Source: Haplodiscus bocki
Lineage: Eukaryota
Length of the DNA stretch: 64,000 nt
Direction of reading: 5' to 3'
Assembly: GCA_965655095.1 (NCBI GenBank)
Contig: OZ296648.1
Coordinates: 110,236,001 to 110,300,000, forward strand
Below the pieces are notes generated by a model. The model saw only the letters and a program-made list of their open reading frames with translations. It had not been told where the DNA came from and did not search any database. Positions 1 to 64,000 of this stretch are shown here, in pieces. Made by a program: the position numbers and the translations under genes. How positions within the stretch are numbered: position 1 is the first letter of the stretch; each line of letters starts with the position of its first letter.

Positions 1-3000
1 TCAACAAAGCGCCGAAACAAAAGAACGGAAACGCCTAGCGAAGTACAACAAGCGATCGGAAAAATAGTATCGAATGAAAGTGTGGGCAAAGTCTCCAATG
101 AGAGTGTTAAATTTGATCCCGGATTTGTGTCTTGTCAAAAGAGCTTTGTTCTGTTTTGCCAATATTAACAACCTGTCTTGTGTTACGCTGCTTGAATCCT
201 TCCACAATCTAATTCAGAACACAAGCTCAAGTGATGGAAAGATACATATTGGCAAACTTTGCCAGCTGAAAAAAATGTTTGTTGAGCTAGTATCGGAAAA
301 ATTGACGGTGAATTAATTCATTTATCGCCTTACCCAGAAGGAACCCGTTTGCGAAAACTTAAAACGCTACGGGTCAAGAGACACCAACAAGGGCTGAAAG
401 AAAGCGTTAACAATGTTCCAGTCCCACTGGACAATGTTACTATTGTGCTGCAATCTGTTGATGCCCTTAAATTAGTGAGTTGAAGTAAAAAAGCAAGCTA
501 CAATTCAAAACTGATGATTCACATGGTCTGGCGAGAGTCGACAAAATAGATCAAGCGCTGCGGAAACTTATGCAAATCAACAGTCTGTATAAAGGAACTT
601 TATTGTCCTTGCCGAACGCATTCACGGAGACTTTTCTTGTCCTAGCCGAAAACAGAAAAATGAGGGCTGTTCTTGACAAGCAAATTGCTGTTGACGGATG
701 CAACTTGAAGCTTCGATGAAAACGCCGATATTCTATCGATATGTCCCTGTCGACGGTCAGAAAACGAAACCATTGAACGAGTGGATGGTTCAGTGCAAAC
801 GCATCCATCAGCAAAATTCATTGGCATTCGAAATGCTTACTGCCGTTACAGTCTGCATTGTTTTCATATTTAACTTTATTTTCTAAGAACCACATGTCCA
901 GAAAAGAAAAAAGGAATAACCACATCTTTGCTAGTCGCAATCCATCGGCTCAAAAGCAGCGCAAATACTGGCTAATAAACACCTAAAAAATCACAGGATT
1001 TTTGGTTCAAAGCATCTGTTCCAGGTACTCCTGCATACTGGAAAACTTTTTCGTACGAGTTGCTGGCTCGCCTCGAGCAACAGATTCCCCAGTTTTGGCA
1101 AACGTTTTCTTGTGCTCATTTGGAATGAACGGATTTTTGAAAATACTAATCAGCAGAAAAAAGTGCAGGGGGCGAAATCCGAAAATGTCCGGTGAAGAGA
1201 AATGCAAGACTTTGAACGGCAATCACGATATGGATGCTAGAGTCTTCCAACACCAGCTGGAGAAGTATTTTGAGATTATTTTGAAGTCACTGCAGAATAT
1301 AATCGAAGGAAGACTGAAATTTTATGGTATCAAAATTGAGTTTTACATCCGTGGCTCGCCACATGCTCACATGTCGTTATGGGCGGAGCCAGATTTGAAA
1401 TTAACGAAACAGAACAATGGAACTGTGTAAAGTATATCGACACCGTGGTGTTAGCTGAGATTGCTAATGGCCAATAAATTGCTGCTCTCATCAGACGTTA
1501 TTACCAACATGCCAGAAACATTATACGTTTTGTCAATTCATTTTTCCTAATGTTCCTACAGATAAACCAATCAAGGCCTGTCGTACATCACCTGTTGCAG
1601 TAATGAATAGTGAGGCAGTAATGAAAAAAGTTGCTTCGAAAACCAGAAAGCATCTTACGTAAAGCTTCAACCAAATCTCTGTTAATCAATGAAGCTGATC
1701 CAACAGTTCACGATTATCGTCTTCGAAAAAGAATTTCTTATCAGTACTATCGGGTTCTCTCAATTACGCAAGAAGCGTATTTTATGACAAATTCAAACCC
1801 AACGTGAACTCAGTCAGTGTCAATTCCTGTAACACTGTGCTTGCGAAAGATTTCGGATCTAGCATGGTTTTGTCACCCGTTTTCAACACCAATACACACG
1901 TTTATAATTGCGTTCTTACATTAGCAAAGAAGAAACAGCTGTGCCTCCAGCAATGAAAACTCCTGTATAAGAATTGAGAAAAGGTGATTGGGCTTATAAT
2001 AAATCAATGGGAGTCACTGACATTAGATTTTCTTAATTCCAGAGAGGTATCATTACAGTAACCTATTTACAGACAGGCTCGACAAATCCTTCCAATGGTT
2101 GATTTTGTGAACACAAACCAAAAATTTGGTCGCAATGGAAAACTGAAATCGGAAAGCCATTTTCAAACACTAGACCCCAAATCGGACGACATGTTCTTGA
2201 GAAATGGTCAATAAAGTACTATGACCTACCAGTAAAATAATTCGACAGTTCTAAATACTGTGCGAAGATCAACACAGATTGTGCCAACATAAATGCATAT
2301 AAACACTAGTGAATAAAGCGAATTAGTACTACTGATTGAAAATGTTAATTTCATGTAAACTCGAACGAGTTTAGAATTCAGAAAAAGATACTACATTTGC
2401 AGAATACAATACCTCAGTTGATACAGCATGCGACTGCGGCGCGAAAGGTCCCAGGTTCAAGCCCCGAAAATATCATTTTTTTTTCAGATTTTCGAGAAAC
2501 ACAGGGCTTCGCAATTACTACTGTGAAAGCAAGTCCATTGAAATGTACCACTGTGAGCGAACATGCAAATTTAAACTAATTATTCCGAGTTTTTGTCGAC
2601 CAAAAAAGGAACGTCAATAGTGATAACGTGGCGTTGCCAGCTTAAATATCAATTGTTAAGTTCCTTTTTTCTGCAGCAGATCGTCACGTGGATTTGCTAA
2701 GAGCGAAAAAAGTCGAAAGAAGTGTCCTTATGAAAGCTTAATGCCTTAATAACCCCTTAGGACTGCGTTGATGATTGCCAACCTGTGATGGTTGGAGACG
2801 AGAATTTACAAAGATTTGATAAAATTCAAGCAACTTCTTTTGATACAGAAGAGGGAGAATTATGTTTCCCTCAAAACATCGGATGTCGTACGATTTCATA
2901 AATTTAAATTTCCAGATGACATTTAGGAGCATTATCACTTCATTATCCTGTACATTCCTTGGCGTGGACAAAACGAAGTGTTTGTCAAAAGAGCCAGATG

Positions 3001-3100
3001 CTTCCAAATTCAAAGCTCACAGCGTTCGCGAAATACTTCAAAAAACGTCACAAGGTTTGAAAAAAACGAGAAAGTTGGGACGATGCTGCGGATTATGAGC
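1..3100 (+). mobile_element. Decayed Helitron (DUF6570 + Helitron_like_N/HUH Rep region), many stops and frameshifts
   Basis: Manual + strand translation gives Helitron motifs in the expected order: QQGLKESVNNVPV (~385-425) and ARVDKIDQALRKLMQINSLYK (~531-593), both DUF6570-like; SVPGTPAYWKTFSYELLARLEQQIPQFWQTFSCA (~1015-1115); HUH motif KIEFYIRGSPHAHMSLW (ORF 1002..1430); RSYISKEE (~1911-1935); FLNSREVSLQ (~2029-2058); VVRFHKF...HYHFIILYIPWR (~2885-2965). No helicase motifs were seen. Confidence 0.85.
2409..2466 (+). repeat. tRNA-derived (SINE-like) head inside a non-coding segment interrupting the Helitron
   Basis: Degenerate A box (tacctcagttgatacagc) and B box (ggttcaagcccc) at tRNA spacing. 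The anticodon stem does not pair. Clearly related to 47503-47573. Confidence 0.55.
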
Positions 3101-3362
3101 ATTTGTTCACAGCAAAATTTTATAGCAAAATCCATGCATCAGATGAAGCAGAATTGCGGGGAAAAAACTTGAACGATCAAAAAAAGTCTGATGGAATAAT
3201 TGCAACAACCTAAAAATTCGAATAAAAACTATCACAAATAGAACGTTTAGTCCGGACTTTTAGGGCAAATAACCCATAGACTTTCGTTAATGAGCGGCTG
3301 CGAAACGTTAGTAAAGGTGTCATGGGTGAAGAAGCGAGGGTAATAAGAAAATCCAATCTAAT

Positions 3363-6300
3363 TCAACCAAAAGAGTATTCTCTTCTGGAAGCGATTTTTG
3401 AGAAATTTTTTCCCGGAACTGATTTAGACGTTATTCCCTGGTCCTCATAATATCTAAGATATCTAGAATGCCAAGGAAGTAGGGGGCCCTGCAAGTATCG
3501 GCTGTTTATCAGAGTCCTGACCCACCACATTCCTACTTTGGAAATAGTGGCAGCACTGCCACCGCGTATTGGTGTTTGATCCATGATATTACTCGAGCTC
3601 AGCCCATGTATATCATGTAACATGTAATGATGTACCTAGCAAGGTTTGAAACTTGAAAATAATGATAGGTTGTCCTGAAAAACGAAAAGGCAACTCTCGG
3701 TTCAATGCCATCAAATTCCTCAGTAGCAAGTAGGTTGATGTACGACGAAGAAACGAAAAGGCAGACGAATAAGATCGTACGAGAGAGGAAACAAGATACA
3801 AAACATGGCTCGCCAAGGCTGTCATGTCCGAGGAAAAGCAAATCGCATGCAGGAGGGGTGTTATCTTAACAAGCCCCATACGGGCCGGTCGATCCGGGTC
3901 ACCCATCAGATAAAAAACATGTAATGCTAACCATGTAAAAAATTGAGCACCCTTCCAAATTAAGAACAGTGGGAATTGAATGTAAACAGGGGTGCTTCTA
4001 GGCTAGATCACGTACGCCTCAGGGATGCACGAGAACATTTGAGAAAATATTGGTGACTACTTTCCCGCTGATTTTATTTCCCGGAGTTGCTTGGAATTCA
4101 AAAAAACTGGTCGGCACCTCAATTCTACAAAAAGCCCGACAATTACAGTACTTAGTTCTATTCCTTTTTAGGACTGAACTACTCCACGTCTATACTACAA
4201 GTTTTTCTTTGCACCACGCAAACACCGCGTCGTTGGCACACTTGGTGAGGCTGAGTGGCAGTGAAACAATTCTCTTGATAACTTTTCTTACTTTCTATTT
4301 CCTTTTTCGCTTCGCCCACTCTTCGCTCATCCTTCGATGATCCCAATTACAGGAAACAGGTACAAGTAACTGACCCAAAATTTCATTTAAAGGTTGTCAA
4401 TTCGCCTACTGTTTTCCATTCCAAAGCTTCTAAGATTTTCAATATCGAAAACGCTCCAGAAAATCCTACGCTTTAAATGCTCGATGCATCAAGACTTTTT
4501 TCTGAATGCGTTCAAGATTAACTTTTTCCCAAATTGATGTGGCAATTTGAACAATTCCATTTTTTTCACAAATGTAAAATCGTAGATGTTAATGCCTACT
4601 TCAGGAACTTTTACAAAAGTTCCCGTTACACCATTTTCACGGTATGTAGCGTACACTAGCGAAAAAAACCAGAGCTGCAAAGACTTTTTCTCAAAAATAT
4701 GCACTTTCACAAGAATGAAAGCAGTTTATCTTCATCAATAAAAACTTTCCAATACCGATTCTTGCACATCCCGTCATTTGCCTCTTGAGGCTTCATCAAA
4801 TTCAAGCGTTTGGAAGTGCATCAGAAAAGACCAGTGTCGTAATGCATTTATTACAGGAAAACTAAATTCAAATAGCGCAATTCACAGCCAAAATTGTCCT
4901 GACCATGTTGTTTCTGTGGTAGTGCATTTATTATTGACAAGAACAGATTCGCAAGGATTTGAAAATGGCAGTTTACTCAGAAGTTGAAAATCACAAGTCA
5001 TTCAGCATGTTTTCAATGCTACGCATCTAATGTTCACTCCACATCTGGCACCTCTGTTTTCACAGGCCATATGTGGACTGTACCACTGGTGTACAACAGG
5101 GAAATCAAACTGATTGGTGCGTCGTTTACAACTTCTGACAGATCTGCCACTTTCAAGTCCCCACGAATCGATGCAAGTCAGTGACAAAAGCACCACAACC
5201 GTAGATATCTGCTGCGGGTGAAATTGGCCAACCATGGCAATTTTTCCATTGGCGTAATCGAAGTTTAGCACAACTTACATGCGAAAAACGGAACAGTCGT
5301 AACATGTTTCAATTGGCAATGCTGCTACGAAGATCTTTATAATTTACGAATTCAAACGTCTATCTTCCTTCTAGCCTTTATCTTTAAAACAACTTTGCAT
5401 TGTTTCAACCTGTAATTGTACCAAATGTTTTTACTAATCGTTTCAATTTTTCTAGTTCTGTCTCACGTTCGAAGAATTGAATTGTCGTCAGGAAAATGAA
5501 TCCACTTTTCAGATAGACTTCTGATCTCATCAAAAAGAACCACGAACTAACTACGCAAAATCGAGTTGAGAGCAGGATTTCTAATAGTGTCATTGAATGA
5601 AACGCGAAATACGAATCCAAGATCCGACATACCCATTGGCTGGTTTTTCTTGATGGTAGGCATGTGAACATTCCGACGACCTACCACCATAAAGATGGGA
5701 ATCTCTACACCAGATCACACATCAAGGTACGTAATTTCAGGCTGGATGTTAAATGGAAATGTAGACTGGGGTCGGAAAGTTTTCAACTACTCATCGTCTA
5801 TACTACAATTTTTTTCTTTTCACCACGCAAACACTGCGTCGTGGGAACACTTGGTGAGGCTGAGTGGCAGTTAAACAATTCTCTTGATAACTTTTCTTAC
5901 TTTCTTTTTCCTTTTTCGCTTCGCCCACTCTTCGCTCATCCTTCGACGATCCCAATTACAGGAAACAGGTACAAGTAACTGACCCAAAATTTCATTTGTA
6001 GGCTGTCAATTCGCCTACTGTTTTCCATTCCAAAGCTTCTAAGATTTTCAAAATCGAAAACGCTCCAGAAAACCTTACGCTTTAACTGCTCGATGCATTA
6101 AGACTTTTTTTCTGAATGCGTTCAAGATTTTCCCAAATTGATGTGGCAATTTGAACAATTCCATTTTTTTCACAAATGTAAAATCGTAGATGTTAATGCC
6201 TACTTCAGGAACTTTTACAAAAGTTCCCGTTACACCATTTTCACGGTATGTAGCGTACACTAGCGAAAAAAACCAGAGCTGCAAAGACTTTTTCTCAAAA

Positions 6301-9300
6301 ATATGCACTTTCACAAGAATGAAGGCAGTTTATCTTCATCAATAAAAACTTTCCAATACCGATTCTTGCACATCCCGTCATTTGCCTCTTGAGGCTTCAT
6401 CAAATTCAAGCGTTTGGAAGTGCATCAGAAAAGACCAGTGTCGTAATGCATTTATTACAGGAAAACTAAATTCAAATAGCGCAATTCACAGCCAAAATTG
6501 TCCTGACCATGTTGTTTCTGTGGTAGTGCATTTATTATTGACAAGAACAGATTCGCAAGGATTTGAAAATGGCAGTTTACTCAGAAGTTGAAAATCACAA
6601 GTCATTCAGCATGTTTTCAATGCTACGCATCTAATGTTCACTCCACATCTGGCACCTCTGTTTTCACAGGCATATGTGGACTGTACCACTGGTGTACAAC
6701 AGGGAAATCAAACTGATTGGTGCGTCGTTTACAACTTCTGACAGATCTGCCACTTTCAAGTCCCCACGAATCGATGCAAGTCAGTGACAAAAGCACCACA
6801 ACCGTAGATATCTGCTGCGGGTGAAATTGGCCAACCATGGCAATTTTTCCATTGGCGTAATCGAAGTTTAGCACAACTTACATGCGAAAAACGGAACAGT
6901 CGTAACATGTTTCAATTGGCAATGCTGCTACGAAGATCTTTATAATTTACGAATTCAAACGTCTATCTTCCTTCTAGCCTTTATCTTTAAAACAACTTTG
7001 CATTGTTTCAACCTGTAATTGTACCAAATGTTTTTACTAATCGTTTCAATTTTTCTAGTTCTGTCTCACGTTCGAAGAATTGAATTGTCGTCAGGAAAAT
7101 GAATCCACTTTTCAGATAGACTTCTGATCTCATCAAAAAGAACCACGAACTAACTACGCAAAATCGAGTTGAGAGCAGGATTTCTAATAGTGTCATTGAA
7201 TGAAACGCGAAATACGAATCCAAGATCCGACATACCCATTGGCTGGTTTTTCTTGATGGTAGGCATGTGAACATTCCGACGACCTACCACCATAAAGATG
7301 GGAATCTCTACACCAGATCACACATCAAGGTACGTAATTTCAGGCTGGATGTTAAATGGAAATGTAGACTGGGGTCGGAAAGTTTTCAACTACTCATCGT
7401 CTATACTACAATTTTTTTCTTTTCACCACGCAAACACTGCGTCGTGGGAACACTTGGTGAGGCTGAGTGGCAGTTAAACAATTCTCTTGATAACTTTTCT
7501 TACTTTCTTTTTCCTTTTTCGCTTCGCCCACTCTTCGCTCATCCTTCGACGATCCCAATTACAGGAAACAGGTACAAGTAACTGACCCAAAATTTCATTT
7601 GTAGGCTGTCAATTCGCCTACTGTTTTCCATTCCAAAGCTTCTAAGATTTTCAAAATCGAAAACGCTCCAGAAAACCTTACGCTTTAACTGCTCGATGCA
7701 TTAAGACTTTTTTTCTGAATGCGTTCAAGATTTTCCCAAATTGATGTGGCAATTTGAACAATTCCATTTTTTTCACAAATGTAAAATCGTAGATGTTAAT
7801 GCCTACTTCAGGAACTTTTACAAAAGTTCCCGTTACACCATTTTCACGGTATGTAGCGTACACTAGCGAAAAAAACCAGAGCTGCAAAGACTTTTTCTCA
7901 AAAATATGCACTTTCACAAGAATGAAAGCAGTTTATCTTCATCAATAAAAACTTTCCAATACCGATTCTTGCACATCCCGTCATTTGCCTCTTGAGGCTT
8001 CATCAAATTCAAGCGTTTGGAAGTGCATCAGAAAAGACCAGTGTCGTAATGCATTTATTACAGGAAAACTAAATTCAAATAGCGCAATTCACAGCCAAAT
8101 TTGTCCTGACCGTGTTGTTTCTGTGGTAGTGCATTTATTATTGACAAGAACAGATTCGCAAGGATTTGAAAATGGCAGTTTACTCAGAAGTTGAAAATCA
8201 CAAGTCATTCAGCATGTTTTCAATGCTACGCATCTAATGTTCACTCCACATCTGGCACCTCTGTTTTCACAGGCCATATGTGGACTGTACCACTGGTGTA
8301 CAACAGGGAAATCAAACTGATTGGTGCGTCGTTTACAACTTCTGACAGATCTGCCACTTTCAAGTCCCCACGAATCGATGCAAGTCAGTGACAAAAGCAC
8401 CACAACCGTAGATATCTGCTGCGGGTGAAATTGGCCAACCATGGCAATTTTTCCATTGGCGTAATCGAAGTTTAGCACAACTTACATGCGAAAAACGGAA
8501 CAGTCGTAACATGTTTCAATTGGCAATGCTGCTACGAAGATCTTTATAATTTACGAATTCAAACGTCTATCTTCCTTCTAGCCTTTATCTTTAAAACAAC
8601 TTTGCATTGTTTCAACCTGTAATTGTACCAAATGTTTTTACTAATCGTTTCAATTTTTCTAGTTCTGTCTCACGTTCGAAGAACTGAATTGTCGTCAGGA
8701 AAATGAATCCACTTTTCAGATAGACTTCTGATCTCATCAAAAAGAACCACGAACTAACTACGCAAAATCGAGTTGAGAGCAGGATTTCTAATAGTGTCAT
8801 TGAATGAAACGCGAAATACGAATCCAAGATCCGACATACCCATTGGCTGGTTTTTCTTGATGGTAGGCATGTGAACATTCCGACGACCTACCACCATAAA
8901 GATGGGAATGTCTACACCAGATCACAGATCAAGGTACGTAAATTCAGGCTGGATGTTAAATGGAATTGTAGACTGGAGGCGGAAAGTTTTCAACTACTCA
9001 TCGTCTATACTACAATTTTTTCTTTCCACCACGCAAACACCGCGTCGTTGGCACACTTGGTGAGGCTGAGTGGCAGTGAAACAATTCTCTTGATAACTTT
9101 TCTTCCTTTCTTTTTCCTTTTTCGCTTCGCCCACTCTTCGCTCATCCTTCGACGATCCCAATTACAGGAAACAGGTACAAGTAACTGACCCAAAATTTCA
9201 TTTGTAGGTTGTCAATCGCCTACTGTTTTCCATTCCAAAGCTTCTAAGATTTTCAAATTCGAAAACGCTCCAGAAAATCTTACGCTTTAACTGCTCGATG

Positions 9301-12300
9301 CATTAAGACTTTTTTTCTGAATGCGTTCAAGATTTTCCCAAATTGATGTGGCAATTTGAACAATTCCATTTTTTTCACAAATGTAAAATCGTAGATGTTA
9401 ATGCCTACTTCAGGAACTTTTACAAAAGTTCCCGTTACACCATTTTCACGGTATGTAGCGTACACTAGCGAAAAAAACCAGAGCTGCAAAGACTTTTTCT
9501 CAAAAATATGCACTTTCACAAGAATGAAAGCAGTTTATCTTCATCAATAAAAACTTTCCAATACCGATTCTTGCACATCCCGTCATTTGCCTCTTGAGGC
9601 TTCATCAAATTCAAGCGTTTGGAAGTGCATCAGAAAAGACCAGTGTCGTAATGCATTTATTACAGGAAAACTAAATTCAAATAGCGCAATTCACAGCCAA
9701 ATTTGTCCTGACCGTGTTGTTTCTGTGGTAGTGCATTTATTATTGACAAGAACAGATTCGCAAGGATTTGAAAATGGCAGTTTACTCAGAAGTTGAAAAT
9801 CACAAGTCATTCAGCATGTTTTCAATGCTACGCATCTAATGTTCACTCCACATCTGGCACCTCTGTTTTCACAGGCCATATGTGGACTGTACCACTGGTG
9901 TACAACAGGGAAATCAAACTGATTGGTGCGTCGTTTACAACTTCTGACAGATCTGCCACTTTCAAGTCCCCACGAATCGATGCAAGTCAGTGACAAAAGC
10001 ACCACAACCGTAGATATCTGCTGCGGGTGAAATTGGCCAACCATGGCAATTTTTCCATTGGCGTAATCGAAGTTTAGCACAACTTACATGCGAAAAACGG
10101 AACAGTCGTAACATGTTTCAATTGGCAATGCTGCTACGAAGATCTTTATAATTTACGAATTCAAACGTCTATCTTCCTTCTAGCCTTTATCTTTAAAACA
10201 ACTTTGCATTGTTTCAACCTGTAATTGTACCAAATGTTTTTACTAATCGTTTCAATTTTTCTAGTTCTGTCTCACGTTCGAAGAACTGAATTGTCGTCAG
10301 GAAAATGAATCCACTTTTCAGATAGACTTCTGATCTCATCAAAAAGAACCACGAACTAACTACGCAAAATCGAGTTGAGAGCAGGATTTCTAATAGTGTC
10401 ATTGAATGAAACGCGAAATACGAATCCAAGATCCGACATACCCATTGGCTGGTTTTTCTTGATGGTAGGCATGTGAACATTCCGACGACCTACCACCATA
10501 AAGATGGGAATCTCTACACCAGATCACACATCAAGGTACGTAATTTCAGGCTGCATGTTAAATGGAAATGTAGACTGGGGTCGGAAAGTTTTCAACTACT
10601 CATCGTCTATACTACAATTTTTTCTTTGCACCACGCAAACACCGCGTCGTGGGAACACTTGGTGAGGCTGAGTGGCAGTTAAACAATTCTCTTGATAACT
10701 TTTCTTACTTTCTATTTCCTTTTTCGCTTCGCCCACTCTTCGCTCATCCTTCGACGATCCCAATTACAGGAAACAGGTACAAGTAACTGACCCAAAATTT
10801 CATTTGTAGGCTGTCAATTCGCCTACTGTTTTCCATTCCAAAGCTTCTAAGATTTTCAAAATCGAAAACGCTCCAGAAAACCTTACGCTTTAACTGCTCG
10901 ATGCATTAAGACTTTTTTTCTGAATGCGTTCAAGATTTTCCCAAATTGATGTGGCAATTTGAACAATTCCATTTTTTTCACAAATGTAAAATCGTAGATG
11001 TTAATGCCTACTTCAGGAACTTTTACAAAAGTTCCCGTTACACCATTTTCACGGTATGTAGCTTACACTAGCGAAAAAAACCAGAGCTGCAAAGACTTTT
11101 TCTCAAAAATATGCACTTTCACAAGAATGAAAGCAGTTTATCTTCATCAATAAAAACTTTCCAATACCGATTCTTGCACATCCCGTCATTTGCCTCTTTA
11201 GGCTTCATCAAATTCAAGCGTTTGGAAGTGCATCAGAAAAGACCAGTGTCGTAATGCATTTATTACAGGAAAACTAAATTCAAATAGCGCAATTCACAGC
11301 CAAAATTGTCCTGACCGTGTTGTTTCTGTGGTAGTGCATTTATTATTGACAAGAACAGATTCGCAAGGATTTGAAAATGGCAGTTTACTCAGAAGTTGAA
11401 AATCACAAGTCATTCAGCATGTTTTCAATGCTACGCATCTAATGTTCACTCCACATCTGGCACCTCTGTTTTCACAGGCCATATGTGGACTGTACCACTG
11501 GTGTACAACAGGGAAATCAAACTGATTGGTGCGTCGTTTACAACTTCTGACAGATCTGCCACTTTCAAGTCCCCACGAATCGATGCAAGTCAGTGACAAA
11601 AGCACCACAACCGTAGATATCTGCTGCGGGTGAAATTGGCCAACCATGGCAATTTTTCCATTGGCGTAATCGAAGTTTAGCACAACTTACATGCTAAAAA
11701 CGGAACAGTCGTAACATGTTTCAATTGGCAATGCTGCTACGAAGATCTTTATAATTTACGAATTCAAACGTCTATCTTCCTTCTAGCCTTTATCTTTAAA
11801 ACAACTTTGCATTGTTTCAACCTGTAATTGTACCAAATGTTTTTACTAATCGTTTCAATTTTTCTAGTTCTGTCTCACGTTCGAAGAACTGAATTGTCGT
11901 CAGGAAAATGAATCCACTTTTCAGATAGACTTCTGATCTCATCAAAAAGAACCACGAACTAACTACGCAAAATCGAGTTGAGAGCAGGATTTCTAATAGT
12001 GTCATTGAATGAAACGCGAAATACGAATCCAAGATCCGACATACCCATTGGCTGGTTTTTCTTGATGGTAGGCATGTGAACATTCCGACGACCTACCACC
12101 ATAAAGATGGGAATCTCTACACCAGATCACACATCAAGGTACGTAATTTCAGGCTGGATGTTAAAAGGAAATGTAGACTGGGGTCGGAAAGTTTTCAACT
12201 ACTCATCGTCTATACTACAATTTTTTCTTTGCACCACGCAAACACCGCGTCGTGGGAACACTTGGTGAGGCTGAGTGGCAGTTAAACAATTCTCTTGATA

Positions 12301-15300
12301 ACTTTTCTTACTTTCTATTTCCTTTTTCGCTTCGCCCACTCTTCGCTCATCCTTCGACGATCCCAATTACAGGAAACAGGTACAAGTAACTGACCCAAAA
12401 TTTCATTTGTAGGCTGTCAATTCGCCTACTGTTTTCCATTCCAAAGCTTCTAAGATTTTCAAAATCGAAAACGCTCCAGAAAACCTTACGCTTTAACTGC
12501 TCGATGCATTAAGACTTTTTTTCTGAATGCGTTCAAGATTTTCCCAAATTGATGTGGCAATTTGAACAATTCCATTTTTTTCACAAATGTAAAATCGTAG
12601 ATGTTAATGCCTACTTCAGGAACTTTTACAAAAGTTCCCGTTACACCATTTTCACGGTATGTAGCTTACACTAGCGAAAAAAACCAGAGCTGCAAAGACT
12701 TTTTCTCAAAAATATGCACTTTCACAAGAATGAAAGCAGTTTATCTTCATCAATAAAAACTTTCCAATACCGATTCTTGCACATCCCGTCATTTGCCTCT
12801 TTAGGCTTCATCAAATTCAAGCGTTTGGAAGTGCATCAGAAAAGACCAGTGTCGTAATGCATTTATTACAGGAAAACTAAATTCAAATAGCGCAATTCAC
12901 AGCCAAAATTGTCCTGACCGTGTTGTTTCTGTGGTAGTGCATTTATTATTGACAAGAACAGATTCGCAAGGATTTGAAAATGGCAGTTTACTCAGAAGTT
13001 GAAAATCACAAGTCATTCAGCATGTTTTCAATGCTACGCATCTAATGTTCACTCCACATCTGGCACCTCTGTTTTCACAGGCCATATGTGGACTGTACCA
13101 CTGGTGTACAACAGGGAAATCAAACTGATTGGTGCGTCGTTTACAACTTCTGACAGATCTGCCACTTTCAAGTCCCCACGAATCGATGCAAGTCAGTGAC
13201 AAAAGCACCACAACCGTAGATATCTGCTGCGGGTGAAATTGGCCAACCATGGCAATTTTTCCATTGGCGTAATCGAAGTTTAGCACAACTTACATGCTAA
13301 AAACGGAACAGTCGTAACATGTTTCAATTGGCAATGCTGCTACGAGGATCTTTATAATTTACGAATTCAAACGTCTATCTTCCTTCTAGCCTTTATCTTT
13401 AAAACAACTTTGCATTGTTTCAACCTGTAATTGTACCAAATGTTTTTACTAATCGTTTCAATTTTTCTAGTTCTGTCTCACGATCGAAGAACTGAATTGT
13501 CGTCAGGAAAATGAATCCACTTTTCAGATAGACTTCTGATCTCATCAAAAAGAACCACGAACTAACTACGCAAAATCGAGTTGAGAGCAGGATCTCTAAT
13601 AGTGTCATTGAATGAAACGCGAAATACGAATCCAAGATCCGACATACCCATTGGCTGGTTTTTCTTGATGGTAGGCATGTGAACATTCCGACGATCTACC
13701 ACCATAAAGATGGGAATCTCTACACCAGATCACACATCAAGGTACGTAATTTCAGGCTGGATGTTAAATGGAATTGTAGACTGGAGGCGGAAAGTTTTCA
13801 ACTACTCATCGTCTATACTACAATTTTTTCTTTCCACCACGCAAACACCGCGTCGTTGGCACACTTGGTGAGGCTGAGTGGCAGTGAAACAATTCTCTTG
13901 ATAACTTTTCTTCCTTTCTTTTTCCTTTTTCGCTTCGCCCACTCTTCGCTCATCCTTCGACGATCCCAATTACAGGAAACAGGTACAAGTAACTGACCCA
14001 AAATTTCATTTGTAGGTTGTCAATCGCCTACTGTTTTCCATTCCAAAGCTTCTAAGATTTTCAAAATCGAAAACGCTCCAGAAAATCTTACGCTTTAACT
14101 GCTCGATGCATTAAGACTTTTTTTCTGAATGCGTTCAAGATTTTCCCAAATTGATGTGGCAATTTGAACAATTCCATTTTTTTCACAAATGTAAAATCGT
14201 AGATGTTAATGCCTACTTCAGGAACTTTTACAAAAGTTCCCGTTACACCATTTTCACGGTATGTAGCGTACACTAGCGAAAAAAAACCAGAGCTGCAAAG
14301 ACTTTTTCTCAAAAATATGCACTTTCACAAGAATGAAAGCAGTTTATCTTCATCAATAAAAACTTTCAAAAACCGATTCTTGCACATCCCGTCATTTGCC
14401 TCTTGAGGCTTCATCAAATTCAAGCGTTTGGAAGTGCATCAGAAAAGACCAGTGTCGTGATGCATTTATTACAGGAAAACTAAATTCAAATAGCGCAATT
14501 CACAGCCAAAATTGTCCTGACCGTGTTGTTTCTGTGGTAATGCATTTATTATTGACAAGAACAGATTCGCAAGGATTTGAAAACGGCAGTTTACTCAGAA
14601 GTTGAAAATCACAAGTCATTCAGCATGTTTCCAATGCTACGCATCTAATGTTCACTCCACATCTGGCACCTCTGTTTTCACAGGCCATATGTGGACTGTA
14701 CCACTGGTGTACAACAGGGAAATCAAACTGATTGGTGCGTCGTTTATAACTTCTGACAGATCTGCCACTTTCAAGTCCCCACGAATCGATGCAAGTCAGT
14801 GACAAAAGCACCACAACCGTAGATATCTGCTGCGGGTGAAATTGGCCAACCATGGCAATTTTTCCATTGGCGTAATCGAAGTTTAGCACAACTTACATGC
14901 TAAAAACGGAACAGTCGTAACATGTTTCAATTGGCAATGCTGCTACGAGGATCTTTATAATTTACGAATTCAAACGTCTATCTTCCTTCTAGCCTTTATC
15001 TTTAAAACAACTTTGCATTGTTTCAACCTGTAATTGTACCAAAAGTTTTTACTAATCGTTTCAATTTTTCTAGTTCTGTCTCACGTTCGATGAACTGAAT
15101 TGTCGTCAGGAAAATGAATCCACTTTTCAGATAGACTTCTGATCTCATCAAAAAGAACCACGAACTAACTACGCAAAATCGAGTTGAGAGCAGGATTTCT
15201 AATAGTGTCATTGAATGAAACGCGAAATACGAATCCAAGATCCGACATACCCATTGGCTGGTTTTTCTTGATGGTAGGCATGTGAACATTCCGACGACCT

Positions 15301-18300
15301 ACCACCATAAAGATGGGAATGTCTACACCAGATCACACATCAAGGTACGTAATTTCAGGCTGGATGTTAAATGGAATTGTAGACTGGAGGCGGAAAGTTT
15401 TCAACTACTCATCGTCTATACTACAATTTTTTCTTTCCACCACGCAAACACCACGTCGTTGGCACACTTGGTGAGGCTGAGTGGCAGTGAAACAATTCTC
15501 TTGATAACTTTTCTTCCTTTCTTTTTCCTTTTTCGCTTCGCCCACTCTTCGCTCATCCTTCGACGATCCCAATTACAGGAAACAGGTACAAGTAACTGAC
15601 CCAAAATTTCATTTGTAGGTTGTCAATCGCCTACTGTTTTCCATTCCAAAGCTTCTAAGATTTTCAAAAACGAAAACGCTCCAGAAAGTCTTACGCTTTA
15701 ACTGCTCGATGCATTAAGACTTTTTTTCTGAATGCGTTCAAGATTTTCCCAAATTGATGTGGCAATTTGAACAATTCCATTTTTTTCACAAATGTAAAAT
15801 CGTAGATGTTAATGCCTACTTCAGGAACTTTTACAAAAGTTCCCGTTACACCATTTTCACGGTATGTAGCGTACACTAGCGAAAAAAAACCAGAGCTGCA
15901 AAGACTTTTTCTCAAAAATATGCACTTTCACAAGAATGAAAGCAGTTTATCTTCATCAATAAAAACTTTCAAAAACCGATTCTTGCACATCCCGTCATTT
16001 GCCTCTTGAGGCTTCATCAAATTCAAGCGTTTGGAAGTGCATCAGAAAAGACCAGTGTCGTGATGCATTTATTACAGGAAAACTAAATTCAAATAGCGCA
16101 ATTCACAGCCAAAATTGTCCTGACCGTGTTGTTTCTGTGGTAATGCATTTATTATTGACAAGAACAGATTCGCAAGGATTTGAAAACGGCAGTTTACTCA
16201 GAAGTTGAAAATCACAAGTCATTCAGCATGTTTCCAATGCTACGCATCTAATGTTCACTCCACATCTGGCACCTCTGTTTTCACAGGCCATATGTGGACT
16301 GTACAACTGGTGTACAACAGGGAAATCAAACTGATTGGTGCGTCGTTTATAACTTCTGACAGATCTGCCACTTTCAAGTCCCCACGAATCGATGCAAGTC
16401 AGTGACAAAAGCACAACCGTAGATATCTGCTGCGGGTGAAATTGGCCAACCATGGCAATTTTTCCATTGGCGTAATCGAAGTTTAGCACAACTTACATGC
16501 GAAAAACGGAACAGTCGTAACATGTTTCAATTGGCAATGCTGCTACGAAGATCTTTATAATTTACGAATTCAAACGTCTATCTTCCTTCTAGCCTTTATC
16601 TTTAAAACAACTTTGCATTGTTTCAACCTGTAATTGTACCAAATGTTTTTACTAATCGTTTCAATTTTTCTAGTTCTGTCTCACAGTCGAAGAATTGAAT
16701 TTTCCTCCGGAAAATGAATCCACTTTTCCGATAGACTTCTGATCTCATCAAAAAGAACCACGAACTAACTACGCAAAATCGAGTTGAGAGCAGGATTTCT
16801 AATAGTGTCATTGAATGAAACGCGAAATACGAATCCAAGATCCGACATACCCATTGGCTGGTTTTTCTTGATGGTAGGCATGTGAACATTCCGACGATCT
16901 ACCACCATAAAGATGGGAATCTCTACACCAGATCACACATCAAGGTACGTAATTTCAGGCTGGATGTTAAATGGAATTGTAGACTGGAGGCGGAAAGTTT
17001 TCAACTACTCATCGTCTATACTACAATTTTTTCTTTCCACCACGCAAACACCGCGTCGTTGGCACACTTGGTGAGGCTGAGTGGCAGTGAAACAATTCTC
17101 TTGATAACTTTTCTTCCTTTCTTTTTCCTTTTTCGCTTCGCCCACTCTTCGCTCATCCTTCGACGATCCCAATTACAGGAAACAGGTACAAGTAACTGAC
17201 CCAAAATTTCATTTGTAGGTTGTCAATCGCCTACTGTTTTCCATTCCAAAGCTTCTAAGATTTTCAAAAACGAAAACGCTCCAGAAAGTCTTACGCTTTA
17301 ACTGCTCGATGCATTAAGACTTTTTTTCTGAATGCGTTCAAGATTTTCCCAAATTGATGTGGCAATTTGAACAATTCCATTTTTTTCACAAATGTAAAAT
17401 CGTAGATGTTAATGCCTACTTCAGGAACTTTTACAAAAGTTCCCGTTACACCATTTTCACGGTATGTAGCGTACACTAGCGAAAAAAAACCAGAGCTGCA
17501 AAGACTTTTTCTCAAAAATATGCACTTTCACAAGAATGAAAGCAGTTTATCTTCATCAATAAAAACTTTCAAAAACCGATTCTTGCACATCCCGTCATTT
17601 GCCTCTTGAGGCTTCATCAAATTCAAGCGTTTGGAAGTGCATCAGAAAAGACCAGTGTCGTGATGCATTTATTACAGGAAAACTAAATTCAAATAGCGCA
17701 ATTCACAGCCAAAATTGTCCTGACCGTGTTGTTTCTGTGGTAATGCATTTATTATTGACAAGAACAGATTCGCAAGGATTTGAAAACGGCAGTTTACTCA
17801 GAAGTTGAAAATCACAAGTCATTCAGCATGTTTCCAATGCTACGCATCTAATGTTCACTCCACATCTGGCACCTCTGTTTTCACAGGCCATATGTGGACT
17901 GTACCACTGGTGTACAACAGGGAAATCAAACTGATTGGTGCGTCGTTTATAACTTCTGACAGATCTGCCACTTTCAAGTCCCCACGAATCGATGCAAGTC
18001 AGTGACAAAAGCACCACAACCGTAGATATCTGCTGCGGGTGAAATTGGCCAACCATGGCAATTTTTCCATTGGCGTAATCGAAGTTTAGCACAACTTACA
18101 TGCTAAAAACGGAACAGTCGTAACATGTTTCAATTGGCAATGCTGCTACGAGGATCTTTATAATTTACGAATTCAAACGTCTATCTTCCTTCTAGCCTTT
18201 ATCTTTAAAACAACTTTGCATTGTTTCAACCTGTAATTGTACCAAAAGTTTTTACTAATCGTTTCAATTTTTCTAGTTCTGTCTCACGTTCGATGAACTG

Positions 18301-21300
18301 AATTGTCGTCAGGAAAATGAATCCACTTTTCAGATAGACTTCTGATCTCATCAAAAAGAACCACGAACTAACTACGCAAAATCGAGTTGAGAGCAGGATT
18401 TCTAATAGTGTCATTGAATGAAACGCGAAATACGAATCCAAGATCCGACATACCCATTGGCTGGTTTTTCTTGATGGTAGGCATGTGAACATTCCGACGA
18501 CCTACCACCATAAAGATGGGAATGTCTACACCAGATCACACATCAAGGTACGTAATTTCAGGCTGGATGTTAAATGGAATTGTAGACTGGAGGCGGAAAG
18601 TTTTCAACTACTCATCGTCTATACTACAATTTTTTCTTTCCACCACGCAAACACCACGTCGTTGGCACACTTGGTGAGGCTGAGTGGCAGTGAAACAATT
18701 CTCTTGATAACTTTTCTTCCTTTCTTTTTCCTTTTTCGCTTCGCCCACTCTTCGCTCATCCTTCGACGATCCCAATTACAGGAAACAGGTACAAGTAACT
18801 GACCCAAAATTTCATTTGTAGGTTGTCAATCGCCTACTGTTTTCCATTCCAAAGCTTCTAAGATTTTCAAAATCGAAAACGCTCCAGAAAATCTTACGCT
18901 TTAACTGCTCGATGCATTAAGACTTTTTTTCTGAATGCGTTCAAGATTTTCCCAAATTGATGTGGCAATTTGAACAATTCCATTTTTTTCACAAATGTAA
19001 AATCGTAGATGTTAATGCCTACTTCAGGAACTTTTACAAAAGTTCCCGTTACACCATTTTCACGGTATGTAGCGTACACTAGCGAAAAAAAACCAGAGCT
19101 GCAAAGACTTTTTCTCAAAAATATGCACTTTCACAAGAATGAAAGCAGTTTATCTTCATCAATAAAAACTTTCAAAAACCGATTCTTGCACATCCCGTCA
19201 TTTGCCTCTTGAGGCTTCATCAAATTCAAGCGTTTGGAAGTGCATCAGAAAAGACCAGTGTCGTGATGCATTTATTACAGGAAAACTAAATTCAAATAGC
19301 GCAATTCACAGCCAAAATTGTCCTGACCGTGTTGTTTCTGTGGTAATGCATTTATTATTGACAAGAACAGATTCGCAAGGATTTGAAAACGGCAGTTTAC
19401 TCAGAAGTTGAAAATCACAAGTCATTCAGCATGTTTCCAATGCTACGCATCTAATGTTCACTCCACATCTGGCACCTCTGTTTTCACAGGCCATATGTGG
19501 ACTGTACCACTGGTGTACAACAGGGAAATCAAACTGATTGGTTCGTCGTTTACAACTTCTGACAGATCTGCCACTTTCAAGTCCCCACGAATCGATGCAA
19601 GTCAGTGACAAAAGCACCACAACCGTAGATATCTGCTGCGGGTGAAATTGGCCAACCATGGCAATTTTTCCATTGGCGTAATCGAAGTTTAGCACAACTT
19701 ACATGCGAAAAACGGAACAGTCGTAACATGTTTCAATTGGCAATGCTGCTACGAAGATCTTTATAATTTACGAATTCAAACGTCTATCTTCCTTCTAGCC
19801 TTTATCTTTAAAACAACTTTGCATTGTTTCAACCTGTAATTGTACCAAATGTTTTTACTAATCGTTTCAATTTTTCTAGTTCTGTCTCACAGTCGAAGAA
19901 TTGAATTTTCCTCCGGAAAATGAATCCACTTTTCCGATAGACTTCTGATCTCATCAAAAAGAACCACGAACTAACTACGCAAAATCGAGTTGAGAGCAGG
20001 ATTTCTAATAGTGTCATTGAATGAAACGCGAAATACGAATCCAAGATCCGACATACCCATTGGCTGGTTTTTCTTGATGGTAGGCATGTGAACATTCCGA
20101 CGACCGACCACCATAAAGATGGGAATGTCTACACCAGATCACACATCAAGGTACGTAATTTCAGGCTGGATGTTAAATGGAATTGTAGACTGGAGGCGGA
20201 AAGTTTTCAACTACTCATCGTCTATACTACAATTTTTTCTTTCCACCACGCAAACACCGCGTCGTTGGCACACTTGGTGAGGCTGAGTGGCAGTGAAACA
20301 ATTATCTTGATAACTTTTCTTCCTTTCTATTTCCTTTTTCGCTTCACCCACTCTTCGCTCATCCTTCGACGATCCCAATGACAGGAAACAGGTACAAGTA
20401 ACTGACCCAAAATTTCATTTGTAGGTTGTCAATTCGCCTACTGTTTTCCATTCCAAAGCTTCTAAAACTTTCAAACTCGAAAACGCTCCAGAAAACCTTA
20501 CGCTTTACCTGCTCGATGCATTAAGACTTTTTTTCTGAATGCGTTCAAGATTTTCCCAAATTGATGTGGCAAATCGAACAATTCCATTTTTTTTCACAAA
20601 TGTAAAATCGTAGTTGTTAATACCTACTTTAGGAACTTGTACAAAAGTTCCCGTTACACCATTTTCACGGTATGTAGCGTACACTAGCGAAAAAAAACCA
20701 GAGCTGCAAAGACTTTTTCTCAAAAATATGCACTTTCACAAGAATGAAAGCAGTTTATCTTCATCAATAAAAACTTTCAAATACCGATTCTTGCACACCC
20801 CGTCATTTGCCTCTTGAAGCTTCATCAAATTCAAGCGTTTGGAAGTGCATCAGAAAAGACCAGTGTCGTGATGCATTTATTACAGGAAAACTAAATTCAA
20901 ATGGCGCAATTCACAGCCAAAATTGTCCGGACCGTGTTGTTGCTGTGGTAGTGCATTTATTACTGACACGAACAGATTCGCAAGGATTTGAAAACGGCAG
21001 TTTACTCAGAAGTTGAAAATCACAAGTCATTCAGCATGTTTTCAATGCTACGCATCTAATGTTCGCTCCACATCTGGCACTTCTGTTTTCACAGGCCATA
21101 TGTGGACTGTACCACTGGTGTACAACAGGGAAATCAAACTGATTGGTGCGTCGTTTACAACTTCTGACAGATCTGCCACTTTCAAGTCCCCACGAATCGA
21201 TGCAAGTCAGTGACAAAAGCACCACAACCGTAGATATCTGCTGCGGGTGAAATTGGCCAACCATGGCAATTTTTCCATTGGCGTAACCGAAGTTTAGCAC

Positions 21301-24300
21301 AACTTACATGCGAAAAACGGAACGGTCGTAACATGTTTCAATTGGCAATGTTGCTGCGAGCATCTTCCAAAATTTACCAATTCAAACGTCTCTCTTCCTT
21401 CAAGCCTTTATTTTTACAACAACTTTGCATTGTTTCAACCTGTAATTGTACCAAATGTTTTTACTAATCGTTTCAATTTTTCTAGTTCTGTCTCACAGTC
21501 GAAGAATTGAATTTTCCTCCGGAAAATGAATCCACTTTTCCGATAGACTTCTGATCTCATCAAAAAGAACCACGAACTAACTACGCAAAATCGAGTTGAG
21601 AGCAGGATTTCTAAAAGTGTCAGCTTCATTGAACGAAACGCGAAATACGAATCCAAGATCCGAAATACCAATTGGCTGGTTTTTCTTGATTGTAGGCATG
21701 TGAACATTCCGACGACTACCACCATAAAGATGGGAATCTCTACACCAGATCACACATCAAGGTACGTAACTTCAGGCTGGATGTTAAATGGAATTGTAGA
21801 CTGGGGGCGGAAAGTTTTCAACTACTCATCGTCTATACTACAATTTTTTCTTTGCACCACGCAAACGCCGCGTCGTGGGAACACTTGGTGAGGCTGAGTG
21901 GCAGTTAAACAATTCTCTTGATAACTTTTCTTACTTTCTATTTCCTTTTTCGCTTCACCCACTCTTCGCTCATCCTTCGACGATCCCAATTACAGGAAAC
22001 AGGTACAAGTAACTGACCCAAAATTTCATTTGTAGGTTGCCAATTCGCCTACTGTTTTCCATTCCAAAGCTTCTAAAACTTTCAAAGTCGAAAACGCTCC
22101 AGAATATCCTACGCTTTAAAAGCTCGATGCATTAAGACTTTTTTACTGAATGCGTCCAAGATTTTCCCAAATTGATGTGGCAATTTGAACAATTCCATTA
22201 CTTTCACAAATGTAAAATCGTAGATGTTAATGCCTACTTCAGGAACTTTTACAAAAGTTCCCGTTACACCATTTTCACGGTATGTAGCGTACACTAGCGA
22301 AAAAAAACCAGAGCTGCAAAGACTTTTTCTCAAAAATATGCACTTTCACAAGAATGAAAGCAGTTTATCTTCATCAATAAAAACTTTCAAATACCGATTC
22401 TTGCACACCCCGTCATTTGCCTCTTGAGGCTTCATCAAATTCAAGCGTTTGGAAGTGCATCAGAAAAGACCAGTGTCGTGATGCATTTATTACAGGAAAA
22501 CTAAATTCAAATGGCGCAATTCACAGCCAAAATTGTCCGGACCGTGTTGTTGCTGTGGTAGTGCATTTATTACTGACACGAACAGATTCGCAAGGATTTG
22601 AAAACGGCAGTTTACTCAGAAGTTGAAAATCACAAGTCATTCAGCATGTTTTCAATGCTACGCATCTAATGTTCGCTCCACATCTGGCACTTCTGTTTTC
22701 ACAGGCCATATGTGGACTGTACCACTTGTGTACAACAGGGAAATCAAACTGATTGGTGCGTCGTTTACAACTTCTGACAGATCTGCCACTTTCAAGTCCC
22801 CACGAATCGATGCAAGTCAGTGACAAAAGCACCACAACCGTAGATATCTGCTGCGGGTGAAATTGGCCAACCATGGCAATTTTTCCATTGGCGTAATCGA
22901 AGTTTAGCACAACTTACATGCGAAAAACGGAACAGTCGTAACATGTTTCAATTGGCAATGCTGTTACGAAGATCTTTATAATTTACGAATTCAAACGTCT
23001 ATCTTCCTTCTAGCCTTTATCTTTAAAACAACTTTGCATTGTTTCAACCTGTAATTGTACCAAAAGTTTTTACTAATCGTTTCAATTTTTCTCTCACGTT
23101 CGATGAACTGAATTGTCGTCAGGAAAATGAATCCACTTTTCAGATAGACTTCTGATCTCATCAAAAAGAACCACGAACTAACTACGCAAAATCGAGTTGA
23201 GAGCAGGATTTCTAATAGTGTCATTGAATGAAACGCGAAATACGAATCCAAGATCCGACATACCCATTGGCTGGTTTTTCTTGATGGTAGGCATGTGAAC
23301 ATTCCGACGACCTACCACCATAAAGATGGGAATGTCTACACCAGATCACACATCAAGGTACGTAATTTCAGGCTGGATGTTAAATGGAATTGTATACTGG
23401 AGGCGGAAAGTTTTCAACTACTCATCGTCTATACTACAAGTTTTTCTTTCCACCACGCAAACACCGCGTCGTTGGCACACTTGGTGAGGCTGAGTGGCAG
23501 TGAAACAATTCTCTTGATAACTTTTCTTCCTTTCTTTTTCCTTTTTCGCTTCGCCCACTCTTCGCTCATCCTTCGACGATCCCAATTACAGGAAACAGGT
23601 ACAAGTAACTGACCCAAAATTTCATTTGTAGGTTGTCAATCGCCTACTGTTTTCCATTCCAAAGCTTCTAAGATTTTCAAAATCGAAAACGCTCCAGAAA
23701 ATCTTACGCTTTAACTGCTCGATGCATTAAGACTTTTTTTCTGAATGCGTTCAAGATTTTCCCAAATTGATGTGGCAATTTGAACAATTCCATTACTTTC
23801 ACAAATGTAAAATCGTAGATGTTAATGCCTACTTCAGGAACTTTTACAAAAGTTCCCGTTACATCATTTTCACGGTATGTAGCGTACACTAGCGAAAAAA
23901 AACCAGAGCTGCAAAGACTTTTTCTCAAAAATATGCACTTTCACAAGAATGAAAGCAGTTTATCTTCATCAATAAAAACTTTCAAATACCGATTCTTGCA
24001 CACCCCGTCATTTGCCTCTTGAGGCTTCATCAAATTCAAGCGTTTGGAAGTGCATCAGAAAAGACCAGTGTCGTGATGCATTTATTACAGGAAAACTAAA
24101 TTCAAATGGCGCAATTCACAGCCAAAATTGTCCGGACCGTGTTGTTGCTGTGGTAGTGCATTTATTACTGACACGAACAGATTCGCAAGGATTTGAAAAC
24201 GGCAGTTTACTCAGAAGTTGAAAATCACAAGTCATTCAGCATGTTTTCAATGCTACGCATCTAATGTTCGCTCCACAACTGGCACTTCTGTTTTCACAGG

Positions 24301-27300
24301 CCATATGTGGACTGTACCACTTGTGTACAACAGGGAAATCAAACTGATTGGTGCGTCGTTTACAACTTCTGACAGATCTGCCACTTTCAAGTCCCCACGA
24401 ATCGATGCAAGTCAGTGACAAAAGCACCACAACCGTAGATATCTGCTGCGGGTGAAATTGGCCAACCATGGCAATTTTTCCATTGGCGTAATCGAAGTTT
24501 AGCACAACTTACATGCGAAAAACGGAACAGTCGTAACATGTTTCAATTGGCAATGCTGTTACGAAGATCTTTATAATTTACGAATTCAAACGTCTATCTT
24601 CCTTCTAGCCTTTATCTTTAAAACAACTTTGCATTGTTTCAACCTGTAATTGTACCAAAAGTTTTTACTAATCGTTTCAATTTTTCTAGTTCTGTCTCAC
24701 GTTCGATGAACTGAATTGTCGTCAGGAAAATGAATCCACTTTTCAGATAGACTTCTGATCTCATCAAAAAGAACCACGAACTAACTACGCAAAATCGAGT
24801 TGAGAGCAGGATTTCTAATAGTGTCATTGAATGAAACGCGAAATACGAATCCAAGATCCGACATACCCATTGGCTGGTTTTTCTTGATGGTAGGCATGTG
24901 AACATTCCGACGACCTACCACCATAAAGATGGGAATGTCTACACCAGATCACACATCAAGGTACGTAATTTCAGGCTGGATGTTAAATGGAATTGTAGAC
25001 TGGAGGCGGAAAGTTTTCAACTACTCATCGTCTATACTACAATTTTTTCTTTCCACCACGCAAACACCGCGTCGTTGGCACACTTGGTGAGGCTGAGTGG
25101 CAGTGAAACAATTCTCTTGATAACTTTTCTTCCTTTCTTTTTCCTTTTTCGCTTCGCCCACTCTTCGCTCATCCTTCGACGATCCCAATTACAGGAAACA
25201 GGTACAAGTAACTGACCCAAAATTTCATTTGTAGGTTGTCAATCGCCTACTGTTTTCCATTCCAAAGCTTCTAAGATTTTCAAAATCGAAAACGCTCCAG
25301 AAAATCTTACGCTTTAACTGCTCGATGCATTAAGACTTTTTTTCTGAATGCGTTCAAGATTTTCCCAAATTGATGTGGCAATTTGAACAATTCCATTATT
25401 TTCACAAAAGTAAAATCGTAGATGTTAATGCCTACTTCAGGAACTTTTACAAAAGTTCCCGTTACACCATTTTCACGGTATGTAGCGTACACTAGCGAAA
25501 AAAAACCAGAGCTGCAAAGACTTTTTCTCAAAAATATGCACTTTCACAAGAATGAAAGCAGTTTATCTTCATCAATAAAAACTTTCAAATACCGATTCTT
25601 GCACATCCCGTCATTTGCCTCTTGAGGCTTCATCAAATTCAAGCGTTTGGAAGTGCATCAGAAAAGACCAGTGTCGTGATGCATTCATTACAGGAAAACT
25701 AAATTCAAATAGCGCAATTCACAGCCAAAATTGTCCTGACCGTGTTGTTTCTGTGGTAATGCATTTATTATTGACAAGAACAGATTCGCAAGGATTTGAA
25801 AACGGCAGTTTACTCAGAAGTTGAAAATCACAAGTCATTCAGCATGTTTCCAATGCTACGCATCTAATGTTCACTCCACATCTGGCACCTCTGTTTTCAC
25901 AGGCCATATGTGGACTGTACCACTGGTGTACAACAGGGAAATCAAACTGATTGGTGCGTCGTTTACAACTTCTGACAGATCTGCCACTTTCAAGTCCCCA
26001 CGAATCGATGCAAGTCAGTGACAAAAGCACCACAACCGTAGATATCTGCTGCGGGTGAAATTGGCCAACCATGGCAATTTTTCCATTGGCGTAATCGAAG
26101 TTTAGCACAACTTACATGCGAAAAACGGAACAGTCGTAACATGTTTCAATTGGCAATGCTGCTACGAAGATCTTTATAATTTACGAATTCAAACGTCTAT
26201 CTTCCTTCTAGCCTTTATCTTTAAAACAACTTTGCATTGTTTCAACCTGTAATTGTACCAAATGTTTTTACTAATCGTTTCAATTTTTCTAGTTCTGTCT
26301 CACGTTCGAAGAACTGAATTGTCGTCAGGAAAATGAATCCACTTTTCAGATAGACTTCTGATCTCATCAAAAAGAACCACGAACTAACTACGCAAAATCG
26401 AGTTGAGAGCAGGATTTCTAATAGTGTCATTGAATGAAACGCGAAATACGAATCCAAGATCCGACATACCCATTGGCTGGTTTTTCTTGATGGTAGGCAT
26501 GTGAACATTCCGACGACCTACCACCATAAAGATGGGAATGTCTACACCAGATCACACATCAAGGTACGTAATTTCAGGCTGGATGTTAAATGGAATTGTA
26601 GACTGGAGGCGGAAAGTTTTCAACTACTCATCGTCTATACTACAATTTTTTCTTTCCACCACGCAAACACCGCGTCGTTGGCACACTTGGTGAGGCTGAG
26701 TGGCAGTGAAACAAATCTCTTGATAACTTTTCTTCCTTTCTTTTTCCTTTTTCGCATCGCCCACTCTTCGCTCATCCTTCGACGATCCCAATTACAGGAA
26801 ACAGGTACAAGTAACTGACCCAAAATTTCATTTGTAGGTTGTCAATCGCCTACTGTTTTCCATTCCAAAGCTTCTAAAACTCTCAAAGTCGAAAACGCTC
26901 CAGAATATCCTACGCTCTAACTGCTCGATGCATGAAGACTTTTTTTCTGAATGCGTTCAAGATTTTCCCAAATTGATGTGGCAATTTGAACAATTCCATT
27001 TTTTTCACAAATGTAAAATCGTAGATGTTAATGCCTACTTCAGGAACTTTTACAAAAGTTCCCGTTACACCATTTTCACGGTATGTAGCGTACACTAGCG
27101 AAAAAAAACCAGAGCTGCAAAGACTTTTTCTCAAAAATATGCACTTTCACAAGAATGAAAGCAGTTTAGCTTCATCAATAAAAACTTTCAAATACCGATT
27201 TTTGCACATCCCGTCATTTGCCTCTTGAGGCTTCATCAAATTCAAGCGTTTGGAAGTGCATCAGAAAAGACCAGTGTCGTGATGCATTTATTACAGGAAA

Positions 27301-30300
27301 ACTAAATTCAAATAGCGCAATTCACAGCCAAAATTGTCCTGACCGTGTTGTTTCTGTGGTAATGCATTTATTATTGACAAGAACAGATTCGCAAGGATTT
27401 GAAAACGGCAGTTTACTCAGAAGTTGAAAATCACAAGTCATTCAGCATGTTTCCAATGCTACGCATCTAATGTTCACTCCACATCTGGCACCTCTGTTTT
27501 CACAGGCCATATGTGGACTGTACCACTGGTGTACAACAGGGAAATCAAACTGATTGGTGCGTCGTTTACAACTTCTGACAGATCTGCCACTTTCAAGTCC
27601 CCACGAATCGATGCAAGTCAGTGACAAAAGCACCACAACCGTAGATATCTGCTGCGGGTGAAATTGGCCAACCATGGCAATTTTTCCATTGGCGTAATCG
27701 AAGTTTAGCACAACTTACATGCGAAAAACGGAACAGTCGTAACATGTTTCAATTGGCAATGCTGCTACGAGGATCTTTATAATTTACGAATTCAAACGTC
27801 TATCTTCCTTCTAGCCTTTATCTTTAAAACAACTTTGCATTGTTTCAACCTGTAATTGTACCAAATGTTTTTACTAATCGTTTCAATTTTTCTAGTTCTG
27901 TCTCACGTTCGAAGAACTGAATTGTCGTCAGGAAAATGAATCCACTTTTCAGATAGACTTCTGATCTCATCAAAAAGAACCACGAACTAACTACGCAAAA
28001 TCGAGTTGAGAGCAGGATTTCTAATAGTGTCATTGAATGAAACGCGAAATACGAATCCAAGATCCGACATACCCATTGGCTGGTTTTTCTTGATGGTAGG
28101 CATGTGAACATTCCGACGACCTACCACCATAAAGATGGGAATGTCTACACCAGATCACACATCAAGGTACGTAATTTCAGGCTGGATGTTAAATGGAATT
28201 GTAGACTGGAGGCGGAAAGTTTTCAACTACTCATCGTCTATACTACAAGTTTTTCTTTCCACCACGCAAACACCGCGTCGTTGGCACACTTGGTGAGGCT
28301 GAGTGGCAGTGAAACAATTCTCTTGATAACTTTTCTTCCTTTCTTTTTCCTTTTTCGCTTCGCCCACTCTTCGCTCATCCTTCGACGATCCCAATTACAG
28401 GAAACAGGTACAAGTAACTGACCCAAAATTTCATTTGTAGGTTGTCAATCGCCTACTGTTTTCCATTCCAAAGCTTCTAAGATTTTCAAAATCGAAAACG
28501 CTCCAGAAAATCTTACGCTTTAACTGCTCGATGCATTAAGACTTTTTTTCTGAATGCGTTCAAGATTTTCCCAAATTGATGTGGCAATTTGAACAATTCC
28601 ATTTTTTTCACAAATGTAAAATCGTAGATGTTAATGCCTACTTCAGGAACTTTTACAAAAGTTCCCGTTACACCATTTTCACGGTATGTAGCGTACACTA
28701 GCCAAAAAAAACCAGAGCTGCAAAGACTTTTTCTCAAAAATATGCACTTTCACAAGAATGAAAGCGGTTTATCTTCATCAATAAAAACTTTCAAATACCG
28801 ATTCTTGCACATCCCGTCATTTGCCTCTTGAGGCTTCATCAAATTCAAGCGTTTGGAAGTGCATCAGAAAAGACCAGTGTCGTGATACATTTATTACAGG
28901 AAAACTAAATTCAAGTAGCGCAATTCACAGCCAAAATTGTCCTGACCGTGTTGTTTCTGTGGTAATGCATTTATTATTGACAAGAACAGATTCGCAAGGA
29001 TTTGAAAACGGCAGTTTACTCAGAAGTTGAAAATCACAAGTCATTCAGCATGTTTCCAATGCTACGCATCTAATGTTCACTCCACATCTGGCACCTCTAT
29101 TTTCACAGGCCATATGTGGACTGTAACACTGGTGTACAACAGGGAAATCAAACTGACTGGTGCGTCGTTTATAACTTCTGACAGATCTGCCACTTTCAAG
29201 TCCCCACGAATCGATGCAAGTCAGTGACAAAAGCACCACAACCGTAGATATCTGCTGCGGGTGATATTGGCCAACCATGGCAATTTTTCCATTGGCGTAA
29301 TCGAAGTTTAGCACAACTTACATGCGAAAAACGGAACAGTCGTAACATGTTTCAATTGGCAATGCTGCTACGAGGATCTTTATAATTTACGAATTCAAAC
29401 GTCTATCTTCCTTCTAGCCTTTATCTTTAAAACAACTTTGCATTGTTTCAACCTGTAATTGTACCAAATGTTTTTACTAATCGTTTCAATTTTTCTAGTT
29501 CTGTCTCACGTTCGAAGAACTGAATTGTCGTCAGGAAAATGAATCCACTTTTCAGATAGACTTCTGATCTCATCAAAAAGAACCACGAACTAACTACGCA
29601 AAATCGAGTTGAGAGCAGGATTTCTAATAGTGTCATTGAATGAAACGCGAAATACGAATCCAAGATCCGACATACCCATTGGCTGGTTTTTCTTGATGGT
29701 AGGCATGTGAACATTCCGACGACCTACCACCATAAAGATGGGAATGTCTACACCAGATCACACATCAAGGTACGTAATTTCAGGCTGGATGTTAAATGGA
29801 ATTGTAGACTGGAGGCGGAAAGTTTTCAACTACTCATCGTCTATACTACAATTTTTTCTTTCCACCACGCAAACACCGCGTCGTTGGCACACTTGGTGAG
29901 GCTGAGTGGCAGTGAAACAATTCTCTTGATAACTTTTCTTCCTTTCTTTTTCCTTTTTCGCTTCGCCCACTCTTCGCTCATCCTTCGACGATCCCAATTA
30001 CAGGAAACAGGTACAAGTAACTGACCCAAAATTTCATTTGTAGGTTGTCAATCGCCTACTGTTTTCCATTCCAAAGCTTCTAAGATTTTCAAAATCGAAA
30101 ACGCTCCAGAAAATCTTACGCTTTAACTGCTCGATGCATTAAGACTTTTTTTCTGAATGCGTTCAAGATTTTCCCAAATTGATGTGGCAATTTGAACAAT
30201 TCCATTTTTTTCACAAATGTAAAATCGTAGATGTTAATGCCTACTTCAGGAACTTTTACAAAAGTTCCCGTTACACCATTTTCACGGTATGTAGCGTACA

Positions 30301-33300
30301 CTAGCCAAAAAAAAACCAGAGCTGCAAAGACTTTTTCTCAAAAATATGCACTTTCACAAGAATGAAAGCAGTTTATCTTCATCAATAAAAACTTTCAAAT
30401 ACCGATTCTTGCACATCCCGTCATTTGCCTCTTGAGGCTTCATCAAATTCAAGCGTTTGGAAGTGCATCAGAAAAGACCAGTGTCGTGATGCATTCATTA
30501 CAGGAAAACTAAATTCAAATAGCGCAATTCACAGCCAAAATTGTCCTGACCGTGTTGTTTCTGTGGTAATGCATTTATTATTGACAAGAACAGATTCGCA
30601 AGGATTTGAAAACGGCAGTTTACTCAGAAGTTGAAAATCACAAGTCATTCAGCATGTTTCCAATGCTACGCATCTAATGTTCACTCCACATCTGGCACCT
30701 CTGTTTTCACAGGCCATATGTGGACTGTACCACTGGTGTACAACAGGGAAATCAAACTGATTGGTGCGTCGTTTACAACTTCTGACAGATCTGCCACTTT
30801 CAAGTCCCCACGAATCGATGCAAGTCAGTGACAAAAGCACCAAAACCGTAGATATCTGCTGCGGGTGAAATTGGCCAACCATGGCAATTTTTCCATTGGC
30901 GTAATCGAAGTTTAGCACAACTTACATGCGAAAAACGGAACAGTCGTAACATGTTTCAATTGGCAATGCTGCTACGAAGATCTTTATAATTTACGAATTC
31001 AAACGTCTATCTTCCTTCTAGCCTTTATCTTTAAAACAACTTTGCATTGTTTCAACCTGTAATTGTACCAAATGTTTTTACTAATCGTTTCAATTTTTCT
31101 AGTTCTGTCTCACGTTCGAAGAACTGAATTGTCGTCAGGAAAATGAATCCACTTTTCAGATAGACTTCTGATCTCATCAAAAAGAACCACGAACTAACTA
31201 CGCAAAATCGAGTTGAGAGCAGGATTTCTAATAGTGTCATTGAATGAAACGCGAAATACGAATCCAAGATCCGACATACCCATTGGCTGGTTTTTCTTGA
31301 TGGTAGGCATGTGAACATTCCGACGATCTACCACCATAAAGATGGGAATCTCTACACCAGATCACACATCAAGGTACGTAATTTCAGGCTGGATGTTAAA
31401 TGGAATTGTAGACTGGAGGCGGAAAGTTTTCAACTACTCATCGTCTATACTACAATTTTTTCTTTCCACCACGCAAACACCGCGTCGTTGGCACACTTGG
31501 TGAGGCTGAGTGGCAGTGAAACAAATCTCTTGATAACTTTTCTTCCTTTCTTTTTCCTTTTTCGCATCGCCCACTCTTCGCTCATCCTTCGACGATCCCA
31601 ATTACAGGAAACAGGTACAGGTAACTGACCCAAAATTTCATTTGTAGGTTGTCAATCGCCTGCTGTTTTCCATTCCAAAGCTTCTAAAACTTTCAAAGTC
31701 GAAAACGCTCCAGAATATCCTACGCTTTAAAAGCTCGATGCATTAAGACTTTTTTACTGAATGCGTCCAAGATTTTCCCAAATTGATGTGGCAATTTGAA
31801 CAATTCCATTACTTTCACAAATGTAAAATCGTAGATGTTAATGCCTACTTCAGGAACTTTTACAAAAGTTCCCGTTACACCATTTTCACGGTATGTAGCG
31901 TACACTAGCGAAAAAAAACCAGAGCTGCAAAGACTTTTTCTCAAAAATATGCACTTTCACAAAAATGAAAGCAGTTTATCTTCATCAATAAAAACTTTCA
32001 AAAACCGATTCTTGCACATCCCGTCATTTGCCTCTTGAGGCTTCATCAAATTCAAGCGTTTGGAAGTGCATCAGAAAAGACCAGTGTCGTGATGCATTTA
32101 TTACAGGAAAACTAAATTCAAATAGCGCAATTCAAAGCCAAAATTGTCCTGACCGTGTTGTTTCTGTGGTAATGCATTTATTATTGACAAGAACAGATTC
32201 GCAAGGATTTGAAAACGGCAGTTTACTCAGAAGTTGAAAATCACAAGTCATTCAGCATGTTTCCAATGCTACGCATCTAATGTTCAATCCACATCTGGCA
32301 CCTCTGTTTTCACAGGCCATATGTGGACTGTACCACTGGTGTACAACAGGGAAATCAAACTGATTGGTGCGTCGTTTATAACTGACAGATCTGCCACTTT
32401 CAAGTCCCCACGAATCGATGCAAGTCAGTGACAAAAGCACAACCGTAGGTATCTGCTGCGGGTGAAATTGGCCAACCATGGCAATTTTTCCATTGGCGTA
32501 ATCGAAGTTTAGCACAACTTACATGCGAAAAACGGAACAGTCGTAACATGTTTCAATTGGCAATGCTGCTACGAAGATCTTTATAATTTACGAATTCAAA
32601 CGTCTATCTTCCTTCTAGCCTTTATCTTTAAAACAACTTTGCATTGTTTCAACCTGTAATTGTACCAAATGTTTTTACTAATCGTTTCAATTTTTCTAGT
32701 TCTGTCTCACGTTCGAAGAACTGAATTGTCGTCAGGAAAATGAATCCACTTTTCAGATAGACTTCTGATCTCATCAAAAAGAACCACGAACTAACTACGC
32801 AAAAACGAGTTGAGAGCAGGATTTCTAATAGTGTCATTGAATGAAACGCGAAATATGAATCCAAGATCCGACATACCCATTGGCTGGTTTTTCTTGATGG
32901 TAGGCATGTGAACATTCCGACGACCGACCACCATAAAGATGGGAATCTCTACACCAGATCACGCATCAAGGTACGTAATTTCAGGCTGGATGTTAAATGG
33001 AATTGTAGACTGGAGGCGGAAAGTTTTCAACTACTCATCGTCTATACTACAATTTTTTCTTTCCACCACGCAAACACCGCGTCGTTGGCACACTTGGTGA
33101 GGCTGAGTGGCAGTGAAACAATTCTCTTGATAACTTTTCTTCCTTTCTATTTCCTTTTTCGCTTCACCCACTCTTCGCTCATCCTTCGACGATCCCAATG
33201 ACAGGAAACAGGTACAAGTAACTGACCCAAAATTTCATTTGTAGGTTGTCAATTCGCCTACTGTTTTCCATTCCAAAGCTTCTAAAACTTTCAAACTCGA

Positions 33301-36300
33301 ACACGCTCCAGAATATCCTATGCTTTAAAAGCTCGATGCATTAAGACTTTTTCACTGAATGCGTTCAAGATCAATTTTTTCCCAAATTGGTGTGGCAAAT
33401 TAAACAATTCCATTTTTTTTTCACAAATGTAAAATCGTAGTTGTTAATGCCTACTTTAGGAACTTGTACAAAAGTTCCCGTTACACCATTTTCACGGTAT
33501 GTAGCGTACACTAGCGAAAAAAAATCAGAGCTGCAAAGACTTTTTCTCAAAAATATGCACTTTCACAAGAATGAAAGCAGTTTAGCTTCATCAATAAAAA
33601 CTTTCAAATACCGATTCTTGCACATCCCGTCATTTGCCTCTTGAGGCTTCATCAAATTCAAGCGTTTGGAAGTGCATCAGAAAAGACCAGTGTCGTGAGG
33701 CATTTATTACAGGAAAACTAAATTCAAATGGCGCAATTCACAGCCAAAATTGTCCGGACCGTGTTGTTTCTGTGGTAGTGCATTTATTACTGACAAGAAC
33801 AGATTCGCAAGGATTTGAAAACGGCAGTTTACTCAGAAGTTGAAAATCACAAGTCATTCAGCATGTTTTCAATGCTACGCATCTAATGTTCGCTCCACAT
33901 CTGGCACTTCTGTTTTCACAGGCCATATGTGGACTGTACCACTGGTGTAGAACAGGGAAATCAAACTGATTGGTGCGTCGTTTACAACTTCTGACAGATC
34001 TGCCACCTTCAAGTCCCCACGAATCGATGCAAGTCAGTGACAAAAGCACCACAACCGTAGATATCTGCTGCGGGTGAAATTGGCCAACCATGGCAATTTT
34101 TCCATTGGCGTAACCGAAGTTTAGCACAACTTACATGCGAAAAACGGAACGGTCGTAACATGTTTCAATTGGCAATGTTGCTGCGAGCATCTTCCAAAAT
34201 TTACCAATTCAAACGTCTCTCTTCCTTCTAGCCTTTATTTTTACAACAACTTTGCATTGTTTCAACCTGTAATTGTACCAAATGTTTTTACTAATCGTTT
34301 CAATTTTTCTAGTTCTGTCTCACAGTCGAAGAATTGAATTTTCCTCCGGAAAATGAATCCACTTTTCCGATAGACTTCTGATCTCATCAAAAAGAACCAC
34401 GAACTAACTACGCAAAATCGAGTTGAGAGCAGGATTTCTAAAAGTGTCAGCTTCATTGAACGAAACGCGAAATACGAATCCAAGATCCGAAATACCAATT
34501 GGCTGGTTTTTCTTGATGGTAGGCATGTGAACATTCCGACGACCGACCACCATAAAGATGGGAATCTCTACACCAGATCACACATCAAGGTACGTAATTT
34601 CAGGCTGGATGTTAAATGGAATTGTAGACTGGAGGCGGAAAGTTTTCAACTACTCATCGTCTATACTACAATTTTTTCTTTCCACCACGCAAACACCGCG
34701 TCGTTGGCACACTTGGTGAGGCTGAGTGGCAGTGAAACAATTCTCTTGATAACTTTTCTTCCCTTCTATTTCCTTTTTCGCTTCGGCCACTCTTCGCTCA
34801 TCCTTCGACGATCCCAATTACAGGAAACAGGTACAAGTAACTGACCCAAAACTTCATTTTAGGTTGTCAATTCGCCTACTGTTTTCCATTCCAAAGCTTC
34901 TAAAACTCTCAAAGTCGAAAACGCTCCAGAATATCCTACGCTTTAAACGCTCGATGCATTAAGACTTTTTCACTGAATGCGTTCAAGATCAACTTTTTCC
35001 CAAATTGGTGTGGCAATTTGAACAATTCCATTTTTTTCACAAATGTAAAATCGTAGATGTTAATGCCTACTTCAGGAACTTTTACAAAAGTTCCCGTTAC
35101 ACCATTTTCACGGTATGTAGCGTACACTAGCGAAAAAAAACAGAGCTGCAAAGACTTTCTCAAAAATATGCACTTTCACAAGAATGAAAGCAGTTTATCT
35201 TCATCAATAAAAACTTTCCAATACCGATTCTTGCACATCCCGTCATTTGCCTCTTGAGGCTTCATCGAATTCAAGCGTTTGAAAGTGCATCAGGAAAGAC
35301 CAGTGTGGTGATGCATTTATTACAGGAAAACTAAATTCAAATAGCGCAATTCACAGCCAAAATTGTCCTGACCGTGTTGTTTCTGTGGTAGTGCATTTAT
35401 TATTGACAAGAACAGATTCGCAAGGATTTGAAAACAGCAGTTTACTCAGAAGTTGAAAATCACAAGTCATTCAGCATGTTTTCAATGCTACGCATCTAAT
35501 GTTCACTCCACATCTGGCACCTCTGTTTTCACAGGCCATATGTGGACTGTACCGCTGGTGTACAACAGGGAAACCAAACTGATTGGTGCGTCGTTTACAA
35601 CTACTGACAAATCTGCCACTTTCAAGTCCCCACGAATCGATGCAAGTCAGTGACAAAAGCACTACAACCGTAGATATCTGCTGCGGGTGAAATTGGCCAA
35701 CCATGGCAATTTTTCCATTGGCGTAATCGAAGTTTAGCGCGAATTACATGCGAAAAACGGAACGGTCGTAACATGTTTCAATTGGCAATGTTGCTGCGAG
35801 CATCTTCCAAAATTTACCAATTCAAACGTCTCTCTTCCTTCTAGCCTTTATTTTTACAACAACTTTGCATTGTTTCAACCTGTAATTGTACCAAATGTTT
35901 TTACTAATCGTTTCAATTTTTCTAGTTCTGTCTCACAGTCGAAGAATTGAATTTTCCTCCGGAAAATGAATCCACTTTTCCGATAGACTTCTGATCTCAT
36001 CGAAAAGAACCACGAACTAACTACGCAAAATCGAGTTGAGAGCAGGATTTCTAAAAGTGTCAGCTTCATTGAATGAAACGCGAAATACGAATCCAAGATC
36101 CGAAATTGGCTGGTTTTTCTTGATTGTAGGCATGTGAACATTCCGACGACCTACCACCATAAAGATGGGAATCTCTACACCAGATCACACATCAAGGTAC
36201 GTAACTTCAGGCTGTATGTTAAATGGAATTGTAGACTGGGGGCGGAAAGTTTTCAACTACTCATCGTCTACACTACAATTTTTTCTTTGCACCACGCAAA

Positions 36301-39300
36301 CGCCGCGTCGTGGGAACACTTGGTGAGGCTGAGTGGCAGTTAAACAATTCTCTTGATAACTTTTCTTAATTTCTATTTCCTTTTTCGCTTCACCCACTCT
36401 TCGCTCATCCTTCGACGATCCCAATTACAGGAAACAGGTACAAGTAACTGACCCAAAATTTCATTTGTAGGTTGTCAATTCGCCTATTGTTTTCCATTCC
36501 AAAGCTTCTAAAACTTTCAAAGTCGAAAACGCTCCAGAATATCCTACGCTTTAAAAGCTCGATGCATTAAGACTTTTTTACTGAATGCGTCCAAGATTTT
36601 CCCAAATTGATGTGGCAATTTGAACAATTCCATTATTTTCACAAATGTAAAATCGTAGATGTTAATGCCTACTTCAGGAACTTATACAAAAGTTCCCGTT
36701 ACACCATTTTCACGGTATGTAGCGTACGCTAGCGAAAAAAAACCAGAGCTGCAAAGACTTTTTCTCAAAACTATTCACTTTCACAAGAATGAAAGCAGTT
36801 TATCTTCATCAATAAAAACTTTCAAATACCGATTCTTGCACATCCCGTCATTTGCCTCTTGAGGCTTCATCGAATTCAAGCGTTTGGAAGTGCATCAGAA
36901 AAGACCAGTGTCGTGATGCATTTATTACAGGAAAACTAAATTCAAATAGCGCAAATCACAGCCAAAATTGTCCTGACCGTGTTGTTTCTGTGGTAGTGCA
37001 TTTATTATTGACAAGAACAGATTCGCAAGGATTTGAAAACGGAAGTTTACTCAGAAGTTGAAAATCACAAGTCATTCAGCATGTTTTCAATGCTACGCAT
37101 TTAATGTTCACTCAACATCTGGCACCTCTGTTTTCACAGGCCATATGTGGACTGTACCACTGGTGTACAACAGGGAAATCAAACTGATTGGTGCGTCGTT
37201 TACAACTTCTGACAGATCTGCCACTTTCAAGTCCCCACGAATCGATGCAAGTCAGTGACAAAAGCACCACAACCGTAGATATCTGCTGCGGGTGAAATTG
37301 GCCAACCATGGCAATTTTTCCATTGGCGTAATCGAAGTTTAGCACAACTTACATGCGAAAAACGGAACAGTCGTAACATGTTTCAATTGGCAATGCTGCT
37401 ACGAGGATCTTTATAATTTACGAACTCAAACGTCTATCTTCCTTCTAGCCTTTATCTTTAAAACAACTTTGCATTGTTTCAACCTGTAATTGTACCAAAT
37501 GTTTTTACTAATCGTTTCAATTTTTCTAGTTCTGTCTCACAGTCGAAGAATTGAATTTTCCTCCGGAAAATGAATCCACTTTTCCGATAGACTTCTGATC
37601 TCATCAAAAAGAACCACGAACTAACTACGCAAAATCAAGTTGAGAGCAGGATTTCTAAAAGTGTCAGCTTCATTGAATGAAACGCGAAATACGAATCCAA
37701 GATTCGAAATACTCATTGGTTGGTTTTTCTTGATTGTAGGCATGTGAACATTCCGACGACCTACCACCATAAAGATGGGAATCTCTACACCAGATCACAC
37801 ATCAAGGTACGTAAGTTCAGGCTGGATGTTAAATGGAATTGTAGACTGGGGGCGGAAAGTTTTCGACTACTCATCGTCTATACTACAATTTTTTCTTTGC
37901 ACCACGCAAACGCCGCGTCGTGGGAACACTTGGTGAGGCTGAGTGTCAGTTAAACAATTCTCTTGATAACTTTCCTTACTTTCTATTTCCTTTTTCACTT
38001 CACCCATTCTTCGCTCATCCTTCGACGATCCCAATTACAGGAAACAGGTACAAGTAACTGACCCAAAATTTCATTTGTAGGTTGTCAATCGCCTACTGTT
38101 TTCCATTCCAAAGCTTCTAAAACTCTCAAAGTCGAAAACGCTCCAGAATATCCTACGCTCTAACTGCTCGATGCATGAAGACTTTTTTTCTGAATGCGTT
38201 CAAGATTTTCCCAAATTGATGTGGCAATTTGAACAATTCCATTTTTTTCACAAATGTAAAATCGTAGATGTTAATGCCTACTTCAGGAACTTTTACAAAA
38301 GTTCCCGTTACACCATTTTCACGGTATGTAGCGTACACTAGCGAAAAAAAACCAGAGCTGCAAAGACTTTTTCTCAAAAATATGCACTTTCACAAGAATG
38401 AAAGCAGTTTATCTTCATCAATAAAAACTTTCAAATACCGATTTTTGCACATCCCGTCATTTGCCTCTTGAGGCTTCATGAAATTCAAGCGTTTGGAAGT
38501 GCATCAGAAAAGACCAGTGTCGTGATGCATTTATTACAGGAAAACTAAATTCAAATAGCGCAATTCACAGCCAAAGTTGTCCTGACCGTGTTGTTTCTGT
38601 GGTAGTGCATTTATTATTGACAAGAACAGATTCGCAAGGATTTGAAAACGGCAGTTTACTCAGAAGTTGAAAATCACATGTCATTCAGCATGTTTTCAAT
38701 GCTACGCATTTAATGTTCACTCCACATCTGGCACCTGTTTTCACAGGCCATATGTGGACTGTACCGCTGGTGTACAACAGGGAAACCAAACTGATTGGTG
38801 CGTCGTTTACAACTACTGACAGATCTGCCACTTTCAAGTCCCCACGAATCGATGCAAGTCAGTGACAAAAGCACCACAACCGTAGATATCTGCTGCGGGT
38901 GAAATTGGCCAACCATGGCAATTTTTCCATTGGCGTAATCGAAGTTTAGCACAACTTACATGCGAAAAACGGAACGGTCGTAACATGTTTCAATTGGCAA
39001 TGTTGCTGCGAGCATCTTCCAAAATTTACCAATTCAAACGTCTCTCTTCCTTCTAGCCTTTATTTTTACAACAACTCTGCATTGTTTCAACCTGTAATTG
39101 TACCAAATGTTTCTACTAATCGTTTCAATTTTTCTAGTTCTGTCTCACAGTCGAAGAATTGAATTTTCCTCCGGAAAATGAATCCACTTTTCCGATAGAC
39201 TTCTGATCTCATCAAAAAGAACCACGAACTAACTACGCAAAATCGAGTTGAGAGCAGGATTTCTAAAAGTGTCAGCTTCATTGAATGAAACGCGAAATAC

Positions 39301-41330
39301 GAATCCAAGATCCGAAATACCCATTGGCTGGTTTTTCTTGATGGTAGGCATGTGAACATTCCGACGACCTACCACCATAAAGATGGGAATCTCTACACCA
39401 GATCACAAATCAAGGTACGTAATTTCAGGCTGGATGTTAAATGGAATTGTAGACTGGAGGCGGAAAAATTTCAACTACTCATCGTCTATACTACAATTTT
39501 TTCTTTCCACCACGCAAACACCGCGTCGTTGGCACACTTGGTGAGGCTGAGTGGCAGTGAAACAATTCTCTTGATAACTTTTCCTTTCTATTTCCTTTTT
39601 CGCTTCGCCCACTCTTCGCTCATCCTTCGACGATCCCAATTACAGGAAACAGGTACAAGTAACTGACCCAAAACTTCATTTTAGGTTGTCAATTCGCCTA
39701 CTGTTTTCCAATCCAAAGCTTCTAAAACTTTCAAAGTCGAAAACGCTCCAGAATATCCTACGCTTTAAAAGCTCGATGCATTAAGACTTTTTTTACTGAA
39801 TGCGTTCAAGATCAACTTTTTCCCAAATTGGTGTGGCAATTTGAACAATTCCATTTTTTTCACAAATGTAAAATCGTAGTTGTTAATGCCTACTTTAGGA
39901 ACTTGTACAAAAGTTCCCGTTACACCATTTTCACGGTATGTAGCGTACACTAGCGAAAAAAACCAGAGCTGCAAAGACTTTTTCTCAAAAATATGCACTT
40001 TCACAAGAATGAAAGCAGTTTATCTTCATCAATAAAAACTTTCAAATACCGATTCTTGCACATCCCGTCATTGGCATCTTGAGGCTTCATCAAATTCAAG
40101 CGTTTGGAAGTGCATCAGGAAAGACCAGTGTCGTAATGCATTTACTACAGGAAAACTAAATTCAAATAGCGCAACTCACAGCCAAAATTGTCCTGACCGT
40201 GTTGTTTCTGTGGTAGTGCATTTATTATTGACAAGAACAGATTCGCAAGGATTTGAAAACGGCAGTTTACTAAGAACTTGAAAATCACAAGTCATTCAGC
40301 ATGTTTTCAGTGCTACGCATCTAATGTTCACTCCACATCTGGCACCTCTGTTTTCACAGGCCATATGTGGACTGTACCGCTGGTGTACAACAGGGAAATC
40401 AAACTGATTGGTGCGTCGTTTACAACTTCTGACAGATCTGCCACTTTCAAGTCCCCACGAATCGATGCAAGTCAGTGACAAAAGCACCACAACCGTAGAT
40501 ATCTGCTGATGGTGAAATTGGCCAACCATGCCCATTTTTCCATTGGCGTAATCGAAGTTTAGCACAACTTACATGCGAAAAACGGAACGGTCGTAACATG
40601 TTTCAATTGGCAATGCTGCTACGAAGTTCTTTATAATTTACGAATTCAAACGTCTATCTTCCTTCTAGCCTTTATCTTTAAAACAACTTTGCATTGTTTC
40701 AACCTGTAATTGTACCCAATGTTTTTACTAATCGTTTCAATTTTTCTAGTTGTCTCACATTCCGACGACCTACCACCATAAAGATGGGAATCTCTACACC
40801 AGATCACACATCAAGCTACGTAACTTCAGGCTGGATGTTAAATGGAATTGTAGACTGGAGGTGGAAAGTTTTCAATTAAGGTTAGTCACATCATTGCTTT
40901 TAGAAAGGCGATTGTGTTACGGTCAAATTGTGAGATCGAGTCCGCGTGAGCGAAGAGGGACTTGTGATATCAGTTGGTTGGAACAACCATGTGCAGAGAT
41001 GCCTCGACGATATGAGCTGTTGAGGACAACTGTTGAGACTGTTTTCTTCCCGTGTGTTCGACAAAGAAGCAGTCATACGTGAAACTTACTCGCCATAAAC
41101 CGAAATTGATGAGGCAATCAATTGTGACGAGAACCAAATAATGAATTTTTTTTGGGAGATGATATTTCTCTTCAAATTACTTCTTCCTGACTATAGAGTA
41201 GCACTTGATTCAAAATGTCCCCAATGTTTTTCCTGTGGCTGCTAGAATTGAAGCTTTTTGTTCAGGAAATTGATAGTGCTCCATACCTTTGCAGGCAACA
41301 GTCATCGTCGGAGAATGTCACTAAGAAAGT
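3363..41330 (-). pseudogene. Unidentified decayed coding sequence (~3 kb single-copy equivalent) whose central 1.6 kb is the amplified array unit
   Basis: Stop-interrupted, protein-like minus-strand frames cross both array borders (right: ...FAHADSISQFDRNTIAFLKAMM*LTLIENFPPPVYNSI; left: ...VFAWCKEKLVV*TWSSSVLKRNRTKYCNCRAFCRIEVP). They also occur inside the unit (KLPWLANFTRSRYLRLW; DLKVADLSEVVNDAPISLISLLYTSGTVHIWPV; LKVLEALEWKTVGELT). No family was recognised. Confidence 0.35.
4179..40875. repeat. Macrosatellite: 23 head-to-tail copies of a ~1.6-kb unit (mostly 1603 bp; last unit internally deleted)
   Basis: The same sequence and ORF set recurs at ~1603-bp spacing (the MPLEAS position falls at 4778, 6382, 7985 ... 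36852, ~38461, ~40072 = 23 copies). The unit junction is ...ggaaagttttcaa|ctactcatcg.... The array starts at ctactc (4179) and ends at ttttcaa (40875). Confidence 0.99.
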
Positions 41331-41497
41331 CACAAAGCAAAAAAATTAGGACCGTCGGGTGTTGAAAATGTTCAGCTGAGCGTGGATGTTCCGAATCTGA
41401 GACGTTTGCGAGAGCAAGGAACACAACGATAGGTTATCTCTTTTCGTTTTTAGTTCAATTTTAACGTACTTCAGCTTACCTATCTGCAATATTTACC

Positions 41498-42103
41498 TTG
41501 TTTTTCACCTTGAAAATCGTCTTTTTTTTGCACACTGTTGCTCTCCAGAAAGTGATAAGTCTAATATCAATTGCTCACATTTCCACTAGCTGTACTACAA
41601 AACCTGCCGTCGTTAACCCCTTTGATGTCCAAAACGTAATTAAGCTCGATGCACCGACGATGGAGGTTTATGCAAGAAACGTCACCAGTCGTCTTTGAAT
41701 ACCTGAGGACCTGGTTCTCACCTACCATGAAGATCTCGGAAGACGCTGTTATGACTAAGTACGACCACCGCCGTTCACTTGCTTACGCTGAAGGCAGAGC
41801 AAGCTTCAACAAACGGGGAAATGGAATAACACAGACCAGGAATACAAAATCACATGCAATCCAGCTCCTAAGACCAGGAAAACTGATAGCTTCATTGTAA
41901 CGCCAAGCCCCCATTGGTTCGGGCAGATTATACATGAGGGTGATTCAAACCTGCCTAAGTTTCCCGAAAAACACGGTTTTGACTACAAGGATACCAATCC
42001 TTCATTCAACCCCGTTCTTTTGCTTCCTAGTATCTCTATTCTGGTAGTTTTTCTGGTAAATTCCATACAGTTCAGGCATGTACTCGGATCTAATTTGACG
42101 TGA
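41498..42103 (+). pseudogene. Possible decayed gene for a small secreted/membrane-anchored protein
   Basis: One frame with only 3 internal stops runs from a hydrophobic N-terminus (FFTLKIVFFLHTVAL) through a Cys/Trp-containing middle (RCYD*VRPPPFTC...GKWNN...ITC) to a hydrophobic C-terminus (PVLLLPSISILVVFLV). Family not established. Confidence 0.25.
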
Positions 42104-44379
42104 CTGCTATGTGACTCCTTTTCGTGCTAGGAGTAATTTCAGCAATACGAACCGGTTTTGTTTCACTTTATGTGAATGGCTTTTTTGAGGCCGCTCACCT
42201 GTTTTTGCTCAGCGCTTTTTCAAGGAATTTTCCATTATTTTCGAATTAACCCCTCGTTGCAGGTTTGTTTATAGTATTATAGCTTTTGATAATACTGGCT
42301 ATTTTTGAAGCCTACCAGTTCTTACTGGTTTTGCGCTCACTCTTCCTGGGTTTACCTGATTTTTTTCGTCCTAACTAGGTCAAAAATCTACTCAGTAATT
42401 TGACCTAAATTTTCGTTTCTTTCAGGAACAAGAAAAACAATTTGGCGCACCAGGTCAGTCGATAGTCTAAAATTCAATCCTCGCGCCTCTTCAGAAGTCG
42501 GTCGTGATTGGCTGGCTGAGCGACAAGGAAAATGTTTTTTACTTCCTTTCATTTCTGTTGACCTTCGCTTCCCGTGAGAGTGAAAGTAGCAGATTGAATT
42601 ATTTTCCGATTTTGCATTGTAGGCCACATCTCCTTTTTTCGTTTTTAAGCTTGAGATTCGGTTTTCATTACATTCGTTTTCGATAATTTTTCACGATGAT
42701 AGACTATGCCGTTAATGCCTCGCATCCGTTTGAAAGCTATGGTTTTACACGTAGAAGAAGTCGAGTTCTCAAATGGTTCTGATGTATGGCCTTGAGTATG
42801 CCCTCCCAACTAACTTTTTTTTGAGCCGAGCACAGGTTTTACCGTTTATTGTCGACGCTCCTCTTTCGAGCAGCAGAGTGGCTCACCAAATACCAAATTC
42901 CAAAATTCCTAATTTTATTTTCACGATTTTTTTCTACAAAAATGAAATTGCCTAAAGACGTTGTAATTGGCAAATGTTGTCCCATTGCGATGGCTGACCA
43001 GTGAAAACGACGACTGAGGAGGAGAGACCCGACGCTACTGTTTTACGTTAAAGGCAGCACGAGAAAATTGTCAGCAGCAATCAGATTTGGAAAAATTGTT
43101 ATGTTTGTTCTGACGCATACAGCAAAGTACAAGCACGATTTGGAGTGAGACCTGACAATTATGACGGAGACTGTTTGGTTCATCTTTCACCTATCGTGAG
43201 AAATACATCGTATTTTTCCACAACTTGTCCGATTGGTTTCTCCGCTGGACGTGACTGATCTGTCGGTGTTTATTGAAAGCTCTACTGCAACGGAAACGTT
43301 GATGCTTGGCCCAATTCAGTTCATTAACTCAGACTGCGACCCTAAATGTAAAAACCACTACACTAATGATTCTGATTTGATCAGAATCCAGAGAAGAAAA
43401 CTGACACCTGGCAACGAAATTAATACTTTTTTGATTTTGAGATATGCCTCAATTTTCAACTCTTCCAAACCTAGAAATCCAGTTCTGGAGGCACAAACAG
43501 ACTATCAGAACCTTGACGCTCTTATTACTGCTTGTTTTGTGGAAGATCAAGGTTTGACTCCTCTCCAATTGGATTCTTGTACTGAAGGAGAACCGTTGCA
43601 AAAGCCCAAAAAAACGAACTCAAAAACGTCGACGGGAGTCTAAACTTGCGTCATTGAAGTTTTACGAGAACCTGACCAACGATGCGAATGCTGAATTTGA
43701 TTTCGTGGAGTGCCGAATTGTTTTTTTCTTATCTGATCAAGAATTACCATTGGGACGGGCCTCGTTTAGTTCCTCTCCATCAGATTTGAGAGACCAGAGA
43801 ACAGTTTAGGAGTTATCTTCGAGTGAATCATCGATTGAGAAGCTGCTCTCACAAAAAATGCTACAAAATGATTCTGGTTCAAGCGATGATATCCCAATTC
43901 CTCACCGAAGGACATCTTCACCTGTAAAGAATGATCTGCTCTCCAGTCCCCATTTCAATGATTATCTTTTTCATTACAGGGAAACAGAATGGTGGAAGTT
44001 GCAAACTCATTTTGTCAGGAAAACAAATTCTTACTTTTATACGCTGGAGCGTCTCTCAGCTCCACCAATTCTCTTGCAGCCCTTGAGGGTTTACGTTCCA
44101 TCTGAGTAATGTGGCAGCGCAAATTTTGCTTTCATTGAAAAAAGGTTGATTCGAAGGCCAAAATAGTTGACTCGCCCGCGTGTTTATGTGTACAAAATGA
44201 AGAGACAATTCAATGATAGAATTAGGGTAATGGAGGCTACCTAAGGGGGTTTTTTTGTGTTCTCAATTTCTCACAGCTTTCGCTACATCTAGACCAGTGT
44301 AACCGGTCTGAAATGGTTGAATATACCGTAGAAAGGCAGCTACAGTGAAAGTTCGATGAACCCGTGGAGACAGTTTCTG

Positions 44380-45780
44380 CGGCAGATGCTTCTAATTTAT
44401 ATTTGCAACTCAGTCTTGTTCTAGAAACAGGTGTTTCTAATGTCGACTCCGGTGATGATGAATTTCGTTCGTTTTAGTTAGCTATAGCCCAGTTACGCCC
44501 ACTTCTCAGAATGTAGAGATAGAGCATTGAATCAGCAGCGCTGTAAAATTGCAACTCTGAGCCGGATTGGAGTATGATTGTCCCGCCTCTCAGGGATGAA
44601 TTGCTTCTGGCTGTCCAAAATCAAGGCTCAAATATGACAGACCGGTTCCAAATCAGATTGAAAATTGTCTTCAACGCTGCAGATTTAATAGGTGAGTGCC
44701 ATTTTTTAAATATGTTTCAGCATAACAGTTTTCATGGATGCAACTATTAAACAGCTGATGGTGTTGCGATTGAAGAATCTCATAGCTACTATCCATTCCA
44801 TCAAACGTTCACTATTAGAACTGCTGATATTCAAAACACGTGGTGCTTGCAGAAATGCTTAGGAGCAGGTGAGAAACGTGGAACGTTTGCGGAGTGAAAG
44901 AAAAATCAGCCTTCGCTGACATGCTTGATGGCCTGCCTTTAACGGCTGGAATGGACTACATCCATTGTCTTCTTTTTGAAAAATGTCTAGACGTTCTCCG
45001 TTATTCCCTTGGAAGCATGGATCGACAACAGAACTCCAGCAAAGTATTGATTTTTTGCTTGCGCCGCGGGAAAGAAAAAGGATGCTTGTATAGTCCTTAA
45101 CTTGGAAGACATGGCAATTCTTCAAAGTAAAAGATTTCAACTACTCAATGTTTGTCGGACCTGTTGTTTTGCAAAAGTTTGCCAATGAACAACTTCAATC
45201 ACGCTATGAAATTCGTCAAGGCAAAACGATTGCTCTTAGAATCTTGGCACGAAGATGAACTCTTGGAAGTCGACGCTTCCTTGAAGCACTTTTGAGAGAA
45301 TACAGTGTATACGTTTGACTCCGGAAAAAAGAAACTATCAATGTGCACATACTGAAACATCCTGTGTCACGATGTAGGGATTTCGGTACGTTGTTGGTTT
45401 TTCCAGAGAAAGCTTTTGAAGCTGCTAATAAAACGTTTGGTAGGATTGCAAATGGAATCTTGCGTTCCCTGTCCGATTATATGTCGCTGGTTTATTCAAA
45501 AATAGGAACTTTTGAAAACAAAAATGGAAGGAGACAACTCTGCGAGACACCACCACCAAAGTTTGCGGTCAAGAGTAACCCCTACTTGGGAAGAAACAGA
45601 CAGACGATTCTATCGAAGGCCAGGAAGTTGTATCCTAGTGCATCTTATCTGTCGCCTGTCAGAGTCAATGGAGTTTTCCTGGGATCTGCATCTTGTCACA
45701 GTAATCTGAATGGGCCCAACAGCTACGTAAAACTCATGGCAAATGGTAAAACATCGTTTGGTCAGATAATTTTTTTATGA
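44380..45780 (+). mobile_element. Decayed EnSpm/CACTA-superfamily transposase
   Basis: Ordered motifs typical of animal EnSpm-like transposases: LKIVFNAADLIGECHFLNMFQHNSFHGCNY (~44658-44747; cf. DLPAxA..LNM.Q.NG..GC), GMDYIHCLL (~44948; cf. DYMH), FKVKDF..FVGPVVL (~45120; cf. FKASE), NVHILKHPVSRCRDFGTLLVFPEKAFE (~45340; cf. NVH.L.H....V...GPL...S.F.FE). Stops and frameshifts are present and termini were not identified. Upstream ORF 43233..43643 may belong to the same element. Confidence 0.8.
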
Positions 45781-47502
45781 ATGACGAAACTGTTGATACT
45801 TTGGTTTATCTCAAAGAATTCGATGAAGTCACGACATCAACCTTCCTGGTGGGTTTCATCATAAAAAGGAGAATAGTAAGCGTAAAATTAGAGTGAACGT
45901 TGAGCGGTTAGAGAAAATGTTCCACATTGAAGTTGATACTGAAAATAGTGAGGTGCTTTCATTAGCTTTTTGATTAAAATAATTAGATTTTTGTTGAAAT
46001 TACGTTTTCCGCAGACCTAGTAGATGCTTCCGTTTCCCATCGGTGGTCCATGGATGCATACATTCCGAGGCACAAGGATTTTTTAGGCGCATAGGCCGTT
46101 TTTGAGATTTTCATTTCCATCGATGGGCACCGGTCTCCCATGAAGTCTCAGTACGGAAAGGCATAGACTCCCAAACAGCTCCTAGCGCAGCTCAATGCTG
46201 TTAAAATGGCTCAATTATTATCTCTGTGATTTCATCTGAACAATATTATCATAGGTGAGGTCTGCACGTCTCCAGACCGATTGGGCACGCTTCATCAACG
46301 GTTCTGTGGAACACAATACTTGAATCATCGGAACAAAGAATTTACTTTCTGGAGGTCTTGCTGACCTGTACCAATTACTAACCTGTACCAATTACCTTCT
46401 GTCACAATCAAACCAGTTTGAGGCTCCCGCAAACCTTACAAAACGATACAAGTTAACTGGAGACAGTTCAAGTTTCTCGAACTGAGTAAAGGTTTGAGGC
46501 ATTAGAATCTTTTGCGGAGCTTTTGACACGAATTTGAGTTGTAAAGTACTGTCATCTCTTTAATCATTACTTCTGTCACAAACTGTCGACCAGGAGGTCT
46601 CCTCAAATGAACGTTTGGATCAAGAAGGTGCTCCAATAGCCACCACGTAACGGGTGTTAAACATGATTAAAACCTAGGCATCAAGGATGCTAGGCATTAA
46701 GCGCTGAGAATTTGGAGTAGTAGAAAAAGAATTCGAGCCGAATTCGGGAATATTGACGGATGGTTTTCAAAAATCAGAAAAAAAATCATGCTAAAAACTG
46801 ATTAATTTCAGAGATTTGACAAATGAATTAGGAAACAATTCAACAAACTGCATAAATTTTCGGCCACTCATGACCGATTGAAAACAAGGCAAGCAATAAA
46901 AATGAAAGAAAATAGCTCTCTACTTCACTCCTTTACCGCTCAGCCGGCCAGCATTCACAAAGATGTAAGGGCTTGAGCTTAACAGCCTAATGCTAAAGAA
47001 GTATGTTCGCTTCCATGAGAAAGTTTTGCCAGCCCGCAAACTAGTGAAAATAAACATGGATTTTCAAAGCTGGCATTGCTGCAGCTGATTACAGGCTCCT
47101 AATTGAATGCATACAATGAAAAAATTGTGCTGAGGATTGTGAACAAATGCATGAATAATCTATGTAGCAAATATGATAAGTATATTGCACTCATCTTACT
47201 TATTACTTATGTTACAACGAATTATTAATTTGGTTCCGCATTCATTTGGCGTTGTGAATGTGTGCCTAGAGATCGATTGATTCGCGCCGTCTGAAATGAA
47301 AATGACCAAGCGTATCAAGCCATTTTTTTTCTCAGCTTATCTGTTACTGAAAACAAAATACTGCGAACGTTAACAGCTCAACTAATACATTTGAAAGCAG
47401 AGGCGAAGCAGTGCTTCGTAACACTTGCGCAAACGGAATACAAGTAACAAACGCTATAATATTTCATCCGCTTGATATTTTAAATAAAACAATTATTCTC
47501 AA

Positions 47503-47573
47503 GCGGGAATGGCACAGTCAGTAGAGCATGCAGCTGCGGTGCGATAGGTCCTAGGTTTGACTCGAACTCTCCC
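47503..47573 (+). repeat. tRNA-derived (SINE-like) head, second copy
   Basis: gcgggaatggcacagtcagtagagcatgcagctgcggtgcgataggtcctaggtttgactcg has an A-box-like tggcacagtcag and a degenerate B box. It aligns nearly ungapped with 2409-2466. Confidence 0.55.
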
Positions 47574-47864
47574 TTCTCTTTGATCAAAATTTAGGAGCTT
47601 TTGCGAGTTGCGAACGGAATGAGAAGTCCGCAGAAGCCTGTGATATAATATTCCCTTGCGCAATTGTAAAAACGTAAACACCCTGCTGGCTCATTGCCTT
47701 CTTACACTTTTCGAACTTGCAAAAAGTAGAAGATCAAGGTTTCTCAGTTTTTGGCTGAACAAGGAATATTTAAAAAAGCAGAGCCGCCAGTAACGATAAG
47801 CATCAATCACCCCTTAGGGGATTTGATATAATTTCAGCTAGATTGTTCAAGCTAAAGCACTTAC

Positions 47865-48065
47865 TGGTCAATTCAACGCCCTGTTGAAACGATAGAGCTC
47901 CAACAGCTACCAAAGATGTGATTTCTCCAACATCAAAGCCTCCAGCCATTATCAGATTGTCGTGAATGAACGGCTTGTAAACACGGAGCAGTTCCATTTC
48001 TGCGAGGGAACTCACCAAAGCAGCTACTTGAGAATGCCTCGTCTGGTTTAGTAGCTCCTGAGGAC
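47865..48065 (-). CDS. MCAT: Internal exon (201 bp, phase 1/1) of an MCAT/FabD-like gene
   Basis: Acceptor ttttatag| and donor |gtaagt. Translation (G)PQELLNQTRHSQVAALVSSLAEMELLRVYKPFIHDNLIMAGGFDVGEITSLVAVGALSFQQGVELT aligns without gaps to the animal MCAT segment I recall (GPQETLDRTVHCQPAIFVASLAAVEKL...AAGFSVGEFAALVFAGAMEFAEG). No stops. Confidence 0.88.
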
Positions 48066-48159
48066 CTATAAAAGCAACTGTTTTGCAAACTTATCGTGTT
48101 AGTCAGTGTATTCGCATCATGATACACTGATCATCAAAACTGAATTCGAAAATTGTATA

Positions 48160-48541
48160 CACAGAAGCGAAGCCAACGGAATACTTGCGAACAAAGTGAA
48201 CAAGTATATCTGGTTTTTGAATGGGCCACGGTACCACGAAAACTACTGATTAAATAAATGTACAGAAATTTAATGAACTCAGTTAACTCATACATTTATA
48301 TACAAGTGTAAGAAGTACAAACGGCTATATGAGTCAATTCACTTTATATTTGAAAACAAGCACGCAAGATGGAGAACAGACCATGTGAACACATTATTGC
48401 AACAAAGCAAGAGCGCATGGACAAACTCTCGCAACATTAGAATGTCGAAAAAATGGAGGTTTGTGAGCAGAGCGGAAAATGACAGAACCCTGTGATACAA
48501 TTGCTTGCGCAAGTATACCGAGAGGCGAAGCAGAACTTCGC
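48160..48541 (+). repeat. Diverged dispersed repeat, copy A (homologous to 50355-50770)
   Basis: Shared colinear blocks with copy B, e.g. ccacggtac, acagaaatttaa, tcagttaa, atttatatacaagtg.aagaagta, gtgaaca.att.ttgcaac and cctg.gata. Confidence 0.7.
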
Positions 48542-49456
48542 ACAGCTGGCATAACAGGAGGATTTAACTTTTTTGAATACCAGAAACAAAATCACTGCAG
48601 GTTACATGAAAGTCAACCAAAAATGTCTTTCCGAAAATATCGAGACCTCTTCACTAAGCTTAGAGTTTGAGGTAAAAGGTAGTTTATCAAAAGATTTCGA
48701 GAAACTGGAAAAAATGAAGTAGCTCGACATTTGCTACACTGCTGTTTTCATCGACGAAAAATTCATCTCAATTCCTGACATTTTCGAGAAAAGTCAATAT
48801 CAGGGAATCTAAGATCAAACCACTACACGGCAAATGGGACAGCAAACCAAAAGTTGTCAGCGATACGAAAAAAAGCGGACAGGCCTTAAAGCTGGCAAAT
48901 CAAATTCCTCAAGTTTTACGGAAACTCGGAGCAGAACGACCCATCAATAGACAGGGGGAAAACGTGCCGAAATAATGAGATATTTCCCGATTGCCGAAAA
49001 GAACTAATCTCTAATTAAAATTCAAAAAAAAATAATGAAAACTAACGAAATTAGCTGATTTCCCAACTAAAAAAATGCCAAAACGACCATTTAATAGCAA
49101 AACATTCGGCGTAAAGAATATGATTTTAAAAAGGTACTCTCGTATTGGTTTTAAATGCACTTGTAGCTAAAAGCAGAATAAGAAGGCAAAAGAGCGCAAA
49201 AAATCGAAACAAGGGCATTGCCTGGTTCACATGGAACTACGGAAAATATCAAAGAACAAATTTGCAACTTCTTGCTCTATAAAGATAATATAGTGCTTCT
49301 GTGTCATATTGGTTGGGCATGTTTGCTGGACAGTTGATATGGGAGGCGAAAGGGGCGAAAAATCGCAATATCTTTTTTGGTATATTTTTATATCGTCAGA
49401 AACATCACTTAGGCAACTGGAAAACCTCAATAAGGAACAATTTTAGATATTTCTAT

Positions 49457-49801
49457 TATACCTGTATACATTTATGATTCTGTATTATTTCACTTTTGGA
49501 AAGCAGCTGGAAAGTTTACAAGGAAACTAAAATTGCGAAAATTTCGGTAAAATCTGTGAATCAGCTAGTTTTGGCCGACTTCAAAACATTCGGAGGCCAT
49601 TTTCTCACAAAACTTTCAACGATTCAAAAAACTGGTCAAAATTCAACGCTTTGTGTTGAATTATCCTGTTTGCGTAGCTCGAAGGATGATTCGATAGGCA
49701 GAAGAGTTAAAGTTGCCAAAACTACAGCAAAATTCAACTACTCTTGGGCATTAAAAACGAGAGAATTCGCAATTTATCCCGAAAAGTTTGTGCACAGTAT
49801 A
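49457..49801. mobile_element. Degenerate palindromic MITE-like element
   Basis: Roughly concentric inverted repeats: tatacctgtataca / tgtgcacagtata at the ends and tagttttggc (~49566) / gccaaaacta (~49715) inside. Confidence 0.4.
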
Positions 49802-50104
49802 CGTTGGTATTAATTCAGTCAAAATCTTCGCGAAAATAATGTCTTGGCAGCAAAAAATCGAAATTTACGGAAAAATGAACATATTTCAAACAGTCGAATC
49901 TTTAGCTCAACTTTCCAAATGATATAAGCTTTGAAATTTCATACGAACTCGAAATCTGGGCGCACATAGTCGTAACTGAGAAAAACTTTCATTTCCGAAA
50001 GAGCTTGCAAAAAATCCTCGATGCAGAAAACATCTCTCTCAATTGAGAAATTAGGCATTTTCTCTAAAAGTCGCAAAAATGAGAAAAAATGTCGATTAAA
50101 AAAA

Positions 50105-50180
50105 TGGTCAAGATTGGATTCGAACCCGGATGCTTGTAGTAATCCAGGGCAAATGGACATCGTCATTAGCCAGTATCACA
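50105..50180 (-). repeat. Pol III B-box-containing SINE/tRNA-like remnant
   Basis: Perfect B box GGGTTCGAATCC on the minus strand (50116-50127) with a weak upstream A-box-like tggctaatg. No cloverleaf. Confidence 0.35.
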
Positions 50181-50354
50181 AAAGATTTTTCCTGTCCTAA
50201 TAGAAGAAACGTTCGTCGCACTGCTCATTTGGTGCGAGTTGTAAAAGGAAAGGTCAAAAAACGCCCGCCCACCATAATACGTTGGTTGCCAGCTTAAAGA
50301 GTCCAAGTTCCAATCAGCTGAACAATTCCTTCAAGATTTTCTACCTTTTGTATG

Positions 50355-50770
50355 CATAGAGGCGAAGCTGTGCTGCGCGACAATTGAGCCAACGGGATAC
50401 TAGTGAATAAATTCAACAAGTATAACTGATTGAAGTTCCACGGTACTACAGAAACTACAGACAAAACAATTAAACAGAAATTTAAAAATTCAGTTAATTC
50501 TCATAAATTTATATACAAGTGCAAGAAGTAGGAAAGACATAGCAGTTACTTATCCTTAAATTTAATTAAAACAAGCGGCCACGCAGGAAAATACGCCACG
50601 TGAACAAATTTTTGCAACTGAACGAGAGCACATGAATGACTTGCAAAATTGAGAGCACATGAGCAAAATCTAGCCGACATAAGAATGCAGGCACAAATGC
50701 GTGTTGTGAATGGATCGGAAAAAAGTCAGCAGGAGCCTGCGATATAACACTTGCTTCCACGAGTGTAAAA
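50355..50770 (+). repeat. Diverged dispersed repeat, copy B
   Basis: Colinear similarity to 48160-48541. It begins with gcgaagc...cgggatactagtgaataa, and the actagtgaataaa motif also occurs at ~2306. Confidence 0.7.
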
Positions 50771-50867
50771 ACATTTTTCAATTCCTTTCCTGGAAAGGGG
50801 TGGGTCAAAGCTACAGTTGACAGCTGACAGTTGAACGATTCAATAATCATAAACATCCCTAACTAAC

Positions 50868-51211
50868 CATTCGAACAAATATCCGATAATCTGTACCCAA
50901 TTATTTCATCTGCTTCATCAAAAAGCTGTCGACTAGATGGATTCGTCAACACAGTGTCCACAAAACCAGGTTTCAAAGGCATCAAAGTTCCGGGAAACAA
51001 ATACACACTTTTAGATGCATAATCCCACTCTTGTTTCTGCGAAACTCTCCGACATTCATTTTCCTGTTCATCAAACAAATTGGGCGACGTGGACTCCAAA
51101 AAATTTCCTGACTCGTCCAAATTGACATCGTCGCTTTCATGCGGACTGTGTAACGATATCTGCGCATCATCAAGTAGTTGTTGAATATTCACTCCGTCTT
51201 TCTTCTCAAAT
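50868..51211 (-). CDS. MCAT: Exon (~344 bp) of the MCAT/FabD-like gene, N-terminal part of the mature domain
   Basis: Contains ORF 50863..51192: GVNIQQLLDDA (cf. MCAT GVAELLRDA) ... SVYLFPGTLMPLKPGFVDTVLTNPSSRQLFDEADEIIGYRLSDICSNG (cf. SVLLFPGQGSQVVGMGRGLLNYPRVRELYAAARRVLGYDLLELSLHG). The donor is firm. The acceptor catttag| at 51212 is the best guess, since an in-frame TGA lies just upstream. Confidence 0.85.
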
Positions 51212-51295
51212 CTAAATGATCAAGCTATAAGACAAAATATATTAATGAAATAACGAAAACGGTAACAACTCATAGCTCCGAACTTGAAATTGGCC

Positions 51296-51830
51296 TCATA
51301 GCTCCGAAATTCCAGCATTCGATGTTTCTATCGGCGCCTGGCAAGTAACTCCGAGTTATTCGTAGTAAATAATTTTACTCATTTCAATACGAAAGTTGTT
51401 GCACACATTAGAGAAAACAAAAGAAGGGCTTATAAAAGCACATTCACTATCTACACTGGCAGACACAATCGAAATGCTATTTCTCTATCGTATGAAAAAC
51501 TTTCATGAGACGAAAAGGAACACTGGATATTGAACCTAGTTTCTTCATACAAGAAACTGTTGGGAATGCTCAATGCTCGATGAAACTGAAGAGCACAACA
51601 ACCGGCTCATTCGCATTCAGACAGGAAAGAATTGCACAAAAATTAAGAGAAGGAAAAAATCATCAACAAGAGACAAGATAAATTTTTTTGAAAAAAAGCA
51701 AAAATGCAAGATCAAGAAATTTGGCTATTCATTGGAACTTTTGGTTCATCTATTATAATGCATTACTTTTTTGAGTAAATTTCACTTTTATATGAGAACA
51801 TATAGTGAAAATGGATTTTCGGAGCTATGA
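51296..51830. mobile_element. MITE-like element with 19-bp terminal inverted repeats
   Basis: tcatagctccgaaattcca (51296-51314) versus tggattttcggagctatga (51812-51830) is an 18/19 inverted match. An extra partial left copy lies at 51270-51282, and the interior is AT-rich and non-coding. Confidence 0.6.
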
Positions 51831-51858
51831 ATAATCACACTAGCACTACCAACCTTAC

Positions 51859-51984
51859 CGTTCGTAAAGTGAAGTAGGTGGATTGAAAGTGGAAGGACCG
51901 TCTGTGTAGAAGTCTGTAGTTGTTAGATACGTTTGCCGAAATGTATCGAAAAATCAGGTCAACTGTCACTCCTTTTGATAGCAT
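51859..51984 (-). CDS. Candidate 5' exon of the MCAT-like gene (mitochondrial-targeting-like peptide)
   Basis: ATG at 51984 gives MLSKGVTVDLIFRYISANVSNNYRLLHRRSFHFQSTYFTLRT (Arg/Ser-rich, one acidic residue), ending at a strong donor CG|gtaagg. In this frame the donor is phase 0, which does not match the phase-2 acceptor at 51211. A different frame or acceptor is needed, so the exact model is unresolved. Confidence 0.4.
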
Positions 51985-52845
51985 CTGTTTGCAAGCATAG
52001 CACCTACCGAACATATTGCTCTGAAATGGGAAAAATTCATAGGTCTGTCTGAAAGCCTTTTGTTTGCTACCGGATAGTTTTTACACGGAATTGCATACAG
52101 AAATTGAACTGAAAAATTCAAGTTTGCGTTATTTTTGCGTGATTCCAGAGCTTGCTCGATACTCCACCATTCGTCCAACGTTCCATAAGATTTACCTCTT
52201 GATATGTCATTTCGATAAGTGGCAAAATATTCACAAATCAACTACTTCAGTATGCTTGAAATAGACCAGGAAATTTAATTTCAGCTTCCAAGTGGGTGCC
52301 TATGGTACTGAATTTCCACATGTATTCCTTTCATACAAATCGACAAAAATTATAGAAGTTGCCAATTTTTTACATTCACTCCGCAATTTCGTACGAAAAC
52401 GAGCCACAAAAAGCCGCGTGCTCCGGTCATACCTTCACCACCAGAATTTTCCGCAGTTCTAAAACCCAAAAGTGGGAAACTACGAAGAGGATATAAAACT
52501 GGCCAACGTCAATTGTGGTCGAAACTTTCTTACTTTCGAAATTTTTCCACTGACTGAAAAGACATAAAAAATCCCTGTTACCAGGTTATTCGGTTTTCAT
52601 GGTCATATGATAAAATCTCCGATTTTTAAATACAGTCTAATGTATGTGTTCTAACTTCTAGTTTTGCCTCTTTTATGCCAGAGCGGGTTTTAGTATCTTC
52701 TGAATTTTCAGGTAGAATATGTCTTTGATGGATGCGAGGTGCCCTCGATTGGACTTGCTACAAGCTTGAAATCAACAGCTCGTCAAAGAAGAGATTTTGT
52801 TAGATAAAAAAGTCAACTTTTTTCAAGAGCGTTCAACTCTAGTTC

Positions 52846-53072
52846 TGTCGATAATTAACGAGTAGAGATTATTTAATAAAGCAATGATTTAACTAATGAT
52901 AAGCGGAAGTAGTTTATCTTGAATATAGCGCCGTTTAGACTCCCGAAAGTGCAAAGTTTAAGTTTTGTTCATGTTTCCTTTAGAGATAAGTTTTGACGGG
53001 CACATTCCTCAGAAAAGTCTATTCTGCTTTAGTTTACAACCTAACATGCACTGTTACACTACCCTCCTTTCT
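52846..53072 (-). repeat. Polypurine tract (53059-53072) and start of the 3' LTR (53058); the LTR's far end is uncertain
   Basis: The minus strand reads AGAAAGGAGGGTAG immediately followed by TGTAACA, downstream of env. A TATA-like ctatatt (~52925) and ATTAAA (~52875) follow. A possible ...CA end at 52846 cannot be confirmed without the 5' LTR. Confidence 0.6.
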
Positions 53073-53709
53073 GACACTTCGCCGCTGGTGCATCATTGTC
53101 AGGAAGAAGGCGAAGGAACGGAAGGGTCTCAGAAGCAGAAGAGGTATATACAGAATGGCAGAGTATAAATTGAAAGAAATCCAAAAAGTGCAATTCAATT
53201 CAAAATGTCTTCCAAGAGTTAAAGATACTTCCCATAAGAAAATCGTAATGAAAAATGAATATGCAGATTCCAGAAAAGTGTTCGTTGCATAGGCAACACA
53301 CAGTCGCCCAGTCCCAAGAAGCTTCTATTTTCTATAAATTTTACTGCACTACACTTATGAAAGTGAAAACGATTCCAGCAAATAAGCGTTTGAAAACGAT
53401 TATAATGATTTCAACCAGCTTGCCGAAAAACTTGATCTGGTTCCTTCTCCAACGATTCCAAAAGACCGATGCGGTGACAAAACTAATCTACTTTTCGCTC
53501 AAGGGACTTGCTGCACATTAGGCGTTGAAATTTCTCTTGAAGAATTTCCCAAAATTTTGAATATTCTCAACTACTGGCGCAGCCAATGGTGACTTCCTGA
53601 TATGAAGCTAGATTTGGGTTGGATAGCGCGCGGAGACTTTGCTCTGATTGAGCTCGACTGAGTGTTCGAACATTTGCCGAGTAGCCGGGTGCAGATACGT
53701 GTACTGGGA

Positions 53710-56140
53710 TTAAGTCATCGCCACACGCAGAGATGCTCTGGAGCAGCTGTTACGTCTCGCTGCTTCAGGCCTTTTAGGGCAGAAGAGGTCACACCAAAGT
53801 GGAGTAGTGAGATAGCGATGTTTATAGCGGTGATACAGCCAAACAGCAAGTACATGAAGTAACATAGAGCCAGTAAATGAAATCAAACTCGTGATCAGGA
53901 AGTGTTTAATGGAGAGATGAGATTCAAACTCCATGGAGAGCGAAGGTCGCAGCTGCGTCAGTTTAGAAGTAATAGGGCGTGCTATATCTAAGTGTTTTTC
54001 CGGGTCGCGCATTTTAGGACTTTCCAGTAAGCGTTCACGAACTTCTTTGAGTAAGGCAACTCCTGCCTCTGTCTTTGTAGAGTAATTGGGCATACCATCA
54101 GTTGCTGGTAATTCGCTCCACGGTTATTTCAAAGGATCTAGAAACTTAACATTTACTTTGATAGCCGGAAAATGTTCGCAAATACTGAGGTCGGATCTTA
54201 TCTTGATGTGAGGACCAATCATCTACCTTCCGCACTTCAAGCTGATTTTACAGGTTCGGCATGCTGGATATATCGTAATTCTATGAGACGTAGTAAATTC
54301 CATATCACATTCAAATAAAGTATGAGCGGTTATGACCGAAGTAACGAGCCAAGCTCCATAGCCTAAGTTTTCTGTTTTTTCCGTCGAAAGTAGTAGTTGT
54401 TCAGTTTCGCAATTTTGTAGAGCTTCAACGCTATCTTTGAAGTAGAGAGTTGCTAGGCAGGACTCGTGCCCCGCTTCAGTTGCAATCATGTCTACGCATA
54501 TTTCATAGCGAGTAGATCCAATACATCGTGAGAGATCATACTCACTTAAGGAGGCTGTATCATCGTTAATTTCGGAAATTGCCAAGAAAGCTGCTTCTAA
54601 TTTCCATTTAATTGCCATATCATTTTCTGGTTGTGGCATGGGGACTGCTAAAGCTCTAAAGACAGTGAACGCTGATTCCTTTGTTGCTAGATGAAATGCT
54701 ATGCGCATGATAATTCCTTGCTCCACGACTATAACATGACGTAATATTTTCGATTATTAGTAGGCTAATCTTTCATCAATAGGAATTGCTACGGAAAGTC
54801 TGTCCGTTTTTCCCCCTTGTTCCAATGCCACATTGTCTAGAATTTCTAAGAGCGATTGTCTGGGAATTAGCGACATAGGAGGATAACGATTGAGCATTGG
54901 CTGTATTGAATTGATCATGTTAATCCGATAAGTGTAAAGACCGCTTCTAGAACTTTCAGTGTTAGCAGAAGCAACTGCCAGCAATGAAAAATAGTATCAT
55001 AACTGAAAATTACTTGCTGTCGAGAGAATAACAGCTGGTCACAGTCACGTAACATATGAATGTTTTGCCCAAAGATTTCAAAATGTTCTTGTATACCTTT
55101 CCGGTCACGTTTTTGGATTTCAAGCTTTTCTTTTTGAACGGCTATAAGTGCATCAAGTTCTGTCGTAACCATGAAAAAATTGTCGTTAACGTCGCTTCGT
55201 AGTTTGAAAGCATCTTCAGATAGGAATTCCGTGAACTCTGCTATTTTCTCTATGTTAGCTGCGTTTTGTTTTGCACACTCGTGACAAGATCCAGAAATTC
55301 CTCTAAGTCCGCGTTCGTCAGTTCCAAGGGCAATTCCTGATCCAAATAATCCAACGGAAGCAAGCGCCATCATTGCAAGTGACGCTGCCCTCAACGACGT
55401 TTTGCGCTCAGAAGCGGCGCCTTGTGCCGTGTTCAGGAAAGATGAAGTAAGTTGCTGAGAGCGATAAGCTCTTGCTCTGCAAGACGAATTTCGTGCTTGA
55501 ACTAGATGTAATAGCCAATCAAAATCGAAAGAAGAATCATTCTTCTGGAAATTGGAAGAGTAGTCCAGATGACATTGCACACTCGGGTGGCTCGAGGGCT
55601 TTCCCAGTTTTGCTAAGTAGGCGCCTGGTTCGGCACTCACGTTCATGTCGGAGTTTGGAAAGGGAACCAAAAAATCATCATTATTTAAACTTTTCAGCCA
55701 ACAGGATTTTTGCAAAGTGGTCGGAAAAAAAACCTTGTCCGAGTACTGCACCAGAATTTTGGTCGGCAAAAATGTCCGAGTTCCATTCAGTCGGGGCGGC
55801 AATTGCAGCCAGTAGGAGGGAAACCACTCAAAAAAATGCGGCGTAAAAAACATTGCACGTTAGGAGTCAGGAGGAAAAAAAAACAACATCGGCGAAAACC
55901 TTGCGAGCAGTTTTGTTTTTGGAAAAGATACTCCAACTTTTTCAGAGCTTCGAAAATGTCTTTCTGGAAGAGAGTCGGAATTGTTGTCCTGCAATGCTGT
56001 GAAGACAAGACTTGCATCAGTGGGCATCGTGTGCCAAAAAGGCTGCCGGCTTGAAGCTGGGAACAGAGGGATGAGGCAGATGAAACTGACCTTTGGAGAA
56101 AGTCGCGCGTGGTTAACCTTCTCATCATTCTGTACTTCAT
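53710..56140 (-). pseudogene. env: env-like fusion glycoprotein, frameshifted over five ORFs
   Basis: ORFs 55787..56140, 54915..55853, 54757..54984, 54223..54726 and 53710..54093. Features: a degenerate basic site followed by a fusion-peptide-like RKTSLRAASLAMMALASVGLFGSGIALG, heptad-like helix (AANIEKIAEF...LDALIAVQKE), Cys-rich region (LSRCIGSTRYEIC...ESCLATLY...QNC), and a C-terminal TM (FLITSLISFTGSMLLHVLAVWLY). It is the last ORF before the PPT. Confidence 0.8.
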
Positions 56141-56691
56141 TATGAAACGTTTACGGTAAATAAAATGCAGGTGACAGGAGGCTGTGAGGGTGTTCGAACT
56201 GCGCCTTATTCAGTAAGTGTTGCAAATGATGCTTTTTGTGGTATTACAGAAGTGGTAGAAAGATTGTAGGATAGAATCTGTAGACTTTATGTTATTAAAA
56301 GCTTAGGATTGGGTTGAAAAAATGTTTGGTGAGTGAAGAATGTATTTTGTATAGTTCCAGCTGAGAGTTCAGTATAGAAGTGTTATGAACTGGAAAAGTT
56401 CAGAGCTTGTTGGATTAATGGTAATCTTTGATATTTAGTGCAGGTAAAGGATGTTGAAGAATCAATGCAAACAAGACTGGCTCATTTACAGTCAACTTTT
56501 TGCACAAAAGAGGCTTGGGAAGCGCATGGCTGAACACCAATCCCTGCAGTCAGGTGCTCTGGATTATCGTGGCAACAAATCAGCCAAAAGGTAGGTAAAG
56601 AGCTACAAGTATCGCTTCGGGCTGGAAGAAATAAAATGCATGTGGAAATTCAAGAACAAGGGGTTTTACTTTGAATACAACACTTTTGAAT

Positions 56692-57125
56692 CTACTGGAC
56701 AATGCAAGCAAAAGGAACTCTGCTTCTATTGGCGAGGGGCTGGAAAAATTTGGGGTGACCGTAAAGACGTTGCAATATCAAGTTATGTTGATGGATAAGC
56801 CCTCGCGTGGATGGGCTATTGACTTCGATCAACATGCAGAATATGAAATCCCCGACAACTTGAAGCATTGTGCTTGTAATGGTATTATGAGTAAAACTGT
56901 ATGGTTTCCTGAAACCCATATAGAGATCGGAGCCGATGAATCAATTGAATATGTGGCACGGGGGAACGATTGCAGAGCGTGGAGCTGCCTCCACTCATTT
57001 ATTCCATCAAGTGAAATGTTTGGGATATCCAATGAATTTTTTGCAGCGTGGTCCTGTAAAGAAGTATGCGAACAAATTATGGTTTTACGGAAGGTCTGCT
57101 CCCAGTATTTTCGTGCAACGTGCAT
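56692..57125 (-). pseudogene. Unknown accessory ORF of the LTR element (two overlapping frames, probably one frameshifted gene)
   Basis: ORFs 56829..57125 and 56692..56919 overlap on the element's sense strand between pol and env. No recognised motif. Confidence 0.35.
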
Positions 57126-58297
57126 TATTTGCTCATTCTATAGTTACCCAACAAAATAATTTTGTGGTGGCATCCGGATGGGCAGCATCTAACTTCTCAG
57201 ATGAGGCTCGTCATGGGCAACTAACTAACAACTATTCCTGAGGGCTCCGTAAAACTTACAGAGCGTACATCTAGTCTTTGTCTCTTGAAGACGCAAAAGA
57301 ACTTACTATCCAGCTGGAGCAAAGAAATGGGCTATCCGATATCGTACGTTACTTCTAGCCGTTATAAAAACAATGGAAAAGTATTCAACCATCTGTGCGC
57401 GGGCGGCGAATGATACCGAAGAAAAGTTTCTAAAATTACCTACTGTGAGAAAGCTGCCGAGCGAAAAAAAGACCAAGAAACGGTAAGTGTCTTGCAATAA
57501 ATTGGTCAACACATGATTGTTCAATGGCGTATTCCTCTCTTCGGAATGTTGCTAGCAAAGCACAATTGTTGGCTTACAGAGTTGAAGAAGCAAGCAGCAC
57601 TTCATGCGAAAATTATTATGCTTGGAATGAATTTGGCTGTGAGAGGTGTTCATGAGCCATCATTATCTGATTTGTCAACTGAAACAAATCCAATTTATGT
57701 TTATGTGCAAAGGTATGGCTCTCAATTGTACGCCCCGCTGATGAAAGGAAGGGCAGGTAATAATAAAAAATCATGAACTAGAAAACTCTAGCGAAAAATT
57801 GTCATAGTAGAGTTTCCAGGCAGGCCAAAATTTTTTTTGTTTCGAAAAATAGGCCCATCCAAGAATACAAAAGCTGGAAGAGAAAAAGAGGTACCATCAG
57901 AAACTACCGGACATCAGTCAACTTTTTTAAGGGATTTTCCAAATTCGGCGAAAAACTTTTGTTTTTCTTTCAAATTATTAAACTTTTACCAGAATGAGGT
58001 TGCTTCCTGCAAAAATGTGAGGCCTTCCAGCAATTTCGGAATCAAAACAACACGAAGCGCAGTAAAGAAAAAAGCAGCGAACATCCTACGTACTGTTGCT
58101 GTTTTTGTGTTTTTTTCGAGATGGTGTTTTGGATCTGTTCATATTTCAAATTATAATCAGTCTCTACAATAAAGGCTGCAGCTGCCTGTGCTGTATAAAA
58201 AAGTAGGTAAAATGAAGGTCAATTTCGATGAATGGCAAACTTAAAAGGTTGTTAATCTAAGAATTGAGGAGAATCTAATGAGTTTGTGCTTGAAGCG

Positions 58298-58627
58298 TCA
58301 GTCATGATGATTGTGCCAGGCCATCGATTGCATGGCAAAGACATCAAGGTGATTCAGCCAGTCGGCGAAGGAATCTTGGTTGGCTGTTTTGGGGTCACGG
58401 GCGGCGCATGCGATCAAATCGTTCCAAGCCGGAGTGTTGGGATAAATGGGGTCATGCCAATGCAAAAAGTGGCCATAGTTCCATCGGCGGAATGTCAAAA
58501 TCGGTGGCGGGTAACCAAATTCATCGCTAATGCCGACCAGAAGAACTCTTCCGAATACGTCGGAAATGTAGTAATCGTGGGAAAAATGCCAATTTAAACG
58601 GTGGATTTGCGAAAACTGAGACGTCAC
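58298..58627 (-). CDS. Unknown 109-aa Trp/His-rich accessory ORF (paralog 1)
   Basis: Uninterrupted ORF on the element's sense strand (starts at a GTG). Its coding nature is supported by a diverged paralog at 59001-59296. Confidence 0.55.
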   Translation of the reverse strand: MTSQFSQIHRLNWHFSHDYYISDVFGRVLLVGISDEFGYPPPILTFRRWNYGHFLHWHDPIYPNTPAWNDLIACAARDPKTANQDSFADWLNHLDVFAMQSMAWHNHHD

Positions 58628-59000
58628 GAAGATATTAGCATATTCTCAAGAAAATTCGACAATAATGAGGGCGGTCAATCGTTCTCATATGCCCAAGAAA
58701 TTCCAACTGCAATTCAGAATGTTTGTCTACTAACAAGAAAAACTGACGCCAAAGAAATTTTGTCCTACTGAATGAACAACGTACAATTCCTAAACTGGAT
58801 TTTGGAAACTCAGATATCATGACTCAATTGAAAAACTGTTTTTTTTTGTTTTTGTGTTTTTTGTTTTCTTTTTTTCTCAAGTTACCAGTACATAAAAACT
58901 GAAGTATGGAAGTTCAGGTAAAGATAGTTCTGGCTATAAGAGTGATTAAAGTCGTGATATCACTAACTGCAGTGGCTAAAACTAACGAATGGCTTTGAAA

Positions 59001-59296
59001 TTATCTGGCCATCCAGTCAATGAGGTTTTCAACTAAGTTGAAGTCATGAGCATGGGGAGCAGTGGCACTCATGACTGTGCTCCATTCTGGTGATTCTGGG
59101 TAGATTGTAAAGTCTCTGTATAAGAGGGATCCTTGACTTCAATAACGGATTGCGCAGTCCACTCGGGGGCGATGTATGAAGGGGTCACTCTCCAGACCAC
59201 AGGAACACCATGAGTGTCGCATGTGTATCCAGTGATGGGTTTTTCCGAATTAAACCACTCATGGTGTTAGCATACGTTGAATATCTGATTGAAGAT
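59001..59296 (-). pseudogene. Unknown accessory ORF (paralog 2), one internal stop and one frameshift
   Basis: Manual translation IFNQIFNVC*HHEWF...YTCDTHGVPVVW.../LLYRDFTIYPESPEWSTVMSATAPHAHDFNLVENLIDWMAR* shares F.QI, D..G.P, IYP..P.W and DW(L/M) with 58298..58627. Confidence 0.55.
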
Positions 59297-60097
59297 TTAT
59301 GATGACAGTGAAAAATCTGTGTTTTTAAAGAGGCTGATGAGATAAATGATGATTGATCCAAAATCTTTAGGCGATATCAGGTGTCAAGTCACAAGACAAT
59401 GAAGAACAATGTGCGCCTTTGTGGCTGCTCGACTGTGATAAGTCAGTCAGCAAAATCTTACAGCGCTCCCGTATCAGCATATTGACGGGTGGAGTCAATC
59501 AAAGCACCCCATTCAAATGTATGCGTTAAGACATTATCTTCATCAAACACCAGCATTTGGTAAAGCCACCGCTGTGTATATATTCGACGACATGCTGGAG
59601 TAAGTCCGCGATGTTCAATTCCTCTAATCGTGAGGATTTGGAATATCTCGCACGTTAAAGTACGGTGCTGTCAGCCCCGAAAGATTATTCGTTGTCGTCG
59701 TTGCTTGTAATTTATTCTCTTTCAAATGATATAAGGACTTTCGAAAAATTGAAGTTGAAGTGTTTACTGATAAGAAAGGGTTGACACATGGTACTTCAAC
59801 TTAAAGTGATTCCTCTAGTCAGAACGGTCAGACTGAACATCGCCACATTTCTGATCAGACTTTTTAGCAAACAGGTAATCGTTTGTGACATTTCTCCGTG
59901 TGGCGTGTCACGGTCGTTGCGGTCATTCGTGGTAGGGCATTTGAGCATACCTTTCAGATCTCAATTCCGAGCTTTACTCATTTCTCGATCATGTCGTTAC
60001 GTTTCCCCATCTGAGGAACATTCCTCTGCAATCAACATATTTTGCGAATTGTCGAAATTTGAATCTCAGTAGGAAAGTTTCAACGAAAAGTGTGCTT

Positions 60098-60538
60098 TCA
60101 AAATTTGTTACCAGTTTCATCATAACTTTTGTCAAGTTCACATCCAATTTGAGGTAAGTGAACTACATTAATGTTATTCTGTAACATGTCACTTTTCATG
60201 CAACAAAGGCATTTATTTACGTCAAAATGGGTCGGTTTGTCAAAAGAATGTGGTTTTGTCACTAAATTATACATCCAGTTGTTACTTGATGCATTAAAAA
60301 ATGCTATCAGTGAACCTGTTGTTAAGTTAAAGTGAGTTTTCCGTACTTCGGACGATCCTGGGAAAATTCGAACGAATTGGGTCGCAATCCCAGCTGACAT
60401 TGCTGGGTCAGACGAAACGCATTGAGCAAAAGTTGCTCGTGGATTGCTAAAAACGTCACTTTCACAAATTGTAATGTTAGGCGATAACTCTGCTTTCTTT
60501 TGAATCGCGTCGTAAATATTTACTTGAAATCGTGTCAA
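60098..60538 (-). CDS. TARG1/OARD1 (Poa1p-like) macrodomain, C-terminus degenerate
   Basis: ESDVFS..FAQCVSSDPAMSAGIATQF...WMYNLVTK...KPT...LPQIGCELDK matches the TARG1 signature GDLF..LAHCISEDCRMGAGIAVLF...YIYYLITK...KPTY...MPRIGCGLDR. The final W-containing helix is missing. Confidence 0.85.
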   Translation of the reverse strand: MTRFQVNIYDAIQKKAELSPNITICESDVFSNPRATFAQCVSSDPAMSAGIATQFVRIFPGSSEVRKTHFNLTTGSLIAFFNASSNNWMYNLVTKPHSFDKPTHFDVNKCLCCMKSDMLQNNINVVHLPQIGCELDKSYDETGNKF

Positions 60539-61379
60539 ATAAAATCACTAGAAGGAGTAGGTTGTCCTGTATTGGATCTTCCTAGATAGCGATGCTTCAA
60601 AATGAATGTTGCGGGCGATCGGCCGCTTTGTGGCACTGGAATTTGAGATTGCGAGAGCTGTTGTCCAGTCGACTGTGCTATAGTTTATAGGTGATCATGT
60701 TTTTCAGCACGCGTAGGCGGTGTTTCCGTCTGCTGAGCTAAATAGGCATAATAACCACCTGTTAATTGTTTGCGGTTAGGGATCTGTCGAAAATGATCCT
60801 ATTTGTCAAATACTATGCTTGATGGCTGCAGTTGGACCGTGGATTCGATCACTGGACTCTTTGTAGGAATCCGTGAGCGTGCTACCGTTCCCGATCAGTC
60901 AACCGAAAGACTAGGAAAGTTTTCGTTCTTGAAACGTGATACGGTTTCTTGCGCTGGCACGCCGGGCTGAGAATATCGTCGTGTACATGAGCCGGGGTCA
61001 TTTGTAGGTTAGGTTCTGGAAAAATAAGGTTTTCCTGTTCTACCGGAATTTCTGGGTGAGGTGCGGGTGGTGGTGGGAACGAGAGCATGCGCCAGCCCCA
61101 TGAAAATAAGGTTGAGCATCAGCTTGCGCTGGTGCTTCAAAGTGTTTACAGCCGGGGCCGCAACTGCGGGTGCAGCGATCGCACCTCGTATAGTATGCTG
61201 TACTTCATCGTCACTTTTTTTGCGGTGTATCAGGGATTTGATAGAACATCGTGTCCTCAAATGATTGCTCCCCTGCAAAGTCAAAAATTTCATAGTCGGA
61301 ATGATCCTTTCCCAAACTGGGATCGGGTCGGATATCATCCATTAATACAAAAATGTCATCAAAATCATAATTAGGTGTT

Positions 61380-62420
61380 ATCGGTCGCAGCCGAATGCGA
61401 TGAACGCATTTTGTATGAGGAGTACCAACTTTTCGTATCAGGTAGTCGAACTTTGTCAGAATTTTTTCAACTTCATACAGTGAGAGTCAAATCGAGGACT
61501 TAGCAGCAAAATCACTCGGCCTAAGCAAAGAAGGATTCAAAAATAAGCAGTACTTGTGGTTGGCCAACGGTTTTGCTGCTGCTTTTTTATCGTAGTAGGT
61601 ACGATATTTGGGATAGGCATCCAACAATCTAGATTTTGTGTGATAATTGTTCCAAGAGTAAATCTTGCAACGCCACCAGATAATCTGAGGTAAGCTCTTT
61701 CTTTGGAACGTGGCTTCGGAATCTCAAGTTTATAGGTTTTATTGGCTGTCTACCAAGAAACAATGAGCTGAGAGTACATCTAATCGAAGAAAGGTAAGAA
61801 ATAGTATGAATAAACGTAGGTAGGTTGACGTACCGATACCATTTATTCCAACTTCTGTCCGTATCAAGTTTAAGAATGCGTTTTAATGCCGAACGTCATC
61901 GTTTAACTATTCCAATAGTTTGAGGATGCTTCAAAGAAGCGTGTTGTAACTGACATTCAAATAAATCATTCCGTTCATGTTGTTATTTTGCTACAAGGCT
62001 GGTTTCTAAGTCAGTCAGAACTGTCGTAGGAGTGTAGCTGTGTTGAAAAAAATTTGAGACTCTACTGCATTCGCTACACCTCCGGCGTGTGCCGATGTTA
62101 GCGAGGCTGCACACAGACATTTAGATAATACATCAATGCCTGAGAGAGCATATTCGTAAATCGGTGAGTGGAGAGGACCAACCATGTCAATTTGCATCAC
62201 ATCTCCCGGAAAAAGTTGTTCGTTGAGATTGGCTGCAAGGGAGGGTTCAACTGCTTTTTGTTAACTCTTTTCAGTGTCGAACATGAGAGACACTTTTTGA
62301 TGTATTCTGCGAGGAAGTCTGTGAACCCCGGAAAGTAGAATCTTCTACGAAACTCTTGAGCGGTTCGGACAACTCCGAGGGAACCAGCTGTCGGTGAGTT
62401 GTGAACTCTATAGATTACTT
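61380..62420 (-). pseudogene. Integrase (Zn-binding region, catalytic core, GPY/F-like C-terminus), disrupted
   Basis: IYRVHNSPTAGSLGVVRTAQEFRRRFYFPG...IKKCLSC (~62270-62415); QIDMVGPL...YALSGIDVLSK (ORF 62015..62200); SLKHPQTIG (~61910-61940); YEVEKILTKFDYLIRKVGT...VHRIRLRP (~61385-61478). Confidence 0.88.
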
Positions 62421-63049
62421 ATCGCAAATGTTTTGCAATGCCCACTTGATGATGCGAAAACTTTCAACATCATCAAAAAATTGACGAGTTAAAATTACTT
62501 TTTGTAGTTGGAAACGCCAAAGGTTCTTATGATTTTTTTTAGTTAAAATGAAGCATATATAATAACCTCTGTGCCTCCTTTTTGAAACCAGGCCATAACC
62601 TTTCGTAAGCTGGATTTTTTTTTCTGCTCTGTCTGAATGTCTGTCGCTCGTGTGTTCGAAATTGACGTTTCAAAGAAATTCAATGGGTAATTTGCTTGGA
62701 TTGAATTAATTTCAGGTTCCTTTTTTCCAAGCAAAAAGTTCAATTGTCTCTTTTAGTAAAGCTATTTTCAAGAATTTCGTTTCAGTTAGTAATTAAATTT
62801 TGTAAAGCATCGTTATCTTGTAATTGGGCCAAGAGGTGTTGCGGTATTTGAGGTTGTTTGGTTTTATTTAAGGCACTGTCCGATTCTACCAACAGCATGT
62901 ACTCATCGGGTGTTTTGACTTTCATATTTATATCAATTTCTTTCATTGGAATTGCGTCGAGCAATTGTAGTTCCAAGCTGACTTGGATCAGTTGGCATTC
63001 TCGAAAGAAAAAAAGACTATGTTAAAGGAGATCACTCTATCCATAAAAC

Positions 63050-64000
63050 ACTTAGTGATGGGTGAAGTAATTTTGACTGAAAAAAACTCGTGAGACTTTT
63101 GTCATCGGTTAAAACAATGACCGGTCTTTTGCACCCGAAATGAAATGAGAAAAATTTTCTAAAGCAAAATAAAGTGTTAAAACATCTTTAAAACAACGTA
63201 GACATTTTTCAACGGTTCAAATTGTGAGAACCAAATGACAGTGGTGCGTAAGATTATTTGTTTGTTGTCCAGGTTTGGCTAGTCTGAGGGTGGTTGTGAT
63301 GATTCGTAAAAGATCTTTCTTTATGGTTTCAAAAGTTCAAGAACGATCATCACTCAAGGAAAATTCAGCATCTTTCCGAAGTAATTTATACCAAGGCATC
63401 AAACTTTGAGCTAGGTTAGGCATAAATGTGCAAAAAAACAAGACAAAACCAACCAATCCTTTTACTTGTCTAGCTGTTGCCGTTAATTTCATTGTCTTAA
63501 AAGATTTCTATACTTTCGCAGGTTCCGGTATAAAAGCTTTGGGTGTGATTGTGTTACCAAGAAAGTCTATCGAGGTCATGCCAAATTCACACTTGTGAGG
63601 GGTCAATCCAATTCCTGATTCAAATATTTGTCTAAGTGTGTGGACCAGTTGTTCAAATGTCTCCACTCCACATCCGATAACGTCCATGAATTGTGTAGGA
63701 TGTTAGCCGCGAGGCAAGAATCAAGGTAATACCTGACAAAAGAGCTAAATCACTGATTTGTTGAAGCCTCGAGTTTATCTTGTGTAAGCGTTTGTTTTCG
63801 AGGCAAAGTTGAAAAATAGGAGGTGGACTGATAAGGGGTCAGCCATTTTTACACAATGATACGATTGTGAACAATCTAAATTGGTAAACTAAGTCTTTCC
63901 TGCAAAATGATTAACGGCGTCTGTAATGTTTGAAATTGGGAAATTGTCATCGCTGTAATCACTTCGAAGGAAGTGATTAACACGCCTCAACTCAATCAAT
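63050..64000 (-). pseudogene. pol: Reverse transcriptase and RNase H, disrupted, truncated by the window end
   Basis: LIELRRVN...FPISNITDAVNHFAGKT*FTNLDCSQSYH; QFMDVIG (degenerate YxDD, ~63670-63693); LTPHKCEFGMTSIDFLG; VKGLVGFV; RNase H PVIVLTDDKSLTSFF (~63085-63125). Confidence 0.9.

What the first reader, a model, noticed from the sequence alone, without database searches (positions are those of the whole stretch)
47865..51211. Intact-looking MCAT/FabD paralog with both catalytic motifs lost: candidate pseudoenzyme
Seen: two stop-free exons with canonical, phase-matched splice sites sit among heavily decayed repeats, which suggests the gene is maintained. The nucleophile elbow reads GFDVG instead of G-x-S-x-G, and the N-terminal motif reads FPGTLMP instead of FPGQGSQ. 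Established: in FabD/MCAT that Ser carries the malonyl group and the PGQG Gln helps form the oxyanion hole; human MCAT has also been observed bound to mitoribosomal small-subunit assembly intermediates. Inference: this copy cannot do normal transacylation and may be kept for a structural role such as mitoribosome assembly or mtACP binding, either after duplication or after loss of mitochondrial fatty-acid synthesis in this lineage. It also has an acidic stretch (HESDDVNLDESGNFLES...DEQENE) before the domain.
Basis: partly seen in the sequence, partly recalled or inferred. Interest (0 to 1): 0.78.

Follow-up and report, generated by a model that had tools for sequence, protein, structure and literature searches.

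The report
Conserved catalytically dead mitochondrial MCAT gene
This animal's only copy of MCAT, the enzyme that starts fatty-acid synthesis in mitochondria, has lost its catalytic residues yet has stayed intact under strong selection across related species, so it probably survives for a non-enzymatic job such as helping to build mitochondrial ribosomes.

Summary
The two exons belong to a complete five-exon, 450-codon MCAT gene on the minus strand. The first exon (52014-51854) encodes a presequence-like peptide. The last two exons lie 0.5-2.6 kb before the window start, across a 48.4-kb intron that holds a 23-copy satellite.

All splice sites are GT-AG, phases match and there is no stop. Catalytic Ser is Asp, catalytic His is Asn, and the PGQG Gln is Thr. 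The malonyl-binding Arg is kept. Contigs of two DNA runs confirm the sequence.

It is the genome's only detectable MCAT, so it is the orthologue, not a paralogue. A related species shares the same three substitutions at 73% identity (dN/dS about 0.10). Three more distant relatives also lack the Ser.

Three ketoacyl-synthase models find nothing in this genome, while thiolase, LipB and LipA models do. Loss of fatty-acid synthesis therefore fits.

Best reading: a maintained pseudoenzyme, probably kept for the mitoribosomal small-subunit assembly role shown for human MCAT. That role is inferred, and no RNA data exist. Other notes of this scan call the genome an acoel worm; I did not test that.

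The parts
51854..52014 (-). Coding exon E1: ATG plus 53 codons (MFGRCYACKQ...TLRTV), presequence-like (K+R 8, D+E 1), donor AAG|gttggt, phase 2
   Evidence: Found by scanning for ATG...GT phase-2 candidates. The independently found candidate in the relative's locus L021 (4634-4800) is homologous: alignment z=10.5, 0 of 500 shuffles reach it. Sequence and donor are shown.
50868..51211 (-).
   Evidence: Aligns to profile positions 27-115 of canonical eukaryote MCATs. Orthologous exons are in L021, L004 and L008.
50986..50988 (-). ACT = Thr (T129 of the 450-aa model) at the position of the PGQG oxyanion-hole Gln
   Evidence: The canonical set has Gln in 100% of rows.
47865..48065 (-).
   Evidence: Human MCAT E=7e-10. 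Pfam Acyl_transf_1 E=0.012. Contigs of two runs are identical.
47932..47934 (-). GAT = Asp (D213 of the model) at the position of the catalytic Ser
1..47864 (-). Window part of the 48,410-bp intron between E3 and E4. The gene continues before the window start: E4 = G000:C1:110235454-110235208 (Arg kept, small subdomain) and E5 = G000:C1:110233807-110233408 including the stop (GGFNTRLM, His to Asn at 110233773-110233771).
   Evidence: An independent ENA assembly of the same species (L022) carries identical E4 and E5.
4177..40875 (.). Tandem array inside that intron: 23 units of about 1603 bp, 94.5-100% identical. Not part of the coding gene.
   Evidence: No Rfam or tRNA match.

Best explanation
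This is the single MCAT (mitochondrial malonyl-CoA:ACP transacylase, FabD family) orthologue of this animal genome. It is a five-exon gene of 450 codons spanning about 54 kb.

Shown:
- The protein keeps the whole MCAT fold and the N-terminal extension of animal MCATs.
- The acyl-enzyme nucleophile (Ser to Asp), its general base (His to Asn) and the oxyanion-hole Gln (to Thr) are gone. It therefore cannot run the ping-pong transacylation.
- The malonyl-carboxylate Arg is kept.
- The dead state is old and selected. A related species has the same three substitutions with dN/dS about 0.10.
- The wider clade has lost the Ser in every member. The former active-site columns drift, while about 120 other columns are invariant.
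- No ketoacyl synthase is detectable in the genome, so the enzymatic job appears to have become unnecessary.

Inferred: the protein is imported into mitochondria through a presequence-like first exon. It is kept for a non-catalytic role, most likely the one shown for human MCAT. There MCAT binds the immature head of the mitoribosomal small subunit together with METTL17 and holds rRNA helices h31 and h42 apart until it leaves.
For: Gene structure and integrity.

Full-length homology: the spliced model scores 303 bits end to end against a profile of 33 canonical eukaryote MCATs. E3 matches human MCAT at E=7e-10.

Catalytic columns: the canonical set has Q, S, H and R in 94-100% of rows. This protein has T, D, N and R.

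Sequence is real: contigs of two runs from two samples show no differences. A second assembly carries identical E4 and E5.

Single copy: searches with P0016 and P0034 find only this locus. The one other hit (E=2.8) is noise.

Selection: the L021 orthologue has 72.7% amino-acid identity, pS 0.68, pN 0.166 and omega about 0.10. The intron position and phase before E2 are the same.

Clade: own, L021, L004 and L007 form one group (SH-aLRT 100). The stem is 1.79 substitutions per site and the later branches are 0.2-0.56. That pattern suggests a function shift followed by renewed constraint.

Pathway context: PF00109, TIGR03150 and PF02801 find nothing. The same tool finds thiolase in 8 exon-sized matches (four gene-sized clusters by position), LipA, LipB and Rsm22/METTL17.

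[quoted passage not shown] The MCAT homologue mt-SAF36 is one in T. brucei (PMC8784144).
Against: - No RNA run exists for this organism, so transcription and the five-exon splicing are not shown.
- The 48-kb intron with a young satellite could impair expression in this species.
- Nothing here tests binding to the mitoribosome. Mitochondrial import is judged only from composition.
- The invariant Arg could mean that malonyl or ACP binding, not ribosome binding, is what is selected.
- LipB/LIPT2 and LipA/LIAS are present. They normally need octanoyl-ACP from mitochondrial fatty-acid synthesis, so the missing ketoacyl synthase could be a search miss.
- dS is near saturation, so omega is approximate.
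Confidence: 0.55

Rival explanations
1. The protein is a maintained pseudoenzyme, but what is selected is ligand or partner binding in the old active-site cleft. Candidates are malonyl-CoA, malonate or holo/acyl-ACP. It would act as a sensor, sequestering protein or ACP scaffold rather than as a ribosome-assembly factor.
For: The malonyl-carboxylate Arg is invariant in all five clade members, while the other pocket residues drift. The GxxxGE elbow glycines and Glu are kept. Mitochondrial ACP has roles beyond fatty-acid synthesis (established knowledge).
Against: The Gln, the Thr/Gln of the TxxxQPA motif, the Ser and the His all vary within the clade. That argues against a conserved pocket. The Arg sits in a helix that is also structurally conserved. 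No precedent is known to me.
Confidence: 0.2
2. The gene is dying in this species. It looks intact only because inactivation is recent, for example poor splicing across the satellite-filled 48-kb intron or loss of its promoter next to a Gypsy element.
For: Intron 3 is 48.4 kb here against 1.1 kb in the relative L021. It holds a 23-copy array whose units are 94.5-100% identical. TE-derived env-like ORFs lie 1.7 kb upstream of E1. There is no expression evidence.
Against: There are 450 codons without a stop or frameshift, and all four introns have GT-AG and matching phases. pN is 0.166 against pS 0.68 relative to L021. Neutral decay on this branch would have pushed those values closer together. 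Large introns are ordinary in a 1.5-Gb genome.
Confidence: 0.07
3. It is still an acyltransferase or hydrolase that uses an unconventional mechanism, for example Asp as nucleophile or a different substrate.
For: Asp nucleophiles exist in other alpha/beta-type enzymes (recalled knowledge). The elbow geometry G-x-D-x-G-E and the Arg are kept.
Against: The general-base His is Asn in this species and in L021. The same position as the Asp is Gly in L004-L008, so no nucleophile is conserved in the clade. The oxyanion-hole motif is degenerate and variable.
Confidence: 0.04

Closest known systems
Human MCAT (mitochondrial malonyl-CoA:ACP transacylase; PDB 2C2N; in pre-mtSSU particles 8CSP-8CSS)
   Same: It is the orthologous protein with the same fold over the full length. 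Both have the N-terminal extension, the GFxVGE elbow context, the Arg, and the KWE and ExGxG motifs. As I recall, the human gene has a comparably small exon count. The proposed function copies the human assembly-factor role.
   Different: Ser is Asp, His is Asn and PGQGSQ is PGTLMP, so there is no transacylase chemistry. The protein sits on a very long stem branch. It has clade-specific invariant residues, including a His/Cys set in the small subdomain. It lives in a genome with no detectable ketoacyl synthase.
Trypanosoma brucei mt-SAF36 (acyl transferase-like protein, PDB 7PUA/7PUB chain Fg)
   Same: It has an MCAT fold and is found as a mitoribosomal small-subunit assembly factor whose knock-down destabilises rRNA. 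This shows that the fold is used for that job in a distant eukaryote.
   Different: Sequence similarity to the present exon is only marginal (E=1.1). The lineage and size differ (550 aa). I did not check whether its catalytic residues are intact.
Bacterial FabD (E. coli, PDB 1MLA/2G2Z)
   Same: It belongs to the same family (Acyl_transf_1). The defining catalytic set Gln11, Ser92, Arg117 and His201 maps onto the columns examined here.
   Different: Only the Arg of that set survives. FabD has no N-terminal extension and no presequence, and no ribosome-related role is known.
Other Ser-less eukaryote MCAT-like proteins in public assemblies (unnamed)
   Same: Several lineages have lost the nucleophile. 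One is an insect-affiliated group with GFG[IV]GE plus PGEG (P0009, P0039, P0064, P0251-P0256, P0275). Others are P0034 and P0060 (GYDVG), P0092 (GYNVG) and P0110 (GMGVG plus His to Asn).
   Different: They do not group with this clade on the tree. Their organisms are unknown, most are fragments, and selection on them was not tested.

Membership tests
MCAT/FabD (Pfam Acyl_transf_1, EC 2.3.1.39) | Full-length homology to the acyl-transferase fold (large alpha/beta subdomain plus small ferredoxin-like subdomain) | tested here: met
   The spliced model scores 303 bits over positions 27-381 of a 383-position profile of canonical eukaryote MCATs. E3 matches human MCAT at E=7e-10. Single exons stay below the Pfam cut-off, and the whole-genome PF00698 scan misses them.
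MCAT/FabD (Pfam Acyl_transf_1, EC 2.3.1.39) | Nucleophilic Ser in the G-x-S-x-G elbow | tested here: not met
   GFDVG, with GAT at 47934-47932. Ser is present in 100% of canonical rows. Confirmed in contigs of two runs.
MCAT/FabD (Pfam Acyl_transf_1, EC 2.3.1.39) | Catalytic His (E. coli His201, GAFHT motif) | tested here: not met
   GGFNTRLM. His is present in 94% of canonical rows.
MCAT/FabD (Pfam Acyl_transf_1, EC 2.3.1.39) | PGQG(S/A)Q motif with the oxyanion-hole Gln | tested here: not met
   FPGTLMP. Gln and the following Gly are present in 100% of canonical rows.
MCAT/FabD (Pfam Acyl_transf_1, EC 2.3.1.39) | Arg that binds the malonyl carboxylate (E. coli Arg117) | tested here: met
   KARGEAM. 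The Arg is invariant in all five clade members.
MCAT/FabD (Pfam Acyl_transf_1, EC 2.3.1.39) | Malonyl-CoA:ACP transacylase activity | not testable with these tools
   Needs an enzyme assay. The sequence predicts no activity.
Pseudoenzyme (catalytically dead homologue kept by selection) | Catalytic residues lost while the fold is kept | tested here: met
Pseudoenzyme (catalytically dead homologue kept by selection) | Purifying selection after the loss | tested here: met
   The L021 orthologue shares the D, N and T states. NG86 gives pN 0.166, pS 0.68 and omega about 0.10. 121 of 396 columns are invariant across the clade.
Pseudoenzyme (catalytically dead homologue kept by selection) | Expressed as RNA and protein | not testable with these tools
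   No RNA run holds the stretch. All four runs found are DNA-type contigs of one study.
Mitoribosomal small-subunit assembly factor of the MCAT type (human MCAT, T. brucei mt-SAF36) | Physical presence on pre-mtSSU particles with METTL17/Rsm22 | not testable with these tools
   Only the precedents are known. A METTL17/Rsm22 homologue exists in this genome (three exons on C5).
Mitoribosomal small-subunit assembly factor of the MCAT type (human MCAT, T. brucei mt-SAF36) | Mitochondrial targeting | tested here: inconclusive
   The first exon is basic and nearly free of acidic residues here and in L021 and L008. No targeting predictor was available.

The most novel reading that the evidence does not exclude
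A whole animal lineage (acoel worms, if the other notes are right) has discarded both cytosolic and mitochondrial fatty-acid synthases. It nevertheless keeps MCAT as a pure, catalytically dead mitoribosome-assembly factor. That would be a natural separation-of-function experiment. It would show that the assembly role is ancestral in animals, independent of catalysis, and by itself enough to keep the gene. The protein may also have gained a new His/Cys (metal?) site. The retained LipB and LipA would point to an unknown source of octanoyl groups for lipoylation.
Probability: 0.3. Interest if true: 0.8.

Novelty: new variant of a known kind. Interest (0 to 1): 0.62.

Why it matters
Human MCAT was found on immature mitoribosomal small subunits in 2022. 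MCAT disease mutations were then re-read as possible assembly defects. Whether that role needs catalysis, and how old it is, remains open.

A lineage in which the only MCAT has lost Ser, His and Gln, yet evolves at dN/dS of about 0.1, gives an evolutionary answer: something other than transacylation keeps this fold. It also supplies a ready-made reagent. The dead orthologue can be tested for rescue of the ribosome defect, but not the lipoylation defect, in MCAT-null cells.

Two further points follow. The loss of the nucleophile has happened in several eukaryote lineages. This genome also appears to lack every ketoacyl synthase while keeping LipB and LipA, which raises the question of how its mitochondria obtain lipoate precursors and acylate ACP.

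Tried and rejected
- **Memory-typed probes.** It found just the two known exons and suggested a truncated gene. Searches with tool-derived MCATs overturned this and found the last two exons just before the window start.
- Searches used an offset wrong by one base. This was corrected, and all coordinates in this report are the corrected ones.
- **Whole-genome PF00698 scan** found nothing, not even this gene. It therefore cannot be used as evidence about other MAT domains.
- **Paralogue idea** rejected. Exon and full-length protein searches of the genome return only this locus. The weak hit on C10 is noise.
- **RNA evidence** is unavailable. Read laying could only confirm the DNA.
- **Tandem Repeats Finder** missed the 1.6-kb array because of its period limit. 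Self-BLAST found it. It has no Rfam or tRNA match.
- **Mpp10 synteny**, seen in L004-L006 and L008, is not present in the window.
- **First exon.** tblastx and blastn between the upstream regions of this gene and L021 did not find it. A splice- and charge-based scan did.
- **Organism.** It could not be named from the LIAS search. The best named hits are only 60-66% identical and are spread across Metazoa.
- **Operators' rules.** No N stretch was filled (L008 and L013 contain some and were read with X).
Full report
**What is in the sequence**

- 51211-50868 has acceptor cattTAG| and donor AATG|gttagt.
- 48065-47865 has acceptor ttttatAG| and donor ACCA|gtaagt.
- They join in phase 1 to read ...DICSNG|PQELLNQT...

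The first carries FPGTLMP where MCAT/FabD proteins have FPGQGSQ. The second carries GGFDVGE where they have G-x-S-x-G-E. The second exon alone matches human MCAT residues 110-172 at E=7e-10, with human GFSVGE over GFDVGE. It gives a weak Pfam Acyl_transf_1 hit (E=0.012). Contigs of two public DNA runs from two samples cover both exons with no differing letter. The Asp codon (GAT, 47934-47932) is therefore real.

**The gene is larger than the finding**

A first tblastn with memory-typed probes saw only these two exons.
- E4 = G000:C1:110235454-110235208.
- E5 = 110233807-110233408, including the stop.

It contains a tandem array of 23 units of about 1603 bp, 94.5-100% identical (window 4177-40875).

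A first coding exon was then found at 52014-51854: ATG, 53 codons, MFGRCYACKQ...TLRTV, donor AAG|gttggt, phase 2. I scanned for ATG...GT candidates of the right phase. The same scan, run independently on the relative's locus L021, gave one candidate family, and the two peptides are homologous (z=10.5, 0 of 500 shuffles). The peptide is basic (K+R 8, D+E 1), like a mitochondrial presequence. That last point is an inference.

The complete model has five exons, 1353 nt and 450 codons. All four introns are GT-AG with matching phases, and there is no internal stop. An independent ENA assembly of the same species (L022) carries identical E4 and E5.

**It is an MCAT orthologue with a dead active site**

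The spliced protein scores 303 bits end to end against a profile built from 33 canonical, Ser-containing eukaryote MCATs.

In the canonical set the four catalytic columns are conserved at 94-100%. Here they read as follows.

| Column | Canonical | This protein (450-aa numbering) |
|---|---|---|
| Oxyanion-hole residue in PGQG | Gln | Thr129 |
| Nucleophile | Ser | Asp213 |
| General base | His | Asn330 |
| Malonyl-carboxylate binder | Arg | Arg238 (kept) |

With nucleophile, base and oxyanion residue gone, the ping-pong transacylation of FabD/MCAT cannot run. This rests on established enzymology of the family.

**It is the only copy**

Exon-level and full-length protein searches of the genome return only this locus. 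The one extra hit (C10, E=2.8) translates to noise. It is therefore the orthologue, not a paralogue beside a working enzyme. The caveat is that the search's first look is loose, and the family scan with PF00698 misses even this gene.

**The dead state is old and under selection**

A search of 1.84 billion representatives with E3 gave no close match (best 45-61%). It did surface exon-sized ORFs from eukaryotic contigs in ENA metagenome assemblies. A word search with E5 found the same species again (P0249) and a closer relative (P0250, 68%).

The relative's contig (L021) carries all exons within 6 kb and shows FPGTLM, GGFDVGE, GGFNT and ARGEAM. The two coding sequences compare as follows by Nei-Gojobori.

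| Measure | Value |
|---|---|
| Amino-acid identity | 72.7% |
| pS | 0.68 |
| pN | 0.166 |
| dS | about 1.8 |
| dN | 0.19 |
| omega | about 0.10 |

dS is near saturation, so omega is approximate, but the excess of silent change is plain.

More distant orthologues also lack the Ser.

| Locus | Elbow | His region | PGQG region | Neighbour |
|---|---|---|---|---|
| L004-L006 | GIGVGE | kept | FGGDSL | Mpp10 upstream |
| L007 | GIGVGE | kept | not recovered | SUZ12 downstream, as in this species |
| L008 | GIGVGE | not covered | FPGALTSL | Mpp10 upstream |

On a tree, own, L021, L004 and L007 form one group (SH-aLRT 100). The stem is 1.79 substitutions per site and the later branches are short.

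Within the clade the former active-site columns drift:
- Gln position: T, T, D, A.
- Ser position: D, D, G, G, G.
- His position: N, N, H, H.
- The TxxxQPA motif is degenerate.

In contrast, 121 of 396 columns are invariant, and 50 of those differ from the canonical consensus. The invariant block is densest in the small subdomain (PVCSVAAHVFQCSKIIGGHMRCLKH). Selection therefore acts on something other than catalysis.

**Pathway context**

With the same whole-genome tool:

| Model | Result |
|---|---|
| PF00109 (ketoacyl synthase, N) | no match |
| TIGR03150 (fabF) | no match |
| PF02801 (ketoacyl synthase, C) | no match |
| Thiolase_N (positive control) | 8 exon-sized matches, down to 39 aa, in four gene-sized clusters by position |
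| LipA/LIAS | intronless 351-aa ORF, E=5e-119 |
| LipB/LIPT2 | two exons |
| Rsm22/METTL17 | three exons |

The genome thus seems to lack both FASN and mitochondrial OXSM. That would make MCAT's enzymatic role redundant. The presence of LipB and LipA is then unexplained, and it keeps a search miss possible.

The LIAS search shows an animal with no close named relative: 60-66% identity to taxa across Metazoa. Two follow-up notes of this scan call the genome an acoel worm, which I did not test. If that is right, the result agrees with the report that the acoel Symsagittifera roscoffensis does not make long-chain fatty acids de novo (Meyer et al. 1979, as cited in PMC4183113).

**How it most likely works**

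Human MCAT is a bona fide assembly factor of the mitoribosomal small subunit. Together with METTL17 it keeps the head rRNA open, sequesters h31 and blocks h42 until it dissociates (PMC9892005). In T. brucei the MCAT homologue mt-SAF36 sits on small-subunit intermediates, and its knock-down destabilises rRNA (PMC8784144).

The simplest account of a single-copy, imported, catalytically dead but strongly conserved MCAT is that this second role is what selection preserves. The first three properties are supported here, with import only inferred. The role itself is inference.

The rivals are:
- a binding role of the old cleft, since the invariant Arg fits that;
- recent death of the gene in this species, given the 48-kb satellite-laden intron and the lack of RNA data;
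- unconventional catalysis, which is contradicted by Gly at the Asp position in relatives and by the lost His.

**Wider pattern and novelty**

Other eukaryote MCAT-like proteins without the Ser exist in public assemblies.
- An insect-affiliated group has GFG[IV]GE plus PGEG. Its nearest named hits are insect MCATs at 52-58% identity.
- P0034 and P0060 have GYDVG.
- P0092 has GYNVG.
- P0110 has GMGVG plus His to Asn.

Parsimony on the tree needs four losses, and well-supported branches force at least two. Every hit that carried a source name and whose motif could be read kept the Ser. Paper searches for a catalytically inactive or pseudoenzyme MCAT found nothing.

I therefore rate this as a new variant of a known kind. 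The family and its moonlighting role are known. A lineage that keeps only the non-catalytic protein appears not to have been described.

Noticed in passing
window 4177-40875: A tandem array of 23 units of about 1603 bp, 94.5-100% identical, fills most of the 48.4-kb intron. It has no Rfam or tRNA match and only short ORFs with no recognisable product. The same intron is 1.1 kb in the relative L021.
   Followed up: partly
L021:13301-13702 (against 10015-10417): The last exon of the orthologous gene is duplicated 3.3 kb downstream in the related species, with its acceptor and stop and only a few substitutions. Another note of this scan describes a duplicated terminal exon in a different gene of this genome.
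   Followed up: no
E4, G000:C1:110235454-110235208 (residues H290, C294, C304, H307 of the 450-aa model): His and Cys residues in the small subdomain (AAHVFQCSKIIGGHMRCLKH) are invariant in the clade. Canonical MCATs have Tyr, Gly, Ala and Phe at those positions. This may be a newly gained metal-binding site. Spatial proximity was not checked.
   Followed up: no
G000:C10:3866336-3867232 and G000:C2:31691044-31691811: Lipoyl synthase (an intronless 351-aa ORF with a presequence-like start) and LipB/LIPT2 are present, although no ketoacyl synthase is detectable. The source of octanoyl-ACP in this animal is unexplained.
   Followed up: partly
window 48148-48263 and 50468-50815: High-copy repeats inside the 2.8-kb intron. 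Summed contig depth is 1000-2700, against about 45 for the flanks. Two related copies lie in the same orientation, and a tRNA-like GGTTCGAATCC box sits near 50130.
   Followed up: no
window 53710-55853, minus strand: ORFs of 312, 167 and 127 aa with a transmembrane or fusion-protein look lie 1.7 kb upstream of the gene's first exon.
   Followed up: no
L022:10551-12569; L007:19256 onward; L004:2987-4681; L008:3-728: Synteny around the gene is partly conserved. An intronless SUZ12 gene lies directly downstream in this species and in L007. Mpp10 lies directly upstream in L004-L006 and L008, but not within 13 kb upstream here.
   Followed up: partly
proteins P0009, P0039, P0064, P0251-P0256, P0275, P0295, P0034, P0060, P0092, P0110: MCAT-like proteins from other, unnamed eukaryotes also lack the catalytic Ser (Gly, Asp or Asn). 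One insect-affiliated group also has Gln to Glu in PGQG. This suggests repeated conversion of MCAT into a non-enzyme.
   Followed up: partly

Follow-up and report, generated by a model that had tools for sequence, protein, structure and literature searches.

We have found that the region holds, in decayed form, a selected block of accessory genes, which belongs to a recently active, env-bearing group of Ty3/Gypsy elements. Env-bearing Gypsy elements are usually depicted as gag-pol-env; unlike this picture, three related families here maintain a multi-gene accessory region. The window (the whole stretch of 64,000 nucleotides analysed) carries one such element on its minus strand, in a decayed state, with pol ending at ~59934 and env starting at ~55880, which leaves a gap of about 4 kb. 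Among 63 copies with both ends present, the macrodomain lies 1.3–5.3 kb from env, the median distance being 4.4 kb, so the block of ~4.4 kb between pol and env in the original prediction is well founded.

Identity, extent and age of the element

Young copies elsewhere in the genome share one layout: gag, pol with a C-terminal macrodomain, the paralogues, the antisense genes T and J, and env. Since the LTR pairs of these copies are 99–100% identical, the family, which is multicopy, has been active recently, and the earlier view of the lineage as a relic should be given up.

In the window copy, a 3' LTR of about 420 bp lies at 52638–53058 on the minus strand (79–81% to the LTRs of related copies by blastn), adjoined by a purine tract at 53059–53070. 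The 5' LTR is outside the window, and only 106 bp of it align with the 3' LTR, at 85% identity. The decayed pol (59934–64000, minus strand) comprises RT, RNase H, integrase, linker, macrodomain and tail, as recognised by tblastn of young Pol and by Pfam Integrase_H2C2, the integrase being the sole Pfam match on 32 frames of the window. The start of pol, together with gag and what is left of the 5' LTR, lies past the window end, up to about 67300, according to tblastn of young Pol and Gag against the window and the neighbouring stretch.

The Ty3/Gypsy traits include the Pol order protease-RT-RNase H-integrase (Pfam, in the Pol of two families, with a weak match for the protease), LTRs that begin with TG and are followed by TGG at the primer site, and the purine tract upstream of the 3' LTR. 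A 5-bp target-site duplication is present in four of five inspected copies. The LTR ends are GA or TA instead of CA, and the gag and pol frames of young copies overlap in different reading frames. Among the 120 RT relatives listed, 119 are nameless and one is a 'hypothetical protein'. The CpG observed/expected ratio is 0.88–0.96 in five copies, old and young, and gives no sign of methylation-driven decay in them.

The block is native to the family and is not a nested insertion, since of 70 copies anchored on the macrodomain, 69 have genes of the A/B/C type and 62 have J. All nine copies first collected share the layout; in one of them the paralogue array is tandemly amplified and env was not reached. 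We have also taken 20 env matches chosen as the likeliest to lack the block, of which 13 retain the upstream integrase, and every one of these 13 has at least one block gene.

Genes of the accessory block

Young copies encode, on the sense strand, a ~100-aa protein without known relatives, in one to four paralogous versions. Three of these paralogues can be located on the minus strand of the window: paralogue A at 59392–59694 (101 aa in young copies, interrupted by stops here, 76% to young copies), paralogue B at 58989–59262 (93 aa in young copies, frameshifted here, as seen by comparison with young copies and translation), and paralogue C at 58301–58606 (102 aa, frame open, 73% to young copies). 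The ORF predicted at 58298–58627 is real and corresponds to C, with at least 150 matches in the genome. The stretch 59001–59296 has stops in all three frames and overlies the broken relic of B. The frame at 58635–58820 is open over 61 aa in the window copy yet unconserved as an ORF, and is spacer: 41 other copies match it, four of them covering 80% or more of the frame, and two of these four are stop-free. The supposed ORF at 56692–57125 consists of two overlapping sense frames, with one weak and zero matches among the other 69 copies, and mirrors a JmjC-like gene that is read in antisense. The macrodomain ORF at 60098–60538 does hold a TARG1-like domain, but it is not a separate gene, as it corresponds to residues ~1713–1860 of the 1923-aa young Pol frame. 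Paralogue A and the antisense genes J and T were missing from the prediction, which described short sense-strand ORFs, while the key genes of the block are antisense. The spacers are AT-rich only modestly, with a GC of 0.34–0.40 against 0.42–0.49 in the block ORFs and 0.38 in the flank.

A homologue search with paralogue C returned six proteins, all 74–96% identical, and ESM Atlas gave no usable match. Foldseek matches its structural model (pLDDT 80) to nothing in the PDB or viral libraries at E 0.001, and its best VIA Z of 4.3 does not demonstrate a new fold. In the third family, a 94-aa sense ORF is unmatched by the A/B/C profile, which scores a true member weakly as well and thus makes a weak test. 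A role as accessory proteins that interact with the host is probable for T and for the A/B/C paralogues.

The Pol macrodomain (60128–60541, minus strand) has sequence homology to the TARG1/OARD1 macrodomains (phmmer E 5e-15 to OARD1), whereas the element's version is fused to Pol, as the young 1923-aa frame reveals. It probably removes ADP-ribose marks. In the available portions of the macrodomain literature, including PMC4695847, we have found nothing on Gypsy elements. The env-like gene (53758–55881, minus strand) is broken by stops and frameshifts and matches a ~800-aa young frame at 59–70% by tblastn. On reading the young frame, we observe that the N-terminus is hydrophobic, that a basic cleavage-like site precedes a hydrophobic peptide, and that a membrane segment lies at the C-terminal end; these features are compatible with a class I fusogen, and env has no sequence match in Pfam or PDB.

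We have estimated omega by codon models on stop-free copies only, which biases the estimates downward. The core genes show 0.14 (RT), 0.20 (integrase), 0.22 (env) and 0.37 (macrodomain). Within the block, omega is 0.42 for paralogue A (p 3e-9), 0.59 for B (p 0.001), 0.31 for C (p 8e-16), 0.30 for T, and 0.34 and 0.51 for the two largest types of J (p 3e-9 and 0.004), compared with 0.61–1.82 for alternative frames across J. In a second lineage, paralogue A2 shows weak selection (0.56, p 0.02) and B2 no significant selection (0.79, p 0.38). The block is syntenic across genomic copies, and most of its genes show purifying selection.

The antisense gene J and its exchangeable cassette

The J relic of the window lies at 56635–57420 on the plus strand, where tblastn with an unbroken J identifies it (E 7e-19); it has frameshifts and stops, and the H-x-E and the distal His remain readable in its translation. 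In young copies J encodes ~370 aa, antisense to the element, and is a predicted JmjC-fold 2-oxoglutarate/Fe(II) oxygenase gene. The H-x-E...H triad and the 2-oxoglutarate Thr and Lys (Thr, His, Glu, Lys, distal His) are invariant in 25 of 25 unbroken J, and by motif search the His, Glu and distal His are found in 8 of 10 more distant loci. These catalytic residues share register with host exons that from their motifs we take to be JMJD6- and JMJD4-like.

The model of an unbroken J has a pLDDT of 74, with the active-site loop 155–160 under 50. Its top Foldseek matches are PHF2, KDM7A, PHF8 and KDM2A (E 6e-9). In VIA-align, JMJD5, JMJD6, PHF2, TYW5 and KDM7A are tied at Z 13.3–13.7, with rmsd 3.4–5.4 over 192–254 aligned residues (one match has Z 13.7, rmsd 3.4 and 192 aligned). 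ESM Atlas places J at 0.96 to JmjC clusters, and several matches are JMJD4 or Cupin_8 clusters. Judging from the model, J is predicted to adopt the double-stranded beta-helix JmjC fold. With human KDM7A/PHF8/PHF2, KDM2A, JMJD5, JMJD6 and TYW5 it has in common the fold, the H-x-D/E...H triad and the in-register Thr and Lys; on the other hand, it is only 10–18% identical to them, lacks reader domains and has Glu in the triad. In KDM2/KDM7 proteins a PHD or CXXC reader adjoins the JmjC domain, and a Tyr stands where J has Thr; in J and its relatives, Pfam detects none of the readers PHD, CXXC or zinc finger. Nor did J, as single sequence or as profiles, give a sequence match to Pfam JmjC or to the solved JmjC chains in PDB. 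Since all six Pfam JmjC matches of the genome are outside the J loci, J should not be a recent host exon. Distant relatives of J in sequence searches are all nameless, and none was found on viral contigs. In the metagenome, J occurs on three contigs, with an open full-length frame in two and with T and env adjoining in one. Poly(A) signals follow the J stop in three of five copies, which is uninformative.

The T relic (55950–56156, plus strand) has one stop and was identified by tblastn (E 5e-10) and translation. The T family consists of antisense proteins of 70–95 aa with a six-Cys motif, a C-terminal hydrophobic helix and a basic tail, plus a signal peptide in the third family. T is seen in at least 50 of 70 copies, some of these stretches ending early.

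T and J make up a cassette, of which at least ten types exist, deeply diverged at 37–65% protein identity, and each of 11 T clusters is paired with one J type. The cassettes have been swapped between backbones that are 92–98% identical, and across RT lineages: cassette DNA identity is 40–60% where the flanks are 92–98%, and across lineages the same J type is more similar than the backbone (93 vs 84, 90 vs 81 and 84 vs 68%). J types are scattered over the RT tree, which is built from copies of this genome only. A third, distant family (RT 71–75% identical) has J at the same place in the same orientation. J is absent in 8 of 70 copies, and one 1.6-kb deletion that removes it is common to five copies on five contigs. 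The element has therefore spread without J, and J is dispensable in cis.

Proposed function and comparison with known systems

The best explanation of J, to which we would give slightly less than an even chance, is an anti-silencing histone demethylase dependent on iron/2-oxoglutarate and acting on repressive histone methyl marks. By stripping these marks, J would keep element copies transcribable. The cassette may have a promoter of its own, antisense and close to where env begins, and J may enter the nucleus via its Lys/Arg-rich tail and work in trans, so that J-less copies would ride along. Cassette exchange could result from template switching in reverse transcription via the conserved flanks, namely the end of the paralogue array and the env start, and many types might persist as host defence would recognise a rare type less well. 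A wider picture is possible but doubtful as a whole: a clade of infectious, complex invertebrate retroelements would encode a histone demethylase of its own in an antisense effector cassette. This cassette would be polymorphic, with ten or more ancient types that frequency-dependent selection maintains while they are shuffled among young genomes; with an ADP-ribose eraser and the paralogue family alongside, the elements would wage an enzyme-level arms race against animal chromatin silencing.

The same block and cassette could instead serve a J that is a protein or RNA hydroxylase (JMJD4/5/6-, FIH- or TYW5-like), whose target, be it a splicing factor, release factor, restriction factor or tRNA, would favour export, frameshifting or translation of the element RNA. 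The structural tie with JMJD5, JMJD6, TYW5 and FIH in VIA, the JMJD4 or Cupin_8 clusters, the register shared with the JMJD6-like host exon, the missing histone reader and the gag/pol overlap in different frames all point this way. However, the KDM7/KDM2 group comes first in Foldseek, the basic J tail suits nuclear or nucleic-acid binding, and the JmjC genes described for other parasites are of demethylase types (PMC11244446); we consider a hydroxylase rather unlikely, though it is the main rival.

T and J might also be an identity or exclusion module among competing subfamilies, in which T, at the cell surface, would block re-entry or mark cells against it and J would modify a shared factor or element proteins, with the types held by inter-element competition and not by host silencing. 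T and J always co-travel, T is a small, Cys-rich membrane protein, and old types on young backbones would be typical for recognition systems. Against this, Env, the expected partner, is 92–98% identical across cassette types, and we know of no exclusion system that uses a JmjC enzyme, so such a module seems improbable. Least probable by far is that the block is neutral passenger DNA made of nested insertions or captured host fragments. J-less and paralogue-poor copies do exist, as does a B2 without significant selection; but three families share gene order and orientation, omega is below 1, self-blasts of young copies show no internal repeats marking a nested element, and J is no recent host exon. 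For J, T, A, B and C, the selection tests and the catalytic residues, invariant although the types are merely 37–65% identical, rule it out.

Should J prove to demethylate histones, a retroelement would encode its own enzyme against chromatin silencing. The deep, balanced cassette diversity points to the factor, from the host or from rivals, by which these elements are limited; the cassette types offer a natural series of enzyme variants, which can be compared with one another and with the J-less copies.

The likeness to lentiviruses and other complex retroviruses drawn in the original prediction stands as far as selected accessory genes lie between pol and env, but is confined to this layout. 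Our literature search found no retroelement-borne JmjC, and the available portions of PMC4402516 and bioRxiv 10.1101/2021.11.30.470311, the transposon-chromatin fusion table of the latter aside, contain no JmjC element. Accessory ORFs have been described in Gypsy elements such as Burro (PMC6431247), Cer1 CERV (PMC10309623), bdelloid ORF3s (PMC5408684) and MDG1-group sORF2 (PMC11952523), and Retand has antisense ORFs in a 3–6.5 kb region downstream of pol (PMC11963269). In the descriptions available, none of these has a JmjC gene, a pre-env paralogue array or a multi-type exchangeable cassette. The FAST-like sORF2 is in sense orientation with an N-myristoylation motif (PMC11952523), whereas T is antisense, without MGxxxS/T, and has a membrane helix and a short basic tail.

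A precedent for the proposed logic is found in orchids, where Ty3/Gypsy elements have an ORF for an AlkB m6A demethylase, interpreted as counter-defence and of demonstrated activity (PMC9289625). They likewise carry an extra 2-oxoglutarate/Fe(II) oxygenase ORF, as predicted for J, but of the AlkB class, recently captured and in a plant host, while J is known from sequence and model. Endogenised giant viruses in Amoebidium, a second precedent, have KDM4-like, JmjC-only genes, proposed to counter host chromatin (PMC11244446), and are thus also genomic parasites with a reader-less JmjC domain; these genes are recognisable KDM4 paralogues of DNA viruses, whereas J has no JmjC-family sequence match and sits in a swappable retroelement cassette.

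Similar in overall architecture are the metazoan env-carrying Ty3/gypsy elements named 'ancient errantiviruses' by Chary and Hayashi (PMC13524379), whose main text does not contain 'JmjC', 'macro' or 'accessory'. As their prefilter allowed a pol-env gap of at most 1 kb, elements with a large block could have escaped that survey, the most recent one. Both groups have gag-pol-env, LTRs, multicopy young insertions, and a cleavage site with hydrophobic peptide in the env-like protein; the present family has, in addition, a Pol macrodomain and 4–5 kb of genes that separate pol from env.

Layout of the accessory block

The Gypsy element in the window lies on the minus strand, with its 3' LTR at 52638-53058 and the rest continuing beyond the window end. 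It is an old copy: pol and env are each interrupted many times and the LTR pair is alignable over 106 bp only, at 85% identity. As integrase was the sole Pfam match in 32 window frames, this copy does not suffice for reading the accessory genes between pol and env, and we have taken the layout from other copies in the same 1.5-Gb genome (G000). The macrodomain query gave at least 150 scored matches there, several within a frame of 1923 aa, and nine copies were fetched whole. In the three youngest, 490-bp LTRs of 99.0-99.8% identity stand ~15.8 kb apart; 5-bp target duplications are present in four of the five copies inspected. The order in young copies is gag (417 aa), pol, three sense-strand paralogues A, B and C, the antisense genes J (~370 aa) and T (a short ORF), and env (~800 aa). 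The last domain of pol is a TARG1-like macrodomain, and A, B and C are 93-102 aa long and mutually 25-30% identical.

Relics of pol, of all five block genes (A, B, C, J, T) and of env are present in the window. The original prediction had placed five short ORFs between pol and env, of which 58298-58627 is C. The other four are not separate intact genes: 60098-60538, the macrodomain, belongs to Pol in young copies, 59001-59296 spans the broken paralogue B, 58635-58820 is spacer, and 56692-57125 is a shadow of antisense J.

Elsewhere in the window, a tandem array occupies 4600-41000, with at least 23 units of ~1603 bp that are 92-100% identical; the one unit tested had no match to retroelement copies. 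A 147-aa frame at 987-1427 resembles a Helitron Rep fragment by its motif. In L031, the neighbouring stretch, a 2.2-kb tandem repeat lies past the 5' end of the window element.

Spread and selection

Among 70 macrodomain-anchored copies, the window one counted, 69 have A/B/C-type genes, 62 have J, at least 50 have T and at least 63 have env, the last two being lower bounds as some 10-kb stretches end early. As an independent anchor, we picked 20 env matches among at least 150 as the least likely to hold the block. Seven lack pol within 9 kb, and each of the other 13, where integrase lies upstream, has at least one block gene (J in 12).

A second lineage, with a macrodomain ~60% identical, has two paralogues (A2, B2), not three. 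Up to four occur in the older copies L147 and L150, the usual number in this lineage being two. The search with distant J relatives reached a third family (L110-L129), whose RT is 71-75% identical and whose LTR pairs reach 100% identity. Nine of ten loci fetched, among the matches listed, have antisense J in the same position, a T-like gene that encodes a signal peptide and, between these two, an unrelated 94-aa sense ORF; no A/B/C genes were detected in this family. In the Pol at L110:3764-9541, residues 155-237, between protease and RT, give a weak dUTPase-like match (E 0.018).

In addition, J is present on three metagenome contigs. On two of these, which share 91-93% identity with G000 copies, the J frame is open at full length, and on one T and env adjoin J, so the J-bearing element is not an assembly artefact. 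Separately, pieces of the element, among them the paralogue array, part of J, the env start and the macrodomain, now form tandem repeats with 1.2-2.5 kb units at L042/L043 (G000:C7:39.92-39.93 Mb), C10:49.68 Mb, C8:27.58 Mb, C1:187.41 Mb and L144.

We have estimated omega with codon models on stop-free copies. The values are 0.14 for RT, 0.20 for IN, 0.22 for env, 0.37 for the macrodomain, 0.42, 0.59 and 0.31 for A, B and C, and 0.30 for T, each differing from 1 (p <=0.0013), and a counting method is concordant. In the second lineage, A2 has 0.56 (p 0.02), and 0.79 for B2 is not significant. For J, omega is 0.34 and 0.51 inside the two largest types; the value of 0.14 across all types is rough, since 97 of 300 pairs are saturated. 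Five alternative frames over J gave 0.61-1.82, and the 0.61 (p 0.01) of one antiparallel frame is as expected when third positions coincide.

T and J as an exchangeable cassette

The unbroken J genes fall into nine types with 37-65% mutual identity, and a tenth is found among broken copies. Copies of different J type are 92-98% identical in pol, paralogues and env, while the 2.3-2.8 kb between these flanks is 40-60% identical across types. The types are scattered over an RT tree of 62 copies, which left out eight lacking the RT region, and the same J type is sometimes closer than its backbones (93 vs 84, 90 vs 81, and 84 vs 68%). Each of 11 T clusters is paired with one J type, and the third family has like swaps between near-identical flanks. 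T and J make up a cassette that is exchanged between copies, and template switching between co-packaged RNAs would be the likely route.

Five copies on five contigs (L099, L101, L103, L108, L109) have one common 1.6-kb deletion of J. They are a J-less sublineage that was still spreading after the loss, so J is not required in cis, as would be the case if its accessory product were diffusible, or if the benefit of the gene were modest.

Possible role of J and comparison with known systems

Pfam and PDB sequence searches missed J, and Pfam JmjC hit six places in G000, none a J locus. By structure, J is predicted to be a JmjC-fold oxygenase. ESM Atlas grouped it with JmjC clusters (0.96), and its model (pLDDT 74) has PHF2, KDM7A, PHF8 and KDM2A as best Foldseek matches. 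All 25 unbroken J share Thr(-3), His, Glu(+2), Lys(+17) and a distal His, with the same spacing as two host JmjC exons of G000. A library search gave 238 relatives, with no names on those checked; the distant P0113, P0154, P0123, P0138 and P0085 (~20% identity, short contigs) possibly come from other organisms.

We tentatively prefer, at somewhat less than even confidence, that J is an anti-silencing histone demethylase working in trans. The layout, selection, residues, predicted fold and cassette exchange are shown by the data above; the expression, promoter, nuclear location and substrate of J are inferred, as is the reason for the persistence of many types. The J tail is rich in Lys/Arg, and J has no reader domain. 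The main rival, that J is a protein or tRNA hydroxylase, seems to us less likely. VIA-align on the J model gave a tie among JMJD5, JMJD6, PHF2, TYW5 and KDM7A. Ranked third, and improbable, is that T and J make up an identity or exclusion module. Six Cys are conserved in T, which also carries a hydrophobic helix at its C terminus and a short basic tail. C has close homologues only, and its model, a four-stranded sheet with two helices, has no clear structural match.

In the literature searched, with subscription papers mostly outside its coverage, no report of a JmjC carried by a retroelement turned up; endogenised giant viruses are known to have JmjC-only genes (PMC11244446). The main text of a 2026 errantivirus survey (PMC13524379) mentions neither JmjC, macrodomains nor accessory genes, and its prefilter allowed a pol-env gap of <=1 kb. 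The FAST-like sORF2 (PMC11952523) has a myristoylation motif and sense orientation, whereas T has neither. Overall, the accessory block is real. Accessory ORFs of Gypsy elements are already known from Burro (PMC6431247), CERV (PMC10309623), rotifer ORF3s (PMC5408684), sORF2 (PMC11952523), Retand (PMC11963269) and orchid AlkB (PMC9289625).
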